Positions 1 through 64,000 of a DNA stretch of 64,000 nucleotides are shown piece by piece; the stretch's first letter is position 1; each line of letters opens with the position of its first letter. Under the pieces are notes generated by a model. That model made no database searches and had not been told where the DNA came from. It saw nothing but the letters and a program-made list of their open reading frames with translations. The stretch comes from Deltaproteobacteria bacterium (GTDB lineage Bacteria > UBA10199 > JACPAL01 > GCA-016699445), in the NCBI GenBank assembly GCA_016699445.1, contig CP064976.1, positions 1,897,125 to 1,961,124 of the forward strand. Direction: 5' to 3'. Made by a program: the position numbers and the translations under genes.

Positions 1-318
1 AATCTGACCGTTGATCCAAACATAATTCATTTTCATCACAACCTTTTGACATGGGTTGCCGATAACATCAACATGAAGACACTAGAACAAGCCCCGCGAT
101 CCTTTTGGCTCTCCATCATTTTGGCAGGTGAAGTGGTTGGATTGACCATTTTTAAACCGATTTGGATTTTTAATCTTTTCCTGGTGGGGCGACTGGTCTT
201 GGATTTTGTGGTGCCAGGTTATTTTATGCCACTGAAAGACCAACGTTTTAATCCACAAAAACTCCCCACACGAGCTCCTGTTCATATGAGCTCTCATAAA
301 TCTGTAGGATTAGGCTAA
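1..318 (+). CDS. 3' end of a gene that starts upstream of the window; hydrophobic, membrane-like C-terminus
   Basis: The frame is open from base 1 to a stop at 316-318. The ORF track reports only the TTG at 46. The product is hydrophobic with no recognisable family. It overlaps the 3' end of pabB convergently. Confidence 0.3.
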   Translation, partial: NLTVDPNIIHFHHNLLTWVADNINMKTLEQAPRSFWLSIILAGEVVGLTIFKPIWIFNLFLVGRLVLDFVVPGYFMPLKDQRFNPQKLPTRAPVHMSSHKSVGLG

Positions 319-1529
319 AGCTTCCATCATCCCTTTGGCTTTGACGAGAGTTTCCTGATATTCAGCTTCAGGAACAGAATCCATCACAATTCCTCCTCCC
401 GCATAATAATAAGCTTTTTGATTTTTTAGAATCATTGTCCTTATTGCAATATTGAACTGAGCTTTTTGCCCACGACTGACATAGCCAATGGAGCCACAAT
501 AAACATTGCGAGGGTGTGGTTCTAGAGCTTGGATGATCTCAATAGCCTTTTGCTTTGGAGCTCCTGTGATAGACCCTCCAGGAAAGAGGGCGCGAATGAC
601 ATCGGCTATTTGAATTTCTTTTCGAAGAGATCCTCTGATTTCTGAAACCTGATGATGTTGGTGGGCATAGGACTCAATGGACGTCAGTTTCGAGACATGA
701 ATGCTCCCTGGTTGGCAGATTTTCCCCAAATCATTTCGCTCTAAATCTGTAATCATCAGGAGCTCGGCGTGATCCTTGGTGTTTGTTTGCAAGTCTTGCT
801 TAAGGCTCTCATCTTCGGCTTTTGTTTGGCCTCGGGCGCGAGTTCCTTTGATAGGGCGTGTGACAATGTCTGAACCATTGAGGCTAAAAAACATTCTGGT
901 GAAGAAGAGAGTATCTGAAGATCTCCCAGGTTGAGGTAGGCTGCATAAGGAGCTGGATTCGTCAGGCATAGTTTTCGATAGAGTTGGTAAGGATCTCCTT
1001 TGAAATCAGATTCAAAGCGTTGGGCTAAATTGACTTGATAACAATCGCCCATTTCCAGGTGATGTTTAATTTTGAAAAATGCTTTTTGGTAATCACTTTT
1101 TGTAAAATTGGGAGTACAGGCAAAGTGAGTCTCCGCTTTAGTTGGGTTAAATACGGGTATTGGGGAAGGGGATTGGTTAAGGTGGTCATAAATATCAAAT
1201 TGATCGTAATAACCAAACCACCAGAGTGGTGTTAAATCAGGAGTGCGTTGAGGGCTTTTGCAAGGGTTTTTAAATGATGACAGAGTATGAGCTTCATAGC
1301 TGAAAAACCCAATCCATCCTCCATGAAAGGGTGATGTGGGTGCATCATTGGGTAAATCGGTTTCATAGGTTTTGTTCAGAGCTTCCCACAGATCACTTTC
1401 TGTATGTGTGGTAGAAGATATGATTTTAGAAGGGGCTGCGGCAGCGATCGTATGATGTGACTCTTGTGACACCAGGCTGGATTCTAGCAAAACCGAATTT
1501 TTTTCAGAAAAATTATTCAAAAACATCAA
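310..1529 (-). pseudogene. pabB: aminodeoxychorismate synthase / anthranilate synthase component I family (PabB-like, ~450 aa), frameshifted in this assembly
   Basis: Two ORFs, 756..1529 and 310..969, overlap in different frames. The N-terminal part carries the SPE(C/R)FL motif. The C-terminal part carries TRPIKGT and the chorismate-binding C-terminus (GGGIV, EYQE). The frames rejoin if the A6 run at 886-891 (T6 on the coding strand) is 7 long. Confidence 0.75.
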
Positions 1530-1748
1530 AAATAAATGATCCTATTACTATAACTATTTCAATAAGATAAAGAGGCCGCTCAAAAAATATAAAAATAATG
1601 GATAAGTTTTTAAAAAAAAGAAGAAACTTTTTAGCCTCTCTGACGATAATAAGTATGTCCCCAAAGACACTAACTAGCTAAATGTTGGTGGAGCGAGGGG
1701 AAAGGAGAAATGCTCCACTGCCCAATCCCCCATCTCCTTTCCCAAACT

Positions 1749-1786
1749 AAAGCCCTGTACCGAAAGGTACGGGGCTTTTTTATTTG
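1749..1786. terminator. hairpin with flanking T/A runs directly after the rlmE stop; possible bidirectional terminator
   Basis: AGCCCTGTACC-GAAA-GGTACGGGGCT is followed by TTTTTTATTT on the plus strand. On the minus strand (rlmE transcript) the U tract is weaker (UUUAGUUU). Confidence 0.45.
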
Positions 1787-2370
1787 TATCCCTTAGCTAC
1801 CATATAAACTTCTGTGGAAGTGATGCGGGTGGATTCTGGGATGAAGTCTTTGACTTGAGTGAAGGAGTCTCGAAGCTGTTTGCGGAAAGTTTCCATTTCA
1901 GGACCAGGAAAAATTTTGGCGACAAAGGCCCCACCTTTTTTGAGAATCTTTTGAGCCATCACAAAAGCTTGGTAGGAAAGTTCATAAGAATCATTTTGAT
2001 CCCGAAATTTTACACCTGAAATATGTGGCGCCATATCGGAGACGACAGTATCGGCAGAAGTGCCAAAATGATTTAAGATGTCTTGCTGAGTACTTTCTTC
2101 GAGAATATTTCCTTTGAGCAGCTGGATATTTTTTTGAGGAAACTGTGAAACGTCTTCGATATCTACCCCAATCACTTTTCCGGCAGTCCCTATAATATCC
2201 GAAATCACTTGAAGCCACGCTCCGGGAGCGCAACCAAGATCAACGACATTCATGCCGGGTTTAATGATTTGAAATCGTCTATTAATTTCCTGGATTTTAT
2301 AAGCCGCCCGGGAACGAAAGCCTTCTTCTTTAGCTTTTTTATAAAATTTATCTTTTCGATTATAGTGCAT
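1780..2370 (-). CDS. rlmE: 23S rRNA (uridine2552-2'-O)-methyltransferase RlmE/FtsJ
   Basis: Full-length FtsJ fold: RSRAAYKIQEI, SAM-binding VDLGCAPGAW, VVSDMAP. 196 aa. Confidence 0.9.
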   Translation of the reverse strand: MHYNRKDKFYKKAKEEGFRSRAAYKIQEINRRFQIIKPGMNVVDLGCAPGAWLQVISDIIGTAGKVIGVDIEDVSQFPQKNIQLLKGNILEESTQQDILNHFGTSADTVVSDMAPHISGVKFRDQNDSYELSYQAFVMAQKILKKGGAFVAKIFPGPEMETFRKQLRDSFTQVKDFIPESTRITSTEVYMVAKGYK

Positions 2371-2391
2371 GGGGGAATGAGAATAGAAGAA

Positions 2392-3003
2392 TTAGAAAAG
2401 AGAAAAATTAGTAGGAGGTTCTGGATCTTTCCATTCCACAGCCACTTCTTTTTTTGTGGATCCATCTTTTGACCAGTAAAATACGCGACCATTCTGTTTG
2501 CCAAACTCATATACTTCCATGGTGAGGCGTACATCATCGAGACAATATTTTTTCAGCTTCTCCATTTGTCCTGTGCGGTAATATTCGATGGCATCAAGAC
2601 CGCTGCCACTTTTGCCGACATTGAGTGTGGCTGAAGCGACACTCTGTAAGCTCACGCGATGACCCAAAAGTCTTTCGAGATCATCCATGATATCAAAGAT
2701 GGCAATGTCTGCGAGCTTGATGTGTTTCATGTAGGGTTGGAGCACGACAAAATCAAAACGACGAATATTAAATCCAATGACGCGAGTGACCAGTGAGATT
2801 TGTTGCTCAAGCTCGGCTATCTGATTTTCTTCATAAATGACGTAGCGATTTCCTTCGTAAAAATAAGTGCCAATGACTGTGACTCCGAGTTCGGCAGCTC
2901 CGCGACCACCTACTTCTTGGAAAGTTTTTTTCGTTTCGAGATCTAGAACAATCTGATTGGCTGGCATGGGCGTGGGGATAGTGGAGAGATGTTTTGAGGT
3001 CAA
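2392..3003 (-). CDS. standalone 3'-5' exonuclease, DEDDy type (RNase H-like superfamily)
   Basis: Exo I LDLETKK, Exo II GFNIRRFDFVVL, Exo III YCLDDV (Y-x3-D). 203 aa with no other domain. Confidence 0.55.
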   Translation of the reverse strand: MTSKHLSTIPTPMPANQIVLDLETKKTFQEVGGRGAAELGVTVIGTYFYEGNRYVIYEENQIAELEQQISLVTRVIGFNIRRFDFVVLQPYMKHIKLADIAIFDIMDDLERLLGHRVSLQSVASATLNVGKSGSGLDAIEYYRTGQMEKLKKYCLDDVRLTMEVYEFGKQNGRVFYWSKDGSTKKEVAVEWKDPEPPTNFSLF

Positions 3004-3032
3004 TCAGGAATTCTCGTTTGCTCATACTCGTA

Positions 3033-3056
3033 AATTATCTATAGCTATAGATAATT
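3033..3056. promoter_or_regulatory. 24-bp perfect palindrome (AATTATCTATAGCTATAGATAATT), 39 bp upstream of the first COG1373 ATPase gene
   Basis: Read directly from the sequence. The reverse complement is identical. It sits in an AT-rich 90-bp leader and looks like a candidate operator. Confidence 0.4.
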
Positions 3057-3094
3057 TTATTGTAAAAAGTCTGTACGTATGTATATTTTACGAG

Positions 3095-4327
3095 ATGTCA
3101 ATTCCTCGTTTATTACAGTCACAATTCCCTCATTTTTTAGGAAAATTAATTTTTATTTATGGTCCCAGGCAGGTGGGTAAGACGTTTATTATTACCGAAT
3201 ATTTTAAGCCGGACTGGCATTTAAATATGGATATAGCCGAAGATCGAAAGATTTTTAGAGAGTTTCCCAGTCGACTAAAAAATTGGATAGAGACACAGGT
3301 AGGTCTAAAAAAAACGATTTCATTTAAAGATAGAAAAGTCGTTTTTATTGATGAAGTTCATAAGGTAAAAGGCTGGAGAAATCTTTTGAAAGGGGCTTTT
3401 GATCAATCAGGGCATCTTGTTCAGTTGGTAGCTTCAGGGTCATCCGCTGTACAGCTTAGAAAGCAGGATCAAGGGGATAGTTTGGCTGGCCGTGCCGCAT
3501 GGCTTGAGATGACACCGGTTACTTTTCGCGAATATGTTTTGAGTCGGATGGATATTAAATTGCCTCCTGTCTGGAATTTTCAAAAAGATCTTTTGAGTGA
3601 TCATGTGCGTAAAGTGCTCCCTTTTCAAAAAGAGCTGAGACTTCATTGGGAAAATTTTAGCCGCTTCGGGAGTTTCCCTGATAATCTTGTCAGTCAATCT
3701 CAGGAATTTTATTCTCAATGGTTAAAAGATTATACGCAGGCCATGCTAGAAAGAGATTTGAAGGATCTTCATATGGCTCGAGATGTGGATCGGGTTCATC
3801 ATGTTTTTGAATTGTTGCTTGAAGGTGTTGTGACTCCCTATGCGATACGAAGTATCGCTCAGGCTTTAGAAGTATCTCCAGATACAATTAAAAAAGATAT
3901 TCGAGCGATTCAGACGGTTATGTGGGGCAGTGATGTTGAAACATCGCACCTGTCCCGATCTCGGCAAATAAGAAAAGAAAAAAAGTTTTACCCGTCTGAT
4001 TGGTGTTTTTTGGATTATGTACTTCCTCAAGCGGAAGGTGCACGCTTTGAGTGTCAGGTGGTGAATCTTTTCCAAAGAACAACAGCCAAGCAATGCATGG
4101 GGTATTATAGGGATTATGAAAAAAGAGAAGTCGATGTGGTGATTCGTGATCGTAAGAACATTTATTTGGCAGCAGAAGTGAAAACAAAGCCTGCAAGCAA
4201 TCACCTCTCTTATTTCGTCAGACAATTTTCACCACGTGAAGCTTTTCTAATTGTTGAAGCTCCTGGAATTTTTGAAAAGAGAGATGATTATTTCGTCGTG
4301 AGCGCTGAGCTCTTGGCTGTGCTTTAA
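3095..4327 (+). CDS. COG1373 family protein: AAA+ ATPase with C-terminal DUF4143 (predicted PD-(D/E)xK-like), paralog 1
   Basis: Walker A GPRQVGKTF and Walker B VVFIDEV. The C-terminal EVDVVI ... AAEVK block is typical of DUF4143. The start was moved to the ATG at 3095; the ORF-track start at 2957 overlaps the upstream gene. Confidence 0.8.
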   Translation: MSIPRLLQSQFPHFLGKLIFIYGPRQVGKTFIITEYFKPDWHLNMDIAEDRKIFREFPSRLKNWIETQVGLKKTISFKDRKVVFIDEVHKVKGWRNLLKGAFDQSGHLVQLVASGSSAVQLRKQDQGDSLAGRAAWLEMTPVTFREYVLSRMDIKLPPVWNFQKDLLSDHVRKVLPFQKELRLHWENFSRFGSFPDNLVSQSQEFYSQWLKDYTQAMLERDLKDLHMARDVDRVHHVFELLLEGVVTPYAIRSIAQALEVSPDTIKKDIRAIQTVMWGSDVETSHLSRSRQIRKEKKFYPSDWCFLDYVLPQAEGARFECQVVNLFQRTTAKQCMGYYRDYEKREVDVVIRDRKNIYLAAEVKTKPASNHLSYFVRQFSPREAFLIVEAPGIFEKRDDYFVVSAELLAVL

Positions 4328-4503
4328 TCCATTACTGCCAAGCCCGTAGTTTAAACGACATCCCAAGAGGGATTTCCCTACGGACGACTGTACTAAAAGG
4401 GCGCATATGTAGACTGATTGGCGCCCTGTCAGTATAAAAAATGAAGTCATTCATGAGGTTCCCGTGGACACTCTGTCTCGAGATAGGTACCATATAGGTA
4501 TTA

Positions 4504-4929
4504 ATGATGGTTTCCAAAACCTACTACGTTGATACCACGAAAAGTATCGACATCTTATTGATCAGCCATGAAATCAGACGTCTTGTACAGGAAACTCGTC
4601 CCGAAATTGGGCAGGTGAGTGTTATTGTTCCATTTCCAGGGGCTGGATTGGCTGTTTTTGATAAAGATGTCTCTCGAGAAGTATTGGTTAAAGAATTAGC
4701 TCCTTATCTTAAGAATCAACTCATTCACGTCTTACTTCCTAAATCCATGACACTCTTGATTGAGAAAGGGAAGCTGGCGAATGATCCCTGGCAGGATATT
4801 TTTCTTATTGATTATGACACGTCGAGTCGCAGACGTGAGTTTCGTGTATTTTCAGAAACGGCGGCAGCAGCTGGCAAACCGGGTGCACCAGGCAACCCTA
4901 TGCCACCGCCACAACCAGGAGGCCGTTAA
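4504..4929 (+). CDS. YjbQ/UPF0047 family protein (secondary thiamine-phosphate synthase-like) with a Pro/Gly/Ala-rich tail
   Basis: The G(K)L..(D)PWQ.I.L.(D)YD...R block resembles the conserved YjbQ C-terminal motif. This is a weak family call. Confidence 0.45.
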   Translation: MMVSKTYYVDTTKSIDILLISHEIRRLVQETRPEIGQVSVIVPFPGAGLAVFDKDVSREVLVKELAPYLKNQLIHVLLPKSMTLLIEKGKLANDPWQDIFLIDYDTSSRRREFRVFSETAAAAGKPGAPGNPMPPPQPGGR

Positions 4930-5967
4930 ATGAGTCAAAAGGCAAATGTCATGGATAAAGTTTTGGAAAAAGAAAAGTCCCATGTCACCCGATTGCGTTT
5001 TGATGATAACAACCTGGCTCGTGATCTCTTCGGTATTCAAGATCAGCATTTAAAGTCGATTGAAAAGAAGCTCGGTGTTCGTATTGATGTGCGCGGAACC
5101 GACGTCAGTATTCATGGTGAAAATCACCAAACCCAGCTGGTCGAAAAAATATTGCTGGAACTCTACAGCATGCTCAAAAAAGGACATCCAGTATTTTTGT
5201 CAGATTTGGAACGTGTCATTCGAATTTTTTCTTCCAATAAAGAAGCGACTCTACAAGATTTTTTAGCGGATTCTATTTACCTACCGAGCAAGCATAAAAT
5301 GTTAGTCCCCAAGACTCCGAATCAAAGAGCCTACATGGATGCCATTAAGACTCACGATCTCGTATTTGGAATGGGTCCTGCGGGTACGGGTAAGTCTTAT
5401 CTTGCCGTTGCCATGGCCGTGATGGCTTTGATGAAAAAAGAAGTCAGCCGCATTATTCTTGCGCGTCCAGCGGTTGAAGCTGGAGAGAAACTGGGTTTTT
5501 TACCTGGAGATATGATGGAGAAGGTCAGTCCTTACCTGCGTCCATTGTATGATGCTCTTTATGATATGCTCGATAATGAAAAAATAAAACATATGATGGA
5601 AACAGGGGTGATTGAGATAGCTCCGTTAGCTTATATGCGTGGACGTACTTTAAATGGGTCGTTTATTATTTTGGATGAAGCTCAAAACTGTACGAGTGAG
5701 CAGATGAAAATGTTTTTGACGCGCCTGGGATTAGACTCTAAGGCCGTCGTCACCGGAGACGTGACTCAGGTGGATTTGCCAGCGGGGAAGATGTCGGGTT
5801 TGGTGGATTCAGAAAGAATTTTAAAAGGCATACCAGGGATTTCGTTTCATTATTTTACAGGAGATGATGTGGTGAGACATCCTTTGGTGACTGAAATTGT
5901 GAAAGCTTATGAAAATACTCAAAATGCTAAGCAGCGTTCTCTCCAGTTTGTTCGCAGCAACGAATAA
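4930..5967 (+). CDS. phoH: PhoH family ATPase with N-terminal KH domain (PhoH/YbeZ)
   Basis: Walker A GPAGTGKSYLAVA, DEAQN and the characteristic PhoH C-terminus. It is first in the conserved phoH / 7TM-HD / ybeY arrangement. Confidence 0.9.
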   Translation: MSQKANVMDKVLEKEKSHVTRLRFDDNNLARDLFGIQDQHLKSIEKKLGVRIDVRGTDVSIHGENHQTQLVEKILLELYSMLKKGHPVFLSDLERVIRIFSSNKEATLQDFLADSIYLPSKHKMLVPKTPNQRAYMDAIKTHDLVFGMGPAGTGKSYLAVAMAVMALMKKEVSRIILARPAVEAGEKLGFLPGDMMEKVSPYLRPLYDALYDMLDNEKIKHMMETGVIEIAPLAYMRGRTLNGSFIILDEAQNCTSEQMKMFLTRLGLDSKAVVTGDVTQVDLPAGKMSGLVDSERILKGIPGISFHYFTGDDVVRHPLVTEIVKAYENTQNAKQRSLQFVRSNE

Positions 5968-5976
5968 GAAAATAGT

Positions 5977-8126
5977 ATGAAAGAAAAAATACTCGAATTT
6001 ATTGAAAAAAATAAATTTTGGACACGTGTTGTTGGAATTCTTCTTTTCTCCTTTCTGACATCCTTTGCGATGAATGTGACCTGGTCCGAGATCCCGTCGG
6101 ATTTGGAGGTGGGCAAGATTGCACGACAGGATTATCACGCAGATAAGGATTATGAGATTATTGATCATGAAGAAACCGACAAGCTTAAAGATCAAGCCGT
6201 CGAGGATGTGATTCCCGTTTTTGATTGGGATGAAGATCTGGAAGATCTGCTGGATGAAAAGATTGTGGAATCCAGAAGTGTTTTGGAGCCTTGGCAAAAA
6301 ACAGGAATTTTGATTCGCAATATCCATGATTTAAATAAACCTAAAATTCTCATCAAAGATCTCGATTCGATTTTATCGCTGGAGGAAGCCCGAAAGATGA
6401 AGCGGATCAAGGTTGGAAACAATCAAGAGCTTCGAGCCAATCTTTTCTTTAACGAAGATGAGTATCAGGAGATGCAGGATAAAGCTGCTGATTCTGTCAT
6501 GCCCATTATCATTAAGGTGCAAGCTGGTGAATCTATTATTCGAAATGGAGATCGCTTTGAGGCGCGGCATCTTAAAATCCTCAATGGTATTCGTGAGGAG
6601 AGAGAGTTGTTTTTTGGAAAGAGCCGCACCTTTGGTTCTTTTTTCTTTGTTTCGTTATTTATCGGCATCTTTCTTTTTGTTTTTGAAAAAACATCTTTCA
6701 AGATGCGTTTGAAAGATAAGGATTTGGCTTTTTTAGGAACCTTGCTCATTTTATTTATCGTGCTTGAAAGAAGTTCTATTATTATCAGTAATTCCACTCG
6801 AGGTTTTCTACCATTTTCGATGTCTCTTTCGGATTTTTATCCAGCCATTCCTATTGCAGCTGCAGCTATGATTGCGCGTTTGATGTTGCCGGTCCCTGTG
6901 GCTCTCTTTTTTGCTCCTATTTTAGCGGCTTTTGCGAGTTTGGTATTACAAAGTGATTTGTCGATGATGCTCTATTATCTTTCAGGCGGGATGATGGGGA
7001 TTTGTTGGGTCAAAGGTGTCAAAACCCGAAGCCAAATTTTAAAAGTGGGTTTATGGCTTGGAGGTCTAAATGTTTTATCACTCTCAGCCATAGATTTCTT
7101 TTATATGAATTCTAGTTTGAGTTTGATGTCTCCTTTGGAGCTGGGCATGAAGTTGCTCTTTGCTTTTTTAGGAGGTCCGCTAGCGTCTATTTTTGTTTTA
7201 ATTTTAAGCCCGATTTTTGAAAATCTTTTAATTACCTGACTCCAATTAAGCTGATTGAATATGGAAGTCTGAATCACCCTCTGCTGCGCGATATGATTGT
7301 ACAGGCCCCAGGCACTTATCATCATAGTCATATGGTGGGAACGTTGGCAGAATCTGCCTGTGCAGCGATTGGGGCGGATTCTCTTTTCGCCCGCGTGGCT
7401 TGTTATTTTCATGATATAGGAAAGATGAAAAAATCGGGATATTTTATTGAAAATATGCCGATTGGTGAAGATCGACATGCGATTTTAAGTCCTTCGATGA
7501 GTGCCTTGATTATTGTTTCTCATGTGAAGGATGGAATTGAATTGGCCAAAGAACATAAACTCCCGCAGAAGATTATTGATATTATTCCTCAACATCAGGG
7601 TACAAAACTCATCAGTTATTTTTTCAATAAAGCAAAAGAAAATGAAAACAAGGATCTGCATGTCGCTGATGAGAGAGAGTTTCGATATCCAGGGCCAAAG
7701 CCGCAAACACGTGAAGCCGGAGTCATTCTTTTGGCTGATACGATTGAAGCGGCTACTCGTGCATTGAAAGATCGATCTCCAGCGCGGCTTGAAGAAGTTG
7801 TGCGCAACATGATTAATAAAAATTTTATTGATGGTCAGTTAGATGAATGTGAACTGACGCTCAAAGATCTTCATGTGATAGGAAAGAGTTTTGTACGCAT
7901 TTTGATGGGGATCTATCACAAACGCATTGAATACCCACCCGATGCCCAAGAACTCCAGGCTCGTGCACAGGTACAGCGGGTTGAAGATGAAAATGGGGGA
8001 TCGAATGCCGATAAATATAATCAACAAACACCCATCAGCTCGGAGTCACTCTCAGACTCTCTCAAAGGTGCGAAAAATTCTTCAAAACATCTCCGTCCAG
8101 TTGGCGGTGGAAAATCTGGAAATTAA
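5977..8126 (+). pseudogene. 7TM receptor with intracellular HD hydrolase domain (PgpH/YqfF family), frameshifted at the 7TM/HD junction
   Basis: 5977..7239 encodes the extracellular plus 7TM part. 7293..8126 encodes the HD domain (PLLRDMIVQAPGTYHHSHMV, YFHDIGKM). The HD frame is already open from 7221 (KSFNYLTPIKLIEYGSLNHPLL). The frames rejoin with one extra base in the T4 run at 7226-7229. The 3' end is uncertain because it overlaps ybeY. Confidence 0.75.
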
Positions 8127-8427
8127 TTTTCTCTTTGTTTCTGATCGACTGATTCATCAATGGAATAAGAAATTTCTCAATCATGATTATGTAACAGATG
8201 TGCTGGCTTTTGAGATGAAAGAAGATGGTATTTTGGGAGATGTGATTGTTTCTTTGGATACGGCTAAACGCCAAGCAAAGGAATGCGGTCATTCCTATTT
8301 AAAAGAAGTGGTGATTTTGTGTGTGCATGGGCTTCTGCATATGTTGGGATACAAAGATAAGAAAAAAAAGGATTATGAAGCCATGTGGAAAAAAACTTTT
8401 GAAGTCATGGAGTCGGTGAAGATTTAA
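8005..8427 (+). CDS. ybeY: endoribonuclease YbeY (rRNA maturation factor)
   Basis: FVSD..IHQWNKKFLNHDYVTDVLAF and the zinc motif HGLLHMLGY. The start is uncertain: an ATG at 8005 or a GTG near 8088. Confidence 0.75.
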   Translation: MPINIINKHPSARSHSQTLSKVRKILQNISVQLAVENLEINFLFVSDRLIHQWNKKFLNHDYVTDVLAFEMKEDGILGDVIVSLDTAKRQAKECGHSYLKEVVILCVHGLLHMLGYKDKKKKDYEAMWKKTFEVMESVKI

Positions 8428-10055
8428 ATGATTCTTTCGCTTCTTTCAGGTTTGATTTCTGCATTCAGTTTGCCCACTTCGTTTGGAAAACTATGGCCTG
8501 ATCTTGGGTTTTTATCCTGGTTTTCGTTGGTTCCGCTTTACCTTTCTATTCGAAAAAAAAGAGCTCAAGGTAGTTTTTTAAAAGGGTTTGTGTTTGGTGT
8601 TTTTTATTTTGGAACGTCACTTTACTGGATCACGATTGCTCTTTTCCGATATGGAGATGTGCCGTTTTTGGGGAGTGTAGGCGCTTTGATGGTCTTGTCT
8701 TGTGTTCTGTCGATTTTTACGGGTTTGATCACATATTTTTCTGTGTGGGTGCATCGTCGCGGTGGGCCTATTTTTTGGGCTTTTCCATTGAGTTGGGTGA
8801 GTTTTGAATTTTTGCGAAACTATTTTCCTTTTCAAGGATTTCCTTGGGCCAATCTGGCTTATAGTCAAAGATCTTTTGGCGAGTTGATTCAGTCGCTCGA
8901 TATTTTTGGGGTTTATGGAATTATTTTTATTATCGTCCTGATTAATGCCTCTTTGGGTGAGGTGATTTATTTTTTTATTCGAGAATGGATGGATAATGAA
9001 GAGGTTGTTGGCCACAAAAAATGGGGTTCTCCCTGGGTGGCAGTTGTTATTTCCATTTTGATGATGGTGATATTGTGTTTTTATGGAAATTTTCGTCAAA
9101 AAGAAGTGCGTGAACTCATTTCGAAAAATTCTTTTTTGCGCGTCGGTCTTGTGCAGGGCAATGTTTCCCAAGATGAAAAGTGGTTAGAAGATAATGTTGA
9201 TTCGATTATTCAAAGACACATTTTTTTATCGGAAGAGGTGCAGAAGGAAAGTCCTCAATTAATCATCTGGCCCGAGTCGTCATTTCCAACGGTTATTCCA
9301 CCGGAGAAAACAGAAATTGAACTTTTGAAAAATATCCAAGCTCCTTTGCTGATGGGAATGCTGACTTATGATGGTGTCATGCCGGATGACTGGCCGCCAC
9401 CATCACCACAATCTTATGAAGGGGAGTCGTTTCAGATGCATAATGGGGCGGCGTTGATTGGAGCGGGAGGTCATGTTCAGGCTTGGTATTTTAAAAAACA
9501 TTTAGTGCCGATGGGAGAGTATATTCCTTTTAAAAAGCTGTTTTTCTTTATGGATAAAATTGTGCCTGCTGCGAGTGATTTTGTGCCTGGAAAAGATTTT
9601 CATTTGTTAACTATCGAAAATCATTCGTTTGGTGTGACGATTTGTTATGAAGATCTTTTCCGGAAATCAGTCGTACATTCACAAAAAATGGAGCTGATTT
9701 TTTGGTTAATCTCACCAATGATGCTTGGTACGATCAATCATCGGCTCTCTATCAACATTTTGATTTTTCAAGATTTCGAGCGATTGAAAATCGCCGATCG
9801 ATGGTACGAGTGACCAATACCGGCATTTCAGGCGTCTTTAGTCCAACAGGTGACGTTATTGATTCTCTCACACCGTTTCATGAAGAGACAAAAGTGATTG
9901 CCGTTCCGCTGGTAAAAATAGAAACTTTTTATCAAAAATACGGAGACCTCTTTGCTTGGGCTTGTGTTACATTTTTAGTTTTGTTACTTGGAATTTCTTT
10001 TTTACATAAGGATGAAACATGCAGAACGATGTCAAAAGAAAGCTTGAAGATTTAA
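8428..10055 (+). pseudogene. lnt: apolipoprotein N-acyltransferase Lnt, frameshifted in this assembly
   Basis: 8428..9813 holds the membrane domain and the CN-hydrolase N-part (GLVQGNV, IIWPES, VTICYEDLF). 9702..10055 holds the C-part (LTNDAWY, RAIENRRSMVRVTNTGIS). They rejoin if the A6 run at 9683-9688 is A7. The T6 run at 9998-10003 may also be under-called, which would end lnt at a TAA just before the prfB RBS. Confidence 0.8.
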
Positions 10056-11116
10056 AGAGAAATCAGCCCCTCTGCGGAGGAGGCTTTGACTTAGAGTCTA
10101 AAAAACTCCGACTCGACGAACTAGAACATCTCACCGCCTCTGATACTTTTTGGAATGATCCTCAAAAAGCCGCTGTGTCTCTTAAAGAACTTGATCAGCT
10201 AAAGGCTGATTTTGCGATTGATAAGAAGATGAGTGAAGGCTTGTCTGAAGTGGAATCTATTTTCGAACTACTGGAAGCTGGCGATGATGCCGAGCTTGAG
10301 GCGGAAGCTCAGGTGAAACTGCAAGATTTGGAGAAAACTATTAGCGATTTGGAATTTCGCCAAATTCTTTCCGGACCCAATGATAATTCGAATGCGATTT
10401 TTTCGATCAATGCAGGTGCGGGGGGAACGGAATCCTGTGATTGGGCCGAAATGCTTTTACGCATGTATCGTATGTGGGCAGATAAACATGGGTATAAAAA
10501 TGAGATTATCGATTTTACCCCAGGAGATCAGGCGGGGTTTCGATCGGTGACGATGATTGTCGAAGGGCCTTATGCGTTTGGATATTTGAAGGCTGAGATT
10601 GGTGTGCATCGGTTGGTACGTATTTCTCCGTTTGATGCTAATAAGAGACGGCATACGTCGTTTGCATCGGTGTTTGTGCTTCCAGATATTGAGCAAGAAA
10701 TTGATATTCAGGTGAATCCTGCGGATTTGCGTATTGATACTTTTAGATCTGGTGGTGCGGGTGGGCAAAAGGTTAATAAGACGGATTCTGCCGTACGATT
10801 GACTCACTTGCCGACGGGAATTGTTGTGGCTTGTCAAAATGAACGCTCTCAGCATCGCAATCGGGATATCGCGATGAAAATCCTCAAAGCGCGTCTTTAT
10901 GACCTCGAGATGGAAAAGAAGAATAAGGAAAAAGAAGCCATTGAAGATAGTAAGAAAGAAATTAAATGGGGTTCTCAGATTCGTTCATATGTTTTGCAGC
11001 CCTATCGACTGATTAAGGATCATCGTACGGATTTTGAAGTGGGAGATCCTGATCGAGTTTTGAATGGGGATCTTGATGGTTTTATAAAGGCTTATCTCTT
11101 AAGCTTGGCTTCGTAG
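10019..11116 (+). CDS. prfB: peptide chain release factor 2
   Basis: SPFDANKRRHTSFASV and the GGQ motif in RSGGAGGQKVNKTDSAVRLTHLPTGIVV. The post-shift N-terminus DLESKKLRLDELE is present. In this assembly the gene reads as one frame, although a canonical +1 frameshift cassette is present (see findings). Confidence 0.9.
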   Translation: MQNDVKRKLEDLKRNQPLCGGGFDLESKKLRLDELEHLTASDTFWNDPQKAAVSLKELDQLKADFAIDKKMSEGLSEVESIFELLEAGDDAELEAEAQVKLQDLEKTISDLEFRQILSGPNDNSNAIFSINAGAGGTESCDWAEMLLRMYRMWADKHGYKNEIIDFTPGDQAGFRSVTMIVEGPYAFGYLKAEIGVHRLVRISPFDANKRRHTSFASVFVLPDIEQEIDIQVNPADLRIDTFRSGGAGGQKVNKTDSAVRLTHLPTGIVVACQNERSQHRNRDIAMKILKARLYDLEMEKKNKEKEAIEDSKKEIKWGSQIRSYVLQPYRLIKDHRTDFEVGDPDRVLNGDLDGFIKAYLLSLAS

Positions 11117-11232
11117 TGATGTTCTCAAAATGAGGAAAAGATTCCCCTTTCTCTGTAGTTATCCACAATTTCAAAAACTATAAATAATATATAATTCAAA
11201 TAGTTAAGTCGGTGCCTGGCACCAGTGTTATT

Positions 11233-11248
11233 TGGCATATGTATTGCT
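11233..11248 (+). promoter_or_regulatory. sigma-54-type -24/-12 promoter candidate (TGGCAT-N5-TTGCT)
   Basis: It fits TGGCAC-N5-TTGCW, with GG at -24 and GC at -12. It ends about 28 bp upstream of the lipoprotein ATG at 11276. A GGTGCC-T-GGCACC palindrome lies at 11211-11223. Confidence 0.35.
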
Positions 11249-11275
11249 TTGGATAAGGATCCTAGGGACAAAACT

Positions 11276-14203
11276 ATGAAAAAATTATCATTTTATGCAC
11301 TCCTTCTTACCCTTCACCTGACCCTCTTAGTGGGTTGTTCTGGAAGTGGGGCGCCTACCGGAGGCCAGCAAACGAATCTCACACCACCAGCGGGCTTAAC
11401 GTGTACACCTTCTTCAGGAGCGAGAGGGGATAGAGTGACATGTCAAGGGCTGACGCAAACAGAAGGTTGCAATATATTATTTGATACACAGTTGGTCCCA
11501 CGTTCGGTCATTACGTTTGCAGCTTCTGGTTCGAGTACAACATTGGGTGCGTCTTCAGTGGGTGGAAATAATTTTACCTTTCCCATTCCTCCCGCAGCGA
11601 ATGGTCTTTATCATGTAAAAAAAGTTTGTGGCGATCAGATGACGACTTTGGCTCAAGTGTCGGTTGTCAATCGTGGGACTACTTCAGGTAGTGGTGGTAG
11701 CAGTGTTCCTCCATCTCAATATGCGGAATGTTCTGCTGGAAGCGATCAATGTGGCGTGAATCAAGTGTGTCGCGAAAATCACTGTGTTCCCTCGTGTAAT
11801 ACTGCTTATGATTGCGGCAGTGGTCAAATCTGCCAAAATTTTCAGTGTGTGGATAACACTCATATTGAGTGTGGTGACGCTGCCCATCCTGCAGCTTGTA
11901 GTAACGGGCTTGTTTGTTATCATGGACAGTGTAATCCCTGTCTGACTTCAGATCCGAGCCAATGTTCTCGGGACCAACCTGTGGCTTATCGGGGGAATAT
12001 TTGTCGGACAACCTCTTCAACATCATCTCCTATTTTAGGATTGTGCGGTTCTTGTGATAACACTTCACAATGTGGAGCAGGGCTTGCGTGTGTCTCAGGA
12101 AGATGCGGTGCTTGTACTACTAATTCCCAGTGCAATGCAGGAAACTACTGCAGTGCTGGTACTTGTAGAGACTCAGGTGTTAATAATGCACGTGTTAATT
12201 TTTCTGTGACCCAAGCTCCAAGGTCGACAAGCCTTTTAAGGCTTTCTTGGACTATTGAAGGTATTCAAACAGCTTCTATTCAAGATGCCTATGTCTATGG
12301 CCCTTTTGGAGTGAGTGATTGTTCAAATGTATTAAAAACATCTGAAAATGCAGACTACATCAGTAGTGAATTGCCACTGGCAAATGGGACGCCTTGTGTA
12401 AGTACTACAGACTCAAATGGCCGTACGACATGTGTCTCCGATACAGTTGCTCATGTGTTGTCAATTTCTTCTCTGGATCCAGTAACAAGTCGTGACACAC
12501 CGCCTGCAGCAGATTCCTCGCTTGCACATCCTACAGAGCCAGCAGGGATATTGCCTGGTCCAAGTCCAAGTATGACATGCCGTATTCCTTTAAGAGGTCA
12601 GCTTCAAAGCACTGTCTATACAAGAATGAAAGTGAGCCCTTCTGTTTTTCGTCTAGTTATTAAAACGCTGGATGGTCAGATTTTTATAGGGGAGAGTCGC
12701 TATACAGCTGATGGTGCTGATTTACATGTGGAAGATGTCAATATAGATTATACTAGACCTCAGTTTACAATTCGGGGTTCGTATACAAGATCTAGTGATG
12801 GAATACCTAGTTTTGATGGATGTCTTGGCGGAACGTACTCAGATAATTCAGATACAGCAGGTGTGGGAACGGTCATTTTCACTAAAACTTGTTTGTTTCC
12901 TACTAATGGCGATCTGCCAATAGTTTCTATTAATGTTCCTACAGCCATACCAGGTGTTATTTCTTCGGAAAAACAAATCGGATTTGATTGTTATTATGAC
13001 TCTGAAGATACATTTTTTAACTTTCAAAATGTGTATGCATCAGGGGCAATATGTGCCAATCATGATCAAATTAGTTCTTTAGCTGGACAAACCTTACATC
13101 TCTGTCCTGACGGGAGTCTTCAGTTAACAACGCATATTCGGAGAGCTTGTAATATTAACGTGAACGGTGAGCCTCTCTTTGAGACTCCAAAAAATAATCC
13201 ATGGTTTGTCAAATTTCTAGTATCTCAGTATTCAGCTGCAGGAGGTTGTTCCGAAACAACTGGCTTGATCAATGTAGATGGTAGTGTTCGGTCTGGTCTT
13301 CAAGTATTACCTTCTTCTGGTGAAATACAATTTGATAATCGTCAGACAAGGAATCTTAGTTGTAATTCTTACCAGATGGCTATTACAGATGGGCCATCCT
13401 TTGACATTGAAACACCATTCTTTACGGGAGATGCCTTAATTCAAGTGGTCAAAAATTTTAATGCTACAAATTGGTCTTATGATTACGTTTTATCTGATAC
13501 TTATTGGGATGGAGGTACTGATTTACAGTATTGCGCTAGACCAGGAGGTCTTCTTGGTGAGTCTGGTGTATGGCTCTATCTTCGTGATCATGACCGCATT
13601 GAAAGACATTTAGATGTTCCTTTTGGAAATACTCCAGATGGTTTATATTGTAGTTTTGGTGGAGGAAATTACCATAGTAGCGACGATGGTGTAACTGGCT
13701 GTTCCAAGTATAATGGTCATTTAGTGGCTGATATTCAAACTAGAGGGGTTACCTCCTTTGATGTTAGTTGTTGTGCATATGGTGAATGGTCTCATGGTGG
13801 AGTGGAAAGGGATCCTCCTCTAGATGGAATTCAGGGACACTATGGGGAACAGGCAGGTTCTGTATGTGCTCCGGGTGGCAGATTGTTTCGATGGAGTTAT
13901 AACTCTGTACCACCTATTAGTCCTTCAGGTGGAGCTGTATCAAATCCCTTTGATCATGTTATCTATGGAGAGGTTGTTCGATGTGGAATTATGGCTCCAG
14001 GTATTTTAGCTGGCCCTGGAACACGCACTAGTGTTGCCTTTGACTTTACAAGACCTATGAATGGTCGCTGTGATTATCCGGATAGAGATCACGTGGATCC
14101 TGATGACTCAGATCAAAGTGATTGGCCTCTACTATGGCATGGTTACCCCGTATTGCCTTTAGGGACGACCTACCCTTTAGGTATATATACTGCACCTCGA
14201 TAG
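11276..14203 (+). CDS. large secreted lipoprotein (~975 aa) with an N-proximal block of cysteine-rich repeats and a C-terminal domain without recognisable family
   Basis: Signal peptide plus lipobox LLVGC|SGSG. Residues ~150-320 carry at least six C-x(3-5)-C-x(4-6)-C-x(3-4)-C repeats, for example QCGAGLACVSGRCGAC and QCNAGNYCSAGTC. The start was moved to MKKLSF behind the SD AGGGA. Confidence 0.7.
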   Translation: MKKLSFYALLLTLHLTLLVGCSGSGAPTGGQQTNLTPPAGLTCTPSSGARGDRVTCQGLTQTEGCNILFDTQLVPRSVITFAASGSSTTLGASSVGGNNFTFPIPPAANGLYHVKKVCGDQMTTLAQVSVVNRGTTSGSGGSSVPPSQYAECSAGSDQCGVNQVCRENHCVPSCNTAYDCGSGQICQNFQCVDNTHIECGDAAHPAACSNGLVCYHGQCNPCLTSDPSQCSRDQPVAYRGNICRTTSSTSSPILGLCGSCDNTSQCGAGLACVSGRCGACTTNSQCNAGNYCSAGTCRDSGVNNARVNFSVTQAPRSTSLLRLSWTIEGIQTASIQDAYVYGPFGVSDCSNVLKTSENADYISSELPLANGTPCVSTTDSNGRTTCVSDTVAHVLSISSLDPVTSRDTPPAADSSLAHPTEPAGILPGPSPSMTCRIPLRGQLQSTVYTRMKVSPSVFRLVIKTLDGQIFIGESRYTADGADLHVEDVNIDYTRPQFTIRGSYTRSSDGIPSFDGCLGGTYSDNSDTAGVGTVIFTKTCLFPTNGDLPIVSINVPTAIPGVISSEKQIGFDCYYDSEDTFFNFQNVYASGAICANHDQISSLAGQTLHLCPDGSLQLTTHIRRACNINVNGEPLFETPKNNPWFVKFLVSQYSAAGGCSETTGLINVDGSVRSGLQVLPSSGEIQFDNRQTRNLSCNSYQMAITDGPSFDIETPFFTGDALIQVVKNFNATNWSYDYVLSDTYWDGGTDLQYCARPGGLLGESGVWLYLRDHDRIERHLDVPFGNTPDGLYCSFGGGNYHSSDDGVTGCSKYNGHLVADIQTRGVTSFDVSCCAYGEWSHGGVERDPPLDGIQGHYGEQAGSVCAPGGRLFRWSYNSVPPISPSGGAVSNPFDHVIYGEVVRCGIMAPGILAGPGTRTSVAFDFTRPMNGRCDYPDRDHVDPDDSDQSDWPLLWHGYPVLPLGTTYPLGIYTAPR

Positions 14204-14230
14204 ATCTTAAGAAGAGATATTTCTTTAAAA

Positions 14231-14262
14231 AAGCCGGAGGCTTCCCTCCGGCTTTTTTGTTT
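14231..14262 (+). terminator. rho-independent terminator after the Cys-rich lipoprotein
   Basis: GCCGGAGG-CTTC-CCTCCGGC followed by TTTTTTGTTTT. Confidence 0.65.
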
Positions 14263-14328
14263 TCTGCCGACGACGCCTGACTTGAATATTGACTTGCAGC
14301 TTCATCTTGGACAAAACCACCCCCTTCT

Positions 14329-15726
14329 ATGGAACCAACTACAACATCTAGCGAATACGAAAATCGGTTGAAACGTTTGGAAGAGCTCAAAGCTCAAGGG
14401 ATCAATCCTTATCCAAATGGATTTCAAGTTACGCACACAACACACGAGATTAGTGAAAATTATGAAAAGCTTTCGGGTGAAGAGCTCGAAAAAATCGAAA
14501 CGACTTTTAGTCTAGCGGGTCGTATCATGATGGTACGAGCTTTTGGAAAAGCTGCGTTTATTCGCATCAAAGATCGTAAAGGGTATTTGCAGCTTTTTAT
14601 CGATCAAAAAGGTGTCGATGCTGAAACGTTTGCTCTCTACAAAAATCTCGATATCGGAGATTTTATTTTTGTTTCTGGAAAATTATTTCGCACCAAGACC
14701 AACGAGCTGACCTTGCGCATTGAAACTCTCAAGTTTGCTGGAAAAGCTTTACGACCCTTACCTGAAAAATGGCATGGGCTTCATGATGTCGAAATTCGTT
14801 ACCGTCAGCGGTATCTGGATTTGGTCGCCAATGATGATGTGCAAAATGTTTTTCGTAAGCGTGCCAAAATCGTCCAGCAGATCCGAGAGTTTTTTATCGA
14901 TCGGGATTATATCGAGGTGGAGACTCCTATGATGCATCCTTTGGCAGGAGGGGCTGCGGCCAAGCCTTTTGTCACGCATCATAATACTCTCAATATGGAA
15001 CTGTATTTGCGCATTGCCCCTGAGCTTTATTTAAAACGCTTGGTTGTGGGTGGCTTCGAGCGCGTTTTTGAAATCAATCGTAATTTTCGTAATGAAGGCA
15101 TTTCGACTCAACACAATCCAGAATTTACGATGATTGAGTTTTACCAATCGTATGCGACGTTTGAGGATTTGATCACGTTGACCGAAACTCTTTTTTCACA
15201 ATTAGCTCAAAAAGTGTGTGGAAGTGATGTGGTTCCGTACCAAGGAAAGGAACTTTCTTTTAAAGCTCCTTTTGCGCGCATGACTCATGAAGAAATGATG
15301 AGAGTAGGAGAGAAGAATATTATTCAGCCTACTTTTGTGACGGATTTCCCTCTGAAAGATTCTCCTCTGGCTCGAAAGAATGAAAAGAATGGTGAGATCT
15401 GTGATCGGTTTGAGCTTTATGTAGCCGGCATGGAAGTGGCCAATGCATTTTCAGAGCTGAATGATCCCATAGATCAAAAAGAACGTTTTCTGGCTCAAGT
15501 GGAAGCCAAGAAAAAAGGTGATGATGAAGCCATGCCTTTTGATGAGGATTATATTCGTGCTTTGGAGCATGGGCTTCCTCCGACCGCTGGAGAAGGGATT
15601 GGGATTGATCGTCTTGTCATGCTTTTGACAGATCAACCTTCCATTCGTGACGTCATCTTGTTCCCTCTGATGAGGCCTGAACACAAGACAGAAAATAAAC
15701 CAGAAGATAAGATGCCTCAAAGCTAA
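14329..15726 (+). CDS. lysS: lysine--tRNA ligase (class II)
   Basis: Full-length LysS with class II motifs: FRNEGIS, ELYVAGMEVANAFSELNDP, GLPPTAGEGIGIDRLVMLL. Confidence 0.95.
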   Translation: MEPTTTSSEYENRLKRLEELKAQGINPYPNGFQVTHTTHEISENYEKLSGEELEKIETTFSLAGRIMMVRAFGKAAFIRIKDRKGYLQLFIDQKGVDAETFALYKNLDIGDFIFVSGKLFRTKTNELTLRIETLKFAGKALRPLPEKWHGLHDVEIRYRQRYLDLVANDDVQNVFRKRAKIVQQIREFFIDRDYIEVETPMMHPLAGGAAAKPFVTHHNTLNMELYLRIAPELYLKRLVVGGFERVFEINRNFRNEGISTQHNPEFTMIEFYQSYATFEDLITLTETLFSQLAQKVCGSDVVPYQGKELSFKAPFARMTHEEMMRVGEKNIIQPTFVTDFPLKDSPLARKNEKNGEICDRFELYVAGMEVANAFSELNDPIDQKERFLAQVEAKKKGDDEAMPFDEDYIRALEHGLPPTAGEGIGIDRLVMLLTDQPSIRDVILFPLMRPEHKTENKPEDKMPQS

Positions 15727-15738
15727 TGTCCTTTGAAA
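15721..15738. repeat. direct repeat, copy 1 (AGCTAATGTCCTTTGAAA), spanning the lysS stop
   Basis: Identical 18-mer at 16315..16332. 20 of 21 bases match if the preceding three bases are included. Confidence 0.8.
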
Positions 15739-15837
15739 AAATATTCTTAAAGAAATTTTTGATGAAGCAAAAATTGCGGTCAGGGACCGCAAAATGTTTG
15801 AGCTATATACCTGTAAATAAATATCTAGACATAGGAT

Positions 15838-15875
15838 TTGTCATTGCGAGTCGCGTAAGCGACGTGGCAATCTCC
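15838..15875. repeat. left inverted repeat of the GIY-YIG cassette, itself a hairpin
   Basis: TTGTCATTGCGAGTCGCGTAAGCGACGTGGCAATCTCC. It can fold internally as ATTGC..GTCGC-GTAA-GCGAC..GCAAT. Confidence 0.55.
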
Positions 15876-15883
15876 TGAATTCT

Positions 15884-16126
15884 ATGAATAAGGGTTACTC
15901 AGTTTATATCATGAGCAATCAAAATAATACGGTTCTCTATACAGGTGTAACCAACAATCTTGAGCGTCGCATTGGAGAACATAAAAATGGAGTGGGAGGA
16001 TATTTTACATCAAAATATCAGGTTACCAAACTGGTTTACTATGAAACAACCAATCGGGTTGAAGAAGCTCTCGCCCGAGAGAAACAAATTAAAAAGGTTC
16101 TCGGAAAAGAAGATTGGCCTCATTGA
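15884..16126 (+). CDS. small GIY-YIG nuclease-superfamily protein (YhbQ/COG2827-like)
   Basis: VYIMSNQNNTVLYTGVTNNLERRIGEH...KLVYYE is the GIY-YIG core at the N-terminus of an 80-aa protein. There is no convincing SD. Confidence 0.6.
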   Translation: MNKGYSVYIMSNQNNTVLYTGVTNNLERRIGEHKNGVGGYFTSKYQVTKLVYYETTNRVEEALAREKQIKKVLGKEDWPH

Positions 16127-16170
16127 ATCTTCAAATCCAAAGTGGAAAGATTTGAGCTAATGATTATCAT

Positions 16171-16200
16171 AAGATCGCCACGCTTCGCTCGCGATGACAA
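16171..16200. repeat. right inverted repeat of the GIY-YIG cassette
   Basis: The reverse complement TTGTCATCGCGAGCGAAGCGTGGCGATCTT matches the left repeat at about 29 of 30 positions, with two small gaps. Confidence 0.55.
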
Positions 16201-16314
16201 CACAAAGCATGTTTGTTTAATTATGTGCAGTTATATTAATTCAAAACTTATGGAGCTGCCTAAAAAAAAGAAATGCAGCAGTTTTTAGAAAAAGAAATGT
16301 TGAGATTAAAACAG

Positions 16315-16332
16315 AGCTAATGTCCTTTGAAA
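16315..16332. repeat. direct repeat, copy 2 (AGCTAATGTCCTTTGAAA), containing the lolC start codon
   Basis: Identical to 15721..15738. The ATG inside it at 16320 is the lolC start. Confidence 0.8.
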
Positions 16333-17539
16333 CTTTTATCGCCAAACGTTATTTTCAATTTTCGGGAAATCGTCCTCCGCTGTTGACGTTTTTGATTCGT
16401 ATCTCACTTTTTTCCATCGCTATTTCTGTGTTTGCCCTCGTGTTTGTTTTGTCGATCATGGAGGGTTTTGAGAAGGATTTTCAAAAACGTATTTTGGGAT
16501 TTCGTGCGCCGTTATTGGTGGTGGTCCAGGCTGATCAAGATATTTCGACTCTGGAAGAGGATTTGAAAAGATAAAATCAATTACCAGGGTTATTCCTTTT
16601 GTTGAAGGTGAAGCTATTATTCAGGCAGATAATGGAGTGACCTTAGGAATGCGTGTGCGAGGGATTGGTGAAAAGCCGGATGTGAGACGAGTCGGCGAGA
16701 TTGAGAGTCAAAAAGATTTTATCTCCAATTCGCTCCTATTGGGAGATGAATTGGCTTCTACACTTCGGGTACATCCTGATTTTAACGAAAATATGAAATT
16801 GATTTTCCCTCTAGGAGATGTCGGGCCTACAGGGGATATGATTCCTCATGTCCGGGATGTGCATCTGACGGGTCTTTTTCATTCGGGGTATTATGATTTT
16901 GATCACAAATATGGGCTGATTTCCTATCAGGAGGCTCGCAAACTTTTTGGGGTAGAAGGGAAGCAAGGGTTTGAAGTCTGGTTTGAAAATATTCATGAGA
17001 CGGAAAATATTAAGAAGCAGGTTCAATCGATTATAGCTCAAGGCTCGCCGCTCGCCGCTCAAAGTAATATTGAGACCTGGACGGATCAAAATCCAAAACT
17101 TTTTGCTGCTTTGAGACTAGAGAGAATAGGGATGGGGGCTTTGTTGGGTGTTTTGCTCTTGGTGGCTTCGTTTAATATCTTCAGCGTATTGTCTCTGACT
17201 GTCGTCGAAAAGAAAAAAGACATGGGATTGTTGAAAGCTTTAGGTTTGAGGCAAAAAGCGATCCGAAAAATTTTTCTTTCTTATGCACTGAGATTAGCTT
17301 TTTGGGGTGGAGGTGTGGGTGGGGTTTTGGGTTTGATCAGTGTTTTAATAGGGATTCGTTATCCTATAGATCTGCCTCCTACTTATTATATCGATAAACT
17401 TCCTCTTTCGTTTTCGCCTTCTTCACTTTTGTTTGTTTTGATTGTGCCTTTTATTGTTTTGGCAGCTGCCTACTACCCTGCAGCAAAAGCCTGTGAAGCT
17501 GATCCTATCACGGCATTGCAAAGAGAGGGGCTGGAATGA
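16320..17539 (+). pseudogene. lolC: lipoprotein-releasing system permease LolC/LolE family (FtsX-like), frameshifted in this assembly
   Basis: 16320..16574 is TM1. 16637..17539 carries the periplasmic MacB-like domain and the FtsX C-terminal TM bundle. The frames rejoin if the A4 run at 16566-16569 is A5 (EEDLKKIKSITRVIPFVEGEAI). Confidence 0.8.
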
Positions 17540-18771
17540 AGTTTTGGGATGTCATTTTAGCCTGGAGATTTTTTAGAGATTCAAGCCGTGGACGTTTTTT
17601 TTCTGTCTCGTTTCGAGTGGCTGTTTTGGGAATGAGTTTTGGTGTGATGGCTTTGCTTTTATCGCTGGCGATTACGGAAGGTTTTACAAAAGAATATGAA
17701 CGTGCCGTATTGGGCTCTCATCCCCATATCGTGATCAATTCGGAAGATGATGTTAATAATCCTGATGCTATAGAAAAAATTATTCAAGCATCAGCTCAGA
17801 AGATTTCGATTCCAATTAAAAATATAGAACCTGTTATTTATCGGGAAGGGATGTTAATTGGAGGAAAAAGTATTAAGGGATTGGTTTTGAAGGGTGTTCC
17901 TCCTCACTACTTTGAAAAATCTGGAATCAAAATTATTTCACGTGCTGTAGAAAAAAATGAAAATCATCTTCCTGAAATATTTTTGGGAAAAGCCGTCGCT
18001 GAGGAGTCTGGTATTAAAACAGGGATAGTAAAACTTCTCTTCCCTAAAACCATTTCTCAAAAATCTTTGGGAAAAATGGAAATCAGTCCAAAAGATCTTA
18101 AAAGTTTTTTTCTCGCCGGCATTTTTGAGACTGGTGTGTATGAAATGGATTCCACTTTTGGAATTTTAGATTTGGAAACCGCTAAAAACTTTTTTCATTT
18201 GGGAGAGACTATTTCGGGATTTGAAACCTGGATAGAAAATCCACAAGAGGCCAGTCGATTGGTCGAAAAGATTAGAGAAGAGCTCTCTTTTCCCTACGAG
18301 GTTTTGAGCTGGCGCGAGATTAATGAAAATATTTTCAAAGCCATGGAAACTGAAAAGTGGATGTTTGGAGTGTTAATGTTGGTGTTGGTAGTTGTCGCCT
18401 CACTTAATGTATTAGGGACACTGATGATGCTGCTTCTCAAGAAAAGACGAGAGATCGCTATTTTACGAACATTAGGCTACAGCTGGTCTCGCTTGAGAAA
18501 AGTCTTTTTAATTGATGGGCTGTTGATAGGAATGACAGGAACAGGTTTGGGAATTTTTTTTGGGTTGCTTTGCGAATTTATCTTGAAGCACTGGCAGCCT
18601 TTTGCGTTGGATCCTGAGGTCTATTTTTTAAAAACTGTTCCTGTTACTTTTTGTTGGGATCATATTTTTTTAGTTTTTGGAGCGTCGTTGGGGATTGGAG
18701 TTTTGGGTTGTATGCTGACTCTGAAAAAAATTTCCCAAGTATCCACGCTGACTATTTTGGAGAAGTCATGA
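17536..18771 (+). CDS. lolE: lipoprotein-releasing system permease LolE/LolC family (FtsX-like)
   Basis: A second FtsX-family permease (411 aa) with N-terminal TM, periplasmic domain and C-terminal TM bundle. It overlaps lolC by 4 nt and lolD by ATGA. Confidence 0.8.
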   Translation: MKFWDVILAWRFFRDSSRGRFFSVSFRVAVLGMSFGVMALLLSLAITEGFTKEYERAVLGSHPHIVINSEDDVNNPDAIEKIIQASAQKISIPIKNIEPVIYREGMLIGGKSIKGLVLKGVPPHYFEKSGIKIISRAVEKNENHLPEIFLGKAVAEESGIKTGIVKLLFPKTISQKSLGKMEISPKDLKSFFLAGIFETGVYEMDSTFGILDLETAKNFFHLGETISGFETWIENPQEASRLVEKIREELSFPYEVLSWREINENIFKAMETEKWMFGVLMLVLVVVASLNVLGTLMMLLLKKRREIAILRTLGYSWSRLRKVFLIDGLLIGMTGTGLGIFFGLLCEFILKHWQPFALDPEVYFLKTVPVTFCWDHIFLVFGASLGIGVLGCMLTLKKISQVSTLTILEKS

Positions 18772-19433
18772 ACCTTTTAGAATGTCGCGAAGTCAAAAAG
18801 TCATATGGACAGGGCGTGTCGCGCACAGAAGTGCTCAAAGGCATCTCTCTTCAGATTGAGAAGAAGGAGCGATCGGCTATTTTGGGAGCATCGGGCGCTG
18901 GAAAGAGTACGTTGCTGCATATTTTAAGTGCTTTGGAGAAGCCAGATGAAGGCGATGTGCTGTTTGAGGGAAAATCTCTAAAGTCTCTTAAAGATGATCA
19001 GCTTTCTGAATTTCGTAATCGTTCTATTGGTTTTGTTTTTCAGTTTCATCATCTGATGCCAGAATTTACTGCTTTAGAAAATGCCGCAATGCCGCTTTTG
19101 ATGCGTGGAGATGCATTGGCTTATGATAAAGCGAGACATTATTTAAAAAAACTAGGAGTTGATCATCGCAGCGATCATCGTCCTTCAGAAATGTCGGGGG
19201 GTGAACAGCAGCGCGTCGCGGTGGCACGTGCTCTGATCACTGAACCTCAAATTCTTTTTGCTGATGAGCCCACGGGCAATTTGGATCACGAAAATAGCCA
19301 GAAATTGACGGACCTTTTGATGAAGATCAATGAAGAGTTTTCAGTGGCTCTCGTTGTCGTGACTCATAATGAAGAAGTGGCAAAATACTTTTCCAGAATA
19401 ATTCGACTTGATGATGGGAGACTTCAGGGGTAG
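18768..19433 (+). CDS. lolD: lipoprotein-releasing system ATP-binding protein LolD
   Basis: ABC ATPase with Walker A GASGAGKST, signature LSGGEQQRVAVARAL and Walker B ILFADEPTGNLD. The start was moved to the ATG at 18768. Confidence 0.9.
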   Translation: MNLLECREVKKSYGQGVSRTEVLKGISLQIEKKERSAILGASGAGKSTLLHILSALEKPDEGDVLFEGKSLKSLKDDQLSEFRNRSIGFVFQFHHLMPEFTALENAAMPLLMRGDALAYDKARHYLKKLGVDHRSDHRPSEMSGGEQQRVAVARALITEPQILFADEPTGNLDHENSQKLTDLLMKINEEFSVALVVVTHNEEVAKYFSRIIRLDDGRLQG

Positions 19434-19448
19434 CGCCCTTCCTTCATC

Positions 19449-21761
19449 ATGAAATTCATGAAACTACAATTGTGGAGTTCGCAGTCTCTTTTGAAGGCAT
19501 TTCTTTTGGCGTTTCTCATTTTTGCCACTCCTCTTCATGCAGAATCTGTTGTTAAAGAGATTCAAGTAAATGGAAACACCCGTGTTGAAACACAGGCGAT
19601 TATTGGTTCTTTGGAGACACGGATTGGTTCGGCTTATTCTGCTGAAAAAATTCAACGGGATTTGAAAACCCTTTATAAGATGGGTTCTTTTGCGGATGTG
19701 ACTTTTGAAAAAGTGAATGTCGCAGGCGGGACTAAGCTGGTTGTGACAGTTGTAGAACGCTCCAGTATTACAAAAATCAGTTTTGAAGGAAATAAAAAGG
19801 TCAAAGAAGACAAGCTGCGAGAGTTGAGTGAGGTGAAAGCTTTTTCTCCGCTGGATTCTGTACGTCTGTCCAATACCATTCGTAAGATTCGGGAACATTA
19901 TGCCAAAGAAGGGTATCATTTGGCGGAGATTTCACCGGAATTCAAAAAAGTTCCTACGACAGCAGATTCTCATATAGAAAATGAAGAATTGATTTTTCAT
20001 ATTCATGAACATGAACCTGTCAGAATTGCCCGTGTTAATTTTATTGGGAATAAGGTTTTTTCAGATGATGATCTAAGAAGTAAGATCAAAACAAAGTCTC
20101 GTAGTTATTTTTCGTGGCTGACCGGTGGTGGAAAATTTCAGGAAGAAATGGTCAAGCGAGACAGTGCTTTCCTCGTCTACTTTTATCAAAATAATGGTTA
20201 CCTGAAGGTTAAGGTGGGATCTCCCAAGGTTTATCTTTCGCGTGATCGTAAGTCGATTACGGTGACTTATCATATTACAGAAGGAGAGAAGTATAAGGTT
20301 AAACAGGTGGAGGTGCAGGGAGATATTCTGACCACCAAGCAAGAGATGGATTCCAAGCTGGTTTTGAAAAGTGGCCAATTCTATTCGCGGCAGAAGGTGG
20401 AAGAAGATCTTCAGCTATTGTCGGCCCTTTACGGAGATCAGGGATATGCGTTTGCCAATATCAATCCTGTTATTATTCCCAATGATGAAGAACGTACGGC
20501 GGATGTGACTTATACAGTACAGCGCGGACCACGCGTATATATTGAAAAGATTAATATTTCGGGAAATGCGGTGACGCGAGATAAGGTTATTCGTCGTGAG
20601 CTGAAGATTAAAGAGAACACTCTTTATAATGAGTCCCGCCTACGAGAGTCTCAACAAAAAGTTCAGGCTTTAGGATATTTTGAAGAAGTTAATTTTGCGA
20701 CACCTCGAGGCTCTTCTGATGACAGAATCCAAATTAATATTTCGGTAAAAGAAAGGCAGACAGGGCAATTTTCCATTGGAGCTGGTTTTTCTTCTGTTGA
20801 AAAATTTATCCTGACAGCTTCTTTGGCCAAGGAAAACTTTTTGGGTTATGGTGTTAGTGGTCAGTTTTCTGTGGAAGCTTCTTCTCGCCGTCAGCTCTTT
20901 GTTTTATCTTTGGAAGATCCCTACTTTTTAGATTCTCAATGGATTTTAGGAATCTCGGGATTTCGCACGATCAATGTCTATTCGGATTTTGATCGTAAAT
21001 CTTTTGGGGGTAGTGCTACTTTAGGTCACCGTATTTTTGACAATTCGACTTTCCGTCTGACGTATCAGGCTGAAGATGTTAATATTAGTGATTTTTCGAC
21101 AACAGTACCGGCTGTTTTTGCCAATAATCTTTCCGGATTGACTTCGAGTATTGGTGTTTCTTTGATTCGGGATACGCGGAATAATCGTCTCTTTCCTTCC
21201 TCTGGAATGTATCAAAGTATAAGCTCTGAATTTGCGGGAGTGGGCGGCGACAATGATTTTGTGAGAGTGACGGAAAATTTTAGATACTACCAGCCTCTCT
21301 GGAAAAAAATTGTTGGGAAGCTCAATTTTACAGCCGCTCAGATTGAAAGTACCAATTCAGATCCAGTCCCTTTGTTTGAGAGATATTTTATGGGAGGAGT
21401 AAATTCTCTGAGGGGATATTATTTGCGTGATGTGGGCCCGAGTGTGCGTGTTCCCATTTCCTCTATTGGAGGCGATCATCGTTTTGTTTTTGGCGGTAAT
21501 AAAATGTTGCAGCTGAATTTGGAGCTTGAGCTCCCTCTTTATGATCCGGCCGGATTTAAAGCGGTGACATTCTTCGATACGGGAAATTCTTTTTCAGAAG
21601 AAGAGAATTTTTCTGTGAAGCATCTGAGAAGTGATTATGGTTTTGGACTGCGTTGGAACTCTCCGTTTGGACCTCTTCGTTTTGAATGGGGTCTCCCTAT
21701 CAATCGCCAACCAGGCGAAAGTCCGGTTATTTTCAATTTTACTATTGGAAGCTTTTTCTAG
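19449..21761 (+). CDS. bamA: outer membrane protein assembly factor BamA
   Basis: Signal peptide, five POTRA-like repeats and a C-terminal Omp85 barrel ending in the aromatic residue (..GSFF). Confidence 0.9.
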   Translation: MKFMKLQLWSSQSLLKAFLLAFLIFATPLHAESVVKEIQVNGNTRVETQAIIGSLETRIGSAYSAEKIQRDLKTLYKMGSFADVTFEKVNVAGGTKLVVTVVERSSITKISFEGNKKVKEDKLRELSEVKAFSPLDSVRLSNTIRKIREHYAKEGYHLAEISPEFKKVPTTADSHIENEELIFHIHEHEPVRIARVNFIGNKVFSDDDLRSKIKTKSRSYFSWLTGGGKFQEEMVKRDSAFLVYFYQNNGYLKVKVGSPKVYLSRDRKSITVTYHITEGEKYKVKQVEVQGDILTTKQEMDSKLVLKSGQFYSRQKVEEDLQLLSALYGDQGYAFANINPVIIPNDEERTADVTYTVQRGPRVYIEKINISGNAVTRDKVIRRELKIKENTLYNESRLRESQQKVQALGYFEEVNFATPRGSSDDRIQINISVKERQTGQFSIGAGFSSVEKFILTASLAKENFLGYGVSGQFSVEASSRRQLFVLSLEDPYFLDSQWILGISGFRTINVYSDFDRKSFGGSATLGHRIFDNSTFRLTYQAEDVNISDFSTTVPAVFANNLSGLTSSIGVSLIRDTRNNRLFPSSGMYQSISSEFAGVGGDNDFVRVTENFRYYQPLWKKIVGKLNFTAAQIESTNSDPVPLFERYFMGGVNSLRGYYLRDVGPSVRVPISSIGGDHRFVFGGNKMLQLNLELELPLYDPAGFKAVTFFDTGNSFSEEENFSVKHLRSDYGFGLRWNSPFGPLRFEWGLPINRQPGESPVIFNFTIGSFF

Positions 21762-21765
21762 GCGT

Positions 21766-22182
21766 CTAGAAGTAAAGTCTCAGAGCTTCGCGAATGCCTC
21801 GAATAGAGATTTGAGACATAGACAGCTGAGGATCTAAGGCTTTGCAAGCGACTAAAAGCTCTGACATTCCTTGAAGAACGGTGCATTCAGCAGCTGGTTG
21901 CGTGGGTTCTTCCCCATTGACTTGGTCAATATAGCTAGCCTGTGAGCTGTTTATTACAAATTGTCGACAGGTCGTTTGTGTGGCTCGAAGACCTTGATCG
22001 TTGGCAGCTTTCATAATTACACGATCAGCAGAAATCTTAATATAACCAGTAGCTACAGTTAAACGAGCATCGAGCATAAGGGCCATTTCGTTCAGTGCTT
22101 TTCTTGTAGGACCTTCTGGAAGTTGAGAGGCGAATAAGTCAATAACTTGAGGTTTTATGCTTATGGTAGGTATAGCTGTCAT
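21766..22182 (-). CDS. hypothetical protein (138 aa), antisense to the bamA-skp spacer
   Basis: The ATG is preceded by the SD AGGAGAT. The product is non-repetitive and soluble-looking with no family recognised. Confidence 0.4.
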   Translation of the reverse strand: MTAIPTISIKPQVIDLFASQLPEGPTRKALNEMALMLDARLTVATGYIKISADRVIMKAANDQGLRATQTTCRQFVINSSQASYIDQVNGEEPTQPAAECTVLQGMSELLVACKALDPQLSMSQISIRGIREALRLYF

Positions 22183-22338
22183 GTTTATCTCCTAAGTGAA
22201 CAAGACTATCGACACCGTTCTGAAAAGGTTTCGCATTATTTTTACTAGGCTTGATTTGAAGAGTCTAAAAATTGAATTTCCCCTTGTCTTTCTTCTTCTT
22301 GCGTCACATAAGACCGAAAATTTTAATAAGGAGATTCC

Positions 22339-22881
22339 ATGAAGAAAATAGTATTAGTCGTGTCATTAATGATGGTGATGGCTCTGAATGCGGCTCAAGC
22401 TGCGGAGCTTAAAGTAGGTGTGGTTAATTTTCAAAAAGCCTTGAATGAAGTCGAACAAGGTAAAAAAGCCAAAGCCGCTTTAAAGGCTGAATTTGATGCT
22501 AAGCAAAAGAAGCTTCAGATTCAGGAAGATGAATTAAAGAAAATGCAGGCTGAGTTTGAAAAGCAAAAAGCTGTTTTGTCTCAAGATGCTTTGATGGCCA
22601 AACAAAAGACATTTCAGGAAAAATATACTGATCTTCAGAAAAACTTCGCTGGTTATCGCGATGAGCTTGTCGGTCGTGAATCAAAAATGACCTCTCAAAT
22701 ACTTCAAAATCTTAAGACGGTAGTTGCGGCCCTTGGTCAAAAAGGTGGCTTTACTTTGGTGATGGAATCTTCTGCAGATACAGTGTTGTATGTTCAATCC
22801 AAAGAAGACCTGACCGATGAAGTGATTAAGGCCTACAATTCTAAATTTACAGGCCCATTGAAGGATGCTGGAAAAGAATAA
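22339..22881 (+). CDS. skp: periplasmic chaperone Skp/OmpH
   Basis: Signal peptide, then a long coiled-coil body rich in K/E/Q typical of OmpH. It sits immediately downstream of bamA. Confidence 0.85.
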   Translation: MKKIVLVVSLMMVMALNAAQAAELKVGVVNFQKALNEVEQGKKAKAALKAEFDAKQKKLQIQEDELKKMQAEFEKQKAVLSQDALMAKQKTFQEKYTDLQKNFAGYRDELVGRESKMTSQILQNLKTVVAALGQKGGFTLVMESSADTVLYVQSKEDLTDEVIKAYNSKFTGPLKDAGKE

Positions 22882-22883
22882 CC

Positions 22884-23553
22884 ATGTCTTTAAATGATCT
22901 TTTTGAACTTTTAGCCTGCCCCAAATGCAAAAAATCACTGACATCGTCTGCTGATGAAAAAGGTGCTGTCTGTGAATCCTGTATGGTTGTTTATCCGATC
23001 AAGGAAGGAGTCCCTCATCTGATTGCAGAAGAAGCAACGGCTTTGCAAGTGGTTGCCAGAGATGCTTCGGGAGATATTTCCATCCCGGGGACGCGAGGTG
23101 AACAAGCTGTTTTTTTAGTCGTTGAGGGAAAGCAGAAAGGTGAAGAGATCCGTTTGGACCGAGGGACGTGTCGTGCTTTAGGTCGCTCGGTGGATGATAT
23201 TGAGAAAACAAAAGTATTTAGTTTTGATCCTGCCATGACTTTGGATGAAGCTTCCAAAAAGCTTGTGATGCAATATCTCTCTACTCAGTTTAAAAGGTGA
23301 CACTAAACCTGTTTCTGCAGGGCATGGGGTTGAGCCTTTGGGTGGTTTTGTTCGTGACCCTGATGTGCAGGTGCGTGATATTTCGATTTCACGACTTAAT
23401 GCGATGATTTTTTATGATGAATCTGGGGCTATTGGTATTTTGGATCTCGTCAGTAAGAATGGAACTTTTGTTAATGGCGCTGAGGTTGAATCCAAGCTCC
23501 TCAAAGAAGGGGATTTGATCGCTCTGGGGAGTACAAAGCTCAGACTGCAATAA
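22884..23553 (+). pseudogene. Trm112-like zinc-ribbon (UPF0434) N-terminus fused to an FHA domain, frameshifted between the two halves
   Basis: 22884..23300 carries LLACPKCKKSL..C..C...YPIKEGVPHLI. 23338..23553 carries VSR.NA.I...SKNGTFVNG...L..GD.I.LG. The second frame is already open from about 23284. The junction lies at the A4 run at 23292-23295. Confidence 0.55.
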
Positions 23554-23566
23554 AGGAAATATTTAT

Positions 23567-24418
23567 ATGAGATCAATGACAGGTTTTGGAATCGCTCGAG
23601 GTAGTGCAGGACGCTCTCATGTTTTTATTGAAGCTCGTTCAGTAAATCATCGGTTTATAGAAGTCTCTCTTCGTTTCCCTGGTAAGTACTCTTCTTTGGA
23701 AGGGGATATCCAAAGAAAAATTCGGGAGCTTTTTTCCCGTGGTAAGTTTGATCTGTTTTTAAAAGAAGAAATTGCTTCGCGTGATAATGTCGAGTTGGAT
23801 CAATCCAGAAAAGCTTTTCAGGTTTTAAAAAAAATCAAAAGTGAACTTAATCTCTCTGGGGATATTACCCTGAGCGATCTTCTGACTTACCGTACATTGA
23901 CGGGAACGACTTCAGCTCGTGAAGATATTGAAACTTTGCGTGCTCCACTATTGACGCTGGCCAGTGAAGCTCTCCAACATTTAAAAAAAATGCGTGAAAG
24001 AGAAGGCTTGCGACTCAAAAAATGGCTTCAGAGTGAGCTCAAAAAGCTCAAAAGCCTTTTGAAATTTGTTCAATCTCACTCCAAACAGCATGGCCATGAC
24101 CGACGTAAAAAAGTGGTGGAGCGTCTTCAACGTGCCAATATGCCTGAAGACCGTGCGATTCAGGAAGCGGCGATCGCTGTTGAGAAAGCAGATGTCACCG
24201 AAGAAATTGTCCGTCTCCAAAGTCATTTAAAAGAGTTTGAAAAATATCTTCAGGAAAAAAATCCTGTGGGTCGAAAATTTGACTTTTTAATCCAGGAAAT
24301 GGGTCGTGAAATCAACACGATTGGCTCCAAAGCCTTTGGCGTTGAGATTTCTCATCGAGTGATCGAATTTAAGAGTGAGCTCGAAAAAGTCCGTGAACAA
24401 ATTCAAAACGTCGAGTAG
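23567..24418 (+). CDS. yicC: YicC family stress-induced protein
   Basis: MRSMTGFG...SVNHRF N-terminal YicC domain plus the C-terminal DUF1732 helical part (EEIVRLQSHL). Confidence 0.85.
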   Translation: MRSMTGFGIARGSAGRSHVFIEARSVNHRFIEVSLRFPGKYSSLEGDIQRKIRELFSRGKFDLFLKEEIASRDNVELDQSRKAFQVLKKIKSELNLSGDITLSDLLTYRTLTGTTSAREDIETLRAPLLTLASEALQHLKKMREREGLRLKKWLQSELKKLKSLLKFVQSHSKQHGHDRRKKVVERLQRANMPEDRAIQEAAIAVEKADVTEEIVRLQSHLKEFEKYLQEKNPVGRKFDFLIQEMGREINTIGSKAFGVEISHRVIEFKSELEKVREQIQNVE

Positions 24419-24426
24419 AATATCTC

Positions 24427-24999
24427 ATGTCTTCGACATCCAAAATAGGTCGTTTTTTTGTGCTTTCAGCCCCTTCAGGCGCAGGTAAAACCACACTGGT
24501 CAATCGACTGTTAAAAGACATCCCTCATGTTGAATGTTCCATCTCCTGCACGACTCGTAAACCTCGTCAGGGAGAGGTCGATGGGGTAGATTATTATTTT
24601 ATCAGCACAGAAAAATTTCAGACCATGATAGGGCTGGGAGAGTTTTTTGAGTATGAAGAAGTGCATGGGTATTTCTATGGTACTCCTAAAGGTCCATTGA
24701 TGGAGAGGCGCCAGCAGGGTCAGGATACAATCCTTGATTTGGATACTCGAGGCGCATTGAGTGTTAAAAAATCATTTCCCGATAGTTTGACTATTTTTCT
24801 CATGCCTCCTTCATTAGAAGTTTTGGAAGAGCGTTTGAGAAAAAGGCAGACAGAAAATGAAGCCTCTTTGCAGAGACGTTTGAAGGATGCTCAGGATCAA
24901 TTGTTGGAAAAGGAGAAGTTTGATCGTGTGGTGATTAATGACAAAATCGATCGAGCTTATGAAGAAGTTAAAAATATCATATTGAATAGTCTGCAGTAG
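24427..24999 (+). CDS. gmk: guanylate kinase
   Basis: P-loop SAPSGAGKTTL, TTR.PR.GE and DGVDYYF. Confidence 0.95.
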   Translation: MSSTSKIGRFFVLSAPSGAGKTTLVNRLLKDIPHVECSISCTTRKPRQGEVDGVDYYFISTEKFQTMIGLGEFFEYEEVHGYFYGTPKGPLMERRQQGQDTILDLDTRGALSVKKSFPDSLTIFLMPPSLEVLEERLRKRQTENEASLQRRLKDAQDQLLEKEKFDRVVINDKIDRAYEEVKNIILNSLQ

Positions 25000-25018
25000 C
25001 TCCGCATAATGGTCTTTC

Positions 25019-27199
25019 ATGGCCGAACCTGTAAATCTCAACATTCGTTTTGAAGATATTCTCACTGAAGTGGAAAGTTATAACCCCAGTGCGGATTTAG
25101 ATTTGATCCGCAAGGCTTATGTGTATTCTGCCAAGGTTCATCAAGGACAGACTCGTCGTTCGGGAGAGCCTTATCTCATTCATCCTATAGCTGTCGCTCA
25201 TATACTGGCCAAAATGCATCTAGATGCACCCTCGATAGCGACGGGTTTTTTGCATGATACGGTGGAAGATACGCTGGCGACAGTTGAAGATATTAAGCAA
25301 ATATTTGGTCCGCAAATTTCAAAATTGGTCGATGCGGTGACCAAACTTTCTAAAATAAATTTTAATACCAAAGAACAACGACAAGCCGAAAATTTTAGAA
25401 AAATGTTTATGGCGATGGCCGATGATATTCGGGTGATTTTAGTCAAGCTCGCGGATCGCCTGCATAACATGCAAACCATGCAACACATGCCCGAAGATAA
25501 ACAGATTCTGATCTCGCAGGAGACCTTGGATATTTATGCGCCTATAGCAGGTCGTTTGGGTATGCAGGAGCTCAAACTGGATTTGGAAAATCTGGCCCTG
25601 AAGTATCTCAAACCTCAATTATGGGAAACTTTGAGTGAAAAAGCGGATGAACTTCAAAAAACTACGGGAAAATCAATTGAGGAGATGAAGCTCAAGCTCA
25701 ACGAAAAACTTTTAGAATATGGAATCAAAGCCGATCTTCAAGCGCGTATTAAGCACGTGTATAGTATTTTCCGAAAGATGGAAGAACAGCATGTGGAGTT
25801 TGAACAGATCTATGATCTTTTAGCTTTGCGAGTGATCGTGAATACGATTCCTCAATGTTACGAGACTTTGGGTTTTGTTCATTCTCTTTGGAAGCCTGTG
25901 CCGGGCCGTTTTAAGGATTATATCGGCATGCCCAAAATGAATAATTACCAATCTCTTCATACAACAGTGATTGGTCCAAAAGGGTATCGGGTAGAATTTC
26001 AAATCAGGACCAAAGAAATGCATGAGATTGCGGATTGGGGTATTGCAGCTCATTGGAATTATAAAGAAGGCGGAGAAATAAATCTCAAGGACGAGATGAA
26101 GTTTCGTTGGATTCGCCAGTTTATGGAATGGCAAAAAGATCTTTCAGATCCTGCAGAATATCTCGATACTGTTAAACTCGATCTCTTTGCCAGTGATGTT
26201 TATGTGTTTACTCCGAAGGGTGACATCCGAGAATTTCCTGCAGGCTCGACACCTGTGGATTTTGCTTACTCGGTACATACGGAAGTGGGAAATAAATGTG
26301 TCGGCGCCCGTGTTAATGGAAAACTTGTCCCTCTTCGCTACCGGATGAAGAGCGGTGATACCATTGAGATTGTTACTCAAGAAGGTCATCATCCATCGCG
26401 CGATTGGTTGAAATACGCCCAAACTTCACGAGCCAAAGCTAAAATCAGGCAGTATTTGAGAGAAGAACAGTCCACACGTGCCAGTAAGCTGGGTCAGGAT
26501 TTGTTGGAAAAAGAGTTGGATCGTTATGGCTTGAGTCCGAGTAAAACCTATAAAGGCGAAGCTTTTCTCGCATTTCTCAAAAGCCGTCATATTAGAGATG
26601 AACATCAACTTTTTGTTTTAGTGGGCTATGGAAAGCTTTCATCACACCAGGTGGTAGCGGCTTTGTTGCCCAAAGAACAATTGGAAGAGATGGCACAAAA
26701 GGAAACGGTTAAAGAGAGTACGATTAGCCGAATCTTTAAAAAAGCTTTTGAGCGCAGTCGTGGCCGTGTGCGTGTAGGTGGTTTTGATGATGTGATGATC
26801 TCGTTGGCTAAATGTTGCAACCCGATTCCTGGAGATTCGATAGTGGGTTTTATTACGCGTGGTCGCGGTGTGACGATTCACTCATCAGACTGTAGTAAAG
26901 TATTAGCTTCTGATAAAACACGACGTTTGGATGCGACATGGAATCTCAAAGGTGCTGACCCAACGAGTACAAAGATTCGGGTTATTTGTATCGATAAACC
27001 CGGACTGTTGGCGGACATCAGCCGTATCATTTCCGATCTGGATGTGAATATTAACCAAGCTTCATGCCGGTCTATTGGGGATCAAAAGATGGTCAACAAT
27101 TTCGAAATTGGCATCCGAGACCTCAAACACCTCCAAAGCCTCATTAAAGCCCTTTCTAAAGTAAAAGGTGTGATCAGTGTGGATAGGACACGGGATTAA
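25019..27199 (+). CDS. spoT: bifunctional (p)ppGpp synthetase/hydrolase, RelA/SpoT homolog
   Basis: Intact HD hydrolase motif (HPIAVA...HDTVEDT), synthetase domain, TGS and C-terminal ACT. 726 aa. Confidence 0.95.
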
Positions 27200-28115
27200 C
27201 TATCCGTCATTTCAAACATCTTTTGAAGAGGTTTCAGAGCCGCGAGGCGTAAGGTTTCAGGCATAGTGATTTCAGGTTTGAGATCGCGTAGACAGAGGTA
27301 GAGTTTTTCCAAAGTGTTGCGCTTCATGTGAGGACATTCATTGCAAGCGCAGTTGGCATCTGGTGGTGCTGCGTAAAACTTCTTATGTGGAGCGGCTTTT
27401 TCCATCTGATGCAAAATGCCGGCTTCGGTCAGAACAATAAATTCTTGTGCAGGATCTTTTTGGGAAAATTCCAGCAAGCGCGATGTCGAGCCAATAAAGT
27501 CGGCGTATTTGAGGATATGTTCTTCGCATTCGGGATGCGCGATCACTTTGGCATTTGGGTAACGGACTTTCAGTTGCACTAATTTTTTTTCACTGAAAAT
27601 TTCATGAACGATACACGAGCCATTCCATAAGACCATCTCCGACCAATAGTTTTGGCCAGATAGGCTCCGAGATTTTATCGGGAGCAAAAATAATTTTGAT
27701 CTTTTGGAATCTGTCGGACAATTTTTTCGGCATTACTTGAGGTACAGATGATGTCACTCAAGGCTTTAATCTCGGCCGTGCAGTTGATGTATGAGATGAC
27801 GATGTGGTCGGGATGTTGTTTCTTAAATTCTAAAAATTTATCAGCCAGACAACTATCAGCGAGCGAACAACCCGCTTCAAGATCCGGGATGACAACAGTT
27901 TTGGTGGGATTTAAAATCTTGGCTGTCTCAGCCATGAAATGAACACCGGCAAAAACAATCACATCGGCATTGGTCTTTTGAGCGCGTCGGGCTAGCCCCA
28001 GACTATCTTCCACATAATCTGCCAAATCCTGAATCTCCGACTCTTGATAAAAATGAGCGAGGATGACGGCATTACGTTCTTTTTTAAGCTTTATAATTTC
28101 CTGAATGTAATCCAT
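27196..28115 (-). pseudogene. nadA: quinolinate synthase NadA, frameshifted in this assembly
   Basis: 27675..28115 is the N-part ([23 protein letters not shown]). 27196..27687 is the C-part ([20 protein letters not shown]). The middle segment KIIFAPDK sits in the third frame. At least two indels fall in A/T runs around 27676-27700. Confidence 0.85.
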
Positions 28116-28126
28116 AGGCCGACCCT

Positions 28127-28951
28127 ATGCCGAGCTCAAAACCCTTGTCAAACCAGCATCCTCAGTATTTTCATAATCGCCATCATCAAGCAGCTTTTGA
28201 AAAAGTTCGTGAGTTGGCTAGCTCCATAACGCTGCAGCCTATCACTTCCGACCCGGTCTATTTTGTTCACCAATACACGAATCACCAAGATCAAGAAGTG
28301 GTCGGCCTTATTTCAGCCTTGATGGCCTTTGGGCAGGTGAAGTCAATTCATGCAGCTTTGAGAAGGATTTTTGAAGTGATGGGGACGTCTCCTGTGCGTT
28401 ACTTGAAATCTTTTGATGAGGCGAAAGGCATTAAGTTAAAAACGATTCAGCATCGATGGGTGAGAGGGGATGATTTGATTTTGTTGATGAAGACTTTATC
28501 AAAAATACTGAAAGAGTATGGTTCACTCAAAAATTTATTTTTGGAAGGGTATCGAGAGATCGAGGATGTTTCGATTGCGATGGGTTTATTTTCAAAAAAG
28601 TTTTTAGAAATGAGCGGGCAAAAATCCTGGTCTCGAGGTTTTCGCCATTTTTTCCCATCTCCAGAAGGAGGGTCGCCTTGTAAGAGACTGTGTATGTATC
28701 TTCGTTGGATGGTACGCCCGAGAGATGGGGTGGATTTGGGTTTGTGGACAGAAATCAAGCCGGCGGCTTTGATTGTTCCTTTGGATACTCATATTTATCA
28801 ATTTGCCAAAAAATACCGATTGAGCCGGCACAAAAATCCAAACTGGAAGGCTTCTTTAGAAATCACTCAATTTCTGAAAACCATCGATTCTGAAGATCCC
28901 GTGAGATACGATTATGCGATTTGTCATTATGGAATGGAGGTGGGGTGGTAG
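28127..28951 (+). CDS. TIGR02757/DUF2400 family protein
   Basis: The conserved C-terminal block RWMVRPRDGVDLGLW...PLDTHI..FA matches the DUF2400 pattern. Confidence 0.55.
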   Translation: MPSSKPLSNQHPQYFHNRHHQAAFEKVRELASSITLQPITSDPVYFVHQYTNHQDQEVVGLISALMAFGQVKSIHAALRRIFEVMGTSPVRYLKSFDEAKGIKLKTIQHRWVRGDDLILLMKTLSKILKEYGSLKNLFLEGYREIEDVSIAMGLFSKKFLEMSGQKSWSRGFRHFFPSPEGGSPCKRLCMYLRWMVRPRDGVDLGLWTEIKPAALIVPLDTHIYQFAKKYRLSRHKNPNWKASLEITQFLKTIDSEDPVRYDYAICHYGMEVGW

Positions 28952-29016
28952 AGTGACGCGCTGCATAGCAACTTTTTAAAGGGGGAGTCGATAATAAGCC
29001 TTTAAAAGGAGATTTT

Positions 29017-29247
29017 ATGAATGTACCTCTTCAATCACTTCAACAACCTACTTTTCAAGTGTTAGGATATTCTGGCGTTACTGAAGCAAAACCCACTACT
29101 GCTGTAGACTCAAATGCCATGATAAGGCTTCAAAACGAAACAGAGAAGCTTGTAATAGATGGTTTAAGAAATGAACCACTAATTGTCCGATTACTTGCCG
29201 GTTTTGCGACTTTAGGATGTAAACTTTTAGAGAGAAGATCTTCGTAA
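29017..29247 (+). CDS. small hypothetical protein (76 aa)
   Basis: The SD GGAG sits 7 nt upstream of the ATG. No family is recognised. It is convergent with rpsT. Confidence 0.35.
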   Translation: MNVPLQSLQQPTFQVLGYSGVTEAKPTTAVDSNAMIRLQNETEKLVIDGLRNEPLIVRLLAGFATLGCKLLERRSS

Positions 29248-29559
29248 CTAAGCAGCGATCTTAGCCACTAACTTAGACAAACGAGAAACATGACGAGACG
29301 TCGTATTTCTGTGAAGAATTCCTTTTTTACCAACACGATCTAAAAGAGAAGAAGCATTCTTGAGAGCTTCTTTTGCTTTTCCAGAATCCTTAGCGGCCAC
29401 AGCTTGGCGCACTCTCTTAACAGCTGTACGCATAGCTGAAATTTCAGATTTATTCTGAGCTTGTTTTTTAGAACTCTGACGGTGACGTTTAATCGCTGAA
29501 GCGTGGCGACCTTTAACGAGTTTTTTCTTTTTAGGAGCTTCTTTAGTTTCTTCTGCCAT
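29248..29559 (-). CDS. rpsT: 30S ribosomal protein S20
   Basis: SAIKRHRQS...SAMRTAVKRV...LHRNTTSRHVSRLSKLV is S20 with a short basic N-terminal extension. The start was set at MAEETK. Confidence 0.8.
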   Translation of the reverse strand: MAEETKEAPKKKKLVKGRHASAIKRHRQSSKKQAQNKSEISAMRTAVKRVRQAVAAKDSGKAKEALKNASSLLDRVGKKGILHRNTTSRHVSRLSKLVAKIAA

Positions 29560-29592
29560 AAGGTGGGCTGAGCTAGCATTCACTTCGAAAAT

Positions 29593-30939
29593 ATGTCAAT
29601 CCCGAAAACCCAAAAACATACGAATATGGAAAAAAGTCAAATCTTGAAAAAAGCGGGTGGAGTGAGTTTTTTGACCCTCGTGAGTCGCGTGACGGGGATG
29701 TTGCGAGATATGGCTATTGCTCATGTTTTTGGAGCCGGAGCTTTGACAGATATGTTTTTTGTGGCCTTTCGTTTGCCTAATCTCTTCCGTCGCCTTTTTG
29801 CTGAGGGCGCTTTGACGGGAGCTTTTGTGCCGGTCTTTGTGGAGATCAAGGATTCCGATCAAGCCAAAATTATTTTTAATAAAGTGTTTTCGTGGATGAC
29901 CACTATTTTGGGTGGCCTGCTTTTACTCCTGATTTTATTGGCTCCAGCGCTTGTCTATGTGCTCGCTCCAGGTTTGGTTCATTCAGCAAATTATGATCAG
30001 ACAGTTACGATGGTGCGCTGGCTCTTACCGTATCTTTTACTCATCGGTTGGACCGCTTTAGGGATGGGTGTGGCTAATAGTTTGGGAATTTTTCGCCCTC
30101 TGCCACAGCTCCTGTTTTGCTCAATGCGGGAATGATTAGTGGCGCTTTGTTTTCGGAAATTTTTTGTCCAACCTATCTATGGTCTCGTCATGGGAGTGTT
30201 GGTGGGAGGAGTGGCTCAAGTGGTGATTCATCTGCCAATACTTAAAAAACATCACTTGAGCCCACGATTTGATTTTCAAAAGCATCCAGCTTTAGAAAAA
30301 ATGAGCAAGCTCTTCTGGCCCTCGTGCTATGGAGCGGCGATCTATCAGTTTCATGTATTGCTCATCACGGCTCTGGCGACATTTCTGCCAGCAGGGAGTG
30401 TGTCGTGGCTTTGGTATGCGGATCGTCTGTTTCAATTTCCATTAGGACTGGTGACGATTGCAATGGCAACGGTGCTGTTGCCCACACTATCGATTCAAGC
30501 ACAAAGTATTGCTACTCTTGAAGGTAGACAAAAACTCAAAGAGACGTTGTCATTTTCCATGAAAACGACCTTGGCTTTGATTATTCCAGCGACATTAGGC
30601 TTGATAGTATTGGCCAAGCCAATCGTGAAGTTATTATTTGAACATGGTCAATTTGGCCCGAATGACGTGATCGGTACACAAAAAGTATTGATTATGACAG
30701 CGATCGGACTGCCTTTTGTCTCGATTTCAAAACTTCTCTCCCAAGTCTTTTTATCGCTTCAACAACCAAAAATTTTACTCAAAGCTTCTAATCTTTCCGT
30801 GGCCCTTCACATTCTATTTTCAGTCATTCTCATCAAGCCCCTAGCATCGCAGGGTCTCGCTTTGGCTTTAAGTCTCTCAGCCATCGGCCACGCTGGGGAG
30901 TTGGGGTATCGGTTGAAAACGTCTTTCAAATCTATCTGA
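29593..30939 (+). pseudogene. murJ: lipid II flippase MurJ (MviN), with two compensating frameshifts about 70 nt apart
   Basis: 29593..30135 and 30139..30939 are in the same frame, separated by TGA. The conserved segment ATAPVLLNAGMISGALFSEIF is read in another frame between the T5 run at 30089-30093 and the T6 run at 30160-30165. Confidence 0.8.
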
Positions 30940-31667
30940 GAGATTATTTCGATAGTTTTATGAGAAGTAGGGTGAGGAAATTGGAGACGATAGGCATGTA
31001 AATAGAGACGATCTGCGCTGACTTTTCCATAAATTTTATCTCCCACAATGGGATGTCCAATCGTTGAAAGATGAGCACGGATTTGGTGGCGTCGGCCTGT
31101 TTTGATGCGTACAGATAACCATGTCGTAGGGGCAGGCCCCCGTGCCTGTCCTGATAATGTGGGAACATTCATTTCAGGGCAACCACGGAGGGTTGCTCCT
31201 ACGGGTTCATAAAACGTCACCGCTTCTTGAGCTTTATGACGAATGGCTTCCTTCTTGTCTTTATACACTTTCACCCGCTTTGCACTCTTAGGATCAGGCC
31301 CGATGGGCCAGGTGATTTTTCCTGGTTTTGCAATGTGTCCCTGCACAAGAGCTCTGTATTCTTTTTCAACTTTGTTCGATGAAAAAGCTTTTCAAAAATA
31401 GTCATAAGTTTTCTGATCACGTGCAAAAATCACAAGTCCGGAGGTTTCGACATCCAACCGATGCACCGCTCCCCAGTCACTTCCTCCTATATTTTTTAAT
31501 TCAGGAAATTTTTGTGAAAGAAGATGGGCCAGTGTTTTTTGTAGAGGCGGTTCATGAACCGCCTCTACGGGTAATGGCTGTGTTGGAATCCCTGGGGGCT
31601 TTTCAACCACAAGAAAATGATTATCTTCAATATGGATTGTAATATCCTGAACCTCTATCGACTTCAT
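30807..31667 (-). pseudogene. RluA-family pseudouridine synthase carrying an in-frame TGA
   Basis: 31392..31667 is the N-part (HRLDVETSGLVIFAR). 30807..31346 is the C-part (TGRRHQIRAHLSTIGHPIVGDKIYG). Both are in the same frame, and the conserved KEYRALVQG is read straight through the TGA at 31392-31394. Confidence 0.75.
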
Positions 31668-32344
31668 CGATACGATGCCCCAATCCAGGTGATGACGATA
31701 TTGCTTAAGGCATGAAAGAGAATAGGGGCGACAAGGCCATTTGTTTTTTCTCGTAGCCATCCAAAGACTAAAGCGGGAAAGAAGATTGAGAAATGCCACC
31801 ATTGAAAAGCAATCAAGCTATGTGAAGCGGCAAAGATAATGGCACTGAGAGGAATGCTGTAGGTCGCCTCTAGATGAAGTGGTTTGAGAAATGATATTTG
31901 GTCATCAAATCGAAACTTTAAAAAGCTTTGGAGATAGCCTCTAAAGAAAAGTTCTTCGGGAAATCCCACCAAAATAATTTGTGAAAAACAAAACGTCAGT
32001 GACAGGCCTGTTGAGTTGGGTTGGAATGTAAGATTTAAAAAATGAGTGAGGACAAGATGGCTGAGCCCTAAAAAGAGAGGGAAAATAATTGCCGATGTGA
32101 GTGTGAATAGTTTTAATGATGAAATGACTTCTTCTGATTTTTCAAAAAATCGGATCGGGATTTTTCTTTTTTCTACATACAAAAGAGCGGGATAAATGAG
32201 AATAACAGCCACAATCGTTGACAGATAATCATGCAGAATGGGCTGGTGACGAAAAGTGTAGAGAATTTTAATTGTGGCAATGACCGCCAGAAAAAAAAGT
32301 GTCGCTTCTCGATTTAGGTTATGAGGCTTTTTTGTATCGAGCAT
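31664..32344 (-). CDS. CPBP family intramembrane glutamic endopeptidase (CAAX protease-like)
   Basis: Multi-TM protein with EELFFRGYL, the FxxxH motif and conserved His residues. It is ATGA-coupled to rluA. Confidence 0.75.
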   Translation of the reverse strand: MLDTKKPHNLNREATLFFLAVIATIKILYTFRHQPILHDYLSTIVAVILIYPALLYVEKRKIPIRFFEKSEEVISSLKLFTLTSAIIFPLFLGLSHLVLTHFLNLTFQPNSTGLSLTFCFSQIILVGFPEELFFRGYLQSFLKFRFDDQISFLKPLHLEATYSIPLSAIIFAASHSLIAFQWWHFSIFFPALVFGWLREKTNGLVAPILFHALSNIVITWIGASYR

Positions 32345-33107
32345 GGAGATATAAATAAAGAATGAATGCGGCCAGTGCGACGCTTAAGCCCGTGATTTGT
32401 CCTGTAGAAATCGTTCCTCCAAAGTACACACCACGATCGGCGTCTCCTCGGAAAAATTCAATAAAGGCTCTTGGCAAAGACCATCCCATCACCAGAGCAC
32501 AGATGGTTTCTCCTGGATACTGTTTGTGATTTTTATAAAACCATCGAACAAAAAAGAAGAGTAGTGTGGCATGAATCATGGAATAAATCTGCGTGGGATG
32601 AAGGGGTAGATTAGGATAATAATAATAAGCTGTGGATGCTGGATCGGTAAACGTAATGGCCCATGGAAGATTGGTGGGTTTGCCATAACAACAGCCAGTC
32701 AAAAGGCATGCTAGGCGTACAAAAAATTTAATCAGTGGTGCTCCTGTTGCAAAAAAATCCATGTATGTCCAAATAGGAAGTTTGCGGACTTTGAAATAAA
32801 TCGGAAGTGAAATCGCTAACCCAATAAAAGCTCCCCAAGAAACAAACCCGCCTCTCCAAAATTCAAATACGCGCATGGGCTTAGCCCAGTAGTAAGCAGG
32901 CGCTTCGACTAAAATGTGGAAGATACGAGAACCTAAAACGCCAACCACCATACCTAAAATACCCATATCCAACATGGCTTCTTGTTGAAGTCCTGCCTTT
33001 TTGGCATTGAAGAAAAGATAGAATGTACAGGCTAATGTCGCCACCATGATGAAAAAGAAAAAAGAAGGTACCTTGGTGCCTCCGATTGAAAATAAAAATG
33101 GCATCAT
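32319..33107 (-). CDS. lgt: prolipoprotein diacylglyceryl transferase Lgt, paralog 1
   Basis: GGFVSWGAFIG, the G-rich signature region and TQIYS. It overlaps lspA by ATGA. Confidence 0.85.
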   Translation of the reverse strand: MMPFLFSIGGTKVPSFFFFIMVATLACTFYLFFNAKKAGLQQEAMLDMGILGMVVGVLGSRIFHILVEAPAYYWAKPMRVFEFWRGGFVSWGAFIGLAISLPIYFKVRKLPIWTYMDFFATGAPLIKFFVRLACLLTGCCYGKPTNLPWAITFTDPASTAYYYYPNLPLHPTQIYSMIHATLLFFFVRWFYKNHKQYPGETICALVMGWSLPRAFIEFFRGDADRGVYFGGTISTGQITGLSVALAAFILYLYLHARYKKAS

Positions 33108-33661
33108 GGAAGAAGAACCCCTTTTTTGTTTCTTTTGTCATCAGACAGCATGAAAAAAAGAAGAAGTGTGATAGCAAGGCAGATTGCAGAATCTGCAATA
33201 TTAAAAGCTGGCCACTCAAGCCTAAAATAAAAATAGTGACCCAAGAGGGTAAAATCAGCCCATCGATCATAATAATGAAATGAGAGAAAATCGACGACTT
33301 CACCCAAGGTGATGCGGTCATAAATATTTCCTAAGGCCCCACCTAAAATCAGCCCCAAACTAATATGGACGCAATTATTTTCAGGGTATTCACGCGAAAA
33401 ATAATACAGCATACCCACCAAAGCGACAATCGAGCTCACAAAGAAAAATGGCATGCGAATATTTTCAGGCATTTCAGCCATAAATCCAAAAGCAGCACCC
33501 TTATTGCGTGTGTGGATGATGTCGAAAAGTCCAGGGATGACAGACATAAAAATATCCCTTGGGACATTTTCTACAATCCAATGCTTGCTCCATTGATCCA
33601 ATGCAAAAACAATAGAAGCGAGCCCTAAGATGAGAGGCCATTTTTTGAAAAAATTATTCAT
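33104..33661 (-). CDS. lspA: lipoprotein signal peptidase II
   Basis: DQWSK, NKGAAFG, GGALGNIYDR, VVDF and FNIADSAI. It is in the conserved ileS-lspA arrangement. Confidence 0.85.
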   Translation of the reverse strand: MNNFFKKWPLILGLASIVFALDQWSKHWIVENVPRDIFMSVIPGLFDIIHTRNKGAAFGFMAEMPENIRMPFFFVSSIVALVGMLYYFSREYPENNCVHISLGLILGGALGNIYDRITLGEVVDFLSFHYYDRWADFTLLGHYFYFRLEWPAFNIADSAICLAITLLLFFMLSDDKRNKKGVLLP

Positions 33662-36467
33662 GATGTGATGGCCTCAATACAAGCTTTGCAGATGGTTGGA
33701 TGTGTGGCATCAGCTCCGATATCTTCTCTCCATTTCCAACAACGTTCACATTTGACGCCATTAGCGCGTTGGATTTCAATAAAGAGAGAGGGGAAAAGAG
33801 AGCTGGGTTTGGCTTTCTCCGAAATATCTTCGCTCCATTCAATTTGGGAGACTTGAAGAAGATCTGAAAGCTGATTCCCAAAGCTTTCCAGCAAGTGAAG
33901 GGGCTCATCGGCTGCTGTAAAAATAATTTTAGCTTCCAGAGAATTACCAATCACTTTATTCTGCCTGGCTTCTTCGAGATTTTTTAAAATATCAGTTCGC
34001 AATTCTTTAAAATTTTCCCAACGACTGGACAAAGCCTCATTGATCGCAGCCTGATCCGCTTGAGGGAATCGTGATAAATGAATAGAAGATGTTTTATCGT
34101 TAAAATTGGGAAGGTGCTTCCAGATTTCCTCAGAAGTAAAAGCTAAAATAGGCGCCATGAGTTGGCTCATGACAGTGACAATTTCAAAAAGCACCTTCTG
34201 AGCTCCTCGACGTGCTGGATGACTTTTAGAAAAAGCATAAAGTCGATCTTTTAAAATATCGAGATAGAAAGCGGATAAATCAACCGTACAAAAACGATTG
34301 AGCTCATGAAAGATCATGTGAAAACTATAATCTTCATAGGATTTTTGAACTTTTAAAATCAGCTTTTGCAGTACGTGTCGTGCATAATGATCAATTTCGT
34401 ACAACTCCACTTTGTCCCATGGAGTGCTTGTGTCAAAATCAGAAATATTTCCTAGAAGAAAGCGGGCTGTGTTGCGGATCTTGCGATAAGCTTCGGCTAA
34501 GCGCGTGAGGATTTCATTCGAAACACGGATGTCATTTCGATAATCTTCGGCTGCGACCCAGAGACGTAAGATTTCAGCGCCATTTTCTTTAATGACTTTT
34601 TCTGGCGGGACGTAATTGCCAGCAGACTTGGAATATTTTTTCCATGACTATCGACAACAAACCCATGAGTGAGAACAGTCTTGTAAGGTGCTTTTCCACG
34701 TGTGCCAACAGAGGCTAAAAGAGAGGCATGAAACCAACCACGATGTTGATCACTTCCTTCTAAATAAAGATCGGCTGGAAACGTCAGCCCTTCTCGTTTT
34801 TCCAAAACAGAGGCAAAGCTCACTCCGGAATCAAACCAAACATCCAAAATATCTTCTTCTTTAAGCCAGTCTGAAGCTTGGCATTGTGGGCACTTGGTAC
34901 CCTGAGGGAGAAGATTTTCTGTGGGTTCGGAAAACCATACATCCGAACCTTCTTTTTCAAAACGATCAGCAATGGTGTTGATGATATTTTGATCCAGCAA
35001 GAGGTGCTGACATTCACGGCAACGAAAAGCCATGATGGGAACTCCCCAGCTTCGCTGACGCGAGAGACACCAGTCAGGACGATTTTCCACCATGCCGTAA
35101 ATACGTTCGCGGCCCCAATGAGGGATCCAATTGACACGACGAATGGCATCAAGAGCCTTGCCTTTGATGTCATGCTTGGAGAGCGACAAAAACCATTGTT
35201 CGGTTGCGCGAAAAATCAAAGGCTTCTTACAGCGCCAACAATGCGGGTACATGTGCTCAATATTTTTTTCTTTCAGGAGAGCATTCTTTTCCTTGAGAAG
35301 AGCAATAACCGTGGGATTGGCTTCTAAGACTTTTAAGCCTTTCCATTCTTCGATGCCACATTCGCTCGTATAGCGACCTTCACCATCGACAGGTGTGAGT
35401 GTCGGAAGTTTGTATTTTTTGCCCACATCATAATCTTCTTCACCATGTCCTGGAGCAATATGAACGCATCCTGTTCCTGTATCGACTGTTACGTGATCGG
35501 ACAGTACAACGTCCGATACTCTATTCAAAAATGGATGTTGAGCTTTAAGACCTTCAAGCTTTTCACCGGCAATACGGTAAGCAGGTTCGGATTCTGGTGT
35601 TTCCAAAGTTTCACAAACAGCCGAAGCGAGTTGTTTGGCAACAATCAAAAACTCGTTTCCCACAGGCATGGCGACATAGTCATAGCTCGTATGAACAGCC
35701 ACTGCGAGATTAGCAGGTAGTGTCCAAGGTGTGGTTGTCCAGATGACGATCGAAACTTTTTTGCCTTCCAGCTTAGGGAAGAGAGTTTTGAAAGCATTGT
35801 CCTGCAGCATTTCAAATTTGACATAAACAGAAGGGGATGTGTGATTTTCGTGTTCGACTTCCGCATCGGCCAAGGCTGTACGGCAATAAGCACACCACAA
35901 GACGGGACGCAGTCCTTTATAAATATCTCCCTGAGCGGCAAATTTTCCAAACTCACGCGCGATCTGCGCTTCGTAAGGATAATTCATCGTGAGGTAAGGT
36001 TCATCCCAGTCTGCAGAGATTCCCAAACGTTTAAAATCTTGTCGTTGGAGATTCACAAACTTCATCGCATAGTCACGACAAGCTTTGCGAATATCTGTCT
36101 TCGACATCGTTTTCTTTTTAGGTCCAAGATCTTTATCTACTTGATGTTCAATGGGGAGACCATGGCAGTCCCAGCCAGGAATGTAGGGGCTATAATGACC
36201 CAACATGTTGTGATAACGAACAATGATATCTTTTAAGATTTTATTGAGAATGTGACCAAAGTGAATGTTGCCATTGGCATACGGTGGCCCATCATGAAGA
36301 ATAAATTTCGGTCCGTTTTTATTGGTCTCTAAAATCTTTTGATAGAGCTGGTCTTTTTCCCATTTTTCCAACACGAGAGGTTCGCGTTTGGCCAAATCTG
36401 CTTTCATGGGAAATTCTGTTTGGGGGAGATGCAGGGTATCTCGATACTTCTTCGTCTCTTCAGTCAT
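33658..36467 (-). pseudogene. ileS: isoleucine--tRNA ligase, frameshifted at the KMSKS region in this assembly
   Basis: 34497..36467 is the N-part (HIGH motif PYANGNIHFGH, editing domain). 33658..34410 is the C-part ending in a Zn ribbon (CERCWK...CKAC). The C-part frame is open back to about 34636. The frames rejoin if the T6 run at 34636-34641 (A6 on the coding strand) is 7 long. Confidence 0.9.
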
Positions 36468-36475
36468 TTTTTTGC

Positions 36476-36979
36476 CTAATCTTTTTCGTCGACACCGACA
36501 TTGGTAATTTCAAAATCATCTTTTCTTAAATAATCTGTCATTTTGGAGAGGAATTTTTTTTCTTCACTATAATCCGAATGCAAACGACCGGTAATGATTG
36601 AGCGTGCTGTGGTGAAAACATCCACGTGTGATTTTCCAGCTTTTTCTTCCAGCTTCACAGTCATGCGATAGTAAGCTCCAACCGTACCGTAGTCTTTTTT
36701 GCCAAACAGTTCCAAATAGTGAGAGGTGGCTTTGGTGCTGATCCAATTAGTTTGAATGAGCCCACTATCCTCATCGGCACGCACAATCTTAAATCCAGCA
36801 TGTTCCAAAACTTTTTGTGCGGCAGTGAAAGTTTCTTTGGGAGTGGAAGAAAATGTTTTGGAAATGGGGGTAAACTCTTTGTCTTTGGAATGGACGATGA
36901 CTTTATTGCAGGCAGTCAAAAACGTCAGCGTCATCACAAGACTCATGAGGCTTAAGGTGTACAGAATTTTTCTTTTCAT
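36476..36979 (-). CDS. hypothetical lipoprotein (167 aa)
   Basis: Signal peptide with lipobox LTAC|N. No family is recognised. It lies between ileS and lgt2. Confidence 0.55.
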   Translation of the reverse strand: MKRKILYTLSLMSLVMTLTFLTACNKVIVHSKDKEFTPISKTFSSTPKETFTAAQKVLEHAGFKIVRADEDSGLIQTNWISTKATSHYLELFGKKDYGTVGAYYRMTVKLEEKAGKSHVDVFTTARSIITGRLHSDYSEEKKFLSKMTDYLRKDDFEITNVGVDEKD

Positions 36980-37775
36980 AAAGACTCCAGTTTTTTGCCA
37001 ATTTGCTTTTGGGAGAGGCGGTTATAAACCACAAGAGCTACGATGATCAAACAGAGACTGATAAATTGTGATGTTGAAAGCCAAGGATCAATCAAAAACC
37101 CTCGAATACTGTCTCCTCTAAAAATTTCCAAAATGCTTCGTAAAATACTATAAACGATGAGGTAGGTCAGAAAAATTTGACCATCAAAACGTTTGCGAGG
37201 CCAGAGATAGAGAAGCCCTCCGCCGATGATAAATAAAAAGAAGGATTCGACAAGTTGAGATGGGAAGAGGGTAATCCCACAGGCGCGAGTGTATAGGGTT
37301 GGCTTGGAAAGGTAATAGAAAATGGAAAGTCCGGCATGGGTTTTCCATAGCAACATCCGGAAGCCAGACACCCCAATCGACCGATGGCATGACCAAAAGC
37401 CAGTCCTGGCATAAAAAAATCAGCTGTTTTCAAAATCTTCATTTTATACCGTGGAGCTAGATAAAGTGCTGTGGCAATGGCTCCGATGAGACCTCCAAAA
37501 AAAACAAGACCCCCTTCCCAAATTTTAAAAATATCAAGAGGGTAGTCTGCAAAGCGTTGCCAGTCGGTAATGACATAGAGAGCTCGAGCTCCTAAGAGAT
37601 TGCCAATGATGAGGTAAAAAGAAAGATCCATGACGCGATCGGGCGAATACCCATCTTTTTTCCCCAAACGCACACTGACATAAATCGAAGTCAGAGCCGC
37701 CAGAGCATACATGAGGCCATACGTATAAATTTTAATCCCTCCAAAGAGGGGGATATTAATAAGGACTGGATGCAT
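36976..37775 (-). pseudogene. lgt: prolipoprotein diacylglyceryl transferase Lgt, paralog 2, frameshifted in this assembly
   Basis: 37167..37775 carries GRLGCLASGCCYGKP and DFPFSITFP. 36976..37371 carries FPSQLVESF...FRGD. The frames rejoin if the C3 run at 37276-37278 (G3 on the coding strand) is 4 long. Confidence 0.8.
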
Positions 37776-37929
37776 TATTTAACCTTTTTCGCAAAATAAA
37801 GCATTTCGGGAAGATGGCAACCCAAATTCAGCTTTGATACTATCCTAGTAAAAATAGAACCCCCCCCCTTTCAATTTTTACAAGGATGCAAGGTTGACAA
37901 GATTTCCGTGCACAGAATAACTGCGGCCT

Positions 37930-38892
37930 ATGACATATCCCAATCACCGTCCTCGTCGTTTGCGATCTTCAAAAACACTGCGCAGTATGGTGCGCGAAAC
38001 GCGCTTGAGTCCTGAGCAGCTGATTCAGCCTCTTTTTGTCACAGAGACGACTCCGAAACCCATCAAGTCGATGCCTGGGATTGCTCAGCTCACTTTGAAA
38101 GAAGTTGTTAAAGAAGCTGCTGAAATTTACAAACGGGGAATTCCCGCAGTGATACTTTTTGGAATTCCAAAATCAAAAGATGAAAAAGCTACCGGTGCTT
38201 GGGCTCAAAATGGGATTGTGCAAAATGCTGTACGGGCCATTAAAGACAAAGTGCCCGAGCTTCTTGTGATCACGGATGTGTGTTTGTGTGAATATATGAG
38301 CCATGGACATTGTGGGGTTGTTTGTGAAGGTCGCATTGAAAACGATACATCTTTAGAAATTATCTCCGATGTGGCTGTCTCTCACGCAATGGCCGGAGCC
38401 GATATGGTGGCGCCATCGGATATGATGGATGGTCGTGTGCGAGCGATCCGTTCGGCGTTGGATGGGTCTGGATTCCCCGAAGTATCGCTGATGAGTTATG
38501 CGGTAAAATATGCCTCGGCTTTTTATGGACCGTTTCGTGAAGCGGCTGAGTCCACCCCCAAGTTTGGTGATCGCAAAACTTACCAAATGGATGCAGGCAA
38601 TGTGCGCGAAGCTTTGCGTGAAGCTAAGCTCGATGCCAAAGAAGGTGCCGATATCATCATGGTAAAACCTGCGTTGTCGTATTTGGATGTGATTTCAAAA
38701 GTGAAAAATGTCGTCGATCTGCCGATTGCGGCTTATCAAGTGAGTGGAGAGTACTCGATGATCAAAGCCGCTGCAGAAAAAGGCTGGATCGATGAAAAAT
38801 CCATCATTCTCGAAACTCTTCTCTCCATACATAGAGCTGGGGCGGATTTGATTGTCACGTATTTTGCTCAGGAAGCCGTAAAACTATTATAA
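37930..38892 (+). CDS. hemB: porphobilinogen synthase (delta-aminolevulinic acid dehydratase)
   Basis: Full-length HemB with cysteine-rich Zn site CLCEYMSHGHCG and both active-site lysines (MVKP). Confidence 0.95.
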   Translation: MTYPNHRPRRLRSSKTLRSMVRETRLSPEQLIQPLFVTETTPKPIKSMPGIAQLTLKEVVKEAAEIYKRGIPAVILFGIPKSKDEKATGAWAQNGIVQNAVRAIKDKVPELLVITDVCLCEYMSHGHCGVVCEGRIENDTSLEIISDVAVSHAMAGADMVAPSDMMDGRVRAIRSALDGSGFPEVSLMSYAVKYASAFYGPFREAAESTPKFGDRKTYQMDAGNVREALREAKLDAKEGADIIMVKPALSYLDVISKVKNVVDLPIAAYQVSGEYSMIKAAAEKGWIDEKSIILETLLSIHRAGADLIVTYFAQEAVKLL

Positions 38893-40074
38893 TTTCTCTA
38901 CGGTATTACCCTGATAGAGTGTAACATCAATTCCCGCATTTCTGAAGTCTGAGGTATCAACAGATCTATTATTGATAACTCCTGCAAATAGTCGGGCCAG
39001 GGGTTCTGGATGAGAGGGAAGGGCGAGATGGCCCGGGCCTGGAATGCGTCCTGATTTTTTCAAAACAACGGCACGAGCCTTTGGGTAGTGAGCAAAATCT
39101 TCAGCGAGTCTTTCTGGGGAGCCAAGAAGTGGATCGCCATGCGCAAAGACATTAAATTTAGGCATTTTCCCCAAAGCTTTTTGATCTATTTGTAATCGTC
39201 GTAAAGCTTCTGGTGTAGAGGCAAAATCTGACATGCGCGCATGGGTGCTGAGAGCGTGTTCTTGTGCAGCGATTCTGGTTTTCCATGAGCTGAAACTTTC
39301 ACCAGGTCTGCGCAGGAGATGTTCAAAAGTAGATTTGACGAGTTCAGCAACATCGCTATGTCCATGAGAGAGATTGGCAATGCTTAAACCCGAGTAAGCA
39401 ATCGCAAATTTAGCAAGTACCGCAGGTGTGCTGGTGAAGTTGGCTTGTAGTTTGGAAGCCGACGTGAGTATTTCTAAGAAAAGAGTCAAAAGGAGGGGTC
39501 TAGTGTGTGTCTCTCCCAGACTATGAAAAGCAACACAGTTAAAAAGGCCCAAGAGTAAAGGATCTTTTGAAAAATGGTGGGCCAATCGTACGCTCGTGAC
39601 ACCACCTAAAGAATGACCCCCAATGGCAAATGACGTTTTGCCAGTTTTTTTTCTATCATGTCGTATAATATTTAGAGCTCCATCGAGAAATATTGAGAAG
39701 ATGCGTTCTCGATCTTCTAAAGATTGTATTTCTCCAGCGGTGAGGGGTCCTCTATGTGTTTTCAACCAAGAAGATTGCCCGCATCCTGGATAGTCAATCG
39801 CAACTACGCGAATACCTTTTGCCGCTAGAGCATTGGCAAAATCTCTTTCTGCCGCTACACTGCTGCCTAAGCCATGACTCCAATAGAGCGTCGGTGCTTG
39901 GGGGGTATTGGGTGGTGCAAAGATACTGTAATGCCATTCTAAAGTCTGATCAGGTAGTGTGGAGTGACCGGTTAGATCTTGGGTGAAAGTGCATGGAGTT
40001 TCCTGGCTACCCAGGTTTGCCAAGTTTAAGCGAGGAGGCTGTCTCAATCCCAATAATCTAAATAAATCTGCCAT
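38887..40074 (-). CDS. alpha/beta-hydrolase fold protein
   Basis: Nucleophile elbow GGHSLGG and HG oxyanion motif (WSHGLG). 395 aa with no specific family assigned. Confidence 0.75.
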   Translation of the reverse strand: MADLFRLLGLRQPPRLNLANLGSQETPCTFTQDLTGHSTLPDQTLEWHYSIFAPPNTPQAPTLYWSHGLGSSVAAERDFANALAAKGIRVVAIDYPGCGQSSWLKTHRGPLTAGEIQSLEDRERIFSIFLDGALNIIRHDRKKTGKTSFAIGGHSLGGVTSVRLAHHFSKDPLLLGLFNCVAFHSLGETHTRPLLLTLFLEILTSASKLQANFTSTPAVLAKFAIAYSGLSIANLSHGHSDVAELVKSTFEHLLRRPGESFSSWKTRIAAQEHALSTHARMSDFASTPEALRRLQIDQKALGKMPKFNVFAHGDPLLGSPERLAEDFAHYPKARAVVLKKSGRIPGPGHLALPSHPEPLARLFAGVINNRSVDTSDFRNAGIDVTLYQGNTVEKL

Positions 40075-40174
40075 AAAGTAATCTCTCAGAGAAGGTATCG
40101 GTATATCGGCGTGGTTGTTGCGAAAAAAATTGCTCCTTGAGAGTTTTTTAAGGAAGTGGCTCAGATTTTCTGAA

Positions 40175-41368
40175 CTAAAAAACCCAGGTCCAAGGAAGGC
40201 AAAGAATTCCTGTCGAGCTGATGAATGGTTTGTGGGAATTCAGGAGTATTAAAGGTGTTGTGTTTTTGGAGTGTTTTCCAAACCATGAAAGACTTTTTAA
40301 GGCTTTGTTGGAGGGGAGGTTTTCTTCTTCGATCACGATCGCCAATCGTTCCCCGGATTTGGATTCGATTAGGAATGGGATATCGATTCCACCTCTTGTT
40401 TTATAAGGTTTCATTCCGACTTCATGTTTGAGTCCGTAGGAAACCTGAGCCCGTAATTCCAAGTAGCAGAGTTTCAACATTTCCCAGCGCGTAGTTTGAT
40501 TCGCGATATCTTTTTGGGGAGCTAAAAAATGAGAGAGTCCGCTGTCTTCAAGAAACCATGTGTCTCCATAGGGGCGAATCAAAAAGACACCTTCCATTAC
40601 ATCTAAAGCTGACTTCACGGTTGGAATGGAAGTGCCCACAATGCGTGCAAGCTCGGAGAAATTGATTGGCAGACCTTGTCTCTTGGCAATCTCTGTAAGG
40701 AGACTGATCAATTTTGAAACGCTGAGTTGAATTTTACGGATCAATTGAATGTCTCGCCCCAAAAGCGTCTCTAGATGTGAAGAATAAAAATCGAAGCGGA
40801 CGGATTCTTCTCTGCGAAAACAGATGCCCGGCAATCCGCCCGTTTTCTGATAATGATCTATTTTCTCTTCAGAAGCCCAACTTCTTTTCTTAAGGAGGTC
40901 GATGAGTTTCTCTTGAGGAGTTTTTTCGTGAAATAATTTTAAGAAGATTGAGAGTGGTTTATGATGACATTCCGCAAGAGTCATCGGGAAGAGTTCAAGT
41001 AAGACGATACGACCGGTCAGGGACTCGCGAATTTGTTGTCGGGATGAAAAGCGGACGGATCCGCTGAGGAGAAAACGTCCTGGTTTCTTAACGCGATCAA
41101 CCGAGAGCTTGAGCTGATCAAAAATAGGAGGGTATTTTTGGACTTCGTCGAGTCCAAGCGGGTTCGGTGCCAAGGAGAGAATTTCAGATCCTTCCCGTTC
41201 GAATCGACTGATAAGACCTTCATTGTCGAACGAGTAGTATTCTTTCGAAAACATTTTGAGAAGGGTAGACTTCCCAGTTTGCCTCATGCCTAATAATCCA
41301 ATGCAAGGTGCATAGGTTAGAGCCTTTTTAAGCCTTTGTTCGATGTGTCTGGACCGTAAATGAGCCAC
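40175..41368 (-). CDS. COG1373 family protein: AAA+ ATPase with C-terminal DUF4143, paralog 2
   Basis: Walker A GMRQTGKST plus the DUF4143 C-terminus (GGIDIPF.......IEE). It is divergent from polA. Confidence 0.8.
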   Translation of the reverse strand: MAHLRSRHIEQRLKKALTYAPCIGLLGMRQTGKSTLLKMFSKEYYSFDNEGLISRFEREGSEILSLAPNPLGLDEVQKYPPIFDQLKLSVDRVKKPGRFLLSGSVRFSSRQQIRESLTGRIVLLELFPMTLAECHHKPLSIFLKLFHEKTPQEKLIDLLKKRSWASEEKIDHYQKTGGLPGICFRREESVRFDFYSSHLETLLGRDIQLIRKIQLSVSKLISLLTEIAKRQGLPINFSELARIVGTSIPTVKSALDVMEGVFLIRPYGDTWFLEDSGLSHFLAPQKDIANQTTRWEMLKLCYLELRAQVSYGLKHEVGMKPYKTRGGIDIPFLIESKSGERLAIVIEEENLPSNKALKSLSWFGKHSKNTTPLILLNSHKPFISSTGILCLPWTWVF

Positions 41369-41499
41369 AACCTCATCTTGAGGATAAAAAACAATTATGT
41401 CAAAATTAAAACATACATTTAAATTTTACATAGTTGTTTGAAGCTTTTTTTATTGAATAATCGTTGCACGAGTTTTTACTTTTGGGGCATGTGTCATCG

Positions 41500-43728
41500 A
41501 TGTCTCACAAACGCCTCTATTTGGTTGATGCTTCAGGATATATCTTTCGCGCGTATTATGCCATTCGGCCTTTGAGTAACTCCAAAGGTCTTCCCACCAA
41601 TGCTTTGTTTGGTTTTACCAATATGATGGTGAAACTTTTAAAAGAGCATAAACCCGACTTGATTGGCGTTGTTTTTGACGTGGCTCGCAAGACGTTTCGG
41701 AATGAAAAATATCCTGAGTATAAGGCTAATCGCAGTGAGCCACCACCAGATCTTGTTCCGCAGTTTCCCTATTTTAGAAAAATTATTCAGGCGTTGAATC
41801 TTCCTGTTCTTGAGCTTCCTAATTATGAAGCGGATGACGTGATTGGGACGATCGCATCTCAATTTGAAAAGAAGGATTGGGAGACGGTTATTGTCACGGG
41901 CGACAAAGACATGATGCAGCTGGTGGACGATCATATTTTGATTTTTGATAGTATGAAAGAAAAGTGGATTCGTGAGCCGGAGGTTAAAGAGAAGTTTGGT
42001 GTTGGCCCAAAGCAAGTGACGGACATCTTGGCTCTCGCGGGAGATTCTTCCGACAATATTCCGGGAGTGCCTGGGATTGGTGATAAGACGGCGACAAAAT
42101 TAATCCAAGAATATGGATCTCTTGAAAATCTTTTGGTGCATGCAGGCGAGGTCAAGGGGAAGATGGGGGAGCAGTTGGTGGCGCATGCGGACCAAGCCCG
42201 TTTGTGTAAAGAGTTGGCCACGATCGTGACCAATGCACCGCTTTCATATGACTTGAAAGATTTTGAAATCAACCCTCCGGATCCTGAAAAAATGCGTGAA
42301 CTCTTTGAGGAGTTGGAGTTTAAGAAATTTTTGCTCGAATGGGTGCCTTCTACTGACGCAACACCAACGCCTACACAGAGTACGGTTGAACTGACCGAAG
42401 ACGTAAAGCTCGGACTTTACCTTTTAGATCCGGATGGATTTCGAAATGTAGAGCTTGTTCGGGATCATTATCTTTCCAATGCTACTTTGGAAGAACAATT
42501 AAAAAAAGAAAATCTCTGGGACTTGTATCAAGATCTCGAGCTGCCGCTTGCGACAGTTTTAAGGCGCGTTGAAAATAATGGTGTGTTGATTGATAGCGAA
42601 AGGCTCACCCAGACTTCAGCTCTTTATGAGAAAAAAATGGCTGAGATGGAGTCTCGTGTTTTTCAATTAGCAGGTCAGGAATTTAATCTCAATTCTCCTA
42701 AACAACTTTCCGAAATTCTTTTTGAAAAATTAAAGCTACCCGTCATGCGAAAGACCAAGACGGGCTATTCCACCGATGTGGATGTGTTGACTGAGCTTTC
42801 CAAAAAACATGATCTGCCAAAAATTATTTTGGAATATCGCAGCTTGGCAAAGCTTAAATCGACGTATTTAGATGCGCTGCCCAAGCTGGTGGATTCTGAA
42901 GGGCGCATTCATACCTCTTTTAATCAAACAGTAGCGGCCACGGGACGCTTATCGTCTACAGATCCCAACCTTCAAAATATTCCCATCCGCACAGAAGAAG
43001 GTCGGAAGATTCGAGAAGCTTTTATTGCAGCTCCTGGATGTGTCTTGTTGTCAGCGGATTATTCCCAAATAGAGCTTCGTATCCTCGCTCATTTGTCCGA
43101 TGAACCGGTGCTGATTCAGGCGTTTGCCGAAGATCGTGATATTCATCGGGCAACGGCAGCTCAAATTTTTGAAGTGATGGAGCCTTTGGTCACTTCTGAA
43201 ATGAGAGCGGTGGGGAAGACGGTTAATTTTGCTGTCCTTTATGGTCAGGGAGCTTTTAGTTTATCGCAAGAATTGGGGATCAGTAATGCCGAAGCGAATA
43301 AATACATTAAAAACTATTTTGCTCAATATCCCAAAGTGACAGCGTTGAGGGATCAGATTTTGAAGCAGGTTCGTGAAGAAAAAATAGTGCATACACTGTT
43401 TGGCCGCTTGAGACGTTTCCCGGATATTTTAAATCCCAATGCCACTGTCCGAGCTATGGTGGAGCGCACAGCTTTTAATACAGTTTTTCAAGGGACAGCC
43501 GCTGATTTGATTAAAAAGGCGATGCTGACAATAGATGCTCGGTTAAAAGATTTTCCAGAAACTAAGATGTTGATCCAGGTTCATGATGAGCTTGTTTTTG
43601 AAGTCCCCGAGGCCTTGATTGAGCCTGTTTCTAAAATGGTTTGTCATGAAATGAGCTCTGTGGCTTCCTTGAAAGTGCCCCTAAAAGTTGAAGTCGGTCA
43701 TGGCAAAAACTGGAATGAAGCTCATTAA
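41500..43728 (+). CDS. polA: DNA polymerase I without a 3'-5' proofreading domain (5'-nuclease plus polymerase, ~742 aa)
   Basis: 5'-3' exonuclease N-terminus (LYLVDASGYIFRAYYA). Pol motif A is DYSQIELRILAH, B is RAVGKTVNFAVLYG and C is QVHDELVFE. Only about 70 residues separate the 5'-nuclease from the polymerase, so the exonuclease domain is essentially absent. Confidence 0.9.
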   Translation: MSHKRLYLVDASGYIFRAYYAIRPLSNSKGLPTNALFGFTNMMVKLLKEHKPDLIGVVFDVARKTFRNEKYPEYKANRSEPPPDLVPQFPYFRKIIQALNLPVLELPNYEADDVIGTIASQFEKKDWETVIVTGDKDMMQLVDDHILIFDSMKEKWIREPEVKEKFGVGPKQVTDILALAGDSSDNIPGVPGIGDKTATKLIQEYGSLENLLVHAGEVKGKMGEQLVAHADQARLCKELATIVTNAPLSYDLKDFEINPPDPEKMRELFEELEFKKFLLEWVPSTDATPTPTQSTVELTEDVKLGLYLLDPDGFRNVELVRDHYLSNATLEEQLKKENLWDLYQDLELPLATVLRRVENNGVLIDSERLTQTSALYEKKMAEMESRVFQLAGQEFNLNSPKQLSEILFEKLKLPVMRKTKTGYSTDVDVLTELSKKHDLPKIILEYRSLAKLKSTYLDALPKLVDSEGRIHTSFNQTVAATGRLSSTDPNLQNIPIRTEEGRKIREAFIAAPGCVLLSADYSQIELRILAHLSDEPVLIQAFAEDRDIHRATAAQIFEVMEPLVTSEMRAVGKTVNFAVLYGQGAFSLSQELGISNAEANKYIKNYFAQYPKVTALRDQILKQVREEKIVHTLFGRLRRFPDILNPNATVRAMVERTAFNTVFQGTAADLIKKAMLTIDARLKDFPETKMLIQVHDELVFEVPEALIEPVSKMVCHEMSSVASLKVPLKVEVGHGKNWNEAH

Positions 43729-43816
43729 AATCTGATAATTATTCGTCAAAAATCATAAAAGATTCATATTTTTAGCTATTTACGTCTCTTGGCGTCATAC
43801 TATTAGATTGGCACTT

Positions 43817-43834
43817 TTGTCATATTTGTCATAT
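43817..43834. promoter_or_regulatory. tandem 9-bp direct repeat TTGTCATAT x2, 21 bp upstream of hnoX
   Basis: Perfect tandem duplication inside the 126-bp hnoX leader. Candidate regulator-binding site. Confidence 0.3.
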
Positions 43835-43854
43835 CATTAAACGTAGGAGGTATT

Positions 43855-44394
43855 ATGAAAGGTGTCATCTTCTCGATCTTTAATGAAATGATAGAAGAAA
43901 AGTTTGGTCTTGAGCTGTGGGATCGAATGATTGAGGAAACCAAGCCTGTTTCCAAAGGTATTTATACCTCAGCTCAAAGTTATCATGAGTCAGAGCTCTT
44001 TTCTTATGTAGGTCTTTTATCCAAAGAAACAGGAATCAGTGTGGAAGACCTCGTGCGTACTTTTGGACACTTTACTCTTATAAAATTATCCAAACTCTAC
44101 CCGGATTTTTTAGTAAAAGATTTTAAGGAGTTTTTGAAAACAATCGATAGCGTCATTCATGCAGAAGTGAAAAAAATTTACCCGGATGCAGGCCTTCCAT
44201 CATTTACTTATGAAGATCCAGCTCCTAATCAGTTGGTTATGATTTACAAATCTCCGCGGAAACTTTGTCACTTGGCTGAGGGTTTGATTGCGGGAGCTGC
44301 AGAACATTATCAGACCAAACATAAGCTGTCCCAAACCAAGTGTATGCATCTCAATGATCCTCATTGTCGTTTTGAATTAACGATAGGAGAATAA
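43855..44394 (+). CDS. hnoX: H-NOX (heme nitric oxide/oxygen-binding) domain protein
   Basis: MKGVIFSIFNEMIEEKFG N-terminus, proximal His region and the Y-x-S-x-R motif (IYKSPRKL). 179 aa standalone. Confidence 0.85.
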   Translation: MKGVIFSIFNEMIEEKFGLELWDRMIEETKPVSKGIYTSAQSYHESELFSYVGLLSKETGISVEDLVRTFGHFTLIKLSKLYPDFLVKDFKEFLKTIDSVIHAEVKKIYPDAGLPSFTYEDPAPNQLVMIYKSPRKLCHLAEGLIAGAAEHYQTKHKLSQTKCMHLNDPHCRFELTIGE

Positions 44395-44396
44395 TT

Positions 44397-45398
44397 GTGG
44401 AAGCTGAAGTCTTATCAAAAAATGAAGAACTACTGAAGCGGGCTCTATATCGAGAACGTCAGGCTCGATTTAAAGCTGAAGACATTCTCGAGAAGAAAAC
44501 TAAAGAGCTTTATGTGGTTGTGGAGCATCTCAAGAAGCAAATTACCGATCGTATCGAAGCAGAAAAAGTCATTAAGCGAAATCAAGCGCAGATGATTCAG
44601 TCTGAAAAAATGGCTGGTCTTGGGCAATTGGCTGCAGGTGTGGCTCATGAAATTAACAATCCTGTCGGATTTGTGACCAGTAATCTTCAAACATTAAAAA
44701 AGTATTCTCTATCGATCAAAAAAATGATTTCAGAATACGACTCTCTTGTAAGCTCTGTACAAAGTAAGGATATTGAAAAATCTGTCTCGTTTTTGACTGA
44801 ACTGGCAAAAACAAAAGAAAAAGAGGATATTGCTTATATCTTGGATGATTTGGACAATTTAGTGAAAGAGTCTATCGATGGAACCAATCGTGTAAAAGAA
44901 ATTGTTAAAGGTCTTAAGAGTTTTGCGCGATTAGATGAAGCTGAGATGAAAGAAGCGGATATCAACGAAGGTATCGAAAGTACTCTCAAGATTGTTTGGA
45001 ACGAAATTAAATATAAATGTGAAGTTATTAAAAAGCTCTCTCCTCTACCCATGATTGTTTGTTTCCCGGGTCAATTAAACCAGGTTTTTATGAATCTGAT
45101 TGTGAATGCTGCACAGGCTATTCAAGAAAAAGGAACTCTGACGATCGAAAGTTTTGTTGAAAAAGAAGATATTGTGATTCGTTTTACGGATACCGGGTCT
45201 GGTATCAAACCAGAGAATTTGGAAAAACTATTTAATCCATTTTTTACGACCAAGGCTGTTGGAAAAGGCACGGGCTTGGGGTTGTCAGTATCTTATGGAA
45301 TTATCAAAAAACATAAAGGTGACATTTTTGTGGAAAGCCAGGTGGGTGTCGGTACGACATTTACCATTAAGCTTCCAATGAAAGGAGCTGCTTTATGA
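44397..45398 (+). CDS. H-NOX-associated histidine kinase (HnoK-like)
   Basis: Coiled-coil N-terminus. H box AHEINNPVGF, N box NLIVNAAQA and G boxes DTGSGI, GTGLGLSVS. There is no TM or sensor domain. It starts 3 nt after hnoX. Confidence 0.85.
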   Translation: MEAEVLSKNEELLKRALYRERQARFKAEDILEKKTKELYVVVEHLKKQITDRIEAEKVIKRNQAQMIQSEKMAGLGQLAAGVAHEINNPVGFVTSNLQTLKKYSLSIKKMISEYDSLVSSVQSKDIEKSVSFLTELAKTKEKEDIAYILDDLDNLVKESIDGTNRVKEIVKGLKSFARLDEAEMKEADINEGIESTLKIVWNEIKYKCEVIKKLSPLPMIVCFPGQLNQVFMNLIVNAAQAIQEKGTLTIESFVEKEDIVIRFTDTGSGIKPENLEKLFNPFFTTKAVGKGTGLGLSVSYGIIKKHKGDIFVESQVGVGTTFTIKLPMKGAAL

Positions 45399-45820
45399 GT
45401 TACAAAATGCTTTGTGTTGATGATGAACCTGGAGTCTTACAGTCTCTGAAGCGGCTTTTTCGAAGAGAAGGTTATGAAATGTTTTTTGCCGGCAATGCTC
45501 ATGATGCTTTGGAAATTTTAAAAAAAGAAAACATTCATCTGATCATGACCGACTACCGCATGCCGGAAATGAATGGAGTCGAATTTCTAAAAAAATCAAT
45601 CGAGATTCATCCAGAATCTCTCAGGCTGATTTTGTCTGGTTATGCTGATGCCAAAGTCGTGTGTGATGCAATTGACCAAGGACAAGTTTATCGTTTTTTA
45701 ACTAAGCCCTGGAATGACGAGGAACTTCTGGAATCAATTCGACAATGTTTTGAGCACATCAAGATTGAGACTGAGAGGAATAGTTTGTTGCAGCAGGCAA
45801 AACAGGAAATAAAAGCCTAA
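45395..45820 (+). CDS. single-domain response regulator (REC only)
   Basis: VDDE...D..MPEMNG...K receiver motifs. The C-terminal YRFLTKPWNDEEL is shared with the next gene. ATGA-coupled to the kinase gene. Confidence 0.8.
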   Translation: MSYKMLCVDDEPGVLQSLKRLFRREGYEMFFAGNAHDALEILKKENIHLIMTDYRMPEMNGVEFLKKSIEIHPESLRLILSGYADAKVVCDAIDQGQVYRFLTKPWNDEELLESIRQCFEHIKIETERNSLLQQAKQEIKA

Positions 45821-45829
45821 GAGGTGTTT

Positions 45830-46978
45830 ATGCAAACGCATCGTCTTTTGTTAGTGGACGATGAATTGAGTATTCTCAATGCTCTTAAACGTCTACTGCG
45901 TCCCGAAAAGTATTAAATTGATTCAACAACATCACCTCAAGAAGCCCTCGCGTGGTTGAAAGATAAAAAATATACCCTGATTATTTCAGATCAGCGCATG
46001 CCGGATATGGAAGGGACTGTCTTTTTAGAAAAAGCACGACAGATCGCTCCTGATACTGTGCGTATTTTGCTGACAGGCTATGCCGATATGCAGGCTGCTA
46101 TTGATGCTATTAATCGTTGTGGCGTTTACCGCTTTTTGACCAAGCCCTGGAATGACGAAGAAATCAAAGTTACCTTGAAGCGAGCGATAGAATTTAGCGA
46201 GCTTGAAAAGGGTTTTGTGAGCACGGTGAGGCTTTTGTCTCAAATGGGTGAAATGCATAGCGCTCATATTGGGAACCATTCTAAACGTGTTGCCGACTTA
46301 TCCCGAAAAATAGCTCAAGAGTTAAAACTATCAGAAGATATGTGCTTTCAGATCGAAATGGCAGCCATGCTTCATGATATTGGTAAGATTGCAGTGCCTT
46401 CGTCTATCTTGGAAAAAGAAGAGTCAAAGCTAAACGATGTGGAGCTATCACAGTTGAAGAAACATGTTCTGCAGGGTGAGCTGATTGCTTTGATGATTCC
46501 CAATTTATCAGAAGCAGCACACATGATTCGTCATCATCATGAAAAGTTTGATGGAACAGGCTATCCTGACAAGTTGAGAACAGATGCGATTCCTCTGGGA
46601 AGTCGTATCATCACTATCGCCGATTCTTTTGATAAGTTGGTAAATCACAAAAATCATCATGAAGCCTTAAGCCCTGCAAAGGCTGTGGATTTTTTGATGG
46701 GCTCCAGAAAAGAATATTTTGATCCAGAGATTTTGAAAGTATTGAAGGGATATTTAAGTACTAAGACCTCAGAAATTCCACAAACTCATGAGGTCACTCT
46801 AGCTTTTGACAAACTTGAGTTAGGGATGGTCCTTTCTAAGGATATAAAAACCATCAATGATCTTTTGATTTTACCTCAAGGCACTTTATTAAATGAAAAA
46901 ACAATACTGCTGCTCAAAAAATATATCGAATCAGCACCTGTAGTAAAAGAGGTTTCGGTATTCAGGTCAGTCATCTAA
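45830..46978 (+). pseudogene. response regulator with HD-GYP phosphodiesterase domain (REC-HD-GYP), interrupted by an in-frame TAA in the REC domain
   Basis: The ATG at 45830 reads MQTHRLLLVDDELSILNALKRLLRPEKY-TAA(45914-45916)-IDSTTSPQEALAWLKDKKYTLIISDQRMPDMEG. The same frame continues into ORF 45956..46978, which has intact HD (LHDIGKIAVP) and HHEKFDGTGYPD motifs. Confidence 0.8.
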
Positions 46979-46981
46979 AAG

Positions 46982-48022
46982 TTAAGCGACTTTAAACGAG
47001 ATTTTTATGGAACCTATCGTGATTTCATCGCCTGGTTGAAGGGCGTATTCGGAGATTTTTTTGCCATTAACAAAAGTACCGTTGGAAGACTCCAAATCAA
47101 TGATCATATATTTGGCTCCCACAATTTGAATTTCAGCATGGCGTCTTGAGACCTTGGCCTCTTTGATGACAATGTCGTTTGCGGGTGAGCGTCCGATAAC
47201 AATAGTTTTATTGAGGTTTAGCTTTTGGATCTGATTTCCTTTTTCAAAAACAAGAAGCTCAGGAATATTGGCAGTAGGGGTTGTTTTTTGTGACTTGGAG
47301 ACGGACGGCTCTTCAATAGCTGTATCAGTAGTTTGTTTATTGAGATCAATGCGATCTGTGTGAGGTGTCAGCTGGCTCTTTTTTTGTGAGAGAGAAGGTG
47401 GTTCTTCTGTATTCAAGTTTGGAACCGCTTTGAGTGTCGGTTTCTTTTCAGGAAGTGGAGTGGGTTCAGAGGTGACGTCTGGAGGGAGTACTTCCTGAAA
47501 ATTGTTTTCGATGGTTTTGGGTGGTGATTTTTTAAGTGATTCGCCTGCAAAAATCTCTCGATGTCGATCGATAGCATCAGTCAAAAGATGTAAGGCTCTG
47601 TCTAATCGGGAAATCTCTTCTTCGTGTACGTGGTTGAGATCATCCATTTTTTCCTGGCTGATTTCTCCTAGTGTTGCTCGAAGTTGATTTTCTTCTTTAG
47701 ATTCCTGGTGAAGTTTAATTTGTTTTTCAATCAGTGCTTTTTTTTCCGAAAGACTTTTTTCTTCCTTGTCGAGATCGCGCTTGAGAGCCATCAGTCTTTG
47801 GGTGGTCTGATCAAGTTGGGTTGAGTAGTCTGTGTAGACTTTCATGTAAACCGTAGGGCTCACAGAGCTCTTGGTTTGTTCCAATTTTTCTAATCGCTCT
47901 TTGAGAAGCTGACGCTCACTTTTAATTTGGGAAGCTTCTTTGAGGAGGTTTTCATTGTAGGAAAATTTGATTTGTTCCTCAGCTAATCGGATTTCTGTTT
48001 TATCTAATTTTTCGGCTTCCAC
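46982..48022 (-). CDS. FHA domain protein with long N-terminal coiled coil
   Basis: C-terminal FHA: IVIGRSPANDIVI...VSRRHAEI...IDLESSNGTFVNGKKI. GTG start. Confidence 0.75.
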   Translation of the reverse strand: MEAEKLDKTEIRLAEEQIKFSYNENLLKEASQIKSERQLLKERLEKLEQTKSSVSPTVYMKVYTDYSTQLDQTTQRLMALKRDLDKEEKSLSEKKALIEKQIKLHQESKEENQLRATLGEISQEKMDDLNHVHEEEISRLDRALHLLTDAIDRHREIFAGESLKKSPPKTIENNFQEVLPPDVTSEPTPLPEKKPTLKAVPNLNTEEPPSLSQKKSQLTPHTDRIDLNKQTTDTAIEEPSVSKSQKTTPTANIPELLVFEKGNQIQKLNLNKTIVIGRSPANDIVIKEAKVSRRHAEIQIVGAKYMIIDLESSNGTFVNGKKISEYALQPGDEITIGSIKISFKVA

Positions 48023-48179
48023 GTTCTCTCCAACTTATTGATTCTTAAAAGTTAATTTTACTATCAAAGTCAATTTTTCACTTTGATCATGCAAGGATGC
48101 CAATTAATTAAATATAAGGCAAGAAAAATGGTGTGAAAAGTCCCCAGTGGGGAGTTTGGTCCCATCGCTCTTGATGGTC

Positions 48180-48779
48180 TTAAAATCCTGGGGGAAGAAG
48201 GAAAGTGGGGCCGAGACGAATGGAGAGAGTGTCTTGAAAATTACTCCCTGAGGGATTGGCAATTGATGTGAAATAGTTTCGGATTTCTACGCGTAAGGCA
48301 AACCAGTCGGCTTTTCTAAATCGGATTTTCATGCCGCCACCGATGTAGCCACCGCCTCGATTGGAGTCGTTGATGCGAATAATACCTCCACCAAGCGATG
48401 TGAAAAAATCAGCTTCCGTAAAACCTTTTCCACTGCGGTAAGCCGCGGGGACTGTAATGACAAAACCACCATCGATGAGATAGACATTTTTATCCTGAAA
48501 CGAAGCTCCTAAGTCACTCGTTGGATCCACTATCGCCCGGCTGTAGCCAAAGTCGGTGGAGAGGGCGAGTTTTTCGGTGAGATTCAATTGAAGATTGCCC
48601 CCTGCAATAAAAGAATGACCTGTCTTATCCCCAAAATAATCCCCTCCATAAGGAGAGAGTTCAAATCGGTACATGCCGGATTGACGTCGGTCAAAATCCA
48701 GTGCATCGGGAAGGTCTTCTTGGGCCCATAATTTTGGAGTTGAGAGGAAAAGAAGTATCAAAATAAAAATATGTTTCAT
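48180..48779 (-). CDS. small outer-membrane beta-barrel family protein
   Basis: Signal peptide (LWA|QE), alternating amphipathic beta-strand pattern and a C-terminal aromatic residue (PPGF). Confidence 0.55.
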   Translation of the reverse strand: MKHIFILILLFLSTPKLWAQEDLPDALDFDRRQSGMYRFELSPYGGDYFGDKTGHSFIAGGNLQLNLTEKLALSTDFGYSRAIVDPTSDLGASFQDKNVYLIDGGFVITVPAAYRSGKGFTEADFFTSLGGGIIRINDSNRGGGYIGGGMKIRFRKADWFALRVEIRNYFTSIANPSGSNFQDTLSIRLGPTFLLPPGF

Positions 48780-48802
48780 TACAAGTCATCCTTTTGATTG
48801 TT

Positions 48803-49949
48803 TTATAATTCCTGAAAAAAGTTTTTCCATGGAAGAAATTCAATATTCTTTTCACGATAAGCATGCGTGGACTGGCAAATACAAATAGCTCGAGTGACCT
48901 GATGATCGTTTAGAAAAGACCTTAGGCCTTTAATATCTCTCATTGATGGGGTTGAGCTTGATTTAATTTCTATTGCCCACGTTTCATTTCCTTTTTCTAA
49001 AATTAAATCCACCTCCGCTCCATCTGAGGTTCTAAAAAAACTCATCGCGTATTGACGTTCTCGATAAGAGAGTAGTCGTCGGGTTTCAAGAATAACCCAA
49101 TGCTCAAAGGAGTCTCCATAAGAAGGTGAGGATGGGGTGGTATAGAATCTAAACGTCTTTGAAGAGTCGTGACGAGTCCTGTATCAAAAAATAAAATTTT
49201 GGATGTGAGACAATTTTTGTGCGCACGGATTTTGAATAAGGATCTAAATAAAACCCTAATAGGGTGTCTTGTAAAATTTGGAAGTATTCTTTAATAGTTG
49301 AAGCGTGAACTCCAACTTCGCGTGCGATATTGCTCCAGTTTAAGATGTGTCCATTTTCAAATCCAGCGAGTTCTAAAAATCGTGCAAAAGCTGGAATGTT
49401 ACGCGTAGAGGCTTCTTGTTGAATTTCTTCTCTGAGGTACGTTTCAACATAACTTCTTAATAATCCCTTTTTTTGAGAATCTTTGGGTTCAAGAATGATA
49501 GAAGGCAATGATCCATAGTGAAGTATATTTTCTCGAGAAAATTTTTCCTGAAGTTCTTCATGGGTAAGAGGAAATAGATGATAGGTTAAGGCTCGTCCCC
49601 CTAAAAGATTGACTCCTTTTTGACGTAGCTTTCTGGCGCTGGAGCCCGTGAGTATAAATTGGACTTTACAGTCTTCAATGAGGGCATGAATTTCATTGAG
49701 CATCTCAGAGCATTTTTGAATTTCATCAATAAAGACAATTATATGTTTTGATTGAGGAAGGGCTTCAACTTCCTTTCTGAGTAGAGAGGGATCTTTAGTG
49801 TATTTGATAAACTCTGATGTTCGGAGAAGGTTTATTTGAAGATCAGGTTTAAATAATGACCTGACTAAGCTTGTTTTTCCAGTTTGTCTGGGGCCAAATA
49901 AAAAAAGTGATTTATTACAATTAGTTAAGTCTAAACTTCGCTTAATCAT
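48803..49949 (-). pseudogene. COG1373 family protein (AAA+ ATPase with DUF4143), paralog 3, frameshifted
   Basis: 49149..49949 carries Walker A GPRQTGKTSL and Walker B VFIDEIQK. 48803..49045 carries the DUF4143 C-terminus (GAEVDLILE...AIEIK). The roughly 100 nt between them are in other frames. Confidence 0.7.
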
Positions 49950-49961
49950 AGCCAGATTTTA

Positions 49962-49997
49962 CCCGTAAAAATAAGGATGTAAACAGAAATTTACGGG
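49962..49997. promoter_or_regulatory. inverted repeat CCCGTAAA-N20-TTTACGGG between the aminotransferase gene and COG1373 paralog 3
   Basis: 8-bp perfect arms. Not followed by a U tract on the transcribed strand. It ends 13 nt upstream of the paralog-3 start. Confidence 0.3.
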
Positions 49998-50016
49998 ATA
50001 TTATTGGAATCTATTT

Positions 50017-51393
50017 CTAACTTTTAAGGGCATTTTTGGCCAACATCATACCTACTTCCCAAGCTCCACCGGGAAATTTATGGCACTCACTCACAACATC
50101 GCGCAATGCATTGGCAAAATAATCGACATCTTCTTGAGTGATCACCAATGGCGGGAGGAGTTTGACCAGGTCGATGTTATGTCCAGCTACTTGTGTGAGG
50201 ACTCGATGCTTACTCATGAGAGGAACGACAATCATCTGACCAAAAAGACCTTTATTGGCCGCATGAATCATCTTCCACGCGGCTTTCAGGCTGAAAGATT
50301 TTGGTTCTTTAAATTCAATCCCAATGATCAAGCCTTTACCACGGACTTCTTTAAACATTTCAAACTCAGAACATTTTTCATGAATAGCCTGGCGGAGCGC
50401 ATTGCCAAGTGTTTCGGCTTTTTGAACTAAATTTTCTTTTTCTAAAATTTCCAAGCTCGCTAGAGCCGCACCCATGGCGAGTGTGTTTTTTCCATAAGTA
50501 TTGGAATGCACCACGCAGCGATCCATTTTTGAAAACACTTTTTTATAAATATCTCGTCTCATGACAATTGTTCCGACAGGTACAAGTCCTCCCGATAAAG
50601 CTTTGGCGAGGCAAATGATGTCAGGCTCGAGATTCCAGTGTTGAAAGCCAAACCATTTTCCGGTGCGTCCCAAACCTACTTGAACTTCATCTGAAATGAA
50701 AAGAGCTCCATACTTTTGACAAAGCTTTTGAGCTTCTGGAAGAAAATGATCTTCAGGGATGTGAACGCCTTTACCTTGAATGGGTTCAAAAATAAAAGCC
50801 GCTACATCATTTTTTTTGAGTTCATACTCCAGAGCGGCCAGATCATTCATAGGAATCTTGGTGCCTTCGAGCAGCTCACCAAAACCACCACGAAATTCTT
50901 CATTCCCATTAGCCGACAGAGATCCCAACGTCAGTCCGTGAAACGCATGATCCAGATAGAGAATGCGACTGCGCCCCGTAGCTCCACGAGCCATTTTGAG
51001 AGCGCCTTCGACGGCTTCGGTACCGGAATTAGTAAAGAAAACGGTGTCGAGATGCTTGGGTGTGAGAGAGGTGATTTTTTCAGCGACAAGTCCCGAGAGC
51101 AGGCTGCAATCCATCTGCACCATGCTGGAAAGATCCAGATCAAGGAGGTCGTGCAGGACTTGTTTTATTTGAGGATTGTTGCGGCCAACCGCAAAAACTC
51201 CATAGCCGGAGAGAAAGTCCAAATACCGCTGTCCATCAGCATCATAAAGGTATTGGCCCTCGGCGCGCTTATACACTTTATCAAATCCAATCGTGCGCAG
51301 GACTTTGACAAATTGCGGATTTACAAATTGATCATGGAGGTCATAATTTTGTCCCCAGCGTTCTTTGATGATTTTTTTTATATCAAAATTCAT
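50017..51393 (-). CDS. class-III pyridoxal-phosphate aminotransferase (acetylornithine/GABA aminotransferase family)
   Basis: DEVQVGLGRTGKWFG, GGLVPVG and the conserved Lys region LAKALSGG. 458 aa. Substrate not assignable. Confidence 0.85.
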   Translation of the reverse strand: MNFDIKKIIKERWGQNYDLHDQFVNPQFVKVLRTIGFDKVYKRAEGQYLYDADGQRYLDFLSGYGVFAVGRNNPQIKQVLHDLLDLDLSSMVQMDCSLLSGLVAEKITSLTPKHLDTVFFTNSGTEAVEGALKMARGATGRSRILYLDHAFHGLTLGSLSANGNEEFRGGFGELLEGTKIPMNDLAALEYELKKNDVAAFIFEPIQGKGVHIPEDHFLPEAQKLCQKYGALFISDEVQVGLGRTGKWFGFQHWNLEPDIICLAKALSGGLVPVGTIVMRRDIYKKVFSKMDRCVVHSNTYGKNTLAMGAALASLEILEKENLVQKAETLGNALRQAIHEKCSEFEMFKEVRGKGLIIGIEFKEPKSFSLKAAWKMIHAANKGLFGQMIVVPLMSKHRVLTQVAGHNIDLVKLLPPLVITQEDVDYFANALRDVVSECHKFPGGAWEVGMMLAKNALKS

Positions 51394-51420
51394 GGGCCTT
51401 GGGGTAACAACTCATTTTTA

Positions 51421-52237
51421 TGAAGTCTATTATCATTATTTTACTTCTTTTTCTGGCTCTTTGAACGCTTTTGACCCTCGTTGCCCGGGCGCTGATGATC
51501 CTCCGCCAGCCATTGTTAAACCAGATATGCCTAAACTTATTTCTGCTTTGGAAAAATTGAGGGATACTGAGAATCGTATTGTTTGGGTGAAAAATGAAGA
51601 TAATCTAGGTGAACTCAAAAAAATATTTGAGAGCACTCCTCAAAGAACCAAGCTCGAGCAGTTTTATCAAATGCTCTATCATCTTCAAAAACAGCTTCCA
51701 GACAATCAAAAGTCTTTTGTGATTCAGCCGCCATTGATTACGGAAGTGTTGGTCCAAGCAAAAGTATTTCCAGATCCAAAATTTCCTTCTCATATTACTC
51801 AAGTAGAGATGAATAAAGAGAGTGCCACCAACACACCTCGATACCAAGTCGACTTTGATCAAAAAGAAGTTCGCTTCCCGATTAATCAGGGAAAAGGTTT
51901 TTCGACGTGGGAGCAGGGGATGTGTCAGATTGCTAAGGCGTTGGTATTTTACCCAGGTTTTTCCTTTGTGGTGCGCAAGGCTCGCAATTCCAAAAATCTT
52001 GTGGCCGACAGTTTTGATAAAGTTGAAATTTATGGCCAGTTTGGGACGCGGAAGGTTTTCGATATTGATTTAAACTATGTCGATCTGGAAAAAGTCGAGT
52101 TTATCGATGGCACAGACCAAGGTCGCGTCAAATCACGCGTGGCCAAGCGAGAGTTTCGCGAGAATAAACACTCAGGCCTTTTCAAGTTTATCGGCACTTT
52201 GATCCCAAATACCTCGCAACAACGGATTGATTGGTAA
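51421..52237 (+). CDS. hypothetical secreted protein; the signal peptide is restored by a 1-nt correction
   Basis: The ATG at 51421 encodes MKSIIIILLLFLAL and then hits TGA. The long ORF-track frame (NAFDPRCPGADD...) continues from there. They join if the T3 run at 51461-51463 is T4. Confidence 0.5.
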
Positions 52238-52238
52238 T

Positions 52239-52424
52239 CTACTTTTGAGAGCAAGTGTTAATTTTTAAAGGTGTGTAGAGAGGGCAGAAACCAATAGCAG
52301 CTGTAGCTAGAGGGATAATGCCAATAGCTCCCAGCCATGATTTGGTTGCTAAGCCAAAGCCGATCAGGCCAACACCGACGACGATTCTGATAATACGATC
52401 TGCTTTTCCGACATTACATCCCAT
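52239..52424 (-). CDS. DUF2892 family small membrane protein (YgaP-like)
   Basis: 61 aa with ADRIIRIVVGVGLIGFG...IGIIPLATAAIGFCPLY, the two-helix DUF2892 pattern. Confidence 0.5.
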   Translation of the reverse strand: MGCNVGKADRIIRIVVGVGLIGFGLATKSWLGAIGIIPLATAAIGFCPLYTPLKINTCSQK

Positions 52425-52554
52425 AAAACCTCCTTGATTAAGACAATATTAGATTAATTGAAAAATCAGTAACTGATCTTTATCATGTTTATCATACAAT
52501 CTTGACAAGAAGAGTCAGATCAGAAAAAAGTCCGCTTCCCTAAGGAGAAAAATT

Positions 52555-53256
52555 ATGAGCGAAGTCGCCGCCCAGACTACAATGGAAGAATATGCCGTTA
52601 GTGAAGCCTGTATTGCTTGTGATGCTTGTTGTAATGATTTCCCCGATATTTTTATCATGAATCCTGAGCACACACGGGCCAAGGCAGTGGCACCGTCTCC
52701 TAAAGGAAAATTTAATCCTTGGGATATCATTTATGTGTGTCCTGTTGATGCGATTTCCTTAATCAAAGGCGAGCTTCCTCCAGCTCCAGAAAATAAAAAG
52801 AAAGCCAAAGTTGAAGACTTGCCACCTCCTGAAGATAATCGTCCCTGGGAAGTACGTTGGGCGGAAGCGAAAAAGAGAGGGCCTGAGTCAGAGTGGGATC
52901 GGATGAAGCGTTATGGATTAGCCTCTGAATTAGAAGAAGAGGTGACTAAGTATCAGATTCGTTTTGCTTTGCCTAATCGAGTGCCAGATCATCAGTTGAA
53001 GTATAAATGGAATCTTCCTGAAGTGATGCCTGATTACAAATTTGATATTAAGCTCAGCCAAAATGGAAAAACCCTTTTTGTAAAAGGTTGGTTGGAAGAT
53101 GATCATGTGAAAAAACTTTGCGGTATAGCAAACTCTTTTCCAGATCGCTTCTATCGTGAGATCATTTTAGGCCAATCTGCCAAAGAAGTTTCTTTTAATT
53201 ACAATTCAAAAGATAAAGTTTTAGACGTATTTGTAGAGAAAGCTGCGATTCATTAA
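52555..53256 (+). CDS. ferredoxin-like iron-sulfur domain fused to a ~150-aa C-terminal domain of unknown function
   Basis: N-terminal CIACDACC...YVCPVDAI cluster-binding motifs. The C-terminal part (YQIRFALPNRVP...LFVKGWLED) has no confident family. Confidence 0.55.
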   Translation: MSEVAAQTTMEEYAVSEACIACDACCNDFPDIFIMNPEHTRAKAVAPSPKGKFNPWDIIYVCPVDAISLIKGELPPAPENKKKAKVEDLPPPEDNRPWEVRWAEAKKRGPESEWDRMKRYGLASELEEEVTKYQIRFALPNRVPDHQLKYKWNLPEVMPDYKFDIKLSQNGKTLFVKGWLEDDHVKKLCGIANSFPDRFYREIILGQSAKEVSFNYNSKDKVLDVFVEKAAIH

Positions 53257-53259
53257 TCG

Positions 53260-54648
53260 ATGTTCATCGATTCTCACGCTCATATATTTTTCGAAGATTT
53301 TAAGGACGAAGTTGGTGATATATTAAATCGTGCCAAAGAAGCTGGTGTGGGCTGCATGATCAATGTTGGTACTGACATTGAGAGCAGTCAGACGGTGATC
53401 AATCTGGCTGAAAAATATCCTCAGATCTTTGCTATCGTTGGGATTCATCCTCATGAAGTTCAGGAGATGACAGATCAAGATCTCGTGACGCTTAAAGAAA
53501 TGGCTCAGCATGAGAAGGTCGTCGCCATTGGTGAAGTGGGTTTGGATTATTATTACGAGCATTCTCCCAAAGACATTCAACAAAAACGACTGAGAGATTT
53601 TATTAAACTGGCTCGAGAAGTAAAATTGCCATTGGTGATTCACTGTCGAGATGCCTTTGAGGATTGTTTCCGTATTTTTGATGAAGAAAATGCGTGGAAG
53701 TTGGGTGGTGTTTTTCATTGTTACACGGGAGATTTGGAAACCGCGAAAAAAATTATCAAAAAAGGTTTCTACGTTTCATTTTCAGGAATCATCACCTTTA
53801 AAAAAGCGACAGAACTTCATGAAGCTGTGAAGAATTTGCCGCGAGATCGTTATTTGATTGAAACAGATTGCCCATTTTTAGCGCCTGAACCCTTCCGCGG
53901 AAAGAGAAACGAGCCGGCATACGTCAAATATATCGCAGAAAAAATTGCAGAGTTAAAGTCACTCAATGTGAGTGATGTGGCACGCATTTCAGCGCGCAAT
54001 ACAAAAGATGTTTTTGGTTTGCCGATTGAGCTTCCAGATGATGTCGCTAAGATTGCTTACCGTATCCGAAATTCTCTTTATTTAAATATCACCAATCAAT
54101 GCACACTCTCGTGTGTGTTTTGTCCGAAGTTTGATGATTGGATGGTGAAGGGTCATTATTTGAAAAATGATCATGAGCCGACAGAAGAAGAAATTCTGAA
54201 AGCCATTGATGATGTGGGCGATGTGAATCAGTTTCAGGAAATTGTCTTTTGTGGTTTTGGAGAGTCAACACTGCGCCTGGAGCTTTTGAAGAGTGTGGCG
54301 AAAAGGCTCAAAGCTCGCGGCTCGCGGCTGCGATTGGATACAGAAGGGTTGGGAAATTTAGTTCATCGACGCAATATTCTGCCAGAGCTTGCTGGTTTGA
54401 TTGATTCTGTTTCTGTGTCGCTCAACGCTCCGGATGCCAAGACGTATGCGAAAGTATGTCCTTCTAAGTTTGGTGAAGAAGCTTTCCCTGCGGTGAAGGC
54501 TTTTATTCTCGAAGCTAAAAAACATATCCCGACAGTCGTCGCTTCAGCTGTGGGACTTCCTAATATGAACATCACCGCTATCCAAAAAATCGCCGAAGAA
54601 GAACTTGGTGTTCCTTTCCGACTACGTCCTTATGATGAGGTGGGGTAG
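53260..54648 (+). CDS. TatD-family metal-dependent hydrolase fused to a C-terminal radical-SAM-like domain
   Basis: TatD motifs DSHAH, GIHPH, GEVGLDY, HCRDA and ETDCPF in residues 1-255. Then NITNQCTLSCVFCPK (C-x3-C-x2-C) and a Gly-rich SAM-binding stretch. Confidence 0.8.
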   Translation: MFIDSHAHIFFEDFKDEVGDILNRAKEAGVGCMINVGTDIESSQTVINLAEKYPQIFAIVGIHPHEVQEMTDQDLVTLKEMAQHEKVVAIGEVGLDYYYEHSPKDIQQKRLRDFIKLAREVKLPLVIHCRDAFEDCFRIFDEENAWKLGGVFHCYTGDLETAKKIIKKGFYVSFSGIITFKKATELHEAVKNLPRDRYLIETDCPFLAPEPFRGKRNEPAYVKYIAEKIAELKSLNVSDVARISARNTKDVFGLPIELPDDVAKIAYRIRNSLYLNITNQCTLSCVFCPKFDDWMVKGHYLKNDHEPTEEEILKAIDDVGDVNQFQEIVFCGFGESTLRLELLKSVAKRLKARGSRLRLDTEGLGNLVHRRNILPELAGLIDSVSVSLNAPDAKTYAKVCPSKFGEEAFPAVKAFILEAKKHIPTVVASAVGLPNMNITAIQKIAEEELGVPFRLRPYDEVG

Positions 54649-54705
54649 TCTTGAAATTTCATACTTCCTGTTTGATATTTCATAAAAATATGATATCCTG
54701 TTGGA

Positions 54706-55830
54706 ATGATTGATAGAATAAGTGAGAAAAATCGAATTCTTAAGGCTTTTAGGACCTTTCCTGCCGTGGCTTTATTGGGTCCTCGTCAGTGTGGAAAGAC
54801 GACGCTAGCCAAACAAATTCCTTATGATCATTTCTTTGATTTGGAGAATGTTCGAGATTTAGTGCGCTTCGACCATCCTCAATTAGCTCTTGAAAACTTA
54901 TCAGGGACGATTGTCATCGACGAGGTACAGCGCAAGCCCGATCTTTTTCCGATCATTCGCTATTTGGTCGATCATAATCCCCATCAAAAATATCTGATTT
55001 TGGGAAGTGCCTCGCGAGATCTCATCCGGCAAGGATCGGAAAGCTTAGCGGGTCGACTGGCATATCTGGAGCTCTCTGGCTTTTCACTGGAAGAGGTCTC
55101 TGTAGAGGAAAAAAACAAACTCTGGCTTAGGGGAAGTTACCCCAAATCTTTTTTAGCAGAAGACGAAGAAGCGAGTTTTTTATGGAGAGAAAATTATATC
55201 CGGAGTTTTCTAGAGCGCGATATCCCTCAACTAGGGATTCAACTGCCGGCTGAAACGCTGCGACGCTTTTGGATGATGCTCAGTCATTATCACGGTCAGA
55301 TTCTGAATTATTCTGAACTCGCGAAGTCATTTGGAGTGTCTGATATGACGGTCCGCAAATATATCGAAATTCTCAAAGGTACTTTCATGGTTCGGTTGAT
55401 GACTCCTTGGCATAACAATACAGGTAAAAGAATTGTGAAACATCCAAGACTTTATCTGAGAGATTCAGGTCTTTTTCACTCGCTCCAAAGCATTCGTTAT
55501 TGGAATGATTTGCAGACACACCCTAAGCTAGGAGCTTCGTGGGAAAGTTTTGCTGTGGACACTTGCATAAAGAAGATTGGGCTAGGGGAAGAACATTTCT
55601 TTTTTTGGTCTGTCCATCAAGGGGCTGAAATGGATCTTTTTTGGAAAGATCGTGGTAAAAATTGGGGAATTGAAGTGAAGTATGCCGATGCTCCAAAGCT
55701 GACAACTTCAATGAAGACGGCGGTGAAAGAGTTAGAGCTAGATCACTTGTGGGTCGTATATCCAGGTCGTGAAACTTACCCTATAGATAAAAAAATAACT
55801 GTAGTGCCGATGGGTTCTCAGTTTGAATGA
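54706..55830 (+). CDS. COG1373 family protein: AAA+ ATPase with DUF4143, paralog 4
   Basis: Walker A GPRQCGKTTL, Walker B VIDEVQR and the DUF4143 C-terminus (GAEMDLF...GIEVKYAD). Confidence 0.8.
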   Translation: MIDRISEKNRILKAFRTFPAVALLGPRQCGKTTLAKQIPYDHFFDLENVRDLVRFDHPQLALENLSGTIVIDEVQRKPDLFPIIRYLVDHNPHQKYLILGSASRDLIRQGSESLAGRLAYLELSGFSLEEVSVEEKNKLWLRGSYPKSFLAEDEEASFLWRENYIRSFLERDIPQLGIQLPAETLRRFWMMLSHYHGQILNYSELAKSFGVSDMTVRKYIEILKGTFMVRLMTPWHNNTGKRIVKHPRLYLRDSGLFHSLQSIRYWNDLQTHPKLGASWESFAVDTCIKKIGLGEEHFFFWSVHQGAEMDLFWKDRGKNWGIEVKYADAPKLTTSMKTAVKELELDHLWVVYPGRETYPIDKKITVVPMGSQFE

Positions 55831-55843
55831 AGCAATATTGTAT

Positions 55844-57046
55844 TTATTCCGCTAATTGATTAGGTTTGTAAGACAAGAGCCGGTCGAGATTGGTCATAAA
55901 TGATCGTGAATCCATCTGTTTATTACGATCCAAAATCATTTTTACTTCTGTTCTCATGACATTTCCTGCTGATAAAAATCGGCCTTCAGTGATGGAAAAT
56001 ATTTTTTGATTCACCACATCAAAGTCATCACCCTTAATCAAAAAAGTTTCAGGATTATCACGAGGCTCTGTTTCAGTGACTAAATCATAAGGCCCTTTGA
56101 GTTGGTCATTCATAATGTGATGCATGGATCTCTCAAGATCGGGCCATAATACATTCGACGCATCTCTTATTTGAATAGCAAGGTTTTGGATGGAGCTAGG
56201 GGGTGAGGGTAATGTCGTTTTACCTTCCAGAGCTTTGAGAATGCGTTGTCGCAATTCCTGACTCGTAGAATCAGGTCTAGCCGTATAGCTTTCATAAAAA
56301 CGGTGAGAATTAGAAACGAGATGCGCGGCTGTGCGGATGAATCCCCTAAAACTATCATCTTTTTGTCGACCCCATGCAAAATAAGCTTTGATCGCCTCTT
56401 CTGTCAGGGCTGGTGTAATCTGCGCTGCGTGGTAGGGTTGGTGTAGATCTCGGTGGTCGCCATAACTTTAAGAAAAAAACCTCCAGCCCCAATAGGGTTC
56501 ATCAAAAGAAAATGCCAGGAGTGAAAGTTGGTAATAGATTTCTGCACGTTCGGTCGCTTCGCCCAATTTTCGAAAAGGAAAGCCAAAAGTAGAAACAGGA
56601 TGTTTAAATGAAAAAGGAGGTTTTTCAAGATGGCGAAAAGCTTTGGAGTTGGCGCCTTGAAGTTCTCCAAACCAGATTTGATCGGGAAACATAGGTTTAG
56701 GATTTCCTTTTTCGTCACGGATAAAAAGATCTTCGTCACGACCTTCATCAGGATCGGTGGCATAGAATGATAAAATTTCAAAAGGAGTGAGGCTATTGCG
56801 GCCCCTGGCTTGAGGGTTGGTTGTTTCAAGATCTGTTTTAGTATTGATCTTAAGATAGTTTGAAAAAAACCAAGGATCTCGAAACTCTGGTCGCAGTGTT
56901 TGAAGCTTTTGTAAAAAAGATCGCAGTGGTGTGATGATGACAGGCTGATCCAACCCCCACTCAGATGAGACATCCTGTAAGGCGTGTCTCGTCATCGTGC
57001 GATGGTCGTCTCCATCCCAGGAATACAGAGAGGAGAGCATGAGCAA
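55844..57046 (-). pseudogene. hypothetical protein (~400 aa, probably secreted) interrupted by an in-frame TAA
   Basis: ORFs 56468..57046 and 55844..56254 are in the same frame. The connecting 200 nt are open in that frame apart from the TAA at 56468-56470. An upstream frame encodes a signal peptide (MIQYTKKLIFFITLTCSSLL) if the A6 run at 57080-57085 is A7. Confidence 0.5.
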
Positions 57047-57927
57047 AGAAGAACAGGTGAGGGTAATAAAAAATATAAGTTTTTTGTATATTGTATCATA
57101 AGATTAACTATTTTTTTTTCATGTCGCTGTTTGGTTAGCTCATTCCATTCCCACAAAAGTCCTGGGCTCGTAAAGTTGATTTCGGTGAGATGCTCGTCGA
57201 TGACATCAAGGCCAGCAAAAAAGATCCCATTTTTTTTGAGAAATTGACCAATTTCTCGGCACATTTTTTTCTCACGTAGAGAGAGGGTTGTTGAAGAAAG
57301 TCGTGCTCCTAAGTCAGGGTTCGCTAGAAAATTTTTCTTTGAGGGTATTTTGAGCAAGGCTCCATGGGCTTTTCCATCCACCATGAATATTCTCTTTTCA
57401 CCTTTTGTTTTAATATGAGCTAAGTAGGCCTGAAGCATGACTGAGGTTTTTATATTTTTGATGTCTCTTGAGCTTGAAATCAGTCGAATCCCTTTACTGG
57501 CATAGCTATTCAATGGTTTGAGAACAACCTCCCCATACTTTTTTAAAAAAATAGACGCCTGACGAAAACTTTTAGTGATGATGGTTGGCGGTATCCATTG
57601 GGGGAAGTTGAGAATCATTGATTTTTCAGACCATTGCCGGATGACGGATGGATTATTGATGACAGGTGTCGTCTTGTGAAATGTTTCAAGTGTCCGACAA
57701 GCCTTGAGATATTTTTGATCCACCGGGGGATCTTTGCGCATTAAAATAAAATCGAAATCGGTAGGTTTGATTTTATTCAAATCTTCAAGGGAAGTCAGAA
57801 AAATTTCAAAATGTCTTTTTTGAAGTTCAGAAAGAAGAAGCAGAGTGGAATCTTTTTTGAGAGAATAGTGACGCTTCCAAAAAGCGTCCATAACGCATAA
57901 AACTTTACGAGCAATTTTTTTGCTCAT
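56992..57927 (-). CDS. gshB: glutathione synthetase (ATP-grasp, GshB-like)
   Basis: DFILMRKDPP, KPLNSYASKGI and GIFFAGLDVIDEHLTEINFTSP align to prokaryotic GshB. The 3' end is uncertain; a homopolymer-dependent TAG near 57108 is likely the true stop. Confidence 0.7.
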   Translation of the reverse strand: MSKKIARKVLCVMDAFWKRHYSLKKDSTLLLLSELQKRHFEIFLTSLEDLNKIKPTDFDFILMRKDPPVDQKYLKACRTLETFHKTTPVINNPSVIRQWSEKSMILNFPQWIPPTIITKSFRQASIFLKKYGEVVLKPLNSYASKGIRLISSSRDIKNIKTSVMLQAYLAHIKTKGEKRIFMVDGKAHGALLKIPSKKNFLANPDLGARLSSTTLSLREKKMCREIGQFLKKNGIFFAGLDVIDEHLTEINFTSPGLLWEWNELTKQRHEKKIVNLMIQYTKNLYFLLPSPVLLCSCSPLCIPGMETTIAR

Positions 57928-58199
57928 TACATGACAGCTTTTTTCAATTCTTTTCCGGCCTTAAATTTTGGAAGGCTGCAGGCTTTGATATTGAGTTCGG
58001 CGCCTGTTTGAGGATTTCGACCTTTGCGGGCTTTACGTTTTGAAACACAAAAAGTACCAAATCCTGTGAGAGTGAGTTTGTCGCCTTTTTTCAAAGCTTT
58101 GGTAATATGGTTTGTGAATGAGTTGATCGCTTTTTCCGAAAGTGTTTTCGAAATTTTACACTCTTTGGCAATAGCAGCTATCAGTTCGGCTTTCGTCAT
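57927..58199 (-). CDS. hup: HU family DNA-binding protein
   Basis: MTKAELIAAIA...GFGTF......ARKGRNPQTG. 90 aa. Confidence 0.9.
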   Translation of the reverse strand: MTKAELIAAIAKECKISKTLSEKAINSFTNHITKALKKGDKLTLTGFGTFCVSKRKARKGRNPQTGAELNIKACSLPKFKAGKELKKAVM

Positions 58200-58443
58200 A
58201 TATAAACCCTTTGATTATTAATGGTTTGAAAAGCTCGAAGGCTCTAAGTCGTCCTTTAAAACGATGTCAAATATTTTTGCTAATTAATCGGGAGAGCAGC
58301 TTCGCTGACTTCCTTCCCAGGCCCTCTCGCCATAGTGTGATCGTGCGGCTTAAATCTATCACGATTACACAAAAATTGAGATTCAAAATGGTTAGAAATT
58401 GCCTTGATAAATAAGGTTGGAGCTGACAGAAGCCCGCCCACTT

Positions 58444-60915
58444 ATGTCACCAATTTCTGCAGAAATTATTTCCGTTAATATCGAAGATGAAATGAAGAAA
58501 AGTTATCTGGATTACGCGATGAGTGTTATCATCGGCCGTGCGATTCCAGATGTGCGTGATGGGCTAAAGCCTGTTCATCGTCGTATTTTGTACGCGATGC
58601 TTCGAGAGGGTCTTCTTTCCAATAAACGTTTTTCAAAATGTGCCGGCGTGGTGGGTGAAGTTTTAAAAAAATATCACCCTCATGGAGACATGGCTGTGTA
58701 TGATTCTTTGGTCCGTATGGCCCAGAGCTGGAATATGCGGTACCCGTTGATTGATGGGCAGGGAAATTTTGGATCTGTCGATGGAGATCCTCCGGCTGCT
58801 TATCGTTATACAGAATCGAAACTGACAAAAATTGCTGAAGAACTTCTTTCGGATATTGATAAAGAGACGGTTGATTTTGTTCCTAACTTTGATGAGTCCA
58901 CAGAAGAACCCACGGTCTTGCCCACGCGTGTTCCTAATCTTTTGATCAATGGATCTGATGGTATCGCTGTCGGTATGGCGACCAAAATACCACCACACAA
59001 TTTAATCGAAGTGTGTGATGCGGTTATGGCCTTGATTGCCAATCCAGATATGACCGTACAGGAGATTATGGGGATTATTCCGGGTCCTGATTTTCCAACG
59101 GGAGCTGCTATTCATGGACGCACAGGGATCAAGGAGGCTTACGAAACAGGCCGCGGTATTATTCAAATGCGAGCCATTGCAGAGATTGAGCCTGTAAAAG
59201 GAGATAGGGAGAACATCATTGTAACGGAAATTCCTTATCAGGTGAACAAGGCTCGTTTGATTGAGCGTATTGCCGAATTGGTGAGGGAAGGGAAGATTGA
59301 AGGTATTGGTGATATTCCTGATGAATCCGATAAAGATGGAATGCGTATTGTTATTGAACTCAAAAAAGGAATTGTTTCTGGGGTAGTTTTGAATCAGCTT
59401 TATAAGCATACAGCTATGCAGTCGAGTTTTGGTGTGATTATGCTGGCTATTGTCGGAAACCAGCCCAAGATTCTGAATATCAAATCTTTTCTTCAGCTCT
59501 TTATTGATCATCGCAAAGAAGTCGTTATTCGGCGTACAGTTTATGAACTGAGAAAAGCTCAGGAGAGAGCTCACATTCTGGAAGGCTTTAAGATTGCGCT
59601 GGATCACTTAGATGAAGTGATCGCTCTGATCCGTCGATCCAAAAATCCTCAAGAAGCTAAAGAAGGTTTGATTCAAAATTATCAGATGAGTGAGATTCAG
59701 GCTCAGGCGATTTTGGAAATGAGATTGCAGCGTCTGACGGCTTTAGAACGAGATAAAATTATTCAAGAGTATGAAGAAGTCATGGCTTTGATTGAGCATT
59801 TGAAGGGTATCTTAAATAGCGAAAAGAAGATTTTTGAAATCATTGTGAATGAGACGCGTGACATTCGAGATCGTTTTGGTGATGCGCGTCGCACTCAGAT
59901 TCAGGTTCAAACTCAAGATCTGACTATAGAAGATTTAATTGCCGAAGAAGACATGGTGGTGACGATTTCTCATGGTGGTTATATTAAGAGAAACCCCATT
60001 AACCTGTACCAAGCTCAAAAGCGTGGCGGTCAGGGCAAGATGGGAATGACCACCAGCGATGAAGATTTTGTAGAAAATCTTTTTATCGCATCGACACATA
60101 GTTATCTTTTGATTTTTACCAATCATGGAAAAGTTCATTGGGTAAAAGTTTACGATATTCCTCTGGCAGGACGAGCGACCAAGGGTAAGTCGGTAGCGAA
60201 TCTGATCCAAATGGCATCTACAGAAAAAATGGCAGCTGTATTGGCTGTGAAAGAATTTGAAGCCGGTAAGTTTGTGATTTTTGCGACGAAGAAGGGTGTT
60301 GTAAAGAAGACAGATTTGACCGCCTTTGATAATCGTCGAGTGGGTGGTATTATTGCTTTGGGTGTGGTTGTTGGGGACGAATTGATTGAAGTGGCTCTCA
60401 CAGATGGACAGTCGAGCGTCTTGCTTTCTACCAAAGAAGGTCAGTCTATTCGTTTTAATGAATCTGAAGTACGTTCTATGGGTCGTCTGGCTCATGGAGT
60501 TACAGGTATTCGTTTGGATGAAAATGATCACGTCGTGAGCATGGAAGTTTTGAAAGAGAGAGCTACGCTACTGACTGTGACGGAAAATGGATTTGGTAAG
60601 AGAACTGATACCGATGAATACCGTGTTCAGGGACGTGGTGGTAGTGGAATTATCACTGTGAAGACAACGGATCGCAATGGATCCGTAGTGGGTGTTCGAA
60701 AAGTGACAGATGATGATGACATTATGATTATTTCAGATGGTGGAAAGATTATTCGTCTCAAGGTGAAAAGTATTTCGGTTATAGGCCGCAATACTCAAGG
60801 TGTTCGACTGATTCAATTGGGCAATAATGAAAAAGTTGTGGCATTTGCCAAGCTTGCTGAAAAGGAAGAGGGCGATGAGACTCAAAACACACCACCTGTG
60901 GAACCAGTGGCTTAA
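58444..60915 (+). CDS. gyrA: DNA gyrase subunit A
   Basis: [33 protein letters not shown] with active-site Tyr in AAYRYTE, plus a C-terminal beta-pinwheel. The start was moved to MSPISAEI. Confidence 0.95.
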
Positions 60916-61327
60916 GATTTATTATAGTTTATTTTTAGCCAGTATTTTTATTTTAGGATGTTCTAACGACATGATTATCATTCGAAAATCCAGTGGAGAA
61001 GAGCTTCAAGTCAAAGTGGAATTTGCACGTACAGACGAGGAGCGTGCTAAGGGCCTTATGTTTCGTCAGAAGCTGCCTGAAGGCCAAGGCATGCTTTTTT
61101 TATTTCCTGCCGAAAGTGCCAATAACTTTTGGATGAAGAATACCCCGGTATCTCTAGATATTATTTTTGCTCATTATGGCAAGATTGTAGATATTGCGCC
61201 AAACGCCCAACCCTATTCAGAAAAATTGATTATCCCTCATTCTCTTTTTACTGAAGTGCTCGAAGTTCCAGCCGGTTTTTCTGCAAAGCATGGTATCCAA
61301 ATCGGTGATCATATAGTGATGAATTAA
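60875..61327 (+). CDS. DUF192 domain lipoprotein
   Basis: Signal peptide plus lipobox ILGC|S. DUF192 core ...GLMFRQKLPEGQGMLFLFP...MKNTPVSLDIIFA. The start was chosen at MRLKT. Confidence 0.6.
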   Translation: MRLKTHHLWNQWLKIYYSLFLASIFILGCSNDMIIIRKSSGEELQVKVEFARTDEERAKGLMFRQKLPEGQGMLFLFPAESANNFWMKNTPVSLDIIFAHYGKIVDIAPNAQPYSEKLIIPHSLFTEVLEVPAGFSAKHGIQIGDHIVMN

Positions 61328-61334
61328 AGAAAAT

Positions 61335-61372
61335 AAAAAAGCCCAGCCTTTCGGCTGGGCTTTTGATTTTTT
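61335..61372. terminator. bidirectional rho-independent terminator between DUF192 (+) and the parvulin gene (-)
   Basis: A-run, then GCCCAGCC-TTTC-GGCTGGGC, then TTTTGATTTTTT. Confidence 0.65.
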
Positions 61373-61384
61373 AGCACTCAATTT

Positions 61385-62440
61385 TTAATGAGCTGGTTCG
61401 GCTGTAGGCGCAGGATTTGTTGGAATTGGTTGCGCTTGAGGCGCTGCTGGAGCTGCGGGAGTAGGCTCAGAGGGTGAGACTGGAGTGTTCGCTGGAGCTT
61501 GAGGGGTCGCAGGTTTTGCTTCTTTGACAAATTCTACTTTATATTTCTTTTTCAAATCTTCAATGAGGCTTGTTTTAAGATCCGATTGTAATCGAAATTG
61601 AAGTCCAGTTTCCGCTTCTTCAAAAGGAATTGTCGATTTAGCTTCTGTCACTTTGATGAGGTGGATTCCGTCTTTTGTTTTAATAGGATCTGATACTTTG
61701 CCAGTTTCGAGTGAAAAAGCTTTTTCAGCCAAAGCAAGCCATCCCCATCTTTCCAAGCGCTTGTCGCGAATTGTGACATAGCTTAAGTCGCCTTGGTTAT
61801 CTTTTGTTTTTTCATCTTCAGAATAGGTTTTTGCCAAAGCTCCAAAATCTTCACCTTTATTTAATTTATCTTGAATATCTTTTGCTAACTTCTCTGCTTC
61901 TGCTTCTGCATGTCCCTTACTGACTGGTTTTGGAGCTTCTTTTTTAGCATTTTTGTCTTTGGGAGATTTTATATCTTTGGAAGCTTTTGTGTCAGGCGTG
62001 TCAGAAGAAGCCAACTTGATCATGATGTGAGAAATTTTAACTCTCTCAAATTCATCTTTGTGGTTGTCATAATATTCCCGAACTTTTTTAGTGAGCTCTT
62101 TATCCATGAGAGACTGGGCCACAATAATTTTTTGATAGAGTGCAATTTTATCTTTAACATCATCAGTTTTATCCAAACCCTGTCGAACACTTTCCTGATA
62201 TAAAAGTTCTTGTTCGACATAATTATCTAAAACTTTCTCTCGTCCTGCAGGTGTTGCTAATCGTGGTTTTAAGCGAGGGTTTACACGGGCCAAAGTATCC
62301 AGGTCGGATTGAGTAATGGTTTCATTGCCAATTTTGACTAATGGCTTTCCGCTTTTGCCATTACAACCTACTACAGCTAATGCCGTCACAGCGGTAAATG
62401 TAATCAATGTATTCTTAAGTATTGTATTATTAAGCTTCAT
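61385..62440 (-). CDS. parvulin-type peptidyl-prolyl isomerase lipoprotein (SurA/PrsA-like) with a Pro/Ala-rich C-terminal tail
   Basis: Signal peptide plus lipobox VVGC|NGK. N-terminal chaperone-like helices. The PpiC domain is interrupted by a Lys-rich insert (ISHIMIKL...GIHLIKV). Confidence 0.7.
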   Translation of the reverse strand: MKLNNTILKNTLITFTAVTALAVVGCNGKSGKPLVKIGNETITQSDLDTLARVNPRLKPRLATPAGREKVLDNYVEQELLYQESVRQGLDKTDDVKDKIALYQKIIVAQSLMDKELTKKVREYYDNHKDEFERVKISHIMIKLASSDTPDTKASKDIKSPKDKNAKKEAPKPVSKGHAEAEAEKLAKDIQDKLNKGEDFGALAKTYSEDEKTKDNQGDLSYVTIRDKRLERWGWLALAEKAFSLETGKVSDPIKTKDGIHLIKVTEAKSTIPFEEAETGLQFRLQSDLKTSLIEDLKKKYKVEFVKEAKPATPQAPANTPVSPSEPTPAAPAAPQAQPIPTNPAPTAEPAH

Positions 62441-62523
62441 GGCTCCCCTTGGATTTTTTTCTGTGAAAATTACTTTTTTAAACAGGAGCCGGATTATAGG
62501 TGTGGCTCCTTTCAAGTCAACAT

Positions 62524-63483
62524 CTACTTAATTTCATATTGGTTTCCATCACTTTCGATCAAAATACGACCTCTTAAATCAGTGCGAAAAACTTCAGAGC
62601 CAATAGCTTCAATACGGTTTAGTGTTGTCTCTGCAGGATGGTGATAGTCATTATTGAGTCCTACGGAAATAATGACGGATTCAGGTTTGATTGTTTTTAG
62701 AAAAAAATCATTTGAGCTTGAGGCACTCCCATGATGACCAGCATGGAGAACATCAATATCTCCAATAATCTCTCCAACATGACTCTCCAAGTCCTTGGTT
62801 TCAAATCCTCCTGGAGATCCTCCACCAGGGAGATCTCCAGCTGTAAAATATTTAAAATGACCATATTGAATCAGAAGTCCGATGGAAGCCTCATTTTCTT
62901 CATTAGGATTTAAGTGAATATGGGAATCATCTGAATAGTGTCCATTGACTACAATCACCTGAGCTGTAGCTCCATCTCCTAAATCCATTACAGTGCCAGG
63001 TGCTATGGTGCGACGAACAGGGTCTGTGATCTGGGTATAGTTTTGATAAGTAAAAGTATTTTTATCGGTTTCTTCACCACGATCATAAAGTCCAAAAATG
63101 GGGTAGAGGTCATCGTAAGTGCCCAAGATTTCGTCATCTCCACTTAAAACTTCTCTAAGTCCTCCAATGTGATCAGCATCATAATGAGTCAAGACCATCC
63201 AATGAATAGTGTCGATATGGAGTGTATTTAAAAGAGGGATAATGGCACGATGTCCACTTTCAGCAGGTCCAGAATCTATTAAAAGAGTTCTTCCTAGAGG
63301 ACCAACAATCAATGTTGCATCTCCTTGTCCAACATCGATCACATATATTTTTAAATCTTGAGCGATCTGTTCACTGATTTCCGAATTATTTTCGGGTGGT
63401 GTTGGATGTTCAATCGGTAGGATTGGTGAGCATCCGAAAAAAGACATCATAATCAATATTAAAAAATAGCGCATGGCAGTCAT
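62524..63483 (-). CDS. MBL-fold metallo-hydrolase lipoprotein (ComEC C-terminal-domain-like)
   Basis: Lipobox FFGC|S. YVIDVGQGDATLI, metal motif LTHYDADHIGG and later HAGHHGS. Confidence 0.75.
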   Translation of the reverse strand: MTAMRYFLILIMMSFFGCSPILPIEHPTPPENNSEISEQIAQDLKIYVIDVGQGDATLIVGPLGRTLLIDSGPAESGHRAIIPLLNTLHIDTIHWMVLTHYDADHIGGLREVLSGDDEILGTYDDLYPIFGLYDRGEETDKNTFTYQNYTQITDPVRRTIAPGTVMDLGDGATAQVIVVNGHYSDDSHIHLNPNEENEASIGLLIQYGHFKYFTAGDLPGGGSPGGFETKDLESHVGEIIGDIDVLHAGHHGSASSSNDFFLKTIKPESVIISVGLNNDYHHPAETTLNRIEAIGSEVFRTDLRGRILIESDGNQYEIK

Positions 63484-63638
63484 TGCAAACAGCGGTGCCA
63501 AAAAAAAGTGACTTATTTGAAATAAATCGTCTTCTTTTTGGACTCTCGAGTTTGAAAATAAAACTTTTATACGAGTTTTTGTATGGAAAATGCTGGCACC
63601 AGCATTGCTCTTAGTCTCGCAAGAAATTGGGAGAGATG

Positions 63639-64000
63639 TATGAAACAAAAATTCATTTTTATTTTTCTAGTGGTGTTATTTGCAAAAAATCTTTTTTCAC
63701 CCAAAGATCTTTTTTCAAAAGAACCCACGATTCAACAAGTGCAAGCAGAAGCTATCCGTTATTTGGGAATGGATACTCAAGACATGGATAGTTGGAAAAG
63801 TCGCTCGCGATGGTCAGCGGCTTTGCCCAGGCTACAAGCGAGTTTTCAAAGAGATCTTAAAGATCTGATCTCTCTCTCGAGTCGAGATTCTGTTTCTGTC
63901 AGTGGTGGTGATGTCACTGTGGGGCCCACTCAAAATAATTTTGATCAAAATTTTAATCAGGGAACTGCCATCGATATTAAAGCTGTCTGGTATTTAAATG
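63639..64000 (+). CDS. 5' end of a secreted protein gene continuing past the window
   Basis: The ATG at 63639 encodes MKQKFIFIFLVVLFAKN (signal-like). The frame is open to the window edge. No family is recognised. Confidence 0.35.

Follow-up and report, generated by a model that had tools for sequence, protein, structure and literature searches.

A missing A most likely explains the out-of-frame RF2 frameshift cassette in a deposited deltaproteobacterial assembly

Introduction

Release factor 2 (RF2) is encoded by prfB, and a survey of the +1 frameshift in this gene covers 12,753 genomes (Prince, Lin and Feaga, 2025, PMC12421855). In the paradigm provided by E. coli and B. subtilis prfB, a purine-rich Shine-Dalgarno (SD)-like element and a 3-nt spacer precede CTT TGA C, and the body of RF2 follows in the +1 frame. 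Not all bacteria retain this arrangement. In about 36% of bacterial species prfB is in frame, hence loss of the frameshift happens, and these species do not keep the SD-like and slippery elements (PMC12421855). Moreover, deletions that fuse the two frames of prfB arose in P. fluorescens SBW25 during experimental evolution, and such deletions abolish autoregulation (Lim et al., 2026, PMC13245932). Nanopore assemblies that were left unpolished, in turn, have a known signature, namely homopolymer indels by which gene calls are broken up (Sereika et al., 2022, PMC9262707).

Here, we describe a prfB gene that carries a complete frameshift cassette and reads through it in the wrong frame. The gene lies in a 64-kb stretch of DNA (hereafter the window, to which all coordinates refer) taken from a single contig of 2,746,553 bp that was deposited as "MAG: Deltaproteobacteria bacterium". 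The site belongs to a long-known system, the autoregulatory +1 programmed frameshift of prfB, here in an uncultured lineage. We put the probability at roughly 90% that the wrong frame is due to a single A missing from an A4 run (10054-10056) in the deposited assembly, a loss that would accidentally fuse the leader to the +1 frame. That this is an error of the assembly rather than a mutation is the most likely reading, judged from the sequences of relatives and from the error load of the same contig.

The prfB Locus as Deposited

The cassette GGAGGAGGCTTTGAC (GGAGG-AGG-CTT-TGA-C) is located at 10076-10090 inside prfB. The pattern GGAGGNNNCTTTGAC matched once in the window, at the cassette itself, while 0.01 matches are expected from shuffled sequences. 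A GGAGG core (10076-10080) is followed by the spacer AGG and then by CTT, and this 3-nt spacing agrees with the published consensus (PMC12421855). Core and spacer make up the internal SD-like element GGAGGAGG (10076-10083, plus strand), which is directly followed by the shift site CUU UGA C (10084-10090, plus strand), with TGA at 10087-10089 and the final C at 10090. The +1-frame RF2 body begins with GAC at 10088, which encodes Asp24 of the assembled protein, and extends to a stop codon at 11114-11116 (10088-11116, plus strand). From this GAC the +1 frame comprises 342 open codons and contains both RF domains.

As assembled, prfB is a single ORF of 365 aa (10019-11116, plus strand) identical to GenBank QQR79768.1. 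It contains a PCRF domain (5.5e-56) and an RF-1 domain (3.4e-45), the SPF motif of the RF2 type and the GGQ motif are visible in its translation, and its best homologues carry the name peptide chain release factor 2. An AAGGA ribosome-binding site (10008-10012, plus strand) lies 6 nt 5' of the ATG start codon (10019-10021, plus strand). The cassette forms codons 20-24 of this ORF, which passes it as GGA GGA GGC TTT GAC (...QPLCGGGFDLESKK...), i.e., in the +1 frame. This is the frame that is normally occupied after the shift. The frame of CTT TGA itself holds a TGA stop codon at 10045-10047, and no ATG, GTG or TTG is found from there to the cassette; an ATG at 10012 shares this frame and meets the same TGA. 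Hence, the preliminary description of this DNA holds in its view of 10076-10090 as a canonical RF2 recoding cassette, the sequence being exact and the domains and the SPF and GGQ motifs confirming RF2. Its further statements, that prfB passes the cassette in another frame and that the cassette frame has no start and a stop at 10045, are seen in the translation of the 365-aa ORF and in the sequence, respectively. The deposited window thus shows every sequence feature of a prfB frameshift site save one, a start codon in frame with CTT TGA and roughly 20-30 codons 5' of it, which is present in 3/3 relatives.

Comparison With the prfB Leaders of Relatives

The prfB leader was compared with those of the Logan contigs L001/L085, L002 and L003, which derive from the runs SRR12404947 (L001, ~98% nucleotide identity), SRR1027651 and SRR12487045 of independent samples, and with that of the NCBI MAG contig CAZKQW010000001 (L005). 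The SRR12487045 contig (L003) and CAZKQW010000001 are the same at the sites examined. The nearest relatives are labelled Deltaproteobacteria, Pseudobdellovibrionaceae and Myxococcota.

The leader alignment contains one length difference. The window reads GATTTAAAGAG (GATTT-AAAGAG), with an A3 run at 10054-10056 (plus strand) that is one base shorter than the corresponding stretch in the relatives. At this site L001 and L002 read GATTTAAAAGAG, with A4, and L003/L005 read GATCTGAAAGAG, in which CTGAAAGAG (CTG AAA GAG) equals the A4 relatives in length. The extra base of the relatives precedes the SD-like element by 22 nt, and only the window lacks it among the window, L001/L085, L002 and L003/L005. 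The surrounding signals are shared: the ATG at 10019 is invariant in the four-sequence alignment and starts a short frame-0 leader in the relatives, AAGGA is kept in L001, L002 and L003, and in the same three contigs the SD-like element is invariant and the shift site identical. In the relatives, the ATG and 22 further codons run through CTT to TGA C in one frame and encode Leu-Lys-Glu at the site of the length difference. The exchange of TTA for CTG in L003/L005 is synonymous in frame 0, which shows that conservation and selection act on the Leu-Lys-Glu reading of this frame.

Downstream of the cassette, P0001 (a truncated gene call of 313 aa, from the Logan contig of SRR12404947) is 100% identical in amino acid sequence to the RF2 body of the window. 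RF2 gene calls are shortened to 288-313 aa in the relatives compared and to 288-322 aa in other close relatives, as expected from gene callers that encounter a genuine frame-0 stop. We also surveyed RF2 loci in GTDB species genomes and Logan contigs and obtained 56 cassette-like matches, 43 of which contain CTTTGAC. Every real cassette in the surveyed loci has an upstream frame-0 start, and the window is the sole genuine exception; the remaining listed exceptions are one locus that is cut by a contig end and second matches within loci that have a normal cassette.

Addition of one A to the A3 run yields a 23-codon ORF0, MQNDVKRKLEDLKEKSAPLRRRL, that ends at the TGA of the cassette, and a subsequent +1 shift leads to a 365-aa product. 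Residues 14-23 read EKSAPLRRRL after the repair and RNQPLCGGGF as assembled. Compared with P0008 (...TKADALRRRLDL...), an RF2 homologue in NCBI, 6/10 of the repaired residues are identical and 0/10 of the assembled ones. Residues 14-23 of QQR79768.1, an entry without ribosomal-slippage annotation, are probably wrong.

The preliminary description had located the missing base elsewhere and proposed that the C4 run at 10067-10070 (plus strand) had lost a C. This run exists, and a fifth C would restore the frame arithmetically (...RNQPPLRRRL followed by a stop). However, L001/L085, the relative of ~98% identity, combines the classic in-frame layout with an unchanged C4 (identical CAGCCCCTCTG), and we reject a missing C. 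The true leader most likely ends in ...DLKEKSAPLRRRL before the stop codon and not in ...DLKRNQPPLRRRL. The description had also left a choice between a dropped base and fused frames and had pointed to the prfB 5' regions of related genomes. These regions are one base longer at 10054 and show a classic in-frame cassette; a loss in the assembly is the better supported choice, with the qualification that the lost base would be an A at 10054-10056 and not a C.

Error Load of the Assembly

To place the prfB site in its context, the window was aligned to three stretches (L085, L086 and L087) of two Logan contigs from the close relative. The aligned spans, 4376-27198 and 27212-37830, amount to ~33.4 kb at 98-99% identity, the closest comparator being another strain from a different population that is 1-2% divergent. 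Within these spans we found 15 length differences of one or two bases, and in each of them the window is the sequence that has lost bases, with no gain (15:0). The losses fall mostly within A/T runs. At 7226 (7226-7229, plus strand) T5 is reduced to T4 and a 716-aa 7TM-HD protein is split into ORFs of 420 and 277 aa, and at 9656 (9656-9659, plus strand) the same change splits lnt (534 aa) into ORFs of 461 and 117 aa. At the lnt site four relatives, with T5 or equal length, agree against the window. The A4 to A3 change in prfB at 10054 is followed by A6 to A5 at 16096, A5 to A4 at 16105, a G lost between A runs at 16268, A5 to A4 at 16566 and A6 to A4 at 23292. Further downstream, an A is lost outside any run at 27640, T5 is reduced to T4 at 27673, T6 to T4 at 27694, T6 to T5 at 30094 and T6 to T4 at 30150, a C is lost between T runs at 34639, and G4 is reduced to G3 at 37269.

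With the exception of that in prfB, all of these losses (14/15) truncate or split genes that are single intact ORFs in the relative. Besides the 7TM-HD protein and lnt, the broken genes are those of a GIY-YIG protein, a 53-aa ORF, a lolC/E-like permease (406 aa) and a Trm112-FHA protein (223 aa), as well as nadA (307 aa), murJ (438 aa), ileS (940 aa) and an lgt paralogue (266 aa). Four of the splits (lnt, nadA, ileS, lgt paralogue) are confirmed independently by the coordinates of Pfam profiles, and Pfam continuity adds a split trpE-like gene outside the compared region. Since ileS, lnt and murJ are intact in a relative of 98% identity, their frameshifts in the window cannot be real and are consensus errors.

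Two points speak against an artefact at prfB. Most of the other losses sit in runs of five or six, and the first 16.7 kb of the comparison contain ~250 A/T runs of exactly four, of which that in prfB is the sole one to be shortened. Nevertheless, 4 of the 14 other losses lie outside runs of at least five (16268, 27640, 34639 and the G4 to G3 change at 37269). Given these four losses in short contexts, an A4 to A3 loss at prfB fits the error profile.

A reference-free scan, in which a base was inserted or deleted at each homopolymer and merged ORFs were sought, proved noisy and also merged truly adjacent genes; it was used solely jointly with Pfam continuity and the contigs of the relative. Two apparent splits were set aside. 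At 56992-57927 the ORF next to gshB encodes an HU protein, and this case was not counted. The apparent split of a pseudouridine synthase gene stems from a CGA to TGA substitution and involves no indel. A 99-nt insertion in the relative gave no match in an Rfam scan.

Data from the same strain were sought in other collections. Exact look-ups in the contig index of the 365-aa RF2 protein and of a 465-aa tRNA-synthetase protein (14329-15726) gave no match, nor did a look-up of an FtsJ-like protein. JGI metagenome contigs, scanned for a pattern that accepts A3 or A4, contained neither version, and no publication was retrieved for the run and protein accessions. The A3 allele occurs in none of the independent assemblies compared, the nearest of which (~98% nucleotide identity) has A4.

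Alternative Explanations

The A3 run might be real. A recent one-base loss would then have fused the leader to the RF2 body, the cell would make RF2 constitutively and without frameshifting, and the SD-like element and CUU UGA C would be functionless remnants that have not yet decayed. The ORF as assembled is intact and encodes a complete RF2, and the prfB deletion, unlike the other losses, spares its gene, so that selection need not purge a real one. The A4 run of prfB is also shorter than the runs in which most of the evident errors sit. Yet at least 14 other losses of the same direction and kind in the window break ileS, lnt, murJ, nadA and further genes and cannot be real. In P. fluorescens, single-nucleotide deletions that bypass the internal stop were repeatedly recovered as suppressors, and no cost of losing autoregulation could be detected in the laboratory (PMC13245932). 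Those suppressors, however, followed a crippled frameshift, whereas the cassette of the window is perfect. It is also base-for-base identical to the cassettes of the relatives, which would date any fusion to the very recent past. The extra base is kept in the nearest relative (~98% nucleotide identity) and in two more distant ones. The species in which prfB is naturally in frame attest that the frameshift can be lost, but they have not retained the elements that are present here, and all cassette-bearing RF2 loci examined, except that of the window, have a frame-0 start. Taken together, we regard a real fusion as improbable. Rough numbers can be put beside this judgement. Our own estimate of the error rate is ~0.4 per kb overall and ~0.1 per kb in short contexts; for the leader of 66 nt, this would predict roughly 0.01-0.03 errors. 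A neutral deletion in the right phase would be expected ~0.01 times in the lineage, a rough figure based on the few intergenic indels in the same alignments. Strong purifying selection is suggested to lower the latter expectation considerably, because the cassette is hyper-conserved across bacteria, because in-frame species do not retain its elements (PMC12421855), and because the P. fluorescens deletions were selected solely after the slippery codon had been crippled and every cassette-bearing relative examined keeps the frame-0 start.

Alternatively, the sequence might be correct and the cassette still in use, if ribosomes entered frame 0 at a non-canonical start after the TGA at 10045 and then made the usual +1 shift, or if they reached it by read-through or a shift from the mini-ORF that begins with the ATG at 10012. 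This ATG is in the cassette frame, but that frame is stopped at 10045-10047 with no ATG, GTG or TTG before the cassette. The ATG at 10019, in contrast, has the conserved AAGGA and is the start in all relatives, and the complete in-frame ORF that begins there would dominate expression anyway. We know of no precedent for unconventional entry into frame 0 at prfB, and we consider such entry, by either route, highly improbable.

Predicted Expression of the Repaired Gene and Implications

If the missing A is restored, the gene can be read by analogy with E. coli, B. subtilis and P. fluorescens, from whose literature frameshifting and autoregulation are inferred for this locus (PMC12421855, PMC13245932). 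Translation would start at the ATG at 10019, 6 nt downstream of AAGGA, and proceed through the 23 codons of the leader until CUU occupies the P site and UGA C the A site, while the internal GGAGG, 3 nt upstream, would pair with the anti-SD sequence and hold the ribosome. With little RF2 available, the weak UGA C would be slow to bring about termination, and the peptidyl-tRNA-Leu may re-pair in the +1 frame on UUU. Decoding would then continue with GAC (DLESKK...) and give full-length RF2. When RF2 is abundant, translation would stop at UGA and only the 23-aa leader would be made.

The biological weight of the locus is small, as it represents a textbook prfB recoding signal, and the lesson concerns data quality. 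Surveys of autoregulation would score QQR79768.1 as in frame and without a frameshift, and the window wants polishing before frame-dependent inference is drawn from it. Should the deletion be true against expectation, prfB would offer a rare natural snapshot of the loss of autoregulation. In that improbable case, a Bdellovibrio-like uncultured deltaproteobacterial lineage would carry, in its very recently fused gene, a naturally occurring intermediate on the way to losing RF2 autoregulation, by a route so far seen solely in the laboratory evolution of P. fluorescens.

Comparison With Known Systems

The E. coli prfB leader comprises 25 codons. After the one-base repair, the window has a leader of 23 codons that begins with an ATG preceded by its own SD sequence, and it shares with the E. 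coli and B. subtilis genes the purine-rich SD-like element, the 3-nt spacer, CTT TGA C and the RF2 body in the +1 frame. The SD-like element GGAGGAGG differs from the consensus AGGGGG but is within the normal variation among relatives. Unlike the paradigm, the leader of the deposited window is itself in the +1 frame, and no frameshift is needed.

The deposited sequence resembles the SBW25 mutants in that one base is lost upstream of the internal stop and the start codon is thereby in frame with the RF2 body. The SBW25 deletions, however, lie inside the cassette and alter it, as either the SD-like run is shortened by a G or the T that precedes the stop is removed, and they were selected solely in a strain with a crippled slippery codon (PMC13245932). 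In the window, the cassette is intact, the absent base lies 22 nt 5' of it, and the assembly has many losses of this kind. The window also resembles consensus assemblies of the nanopore type (PMC9262707) in that the losses are one-way, concentrate in A/T runs, fragment gene calls and occur in a single multi-megabase MAG contig. The prfB site differs from the usual long-read indels in one respect: where they break an ORF, the putative error in prfB would mend a programmed frameshift. Thus, the gene looks intact and would escape checks for pseudogenes and frameshifts.

Base losses and interrupted genes

Alignment of window 4376-37830 with a close relative (contigs from SRR12404947) that is 98-99% identical over this span reveals many losses of one or two bases in the window as assembled. 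These lie at 7226, 9656, 16096, 16105, 16268, 16566, 23292, 27640, 27673, 27694, 30094, 30150, 34639, and 37269, and they split or truncate the genes for a 7TM-HD protein, a GIY-YIG protein, a lolC/E-like permease, and a Trm112-FHA protein as well as lnt, nadA, murJ, ileS, and an lgt paralogue. Judged by Pfam continuity only, a trpE-like gene (310-1529) is also split or truncated. All findings from the window that depend on reading frame call for caution.

The pseudouridine synthase gene on the reverse strand carries an in-frame TGA at 31392-31394 where the relative has CGA (TTTTCGAAAA in the relative, TTTTTGAAAA in the window), and it also lacks the terminal TAG present in the relative. The TGA could be a substitution error beside a T run or a genuine nonsense polymorphism.

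Synteny with the first contig of the relative stops after a relA/spoT-like gene (window from about 27200 onward, compared with 12770-15455 of contig L086). Here, the window continues into nadA. The relative carries at this point a PIN/antitoxin pair resembling vapBC, along with an ORF of 648 aa; its nadA gene is located on a different contig and adjoins a PhdYeFM antitoxin gene.

The RF2 N-terminus and the neighborhood of prfB

Several RF2 database entries retrieved as homologues of the window RF2, including P0004 and P0016, start with ...GGGFDL... (e.g., MSRFGGGFDLAEK). Such starts are the prfB frameshift cassette in the +1 frame, called from a spurious upstream start, and public protein sets include numerous RF2 entries whose N-terminus was mis-called in this way.

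Downstream of prfB, a cysteine-rich ORF of 992 aa (11225-14203, forward strand) has a signal- or lipobox-like N-terminus and no Pfam family on record. Its position is kept in all close relatives, where it encodes 953-990 aa, and the comparison with the relative shows an in-frame length difference of 6 nt at 13458.

Upstream, lnt in this lineage extends at its 3′ end 37 nt into the prfB leader (10019-10055). The A missing from the window falls directly at the lnt stop codon (10053-10055; T AAA in the window, T AAAA in the relative), which reads TAA in both versions. Between lnt and prfB, the relative carries a 99-nt insertion (2730-2828 of contig L001, equal to 5633-5731 of contig L085) that is absent from the window, where the matching point is 10005/10006. 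The insertion is flanked by TAC on each side and, when folded, forms a pair of stable hairpins (-40.3 kcal/mol, z = -4.9). An Rfam scan of the insertion returned no match, and no second copy was found among the sequences compared. The insertion may represent a small MITE- or REP-like element.

Follow-up and report, generated by a model that had tools for sequence, protein, structure and literature searches.

Between the housekeeping genes prfB (10019-11116) and lysS (14329-15726), both confirmed by Pfam, the 64-kb stretch of deltaproteobacterial DNA analysed here (the window) carries a large gene that raises two questions, namely what kind of protein it encodes and how its expression is controlled. 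An initial annotation, made from the sequence alone, had described it as the largest non-housekeeping gene of the window and as a single-gene unit closed by a strong terminator. All of this holds: the gene is the longest open reading frame of the window, it stands alone between its two neighbors, and an intrinsic terminator follows it (Table 1). The length of 992 aa given there had to be revised, since the GTG at 11225 from which it was counted lies upstream of the promoter described below and overlaps it. The coding sequence extends over 11276..14203 (+), encodes 975 aa plus stop and is identical to NCBI QQR79769.1 (IPJ69_10530, "Deltaproteobacteria bacterium" MAG). A start at ATG 11276 agrees with this record and with the aligned MKK N-termini of the orthologs, and AGGA, the equivalent of the Shine-Dalgarno-like sequence of the window, is kept in loci L001 and L002. 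It is a real, uncharacterized large lipoprotein gene of an uncultured bacterium.

Table 1. Features of the lipoprotein gene and its flanking regions (coordinates of the window).
Feature	Position	Strand	Details
Conserved block	11122..11147	+	TTCTCA-AAA-TGAGGA hairpin/inverted repeat, then GGAAAAGATTCCCC; just past prfB stop TAG 11114-11116
Palindrome	11211..11223	+	GGTGCC-T-GGCACC (GGTGCCTGGCACC); contains a second, -24-like CTGGCAC without -12 partner
-24/-12 element	11233..11248	+	TGGCAT-ATGTA-TTGCT (TGGCATATGTATTGCT); GG 11234-11235, GC 11246-11247
Shine-Dalgarno-like sequence	11263..11268	+	TAGGGA; 7 nt 5' of ATG 11276
Signal peptide and lipid-modified Cys21 (predicted)	11276..11338	+	aa 1-20 plus Cys21; MKKLSFYALLLTLHLTLLVGC, lipobox L-V-G-C
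N-terminal four-Cys beta domain	11396..11668	+	aa 41-131; signature CTP..G..V.C....GC
Six tandem four-cysteine units, putative disulfide-bonded stalk	11726..12172	+	aa 151-299; Cys positions
Beta-sandwich (Ig/MG-like) chain	12173..13480	+	D1 aa 300-390, Pro-rich linker aa 391-430, D2-D4 aa 431-735
Distal C-terminal region	13481..14200	+	aa 736-975; family motifs in alignments A4, A6, A8
Intrinsic terminator	14226..14269	+	hairpin 14226-14259; 15-bp stem, 7 G-C pairs, T-run

The sigma-54-type -24/-12 element reported upstream of the gene is located as claimed and is kept 5' of family genes in unrelated contexts. The sigma-54 consensus is YTGGCACG-N4-TTGCW (PMC2725144); the window element shares with classical sigma-54 promoters the GG and GC at canonical spacing, with a T preceding TGG, TTGCT at -12 and ~12 nt to the predicted start, so that transcription would be expected to begin near 11258-11260 from the usual sigma-54 spacing. 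The pattern TGGCAY-N5-TTGCW occurs twice in the 64 kb (0.21 matches expected), this element being one of the two. Across the family, TGG[CT]A[CT]-N5-TTGC[AT] has exactly one match in each of loci L001-L008, always on the coding strand, against a chance expectation of 0.01-0.05 matches per locus. The match lies 24-31 nt 5' of the ATG of the family gene, or ~68 nt 5' of the first gene of the operon in L006 and L007. Directly 5' of the family gene or operon the element is found in seven of the eight distinct loci, and in all seven the GG and GC are spaced exactly as sigma-54 requires; these loci range from 42 to 59% GC and differ in their upstream genes (prfB, tsaD, spoVR, a Big_5 gene). In the sister strain (L011) the changes in the element are limited to TGGCAC and one spacer base. 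No recognizable -24/-12 element was detected at the P0009 locus (L009, L010). The reading of this element as a sigma-54 promoter is well supported by the comparison among loci. By established sigma-54 biology an enhancer-binding ATPase is required (PMC2725144), and a sigma-54-type promoter would therefore entail control by an enhancer-binding protein, as the initial annotation had proposed. Neither an rpoN nor an activator gene was found in the 64-kb window (six-frame scan, GAFTGA/RpoN-box motifs) or adjoining the family gene in any locus. While classical sigma-54 promoters have nitrogen, flagellar and stress genes as targets, the target here is a surface-type lipoprotein.

Other elements were detected farther upstream. 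The palindrome had also been pointed out as a sign of regulation and it is indeed present, but it is missing from the two closest orthologous promoters (L001 and L002), and its role as a conserved activator site was rejected. Its retention in L011 is uninformative because this is a 98%-identical sister strain. In L009 and L010, a near-identical palindrome (TCGGTGCCAGGCAC) precedes the P0009 operon. The block that follows the prfB stop codon, roughly 110 to 135 nt before the predicted start, is shared by the window, L001 and L002, although the DNA around it diverges. Folding of its consensus gives a stem of 6 bp in which one pair changes from U-G to C-G and none shows a compensatory change; the block may act as an activator site or represent a prfB 3' hairpin. 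A similar 9-mer (TCAATATGA) occurs at -94 in L003. An IHF-like site is found at the expected position (11194-11206) and was not counted as evidence, as such matches are no commoner in the window than expected by chance (121 vs 118). Searches against Rfam detected no RNA family in the 64-kb window.

The N-terminus has the features predicted for a lipoprotein, namely a basic n-region, an h-region and a lipobox of the form [LVI][ASTVI][GAS]C (MKK-LSFYALLLTLHLTL-LVGC). The lipobox, recognized already in the initial annotation, is kept in all seven other full-length relatives (P0002-P0007 and P0009), in the versions LSAC, LVSC, HLSC, SLGC, LAAC, FLGC and FWGC. Cys21 is followed by Ser at +2, which makes transfer to the outer membrane probable, and then by a Gly/Ser-rich tether. 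Next comes a four-Cys domain which is the best-conserved part of the protein among close orthologs (76% identity to P0002, 51% to P0003), shows strands in the model (pLDDT 45-69) and has no Pfam match. The same module is also present in a separate 217-aa lipoprotein adjoining P0009.

Of the cysteine repeats at least six had been noted; there are exactly six, with 24 Cys in residues 152-297, a typical spacing of C-x5-7-C-x5-C-x4-C and ~21 aa each, the fourth unit being expanded. Those units that AlphaFold2 models with confidence are short beta-hairpins. Family members contain between 0 and 6 of the units, and in P0007 a Pro/Ala linker takes their place. The suggested likeness to EGF or antistasin knots was not borne out, as no match to either was obtained even at E<=10; weaker matches included eukaryotic EB (E=0.018 in P0002), Dickkopf_N and Dumpy modules. 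On whether the repeats belong to a common bacterial family, the HMM search proposed as a check gave a divided answer, the best matches, DUF7107 and the myxobacterial TIGR04201 repeat (Myxo_Cys_RPT), lying at or below their curated thresholds. DUF7107 (PF23416) is an uncharacterized 48-residue Cys-rich module without known function, not mentioned in the literature searched, and one length of its model spans two four-Cys units. Against its gathering score of 24.6, the window protein reached 24.1 bits with its isolated repeat region and 10.9 bits over its full length, while the equivalent regions of P0002 and P0003 scored 29.9 (above the threshold) and 13.8 bits, respectively. TIGR04201, a weak match (E about 1e-3), remained below its cut-off of 25 with the isolated repeats (18.8 bits), the whole protein (15.4 bits) and the orthologs (16.0-16.6 bits). 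A word-indexed search with the repeat region alone returned no match, not even itself, and thus says nothing on how common these repeats are.

The C-terminal ~650-670 aa had been considered beta-rich, Cys-poor and of no nameable family. The model agrees with the first statement and the searches with the third, but the region contains 20 Cys, many of them conserved in the family. Structure prediction, the check proposed for this region, yielded tandem beta-sandwiches with AlphaFold2 pLDDT of 75-95 over domains D1-D4 and about 30 in the linker, and only poor models of the distal region (pLDDT 46.6). Foldseek returned generic tandem Ig/MG matches only (TM <= 0.15), including the MG domains of TEP/alpha-2-macroglobulin, adhesin repeats and nectins. 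The distal region is marked by the motifs C-x-H-x-S-x-DG-x3-C-S-x-Y, V-x-CC-x-YGE and GE-x3-C and by an acidic RP-x3-CD-x-PD...D-x-DD tail. The whole protein gave nothing above threshold in Pfam or NCBIfam and had no sequence match in the PDB; scanning nine family members singly against Pfam and NCBIfam added only DUF7107, TSP_3 (in P0005) and TIGR04201. These searches pointed to no ligand, partner or binding-domain family.

The family is very rare and fast-evolving, and nearly all of its genes lie behind a predicted sigma-54 promoter. When 1.84 billion representative sequences were searched with a profile, 8 proteins were retrieved; a word-indexed homolog search had first found 3, and with a nine-sequence profile only 2. 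A scan of public species-genome contigs returned only the MAG already carrying P0002, and two metagenome contig scans gave no family match. Judged by sequence identity, the lipoprotein diverges far faster than its neighbor PrfB, which is 88.5%, 91.4% and 75% identical in L001, L002 and L005 as compared to 52%, 35.5% and 25% for the lipoprotein. The dN/dS ratio was 0.32 for the lipoprotein gene vs 0.04 for lysS, values obtained from few substitutions on a mosaic background (dS of 0.03 in prfB and 0.33 in lysS). Most of the differences between strains are located at aa 606-886.

On balance, although with reserve, we favor the view that the gene encodes a monocistronic, sigma-54/activator-dependent binding lipoprotein, displayed in the envelope or at the surface. 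The sigma-54 RNA polymerase would transcribe it as a monocistron from the 11233-11248 element, and since sigma-54 transcription depends on activation of an enhancer-binding ATPase, expression would occur only upon such activation, the transcript ending at the hairpin downstream of the gene. The 975-aa product would be exported, lipid-modified at Cys21 and probably transferred to the outer membrane; all 48 remaining cysteines can form disulfides. From the anchor outward it would consist of the small conserved beta domain, the stalk of six disulfide-locked mini-hairpins, the four Ig/MG-like beta-sandwiches and the fast-evolving distal domain; the stalk and the Ig chain would serve as spacer for the distal region, the working end of a displayed protein. 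A binding or recognition role, of the adhesin or receptor type, is most likely. The sequence would fit a surface-exposed position as well as a periplasm-facing one.

Other interpretations of this gene were considered. The distal domain might be an enzyme (hydrolase, peptidase) carried on the stalk, with the conserved His, Asp, Cys-Cys and Glu forming an active or metal site, so that catalysis, not binding, would be the function of the displayed protein. H800, D804-G805, C809, C832-C833, Y835-G836 and G898-E899 are indeed invariant in P0001-P0005, and the distal motifs recur in P0008 and P0009; however, P0006 and P0007 are devoid of His800 and of the CC-x-YGE motif, searches of Pfam, NCBIfam and the PDB gave no matching family, and this region changes fastest between strains, which is unusual for an active site. 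Its predicted beta strands and many conserved Cys would fit another disulfide-stabilized sandwich, and a catalytic function appears improbable. Still less probable is a protective, membrane-anchored periplasmic lipoprotein of the alpha-2-macroglobulin type, in which the MG domains would trap proteases. Among the top Foldseek matches are TEP1r (E=1e-5) and the alpha-2-macroglobulins of Salmonella and E. coli, the latter being likewise a lipoprotein; even so, TM-scores lie near 0.1, Ig-domain receptors and adhesins do equally well, the matched chains have 1450-1538 residues as compared to 975, and no sequence match in the PDB supports the relationship. This alternative was rejected because the window protein contains no CxEQ thioester motif and its model, essentially all beta, has no alpha-helical thioester domain.

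A further objection concerns the promoter: the -24/-12 match may not be functional, the motif serving another purpose, and the gene may be expressed by read-through from prfB or from an unrecognized housekeeping promoter. One family locus is devoid of the motif, and the small conserved hairpin past prfB is a weak terminator at best. Against this, the motif is kept at a constant distance from the start codon even though the upstream genes differ, which means that read-through from prfB cannot be the general mechanism, and the exact GG/GC spacing in all seven loci argues in the same direction. In addition, the + strand of the spacer between prfB and the lipoprotein gene showed no sigma-70-like site, and the other match in the window, a perfect CTGGCAC-N5-TTGCT, sits 31 nt 5' of another secreted-protein gene. 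This reading is the least probable of the alternatives, marginally below the alpha-2-macroglobulin one.

As a displayed binding lipoprotein, the product can be compared to two kinds of known systems. Multi-Ig-domain surface lipoproteins and adhesins are exemplified by the Lig proteins of Leptospira; with this group, including the Ig-like domains of PrgB and the extender repeats of large adhesins, the window protein would share an anchor (lipid or cell-wall), the beta-sandwich chain and a projected distal region, and the Foldseek adhesin/Ig-like matches were 6xi3, 8beg and 4e9l. It differs by the addition of the cysteine-knot stalk and disulfide-rich domains, and the window protein has no sequence membership in Big_1, Big_2, Big_5 or other Ig-like Pfam families. 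TraA, the outer-membrane-exchange receptor of Myxococcus xanthus, resembles it as a presumably extracytoplasmic, membrane-tethered protein with tandem ~21-aa Cys-rich units and a rapidly diverging head; for the TIGR04201 repeats of TraA, a role as a rigid stalk presenting the recognition domain has been proposed (PMC3325183). In contrast to TraA, which contains a PA14 domain and a MYXO-CTERM tag, the window protein has neither, its C-terminus being acidic and Pro-rich with no hydrophobic tag, and the polarity would be reversed since the anchor is an N-terminal lipid and not a C-terminal tag. The TraA model NF033759 gave 7.4 bits on the window protein vs a cut-off of 750. A bolder proposal, to which we assign only a low probability, would make this protein a sigma-54-gated, rapidly diversifying surface receptor with which this uncultured lineage recognizes self, prey or substrate, a functional analog of TraA with reversed polarity and an N-terminal lipid anchor. 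In that case the distal domain (C-x-H-x-S-x-DG, CC-x-YGE, acidic CD-x-PD...D-x-DD tail) would represent a new fold or a new calcium-/metal-dependent binding module.

The gene is a neat curiosity rather than a novel type of system, and as it stands its product is an uncharacterized envelope protein of an uncultured organism with no tie to an open question. It does provide a clean example, backed by cross-locus comparison, of predicted sigma-54 control over a surface-type lipoprotein, a class of targets that has received little attention in comparison with nitrogen, flagellar and stress genes, and it defines a very rare protein family with a modular arrangement of anchor, stalk, Ig chain and fast-evolving head. 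If the head is a recognition module, this family would be a useful comparison for TraA-type kin recognition in myxobacteria.

The initial annotation gave the lipoprotein gene a product of 992 aa, which corresponds to the GTG-initiated frame 11225-14203 in the ORF listing of the window. As judged from sequence, ATG 11276 is the biologically sensible start: it is preceded by TAGGGA, the N-terminus reads MKKLSFYALLLTLHLTLLVGC..., orthologue N-termini line up with this Met, and the 975-aa protein read from it matches NCBI QQR79769.1 exactly (a MAG-derived hypothetical protein, IPJ69_10530, from a Deltaproteobacteria bacterium). As the longer frame would traverse the proposed promoter, the 992-aa length and the promoter are mutually exclusive. 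The flanking genes prfB and lysS were confirmed by Pfam in the order lnt, prfB, lipoprotein gene, lysS, lolC/E-like permeases, ABC ATPase and bamA; the lipoprotein gene directly follows prfB in four lineages and ends, as first described, in a strong terminator.

Features of the lipoprotein locus and its surroundings in the window
Feature	Position	Strand	Basis
7TM-HD receptor, split into two ORFs	5977-8126		
lnt, split into two ORFs	8428-10055		
prfB programmed +1 frameshift site	10050-10090		AGGAGG, then CTT TGA C at 10084-10090
Conserved 26-nt block right after prfB stop	11122-11147		shared by three close orthologues
Palindrome GGTGCCTGGCACC	11211-11223		sequence
-24/-12 element TGGCATATGTATTGCT	11233-11248	+	motif match
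Intrinsic terminator, 15-bp stem	14226-14259		sequence
Small GIY-YIG nuclease-family ORF	15884-16126	+	
First lolC/E-like permease, split into two ORFs	16320-17539		
Second sigma-54 site CTGGCACCAGCATTGCT	63594-63609	+	perfect consensus match

The sigma-54-type promoter proposed for this gene is well supported by conservation across loci, making the inference stronger than could be known from the window alone. TGGCAY-N5-TTGCW has two matches in the 64-kb window vs 0.21 expected. At L001 and L002, the two loci of the closest orthologues, the prfB-to-gene spacer has diverged, yet TTGGCAY-N5-TTGCTT is invariant, and in the sister strain L011 (protein 95.8% identical) changes in the element are limited to conversion to TGGCAC and one spacer base. 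TGG(C/T)AY-N5-TTGCT occupies the equivalent place in four other family members, whose genes lie downstream of tsaD (P0004), prfB as in the window (P0005), a Big_5 gene (P0006) and prkA-DUF444-spoVR (P0007); the strict pattern occurs once in each of these loci and nowhere else there, the chance level from shuffles being 0.01-0.05 matches per locus. The element is absent from one family locus, that of P0009 (L009 and L010), and the prfB-gene spacer contains no sigma-70-like site. The comparative evidence is decisive for the predicted promoter, and a non-functional match is the less likely explanation. Given the established properties of sigma-54, including its consensus and its obligatory enhancer-binding protein (PMC2725144), the gene should stay silent until an activator fires. 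Neither rpoN nor an activator gene was found in the 64-kb window or adjoining the gene in any locus.

At L008 1180-5872 the P0007 gene, with its own sigma-54 element, is directly 3' of the prkA-DUF444-spoVR (yeaG/yeaH/ycgB-like) cluster, the E. coli counterparts of which respond to nitrogen starvation; this adjacency possibly hints at the inducing condition. The second site in the window (CTGGCAC-CAGCA-TTGCT) is located 31 nt upstream of an ORF starting at 63640, with the signal peptide MKQKFIFIFLVVLFAKNLFS... at its N-terminus, which continues past the window end and has no Pfam match in its first 120 aa.

The palindrome upstream of the promoter is present as annotated, but a regulatory role is not supported: neither L001 nor L002 conserves it, so it is no family feature. 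A 14-mer, TCGGTGCC(A/T)GGCAC, upstream of the P0009 operon (L009 558-571, L010 164-177), the only locus of the family where no -24/-12 element can be recognised, matches the window palindrome (11209-11222) at 13/14 positions. The block after prfB folds as a 6-bp hairpin without covariation and may be the 3' hairpin of prfB or, at about -110 to -135, a site for an activator.

No curated family (Pfam, NCBIfam) covers the 975-aa protein, and searching 1.84 billion representative proteins with a profile built from its last 676 aa found only eight. In all full-length members a lipobox and a small four-Cys beta domain are followed by a spacer that varies and by a conserved C-terminal region; Cys units in the spacer number 0-6, while P0005 has a thrombospondin-type-3 repeat there and P0007 a Pro/Ala linker. 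The genes of distant members share small operons with those of other lipoproteins (neighbours in L009/L010 and L006/L007): P0006 and P0009 are flanked by Big_5-domain lipoproteins, and a 217-aa lipoprotein adjoining P0009 (L009 789-1442) carries the same N-terminal four-Cys module (C-EP..PGETVVC..GC).

In the window protein, the tandem repeats amount to six four-Cys units (24 Cys between residues 152 and 297). Their EGF- or antistasin-like reading was not sustained, as profile searches matched neither and gave weak matches to the eukaryotic EB, Dickkopf_N and Dumpy modules. Searched alone, the region remained below the cut-offs of Pfam DUF7107 (24.1 bits, cut-off 24.6; P0002, a close orthologue, 29.9 bits) and the myxobacterial TIGR04201 repeat (18.8 bits, cut-off 25). 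The TIGR04201 repeats of TraA were proposed as a rigid stalk (PMC3325183), from which the stalk idea is taken; the window protein falls outside TraA on every membership criterion and its polarity is the reverse.

The AlphaFold2 model, built from a 9-sequence alignment, is all beta (mean pLDDT 61.8), in agreement with the beta-rich C-terminal region of no nameable family initially annotated. Confidence is high (pLDDT 75-95) for repeats 5-6 and the Ig/MG-like domains D1 (aa 300-390) and D2-D4 (aa 431-735), and low in the Pro-rich linker and over most of aa 738-975; the distal region modelled alone gave no usable model and has no sequence relative in the PDB. Foldseek against the PDB retrieved only generic tandem beta-sandwich proteins (TM <= 0.15), namely TEP1/alpha-2-macroglobulin MG domains, CSF-1R, nectins, PrgB Ig-like domains and adhesin extender repeats. 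An alpha-2-macroglobulin-like trap is less likely; the CxEQ thioester motif is absent from the protein. The family motifs in the distal region are C-x-H-x-S-x-DG-x3-C-S-x-Y, V-x-CC-x-YGE, GE-x3-C and RP-x3-CD-x-PD...D-x-DD, and a displayed enzyme, also less likely, would use such conserved His/Asp/Cys/Glu positions.

Identity to the window proteins is 88.5, 91.4 and 75% for PrfB in L001, L002 and L005, vs 52, 35.5 and 25% for the lipoprotein. Conservation between close orthologues is highest in the membrane-proximal domain and Cys stalk and lowest in D4 and the Pro-rich linker. Relative to L011, dN/dS is 0.32 for the lipoprotein gene vs 0.04 for lysS, and aa 606-954 contain 32/39 amino-acid changes and also a 2-aa indel; counts are small, and this pattern is that expected for an exposed protein with its distal end under relaxed or diversifying selection. 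Over window 10175-15726, dS against L011 is 0.03 in prfB, 0.01-0.41 by segment in the lipoprotein gene (0.01-0.03 in its N-terminal half, 0.41 in aa 736-805) and 0.33 in lysS, a strong mosaic that suggests recombination, with a boundary within the lipoprotein gene or just past its end.

Near 10054-10057 in prfB, the window is one A short in a homopolymer (GATTT-AAAGAG vs GATTTAAAAGAG in L011), which artificially joins the prfB frames into one 365-aa ORF and is probably an assembly error. The split 7TM-HD receptor, lnt and permease are whole in L011 (716, 534 and 406 aa) and in L001, suggesting homopolymer frameshift errors in the window's assembly rather than pseudogenes. The GIY-YIG ORF, between lysS and the lol genes, is present in L011 (PF01541) and not in L001, where the permease gene directly follows lysS; it is possibly a mobile insertion.

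Altogether, the evidence best supports a monocistronic gene that depends on sigma-54 and an activator and encodes an envelope lipoprotein. The gene would be transcribed as a single-gene unit once the activator fires, and the fast-evolving distal domain of the protein would be held outward by the disulfide-rich stalk and Ig-like chain, as in a displayed binder or receptor. The family is new and very rare, and is built from familiar kinds of parts.

Follow-up and report, generated by a model that had tools for sequence, protein, structure and literature searches.

The lysS and lolC-like genes that are the subject of this analysis lie in a window of 64 kb (the whole stretch of DNA that was analysed) and are separated by an insert bracketed by two copies of an 18-mer, AGCTAATGTCCTTTGAAA. 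Within the intervening 576 bp lies a single-domain GIY-YIG nuclease gene, referred to here as ssnA, which is enclosed by two inverted arms and, outside these, by two short spacers (Table 1). LysS ends in a lineage-specific C-terminal tail of 14 aa (HKTENKPEDKMPQS), and its relatives stop 10-15 aa sooner. In the window, lolC is broken into ORFs of 84 and 300 aa by an undercalled A-run at ~16565. A second contig, L081, is 98.4% identical to the window and carries the same insert with an intact nuclease gene of 92 aa and an intact lolC. The insert is not an assembly artefact, because two assemblies that differ at ~1.6% of aligned positions both have it. A recombination breakpoint is located 300 bp upstream.

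Table 1. Features of the lysS-lolC locus in window coordinates.
Feature	Position	Strand	Basis or remark
lysS (lysine-tRNA ligase, 465 aa)	14329..15726	+	Pfam tRNA-synt_2, E=2e-90
Left copy of direct repeat AGCTAATGTCCTTTGAAA	15721..15738	+	lysS stop TAA 15724-15726 overlapping ATG (TAATG)
50-codon ORF	15726..15878	+	from duplicated lolC ATG through left arm; stop 5 nt before ssnA ATG
Left spacer, 51 nt	15739..15789	.	outside left arm
Left inverted arm, ~88 nt	15790..15878	+	arm-to-arm alignment; partly conserved in L082
Left predicted Ssn-type hairpin site, GTC-ATTGC-gaGTCGCgtaaGCGACgtg-GCAAT-C	15840..15872	+	ssDNA fold -8.6 kcal/mol, z=-2.6
ssnA-like gene, single-domain GIY-YIG	15884..16160	+	PF01541; intact 92-aa P0001 in L081
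53-codon ORF (as in L081)	16160..16320	+	ATG on ssnA stop (TAATG) to TAA on lolC ATG (TAATG)
Right inverted arm, ~86 nt	16167..16252	-	arm-to-arm alignment; 72% nucleotide identity to L082 arm
Right predicted Ssn-type hairpin site, GTC-ATCGC-gagcgaagcgtg-GCGAT-C	16173..16198	-	sequence layout; weak fold, z about 0
Right spacer, 62 nt	16253..16314	.	outside right arm
Right copy of direct repeat	16315..16332	+	lolC start ATG 16320-16322 and first 13 nt of lolC
lolC-like lipoprotein-release permease	16320..17539	+	406 aa, intact in L081

In the window itself the nuclease gene reads as an ORF of 80 aa (15884-16126) that matches PF01541 over residues 5-75 (E=2e-18, 66.7 bits). This is the sole family over the Pfam cut-off in the insert, two other matches being weak and to related nuclease families. 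Compared with L081, two A-runs of the window, at ~16090 and ~16104, are each one A too short, and because of these undercalls the 80-aa reading is a homopolymer sequencing artefact; the full gene, as taken from L081, encodes 92 aa, with its stop codon TAA at 16158-16160. A preliminary description of this DNA had placed an 80-aa GIY-YIG gene within 576 bp. The domain and the 576 bp stand, while the size has to be corrected to 92 aa.

The Ssn family of nucleases was described in 2025 (Chenal et al. 2025, PMC11893778). SsnA of Neisseria is site-specific, binding a hairpin in single-stranded DNA and cutting a few nucleotides 5' of it, and the characterised members act on ssDNA only, beside their own hairpin, with no activity on dsDNA (PMC11893778). 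The same authors regard the hairpin-ssnA-hairpin unit as a present or past mobile element, a proposal put forward as a hypothesis only (PMC11893778). A tblastn search of a 7.3-Gb database connects the gene of the insert with the chromosomal ssnA of N. gonorrhoeae at E=8e-12, the authors' own criterion for Ssn homology being E<1e-10 (PMC11893778); that gonococcal gene itself has canonical NTS repeats on its flanks. In pairwise comparison the two products are 47% identical over 86 aa (E=3e-27), and Y8, Y19 and E66 align with Y6, Y17 and E64 of Nm SsnA, in which mutating any of the three abolished cleavage (PMC11893778). The insert thus presents the attributes of an Ssn locus, namely a single domain of ~90-100 aa, homology, the catalytic residues and oriented flanking hairpins. 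As judged by sequence, the encoded protein is a member of the Ssn family (cd10448), and we infer an enzymatic activity and specificity of this kind for the 92-aa protein. NCBIfam, which holds no specific model for cd10448, gives sub-threshold matches only, and a PDB sequence search returns only the distant UPF0213 structures 1zg2 and 1ywl. The PADLOC defence-system models give no match, and positions 15000-17000 contain no Rfam family at E<=1.

The inverted arms extend over ~88 nt, with an arm-to-arm alignment score of 53, where the best of 1000 shuffles scored 32 (p<0.001), and include imperfect inverted repeats at 15838-15878 and 16167-16200. The preliminary description had recognised terminal inverted repeats of ~38 bp that are themselves hairpins; the inverted and palindromic character of the ends is borne out, but the arms are longer and the right one folds weakly. 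A palindrome is present in both arms, and, folded as ssDNA, only the left one is more stable than shuffled controls (z of -2.6 vs about 0). The right stem differs from the left by one compensatory change, T:A to C:G, and both arms retain the GTC 5' and the C 3' of the palindrome. These flanking nucleotides are critical for cleavage and binding (PMC11893778). The layout GTC-X5...rc(X5)-C is found 386 times around 83 homologous loci, with ~90 expected (~4-fold), and occurs with covarying stems in 79 of the 83, where at least 10 compensatory stem variants are seen. Inverted hairpins stand on both sides of most ssnA homologues. The published degenerate SRM sequence, HGTCWYN(0-2)YYVSBRHN(0-5)WNVSBRGN(0-2)RNCYNB, has 0 matches in the window and 1 among 84 sequences, with ~1.2 expected by chance. 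The clade of the present cassette uses a variant stem, and the published motif overlooks a large clade of putative Ssn sites (GTCATTGCGAG...GCAATC), which is relevant to the mining of ssDNA tools.

The spacers outside the arms had been put at ~100 bp and shrink to 51 and 62 nt once the arms are extended to ~88 nt. The left and right spacers show no similarity to each other, direct or inverted (p>0.2), the left spacer shows none to the sequence outside the repeats, and BLAST of both against 170+ fetched loci gives chance matches only. A palindrome in the left spacer, TTGCGGTC-agg-GACCGCAA (15774-15792), reaches 3 nt into the left arm and folds with z=-4.2; in a terminator scan it resembles a terminator solely on the minus strand.

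The 64-kb window contains exactly two copies of the 18-mer, a number reached in none of 100 shuffles. The preliminary description had named both copies, with the lysS stop in the left one and the lolC start in the right one, and is confirmed on each of these points. The direct repeat reaches 21 nt with one mismatch (15718-15738 vs 16312-16332), the two 18-mer copies are still identical at 18/18 positions, and the edges of the repeat are sharp, with no extended homology outside it; a test for a larger decayed duplication outside the 18-mer found none (p>0.2). AGCTAATG is present a third time, at the ssnA stop (16155-16162). The 5' end of lolC is conserved in L084 and L179, two of the relatives considered below. 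The 18-bp repeat is duplicated native junction sequence, and both the lysS stop and the lolC start are retained because the duplication took in at least 18 bp of the junction.

Syntenic relatives without the insert have LysS that is 75-90% identical or LolC that is 71% identical. In these genomes lysS and lolC are 10 nt apart (L084), 8 nt apart (L085 and L086) or overlap by 4 (L087), and in L179 they share a TAATG overlap within CAAAAATAATGTCCTTCGAA, which matches the 18-mer at 14 of 18 positions. Adjacent or overlapping genes in all five relatives are what the preliminary description expected of an insertion into an uninterrupted junction, and the TAATG overlap it had predicted for that junction is the one seen in L179. 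The junction is also close, mostly <=30 nt, in ~38 further, more distant genomes. The cassette was gained relative to these relatives and the native junction was duplicated, since the genes are directly adjacent in the relatives and L179 has the TAATG overlap. LysS and LolC homologues were also used to look for an empty site in the same species, but they led only to the window genome and L081, and the relatives after these are at 90% and 73% identity. The reconstructed empty site reads ...CCTCAAAGCTAATGTCCTTTGAAACTTTTATC...; the duplication length of 18 or 21 nt is itself a reconstruction, because the junction of L084, the closest relative without the insert, has been remodelled.

An old resident feature, that is, an ancestral cassette that the relatives lost when its flanking repeats recombined, is very unlikely. 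Repeat-mediated deletion is precise and scarless, and the insert is common to L081, a sharing by relatives that the preliminary description would have taken as the sign of an old, fixed feature. However, relatives at 90% LysS identity are without the insert, so it is recent rather than old and fixed; separate losses would be needed in the five insert-free relatives and in the ~38 distant genomes. Moreover, the junction sequences of the relatives are unlike the 18-mer and unlike each other, and being mutually different they are not the products of repeat-mediated deletion, while the repeat copies here remain identical. We read the 576 bp as a solitary hairpin-ssnA-hairpin cassette gained at this junction, with a probability of about 0.85 for identity and gain together.

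Further evidence on mobility comes from other ssnA loci. A homologous cassette with conserved arms is present in a Chlamydiae MAG (L082), with homology from ~15801, which indicates horizontal movement. The 64-kb window has no other cassette, no further GIY-YIG gene and no further hairpin motif, so that the search for more copies of the inverted repeat which the preliminary description had suggested turns up none within that span. Long direct repeats that are not hairpins flank other cassettes, measuring 35 nt in L096, 15-27 nt in L153 and, in L149, 33 nt as aligned or ~42 nt from the ATG, all three far above a mismatched-pair null. A flanking duplication is seen at only ~4 of 70 loci, with lengths of 15-42 nt, and the repeats of the other loci are unrelated in sequence and length. 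Overlapping gene junctions are involved at two of the three, ATGA in L149 and ATGAATGA in L096. The repeats of L096 and L149 have their edges 5-16 nt beyond the inward-facing hairpins, where SsnA should cut, and this position favours a cassette-encoded mechanism over a host accident. The contexts of homologues are unrelated to one another (an hsd operon, a mutS promoter, a place beside Mrr), and one homologue, P0079, which occurs on 56 contigs, has the same context at 10 of the 10 places shown (24 contigs read).

Several known systems share parts of this organisation. The NTS-ssnA-NTS and SRM-ssnA-SRM units of the Ssn family, with SsnA of N. meningitidis as their example, have in common with the present cassette a single-domain GIY-YIG protein of ~92-94 aa with 47% identity, the catalytic residues, two-sided hairpins and the order GTC, palindrome beginning AT, then C. 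They differ in their stems (ATTCCC vs ATTGC or ATCGC here), in loops that are longer here, in an SRM sequence that is unmatched here and in arms that here run ~50 nt past the hairpins. Pathogenic Neisseria carry hundreds of repeats, whereas the window shows no repeat expansion; conversely, an insertion footprint consisting of empty sites in relatives and a target duplication is seen here, with none reported in PMC11893778. REP/BIME with RAYT and IS200/IS605, systems to which the Ssn authors draw a comparison (PMC11893778), are alike in having a small nuclease gene and subterminal hairpins recognised as single-stranded DNA. The HUH Y1 transposases have a catalytic fold unrelated to GIY-YIG. IS200/IS605 elements make no target duplication and their ends are not inverted, in contrast with the 18-bp duplication and inverted arms found here. 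Free-standing homing endonuclease genes (T4 Seg proteins, I-TevI relatives) also combine a GIY-YIG domain with a selfish-looking gene between conserved genes. Miniature inverted-repeat elements such as the Correia elements of Neisseria are likewise short, with inverted arms, and intergenic in operons with read-through. They are, however, non-coding, with a TA duplication from a transposase acting in trans, while the present element has its own nuclease gene and an 18-bp duplication. Penelope-like retroelements make target duplications of variable length but are eukaryotic, reverse transcriptase-dependent and kilobases long, and nothing such is encoded here. In these retroelements a GIY-YIG nuclease enables chromosomal integration (PMC8557442).

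The route by which the cassette arrived is a more tentative matter. In the route that we prefer, host repair would have fitted a linear fragment made up of the cassette and donor flanks into a staggered break, whose fill-in would have produced the repeat. The cassette, with 51 and 62 extra nucleotides at its two sides, entered the formerly overlapping TAATG junction in a recent ancestor of the window MAG and the 98%-identical strain. Each of the inward-pointing predicted sites consists of GTC, palindrome and C, and, if SsnA acts as its characterised relatives do, its predicted cuts fall immediately left of 15840 in the top strand and immediately right of 16198 in the bottom strand, and only in single-stranded DNA. 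On the preferred route SsnA would at most have generated or trimmed the fragment, without cutting the target. To call the spacers donor flanks is a guess. Counted for the route are spacers that are unrelated to the arms, one of them with its opposite-strand terminator-like palindrome, as well as the upstream breakpoint and the fixed context of the P0079 homologue. The preliminary description had assigned the staggered target cut to the GIY-YIG enzyme, a step that finds no support in the biochemistry of the characterised Ssn members, which cut only ssDNA at their own hairpin. With identity, gain and this integration route combined, the whole explanation is somewhat probable; host-repair integration taken separately stays short of an even chance.

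Autonomous transposition, with SsnA as an IS-like transposase that nicks the target strands ~18 nt apart before fill-in, is doubtful. Inverted arms around one nuclease gene are IS-like and are conserved between phyla, the Ssn authors raised the hypothesis themselves (PMC11893778), and the long repeats of L096, L149 and L153, with their edges close to the hairpins in the first two, point the same way. Against this, the repeats are set apart from the arm ends by 51 and 62 nt that have no inverted-repeat character, repeat length varies from locus to locus, and most loci have no repeat. Characterised Ssn enzymes spare dsDNA, require their own hairpin, of which the target has none, and have no known strand transfer. 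The lack of a second copy in 64 kb and the single context of P0079 at the 10 places shown likewise speak against transposition. Of the traits of a classical IS, inverted repeats are present, a DDE, HUH, serine or tyrosine transposase is absent and the duplication does not abut the arms. As the preliminary description had stated, there is no transposase; none was found, nor any integrase or recombinase, either in the insert itself or up to 10 kb away.

The absence of a recombinase from that span also makes site-specific integration improbable to a high degree. Here the 18-mer would be the att core at which a circular form was inserted by an integrase- or Xer-type recombinase encoded elsewhere. 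Recombination at att sites typically leaves direct repeats of 15-60 bp on both sides of the whole insert, which restore the gene ends, and the repeats here do enclose all 576 bp and not just the arms; yet those of other ssnA loci differ in sequence and length, and the 18-mer has no dif-like or attC-like organisation. The least probable of the readings is a free-standing GIY-YIG homing gene that cut the uninterrupted lysS-lolC junction and was copied by double-strand-break repair. The domain and the position between conserved genes suit such a gene, and the preliminary description had considered the insert a non-autonomous or homing-type selfish element. Free-standing GIY-YIG homing endonucleases, however, exceed 200 aa, have DNA-binding domains, cut dsDNA and home without leaving target duplications. 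The present protein has 92 aa, no DNA-binding domain and a TIGR01453 score of 16.5 bits against a cut-off of 56, is closest to Ssn enzymes that do not cut dsDNA, and has homologues in unrelated contexts.

The locus is useful as fresh, apparently unpublished evidence for the mobility of Ssn cassettes, and no follow-up work on Ssn mobility or target duplications was found in the literature searched. It offers a before and after view, with a coupled lysS-lolC junction in relatives and a cassette in a duplicated junction here, both housekeeping genes being intact. Together with the three other duplications, it makes Ssn mobility directly testable. A bolder view, which we consider rather unlikely, is that Ssn cassettes are an undescribed class of prokaryotic mobile element, in which a ~90-aa nuclease and inward hairpins would define the ends and target duplications would be of 15-42 bp. 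Copies would then persist preferentially on overlapping stop/start junctions, where the duplication rebuilds the gene ends and threaded ORFs keep translation coupled. Should the cassettes be unable to move on their own, the locus would remain a neat case of an operon that tolerates insertion at an overlapping stop/start.

Two ORFs thread the insert on either side of ssnA. The 53-codon ORF is called as a gene in L081 (10279-10440), and its window version is broken by a run undercall at ~16267. The probability of staying open in shuffles is ~0.03 for the 50-codon ORF and ~0.01 for the 53-codon ORF (joint ~3.5e-4). As real genes both were rejected: they are translated hairpin arms, and L082 enters the shared part in another frame. 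The plus-strand order in L081 is lysS, TAATG, 50 codons, a 5-nt gap, ssnA, TAATG, 53 codons, TAATG and lolC. Translation may plausibly be relayed through this chain of ORFs, noticed post hoc, across the insert into the lolCDE operon, and such a relay would account for the tolerance of the host towards the insertion. L149 provides a parallel, in which the duplicated hsdR start forms an in-frame fusion via two hairpins to ssnA.

Within the 64-kb window there are exactly two copies of the 18-mer AGCTAATGTCCTTTGAAA, and two matches to it arose in 0 of 100 dinucleotide-preserving shuffles. The copies are still identical and sharp-edged, with a length of 21 nt if one mismatch is allowed. As the preliminary description had read them, the lysS stop, overlapping an ATG, falls within the left copy and the lolC start within the right one; the GIY-YIG ORF (Pfam PF01541, E=2e-18) and the imperfect inverted repeats found by repeat search lie between them. 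Insert-free relatives share the gene order lnt, prfB-like, large secreted protein, lysS, lolC, lolE, lolD, bamA and ompH. In these relatives, lysS and lolC are separated by 10 nt (contig L084, LysS 90% identical) or 8 nt (L085 and L086, LysS 77%), or overlap by 4 nt (L087, LysS 75%) or as TAATG (L179, LolC 71%), and the two genes are also close in ∼38 more distant genomes, mostly within 30 nt. Since the uninterrupted L179 junction, CAAAAATAATGTCCTTCGAA, agrees with the repeat at 14 of 18 positions, the repeat is native junction sequence, which supports the earlier proposal of TAATG coupling before insertion. The insert-free junctions all differ among themselves and hence are not scars of repeat-mediated loss; ancestral presence of the cassette is highly improbable. 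Gain in a recent ancestor of two strains, with duplication of at least 18 bp of native junction, is solid on sequence grounds.

The most similar protein homologue, P0001 (96% identity), is encoded on the Logan contig L081, which is collinear with window positions 5984-26156 at 98.4% identity. An assembly artefact is a very unlikely source of the structure because two assemblies, differing at ∼1.6% of aligned positions, carry it. Over 15650-16660, the window differs from L081 by just four single bases, all in A-runs that are shorter in the window. All 1-nt indels in the 20-kb alignment are likewise shorter A or T runs in the window (7225, 9655, 10053, 16090, 16104, 16267, 16565 and 23291). The GIY-YIG gene, first described as 80 aa, encodes 92 aa in L081, and lolC is intact there (406 aa); the NCBI annotation of the 2.75-Mb MAG contig has just a 300-aa fragment for lolC. 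Because L081 has both genes intact and the differences are confined to A-runs, both the 80-aa ORF and the splitting of lolC are homopolymer errors of long-read assembly. The shorter runs indicate systematic undercalling, the source of spurious frameshifts in lolC and ssnA and probably in other parts of the window. At window position 10002, in the end of lnt or the following intergenic region, L081 has ∼98 bp (4025-4122) that the window lacks.

Neisseria meningitidis SsnA is a 94-aa single-domain GIY-YIG protein that binds its hairpin repeat (NTS) only in single-stranded form, cleaving the DNA a few nucleotides upstream (Chenal et al. 2025, PMC11893778). In the NTS, the three bases 5′ of the palindrome weigh most for cutting and the C just 3′ weighs most for binding (PMC11893778). 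Homologues (CDD cd10448) are found widely, 42% of them with related hairpins (SRMs) on both sides, a hairpin-ssnA-hairpin layout that the authors likened to an insertion sequence without demonstrating mobility (PMC11893778). P0001 matches a 94-aa ORF of N. gonorrhoeae that has canonical NTS repeats around it (PLSDB search, E=8e-12; pairwise, 47% identity over 86 aa, E=3e-27). The N. meningitidis SsnA residues Y6, Y17 and E64, whose mutation abolished cleavage (PMC11893778), are conserved as Y8, Y19 and E66. The PLSDB entries NZ_CP119140.1 (L168) and NZ_CP119142.1 are complete N. gonorrhoeae chromosomes of 2.17 Mb filed as plasmids, and the genuine ssnA locus used in this comparison came from them.

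Both window hairpins have the NTS layout, and the stem change between the arms is compensatory. There are 386 occurrences of GTC-X5-N6..50-rc(X5)-C around 83 homologous loci, compared with ∼90 in shuffles. At least 10 stem variants recur, including ATTGC, ATTCT, ATCGC, ATGCT and ACCCT, and inverted copies flank the gene on both sides in most loci. The strict published SRM search sequence has no match in the window and none beyond chance in the homologous loci; this Ssn clade therefore uses a hairpin variant overlooked by the published motif. With the exception of that string, the protein and its sites fit every sequence-level feature of Ssn systems tested, and the identification of the insert as an Ssn-type nuclease gene with cognate-type hairpins is, on the same basis, solid. 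By analogy with characterized relatives, the protein is predicted to cut single-stranded DNA 5′ of each hairpin, which would give one cut per strand, just outside 15840 (top) and just outside 16198 (bottom). A canonical Neisseria-type NTS (CGTCATTCCCGCGAAGGCGGGAATCCCC) is present in locus L128 (173-201), 2.3 kb from an ssnA homologue that is itself flanked by hairpins of another type.

The inverted arms, initially put at ∼38 bp, extend over ∼88 nt when the left flank is aligned with the reverse complement of the right (score 53; maximum 32 in 1000 shuffles), and spacers of 51 and 62 nt remain instead of the ∼100 bp proposed. A homologous cassette in the Chlamydiae MAG L082 (protein 78% identical) aligns to the window only from ∼15801 to ∼16237, with nucleotide identities of 75% in ssnA, 72% in the right arm and 61% in the left arm, and a background level of ∼44% outside, where alignable. 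The conserved unit is thus ∼460 bp. The spacers have no similarity to each other, to sequence beyond the repeats or to any fetched locus.

Features of the lysS-lolC junction and its insert (window coordinates)
Feature	Position	Strand	Remarks
LysS C-terminal tail	15682-15723		14 aa, Lys/Glu-rich (HKTENKPEDKMPQS)
Junction palindrome	15718-15735		CAAAG-CTAATGTC-CTTTG
Left repeat copy	15721-15738
Left spacer	15739-15789		51 nt
Left spacer palindrome	15774-15792		final 3 nt inside arm; fold z=-4.2; terminator-like on minus strand only
Left arm	15790-15878
Left hairpin	15840-15872	plus	GTC-ATTGC...GCAAT-C
ssnA	15884-16160		equivalent of the L081 gene
Right arm	16167-16252
Right hairpin	16173-16198	minus	GTC-ATCGC...GCGAT-C
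Right spacer	16253-16314		62 nt
Right repeat copy	16315-16332

Flanking duplications were surveyed in 70 homologous loci with enough flank, with family repeats masked and mismatched upstream/downstream pairs as the null (99th percentile 22, maximum 28 in 1000 pairs). Most of the 70 have no such repeat; three have non-hairpin repeats above the null, namely the window (score 37), L096 (55) and L149 (46). The last 35-37 nt of the upstream gene are duplicated in L096, across an ATGAATGA stop/start overlap, and ∼42 nt of hsdR in L149, across an ATGA overlap with hsdS. A fourth repeat, in L153, comes from the unmasked analysis and duplicates 15-27 nt of the mutS promoter region. The repeat edges in L096 and L149 are 5-16 nt outside inward-facing hairpins, about the position expected for an Ssn cut; those in L153 and the window are not at that position. 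The three clearest duplications all lie on overlapping gene junctions, which could reflect target preference or, equally, survivorship, with both copies kept by selection only at such junctions. In the L149 locus (2081-2674), some of the differences between the two hsdR starts are synonymous (AGT/TCC, both Ser), which hints that the copies derive from different alleles. An Anaerolineales ssnA protein, P0079, is found on 56 contigs from many samples (L169-L178). In all 10 places listed (24 contigs read), its neighbors are an Mrr-like restriction gene on one side and an NAGPA-domain gene on the other, and its behavior in that organism is that of a stable, single-copy gene.

Between 12900 and 21400, divergence from L081 is mosaic: the tract 12900-15490, which covers lysS and the 3′ part of the large secreted protein, differs by 6.5%, and 15490-21400 by 0.15%. 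Dense substitutions end at 15423, followed by one at 15585 and then by none before 16721, which places a recombination breakpoint ∼300 bp upstream of the cassette. SsnA of Neisseria reportedly trims incoming recombining DNA at its hairpins; the breakpoint next to the cassette is a single case and may be coincidence.

We tentatively favor, at a probability of roughly 0.4, a route in which host repair would join a linear piece of DNA, containing the cassette and some adjoining sequence, into a staggered break, with subsequent fill-in of the ends. This leaning rests on the unexplained spacers, one with a terminator-like palindrome for the opposite strand, on the lack of double-stranded DNA or joining activity in characterized Ssn enzymes, on a target without a hairpin site, on the single context of P0079 in the places listed and on the nearby breakpoint. 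The model of the preliminary description, in which SsnA itself drives transposition through staggered target nicks, is favored by the duplications that recur at other loci and by the arms conserved across phyla; it is judged rather unlikely. Compared with GIY-YIG homing endonucleases, the cassette protein differs in size, substrate and lack of site specificity, and both homing and site-specific integration are very improbable.

Among known systems, the Neisseria NTS-ssnA-NTS unit is the closest, and the locus is a further member of that kind. It differs in having a hairpin variant outside the published motif, longer inverted arms, one copy in this genome stretch and, most usefully, a visible insertion footprint. 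Unlike classical IS elements, the cassette has no transposase and its repeats do not abut the arms; unlike IS200/IS605 and REP/RAYT, it has a different catalytic fold and a target duplication. A literature search found no follow-up on Ssn mobility within the library consulted. This kind of object is already known; the footprint and its recurrence at coupled gene junctions are notable and directly testable.

The plus strand of L081 is covered unbroken by reading frames from lysS to lolC. A 50-codon ORF starts at the ATG of the lysS TAATG and stops 5 nt before ssnA, and a 53-codon ORF runs from the ATG overlapping the ssnA stop (TAATG) to the TAATG at the lolC start. Both arise together in 3.5e-4 of trials with shuffled arms. 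They were rejected as conserved genes, being translations of the arms; noticed post hoc, they may be survivors of selection for continued translation into lolCDE. As a parallel, the duplicated first 14 codons of hsdR in L149 are joined in frame to ssnA via two hairpins.

The left cassette end agrees with the repeat at 17 of 24 positions (repeat family D1), and AGCTA is found at 15721 and 16315 as well as at the outer end of the left arm (15801) and the ssnA stop (16155); these statistically weak likenesses may represent microhomology. Upstream of lysS, 11225-14203 encodes a Cys-rich, signal-peptide-like protein of 992 aa without a recorded Pfam family. The hyper-divergent tract includes the 3′ part of this gene, which also has a 6-nt indel relative to L081 at 13458-13463. 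The LysS tail, also present in L081, is missing in all relatives examined, whose proteins end in MRPEAKAH*, MRHEQK*, LRPAE* or LRPEK*.
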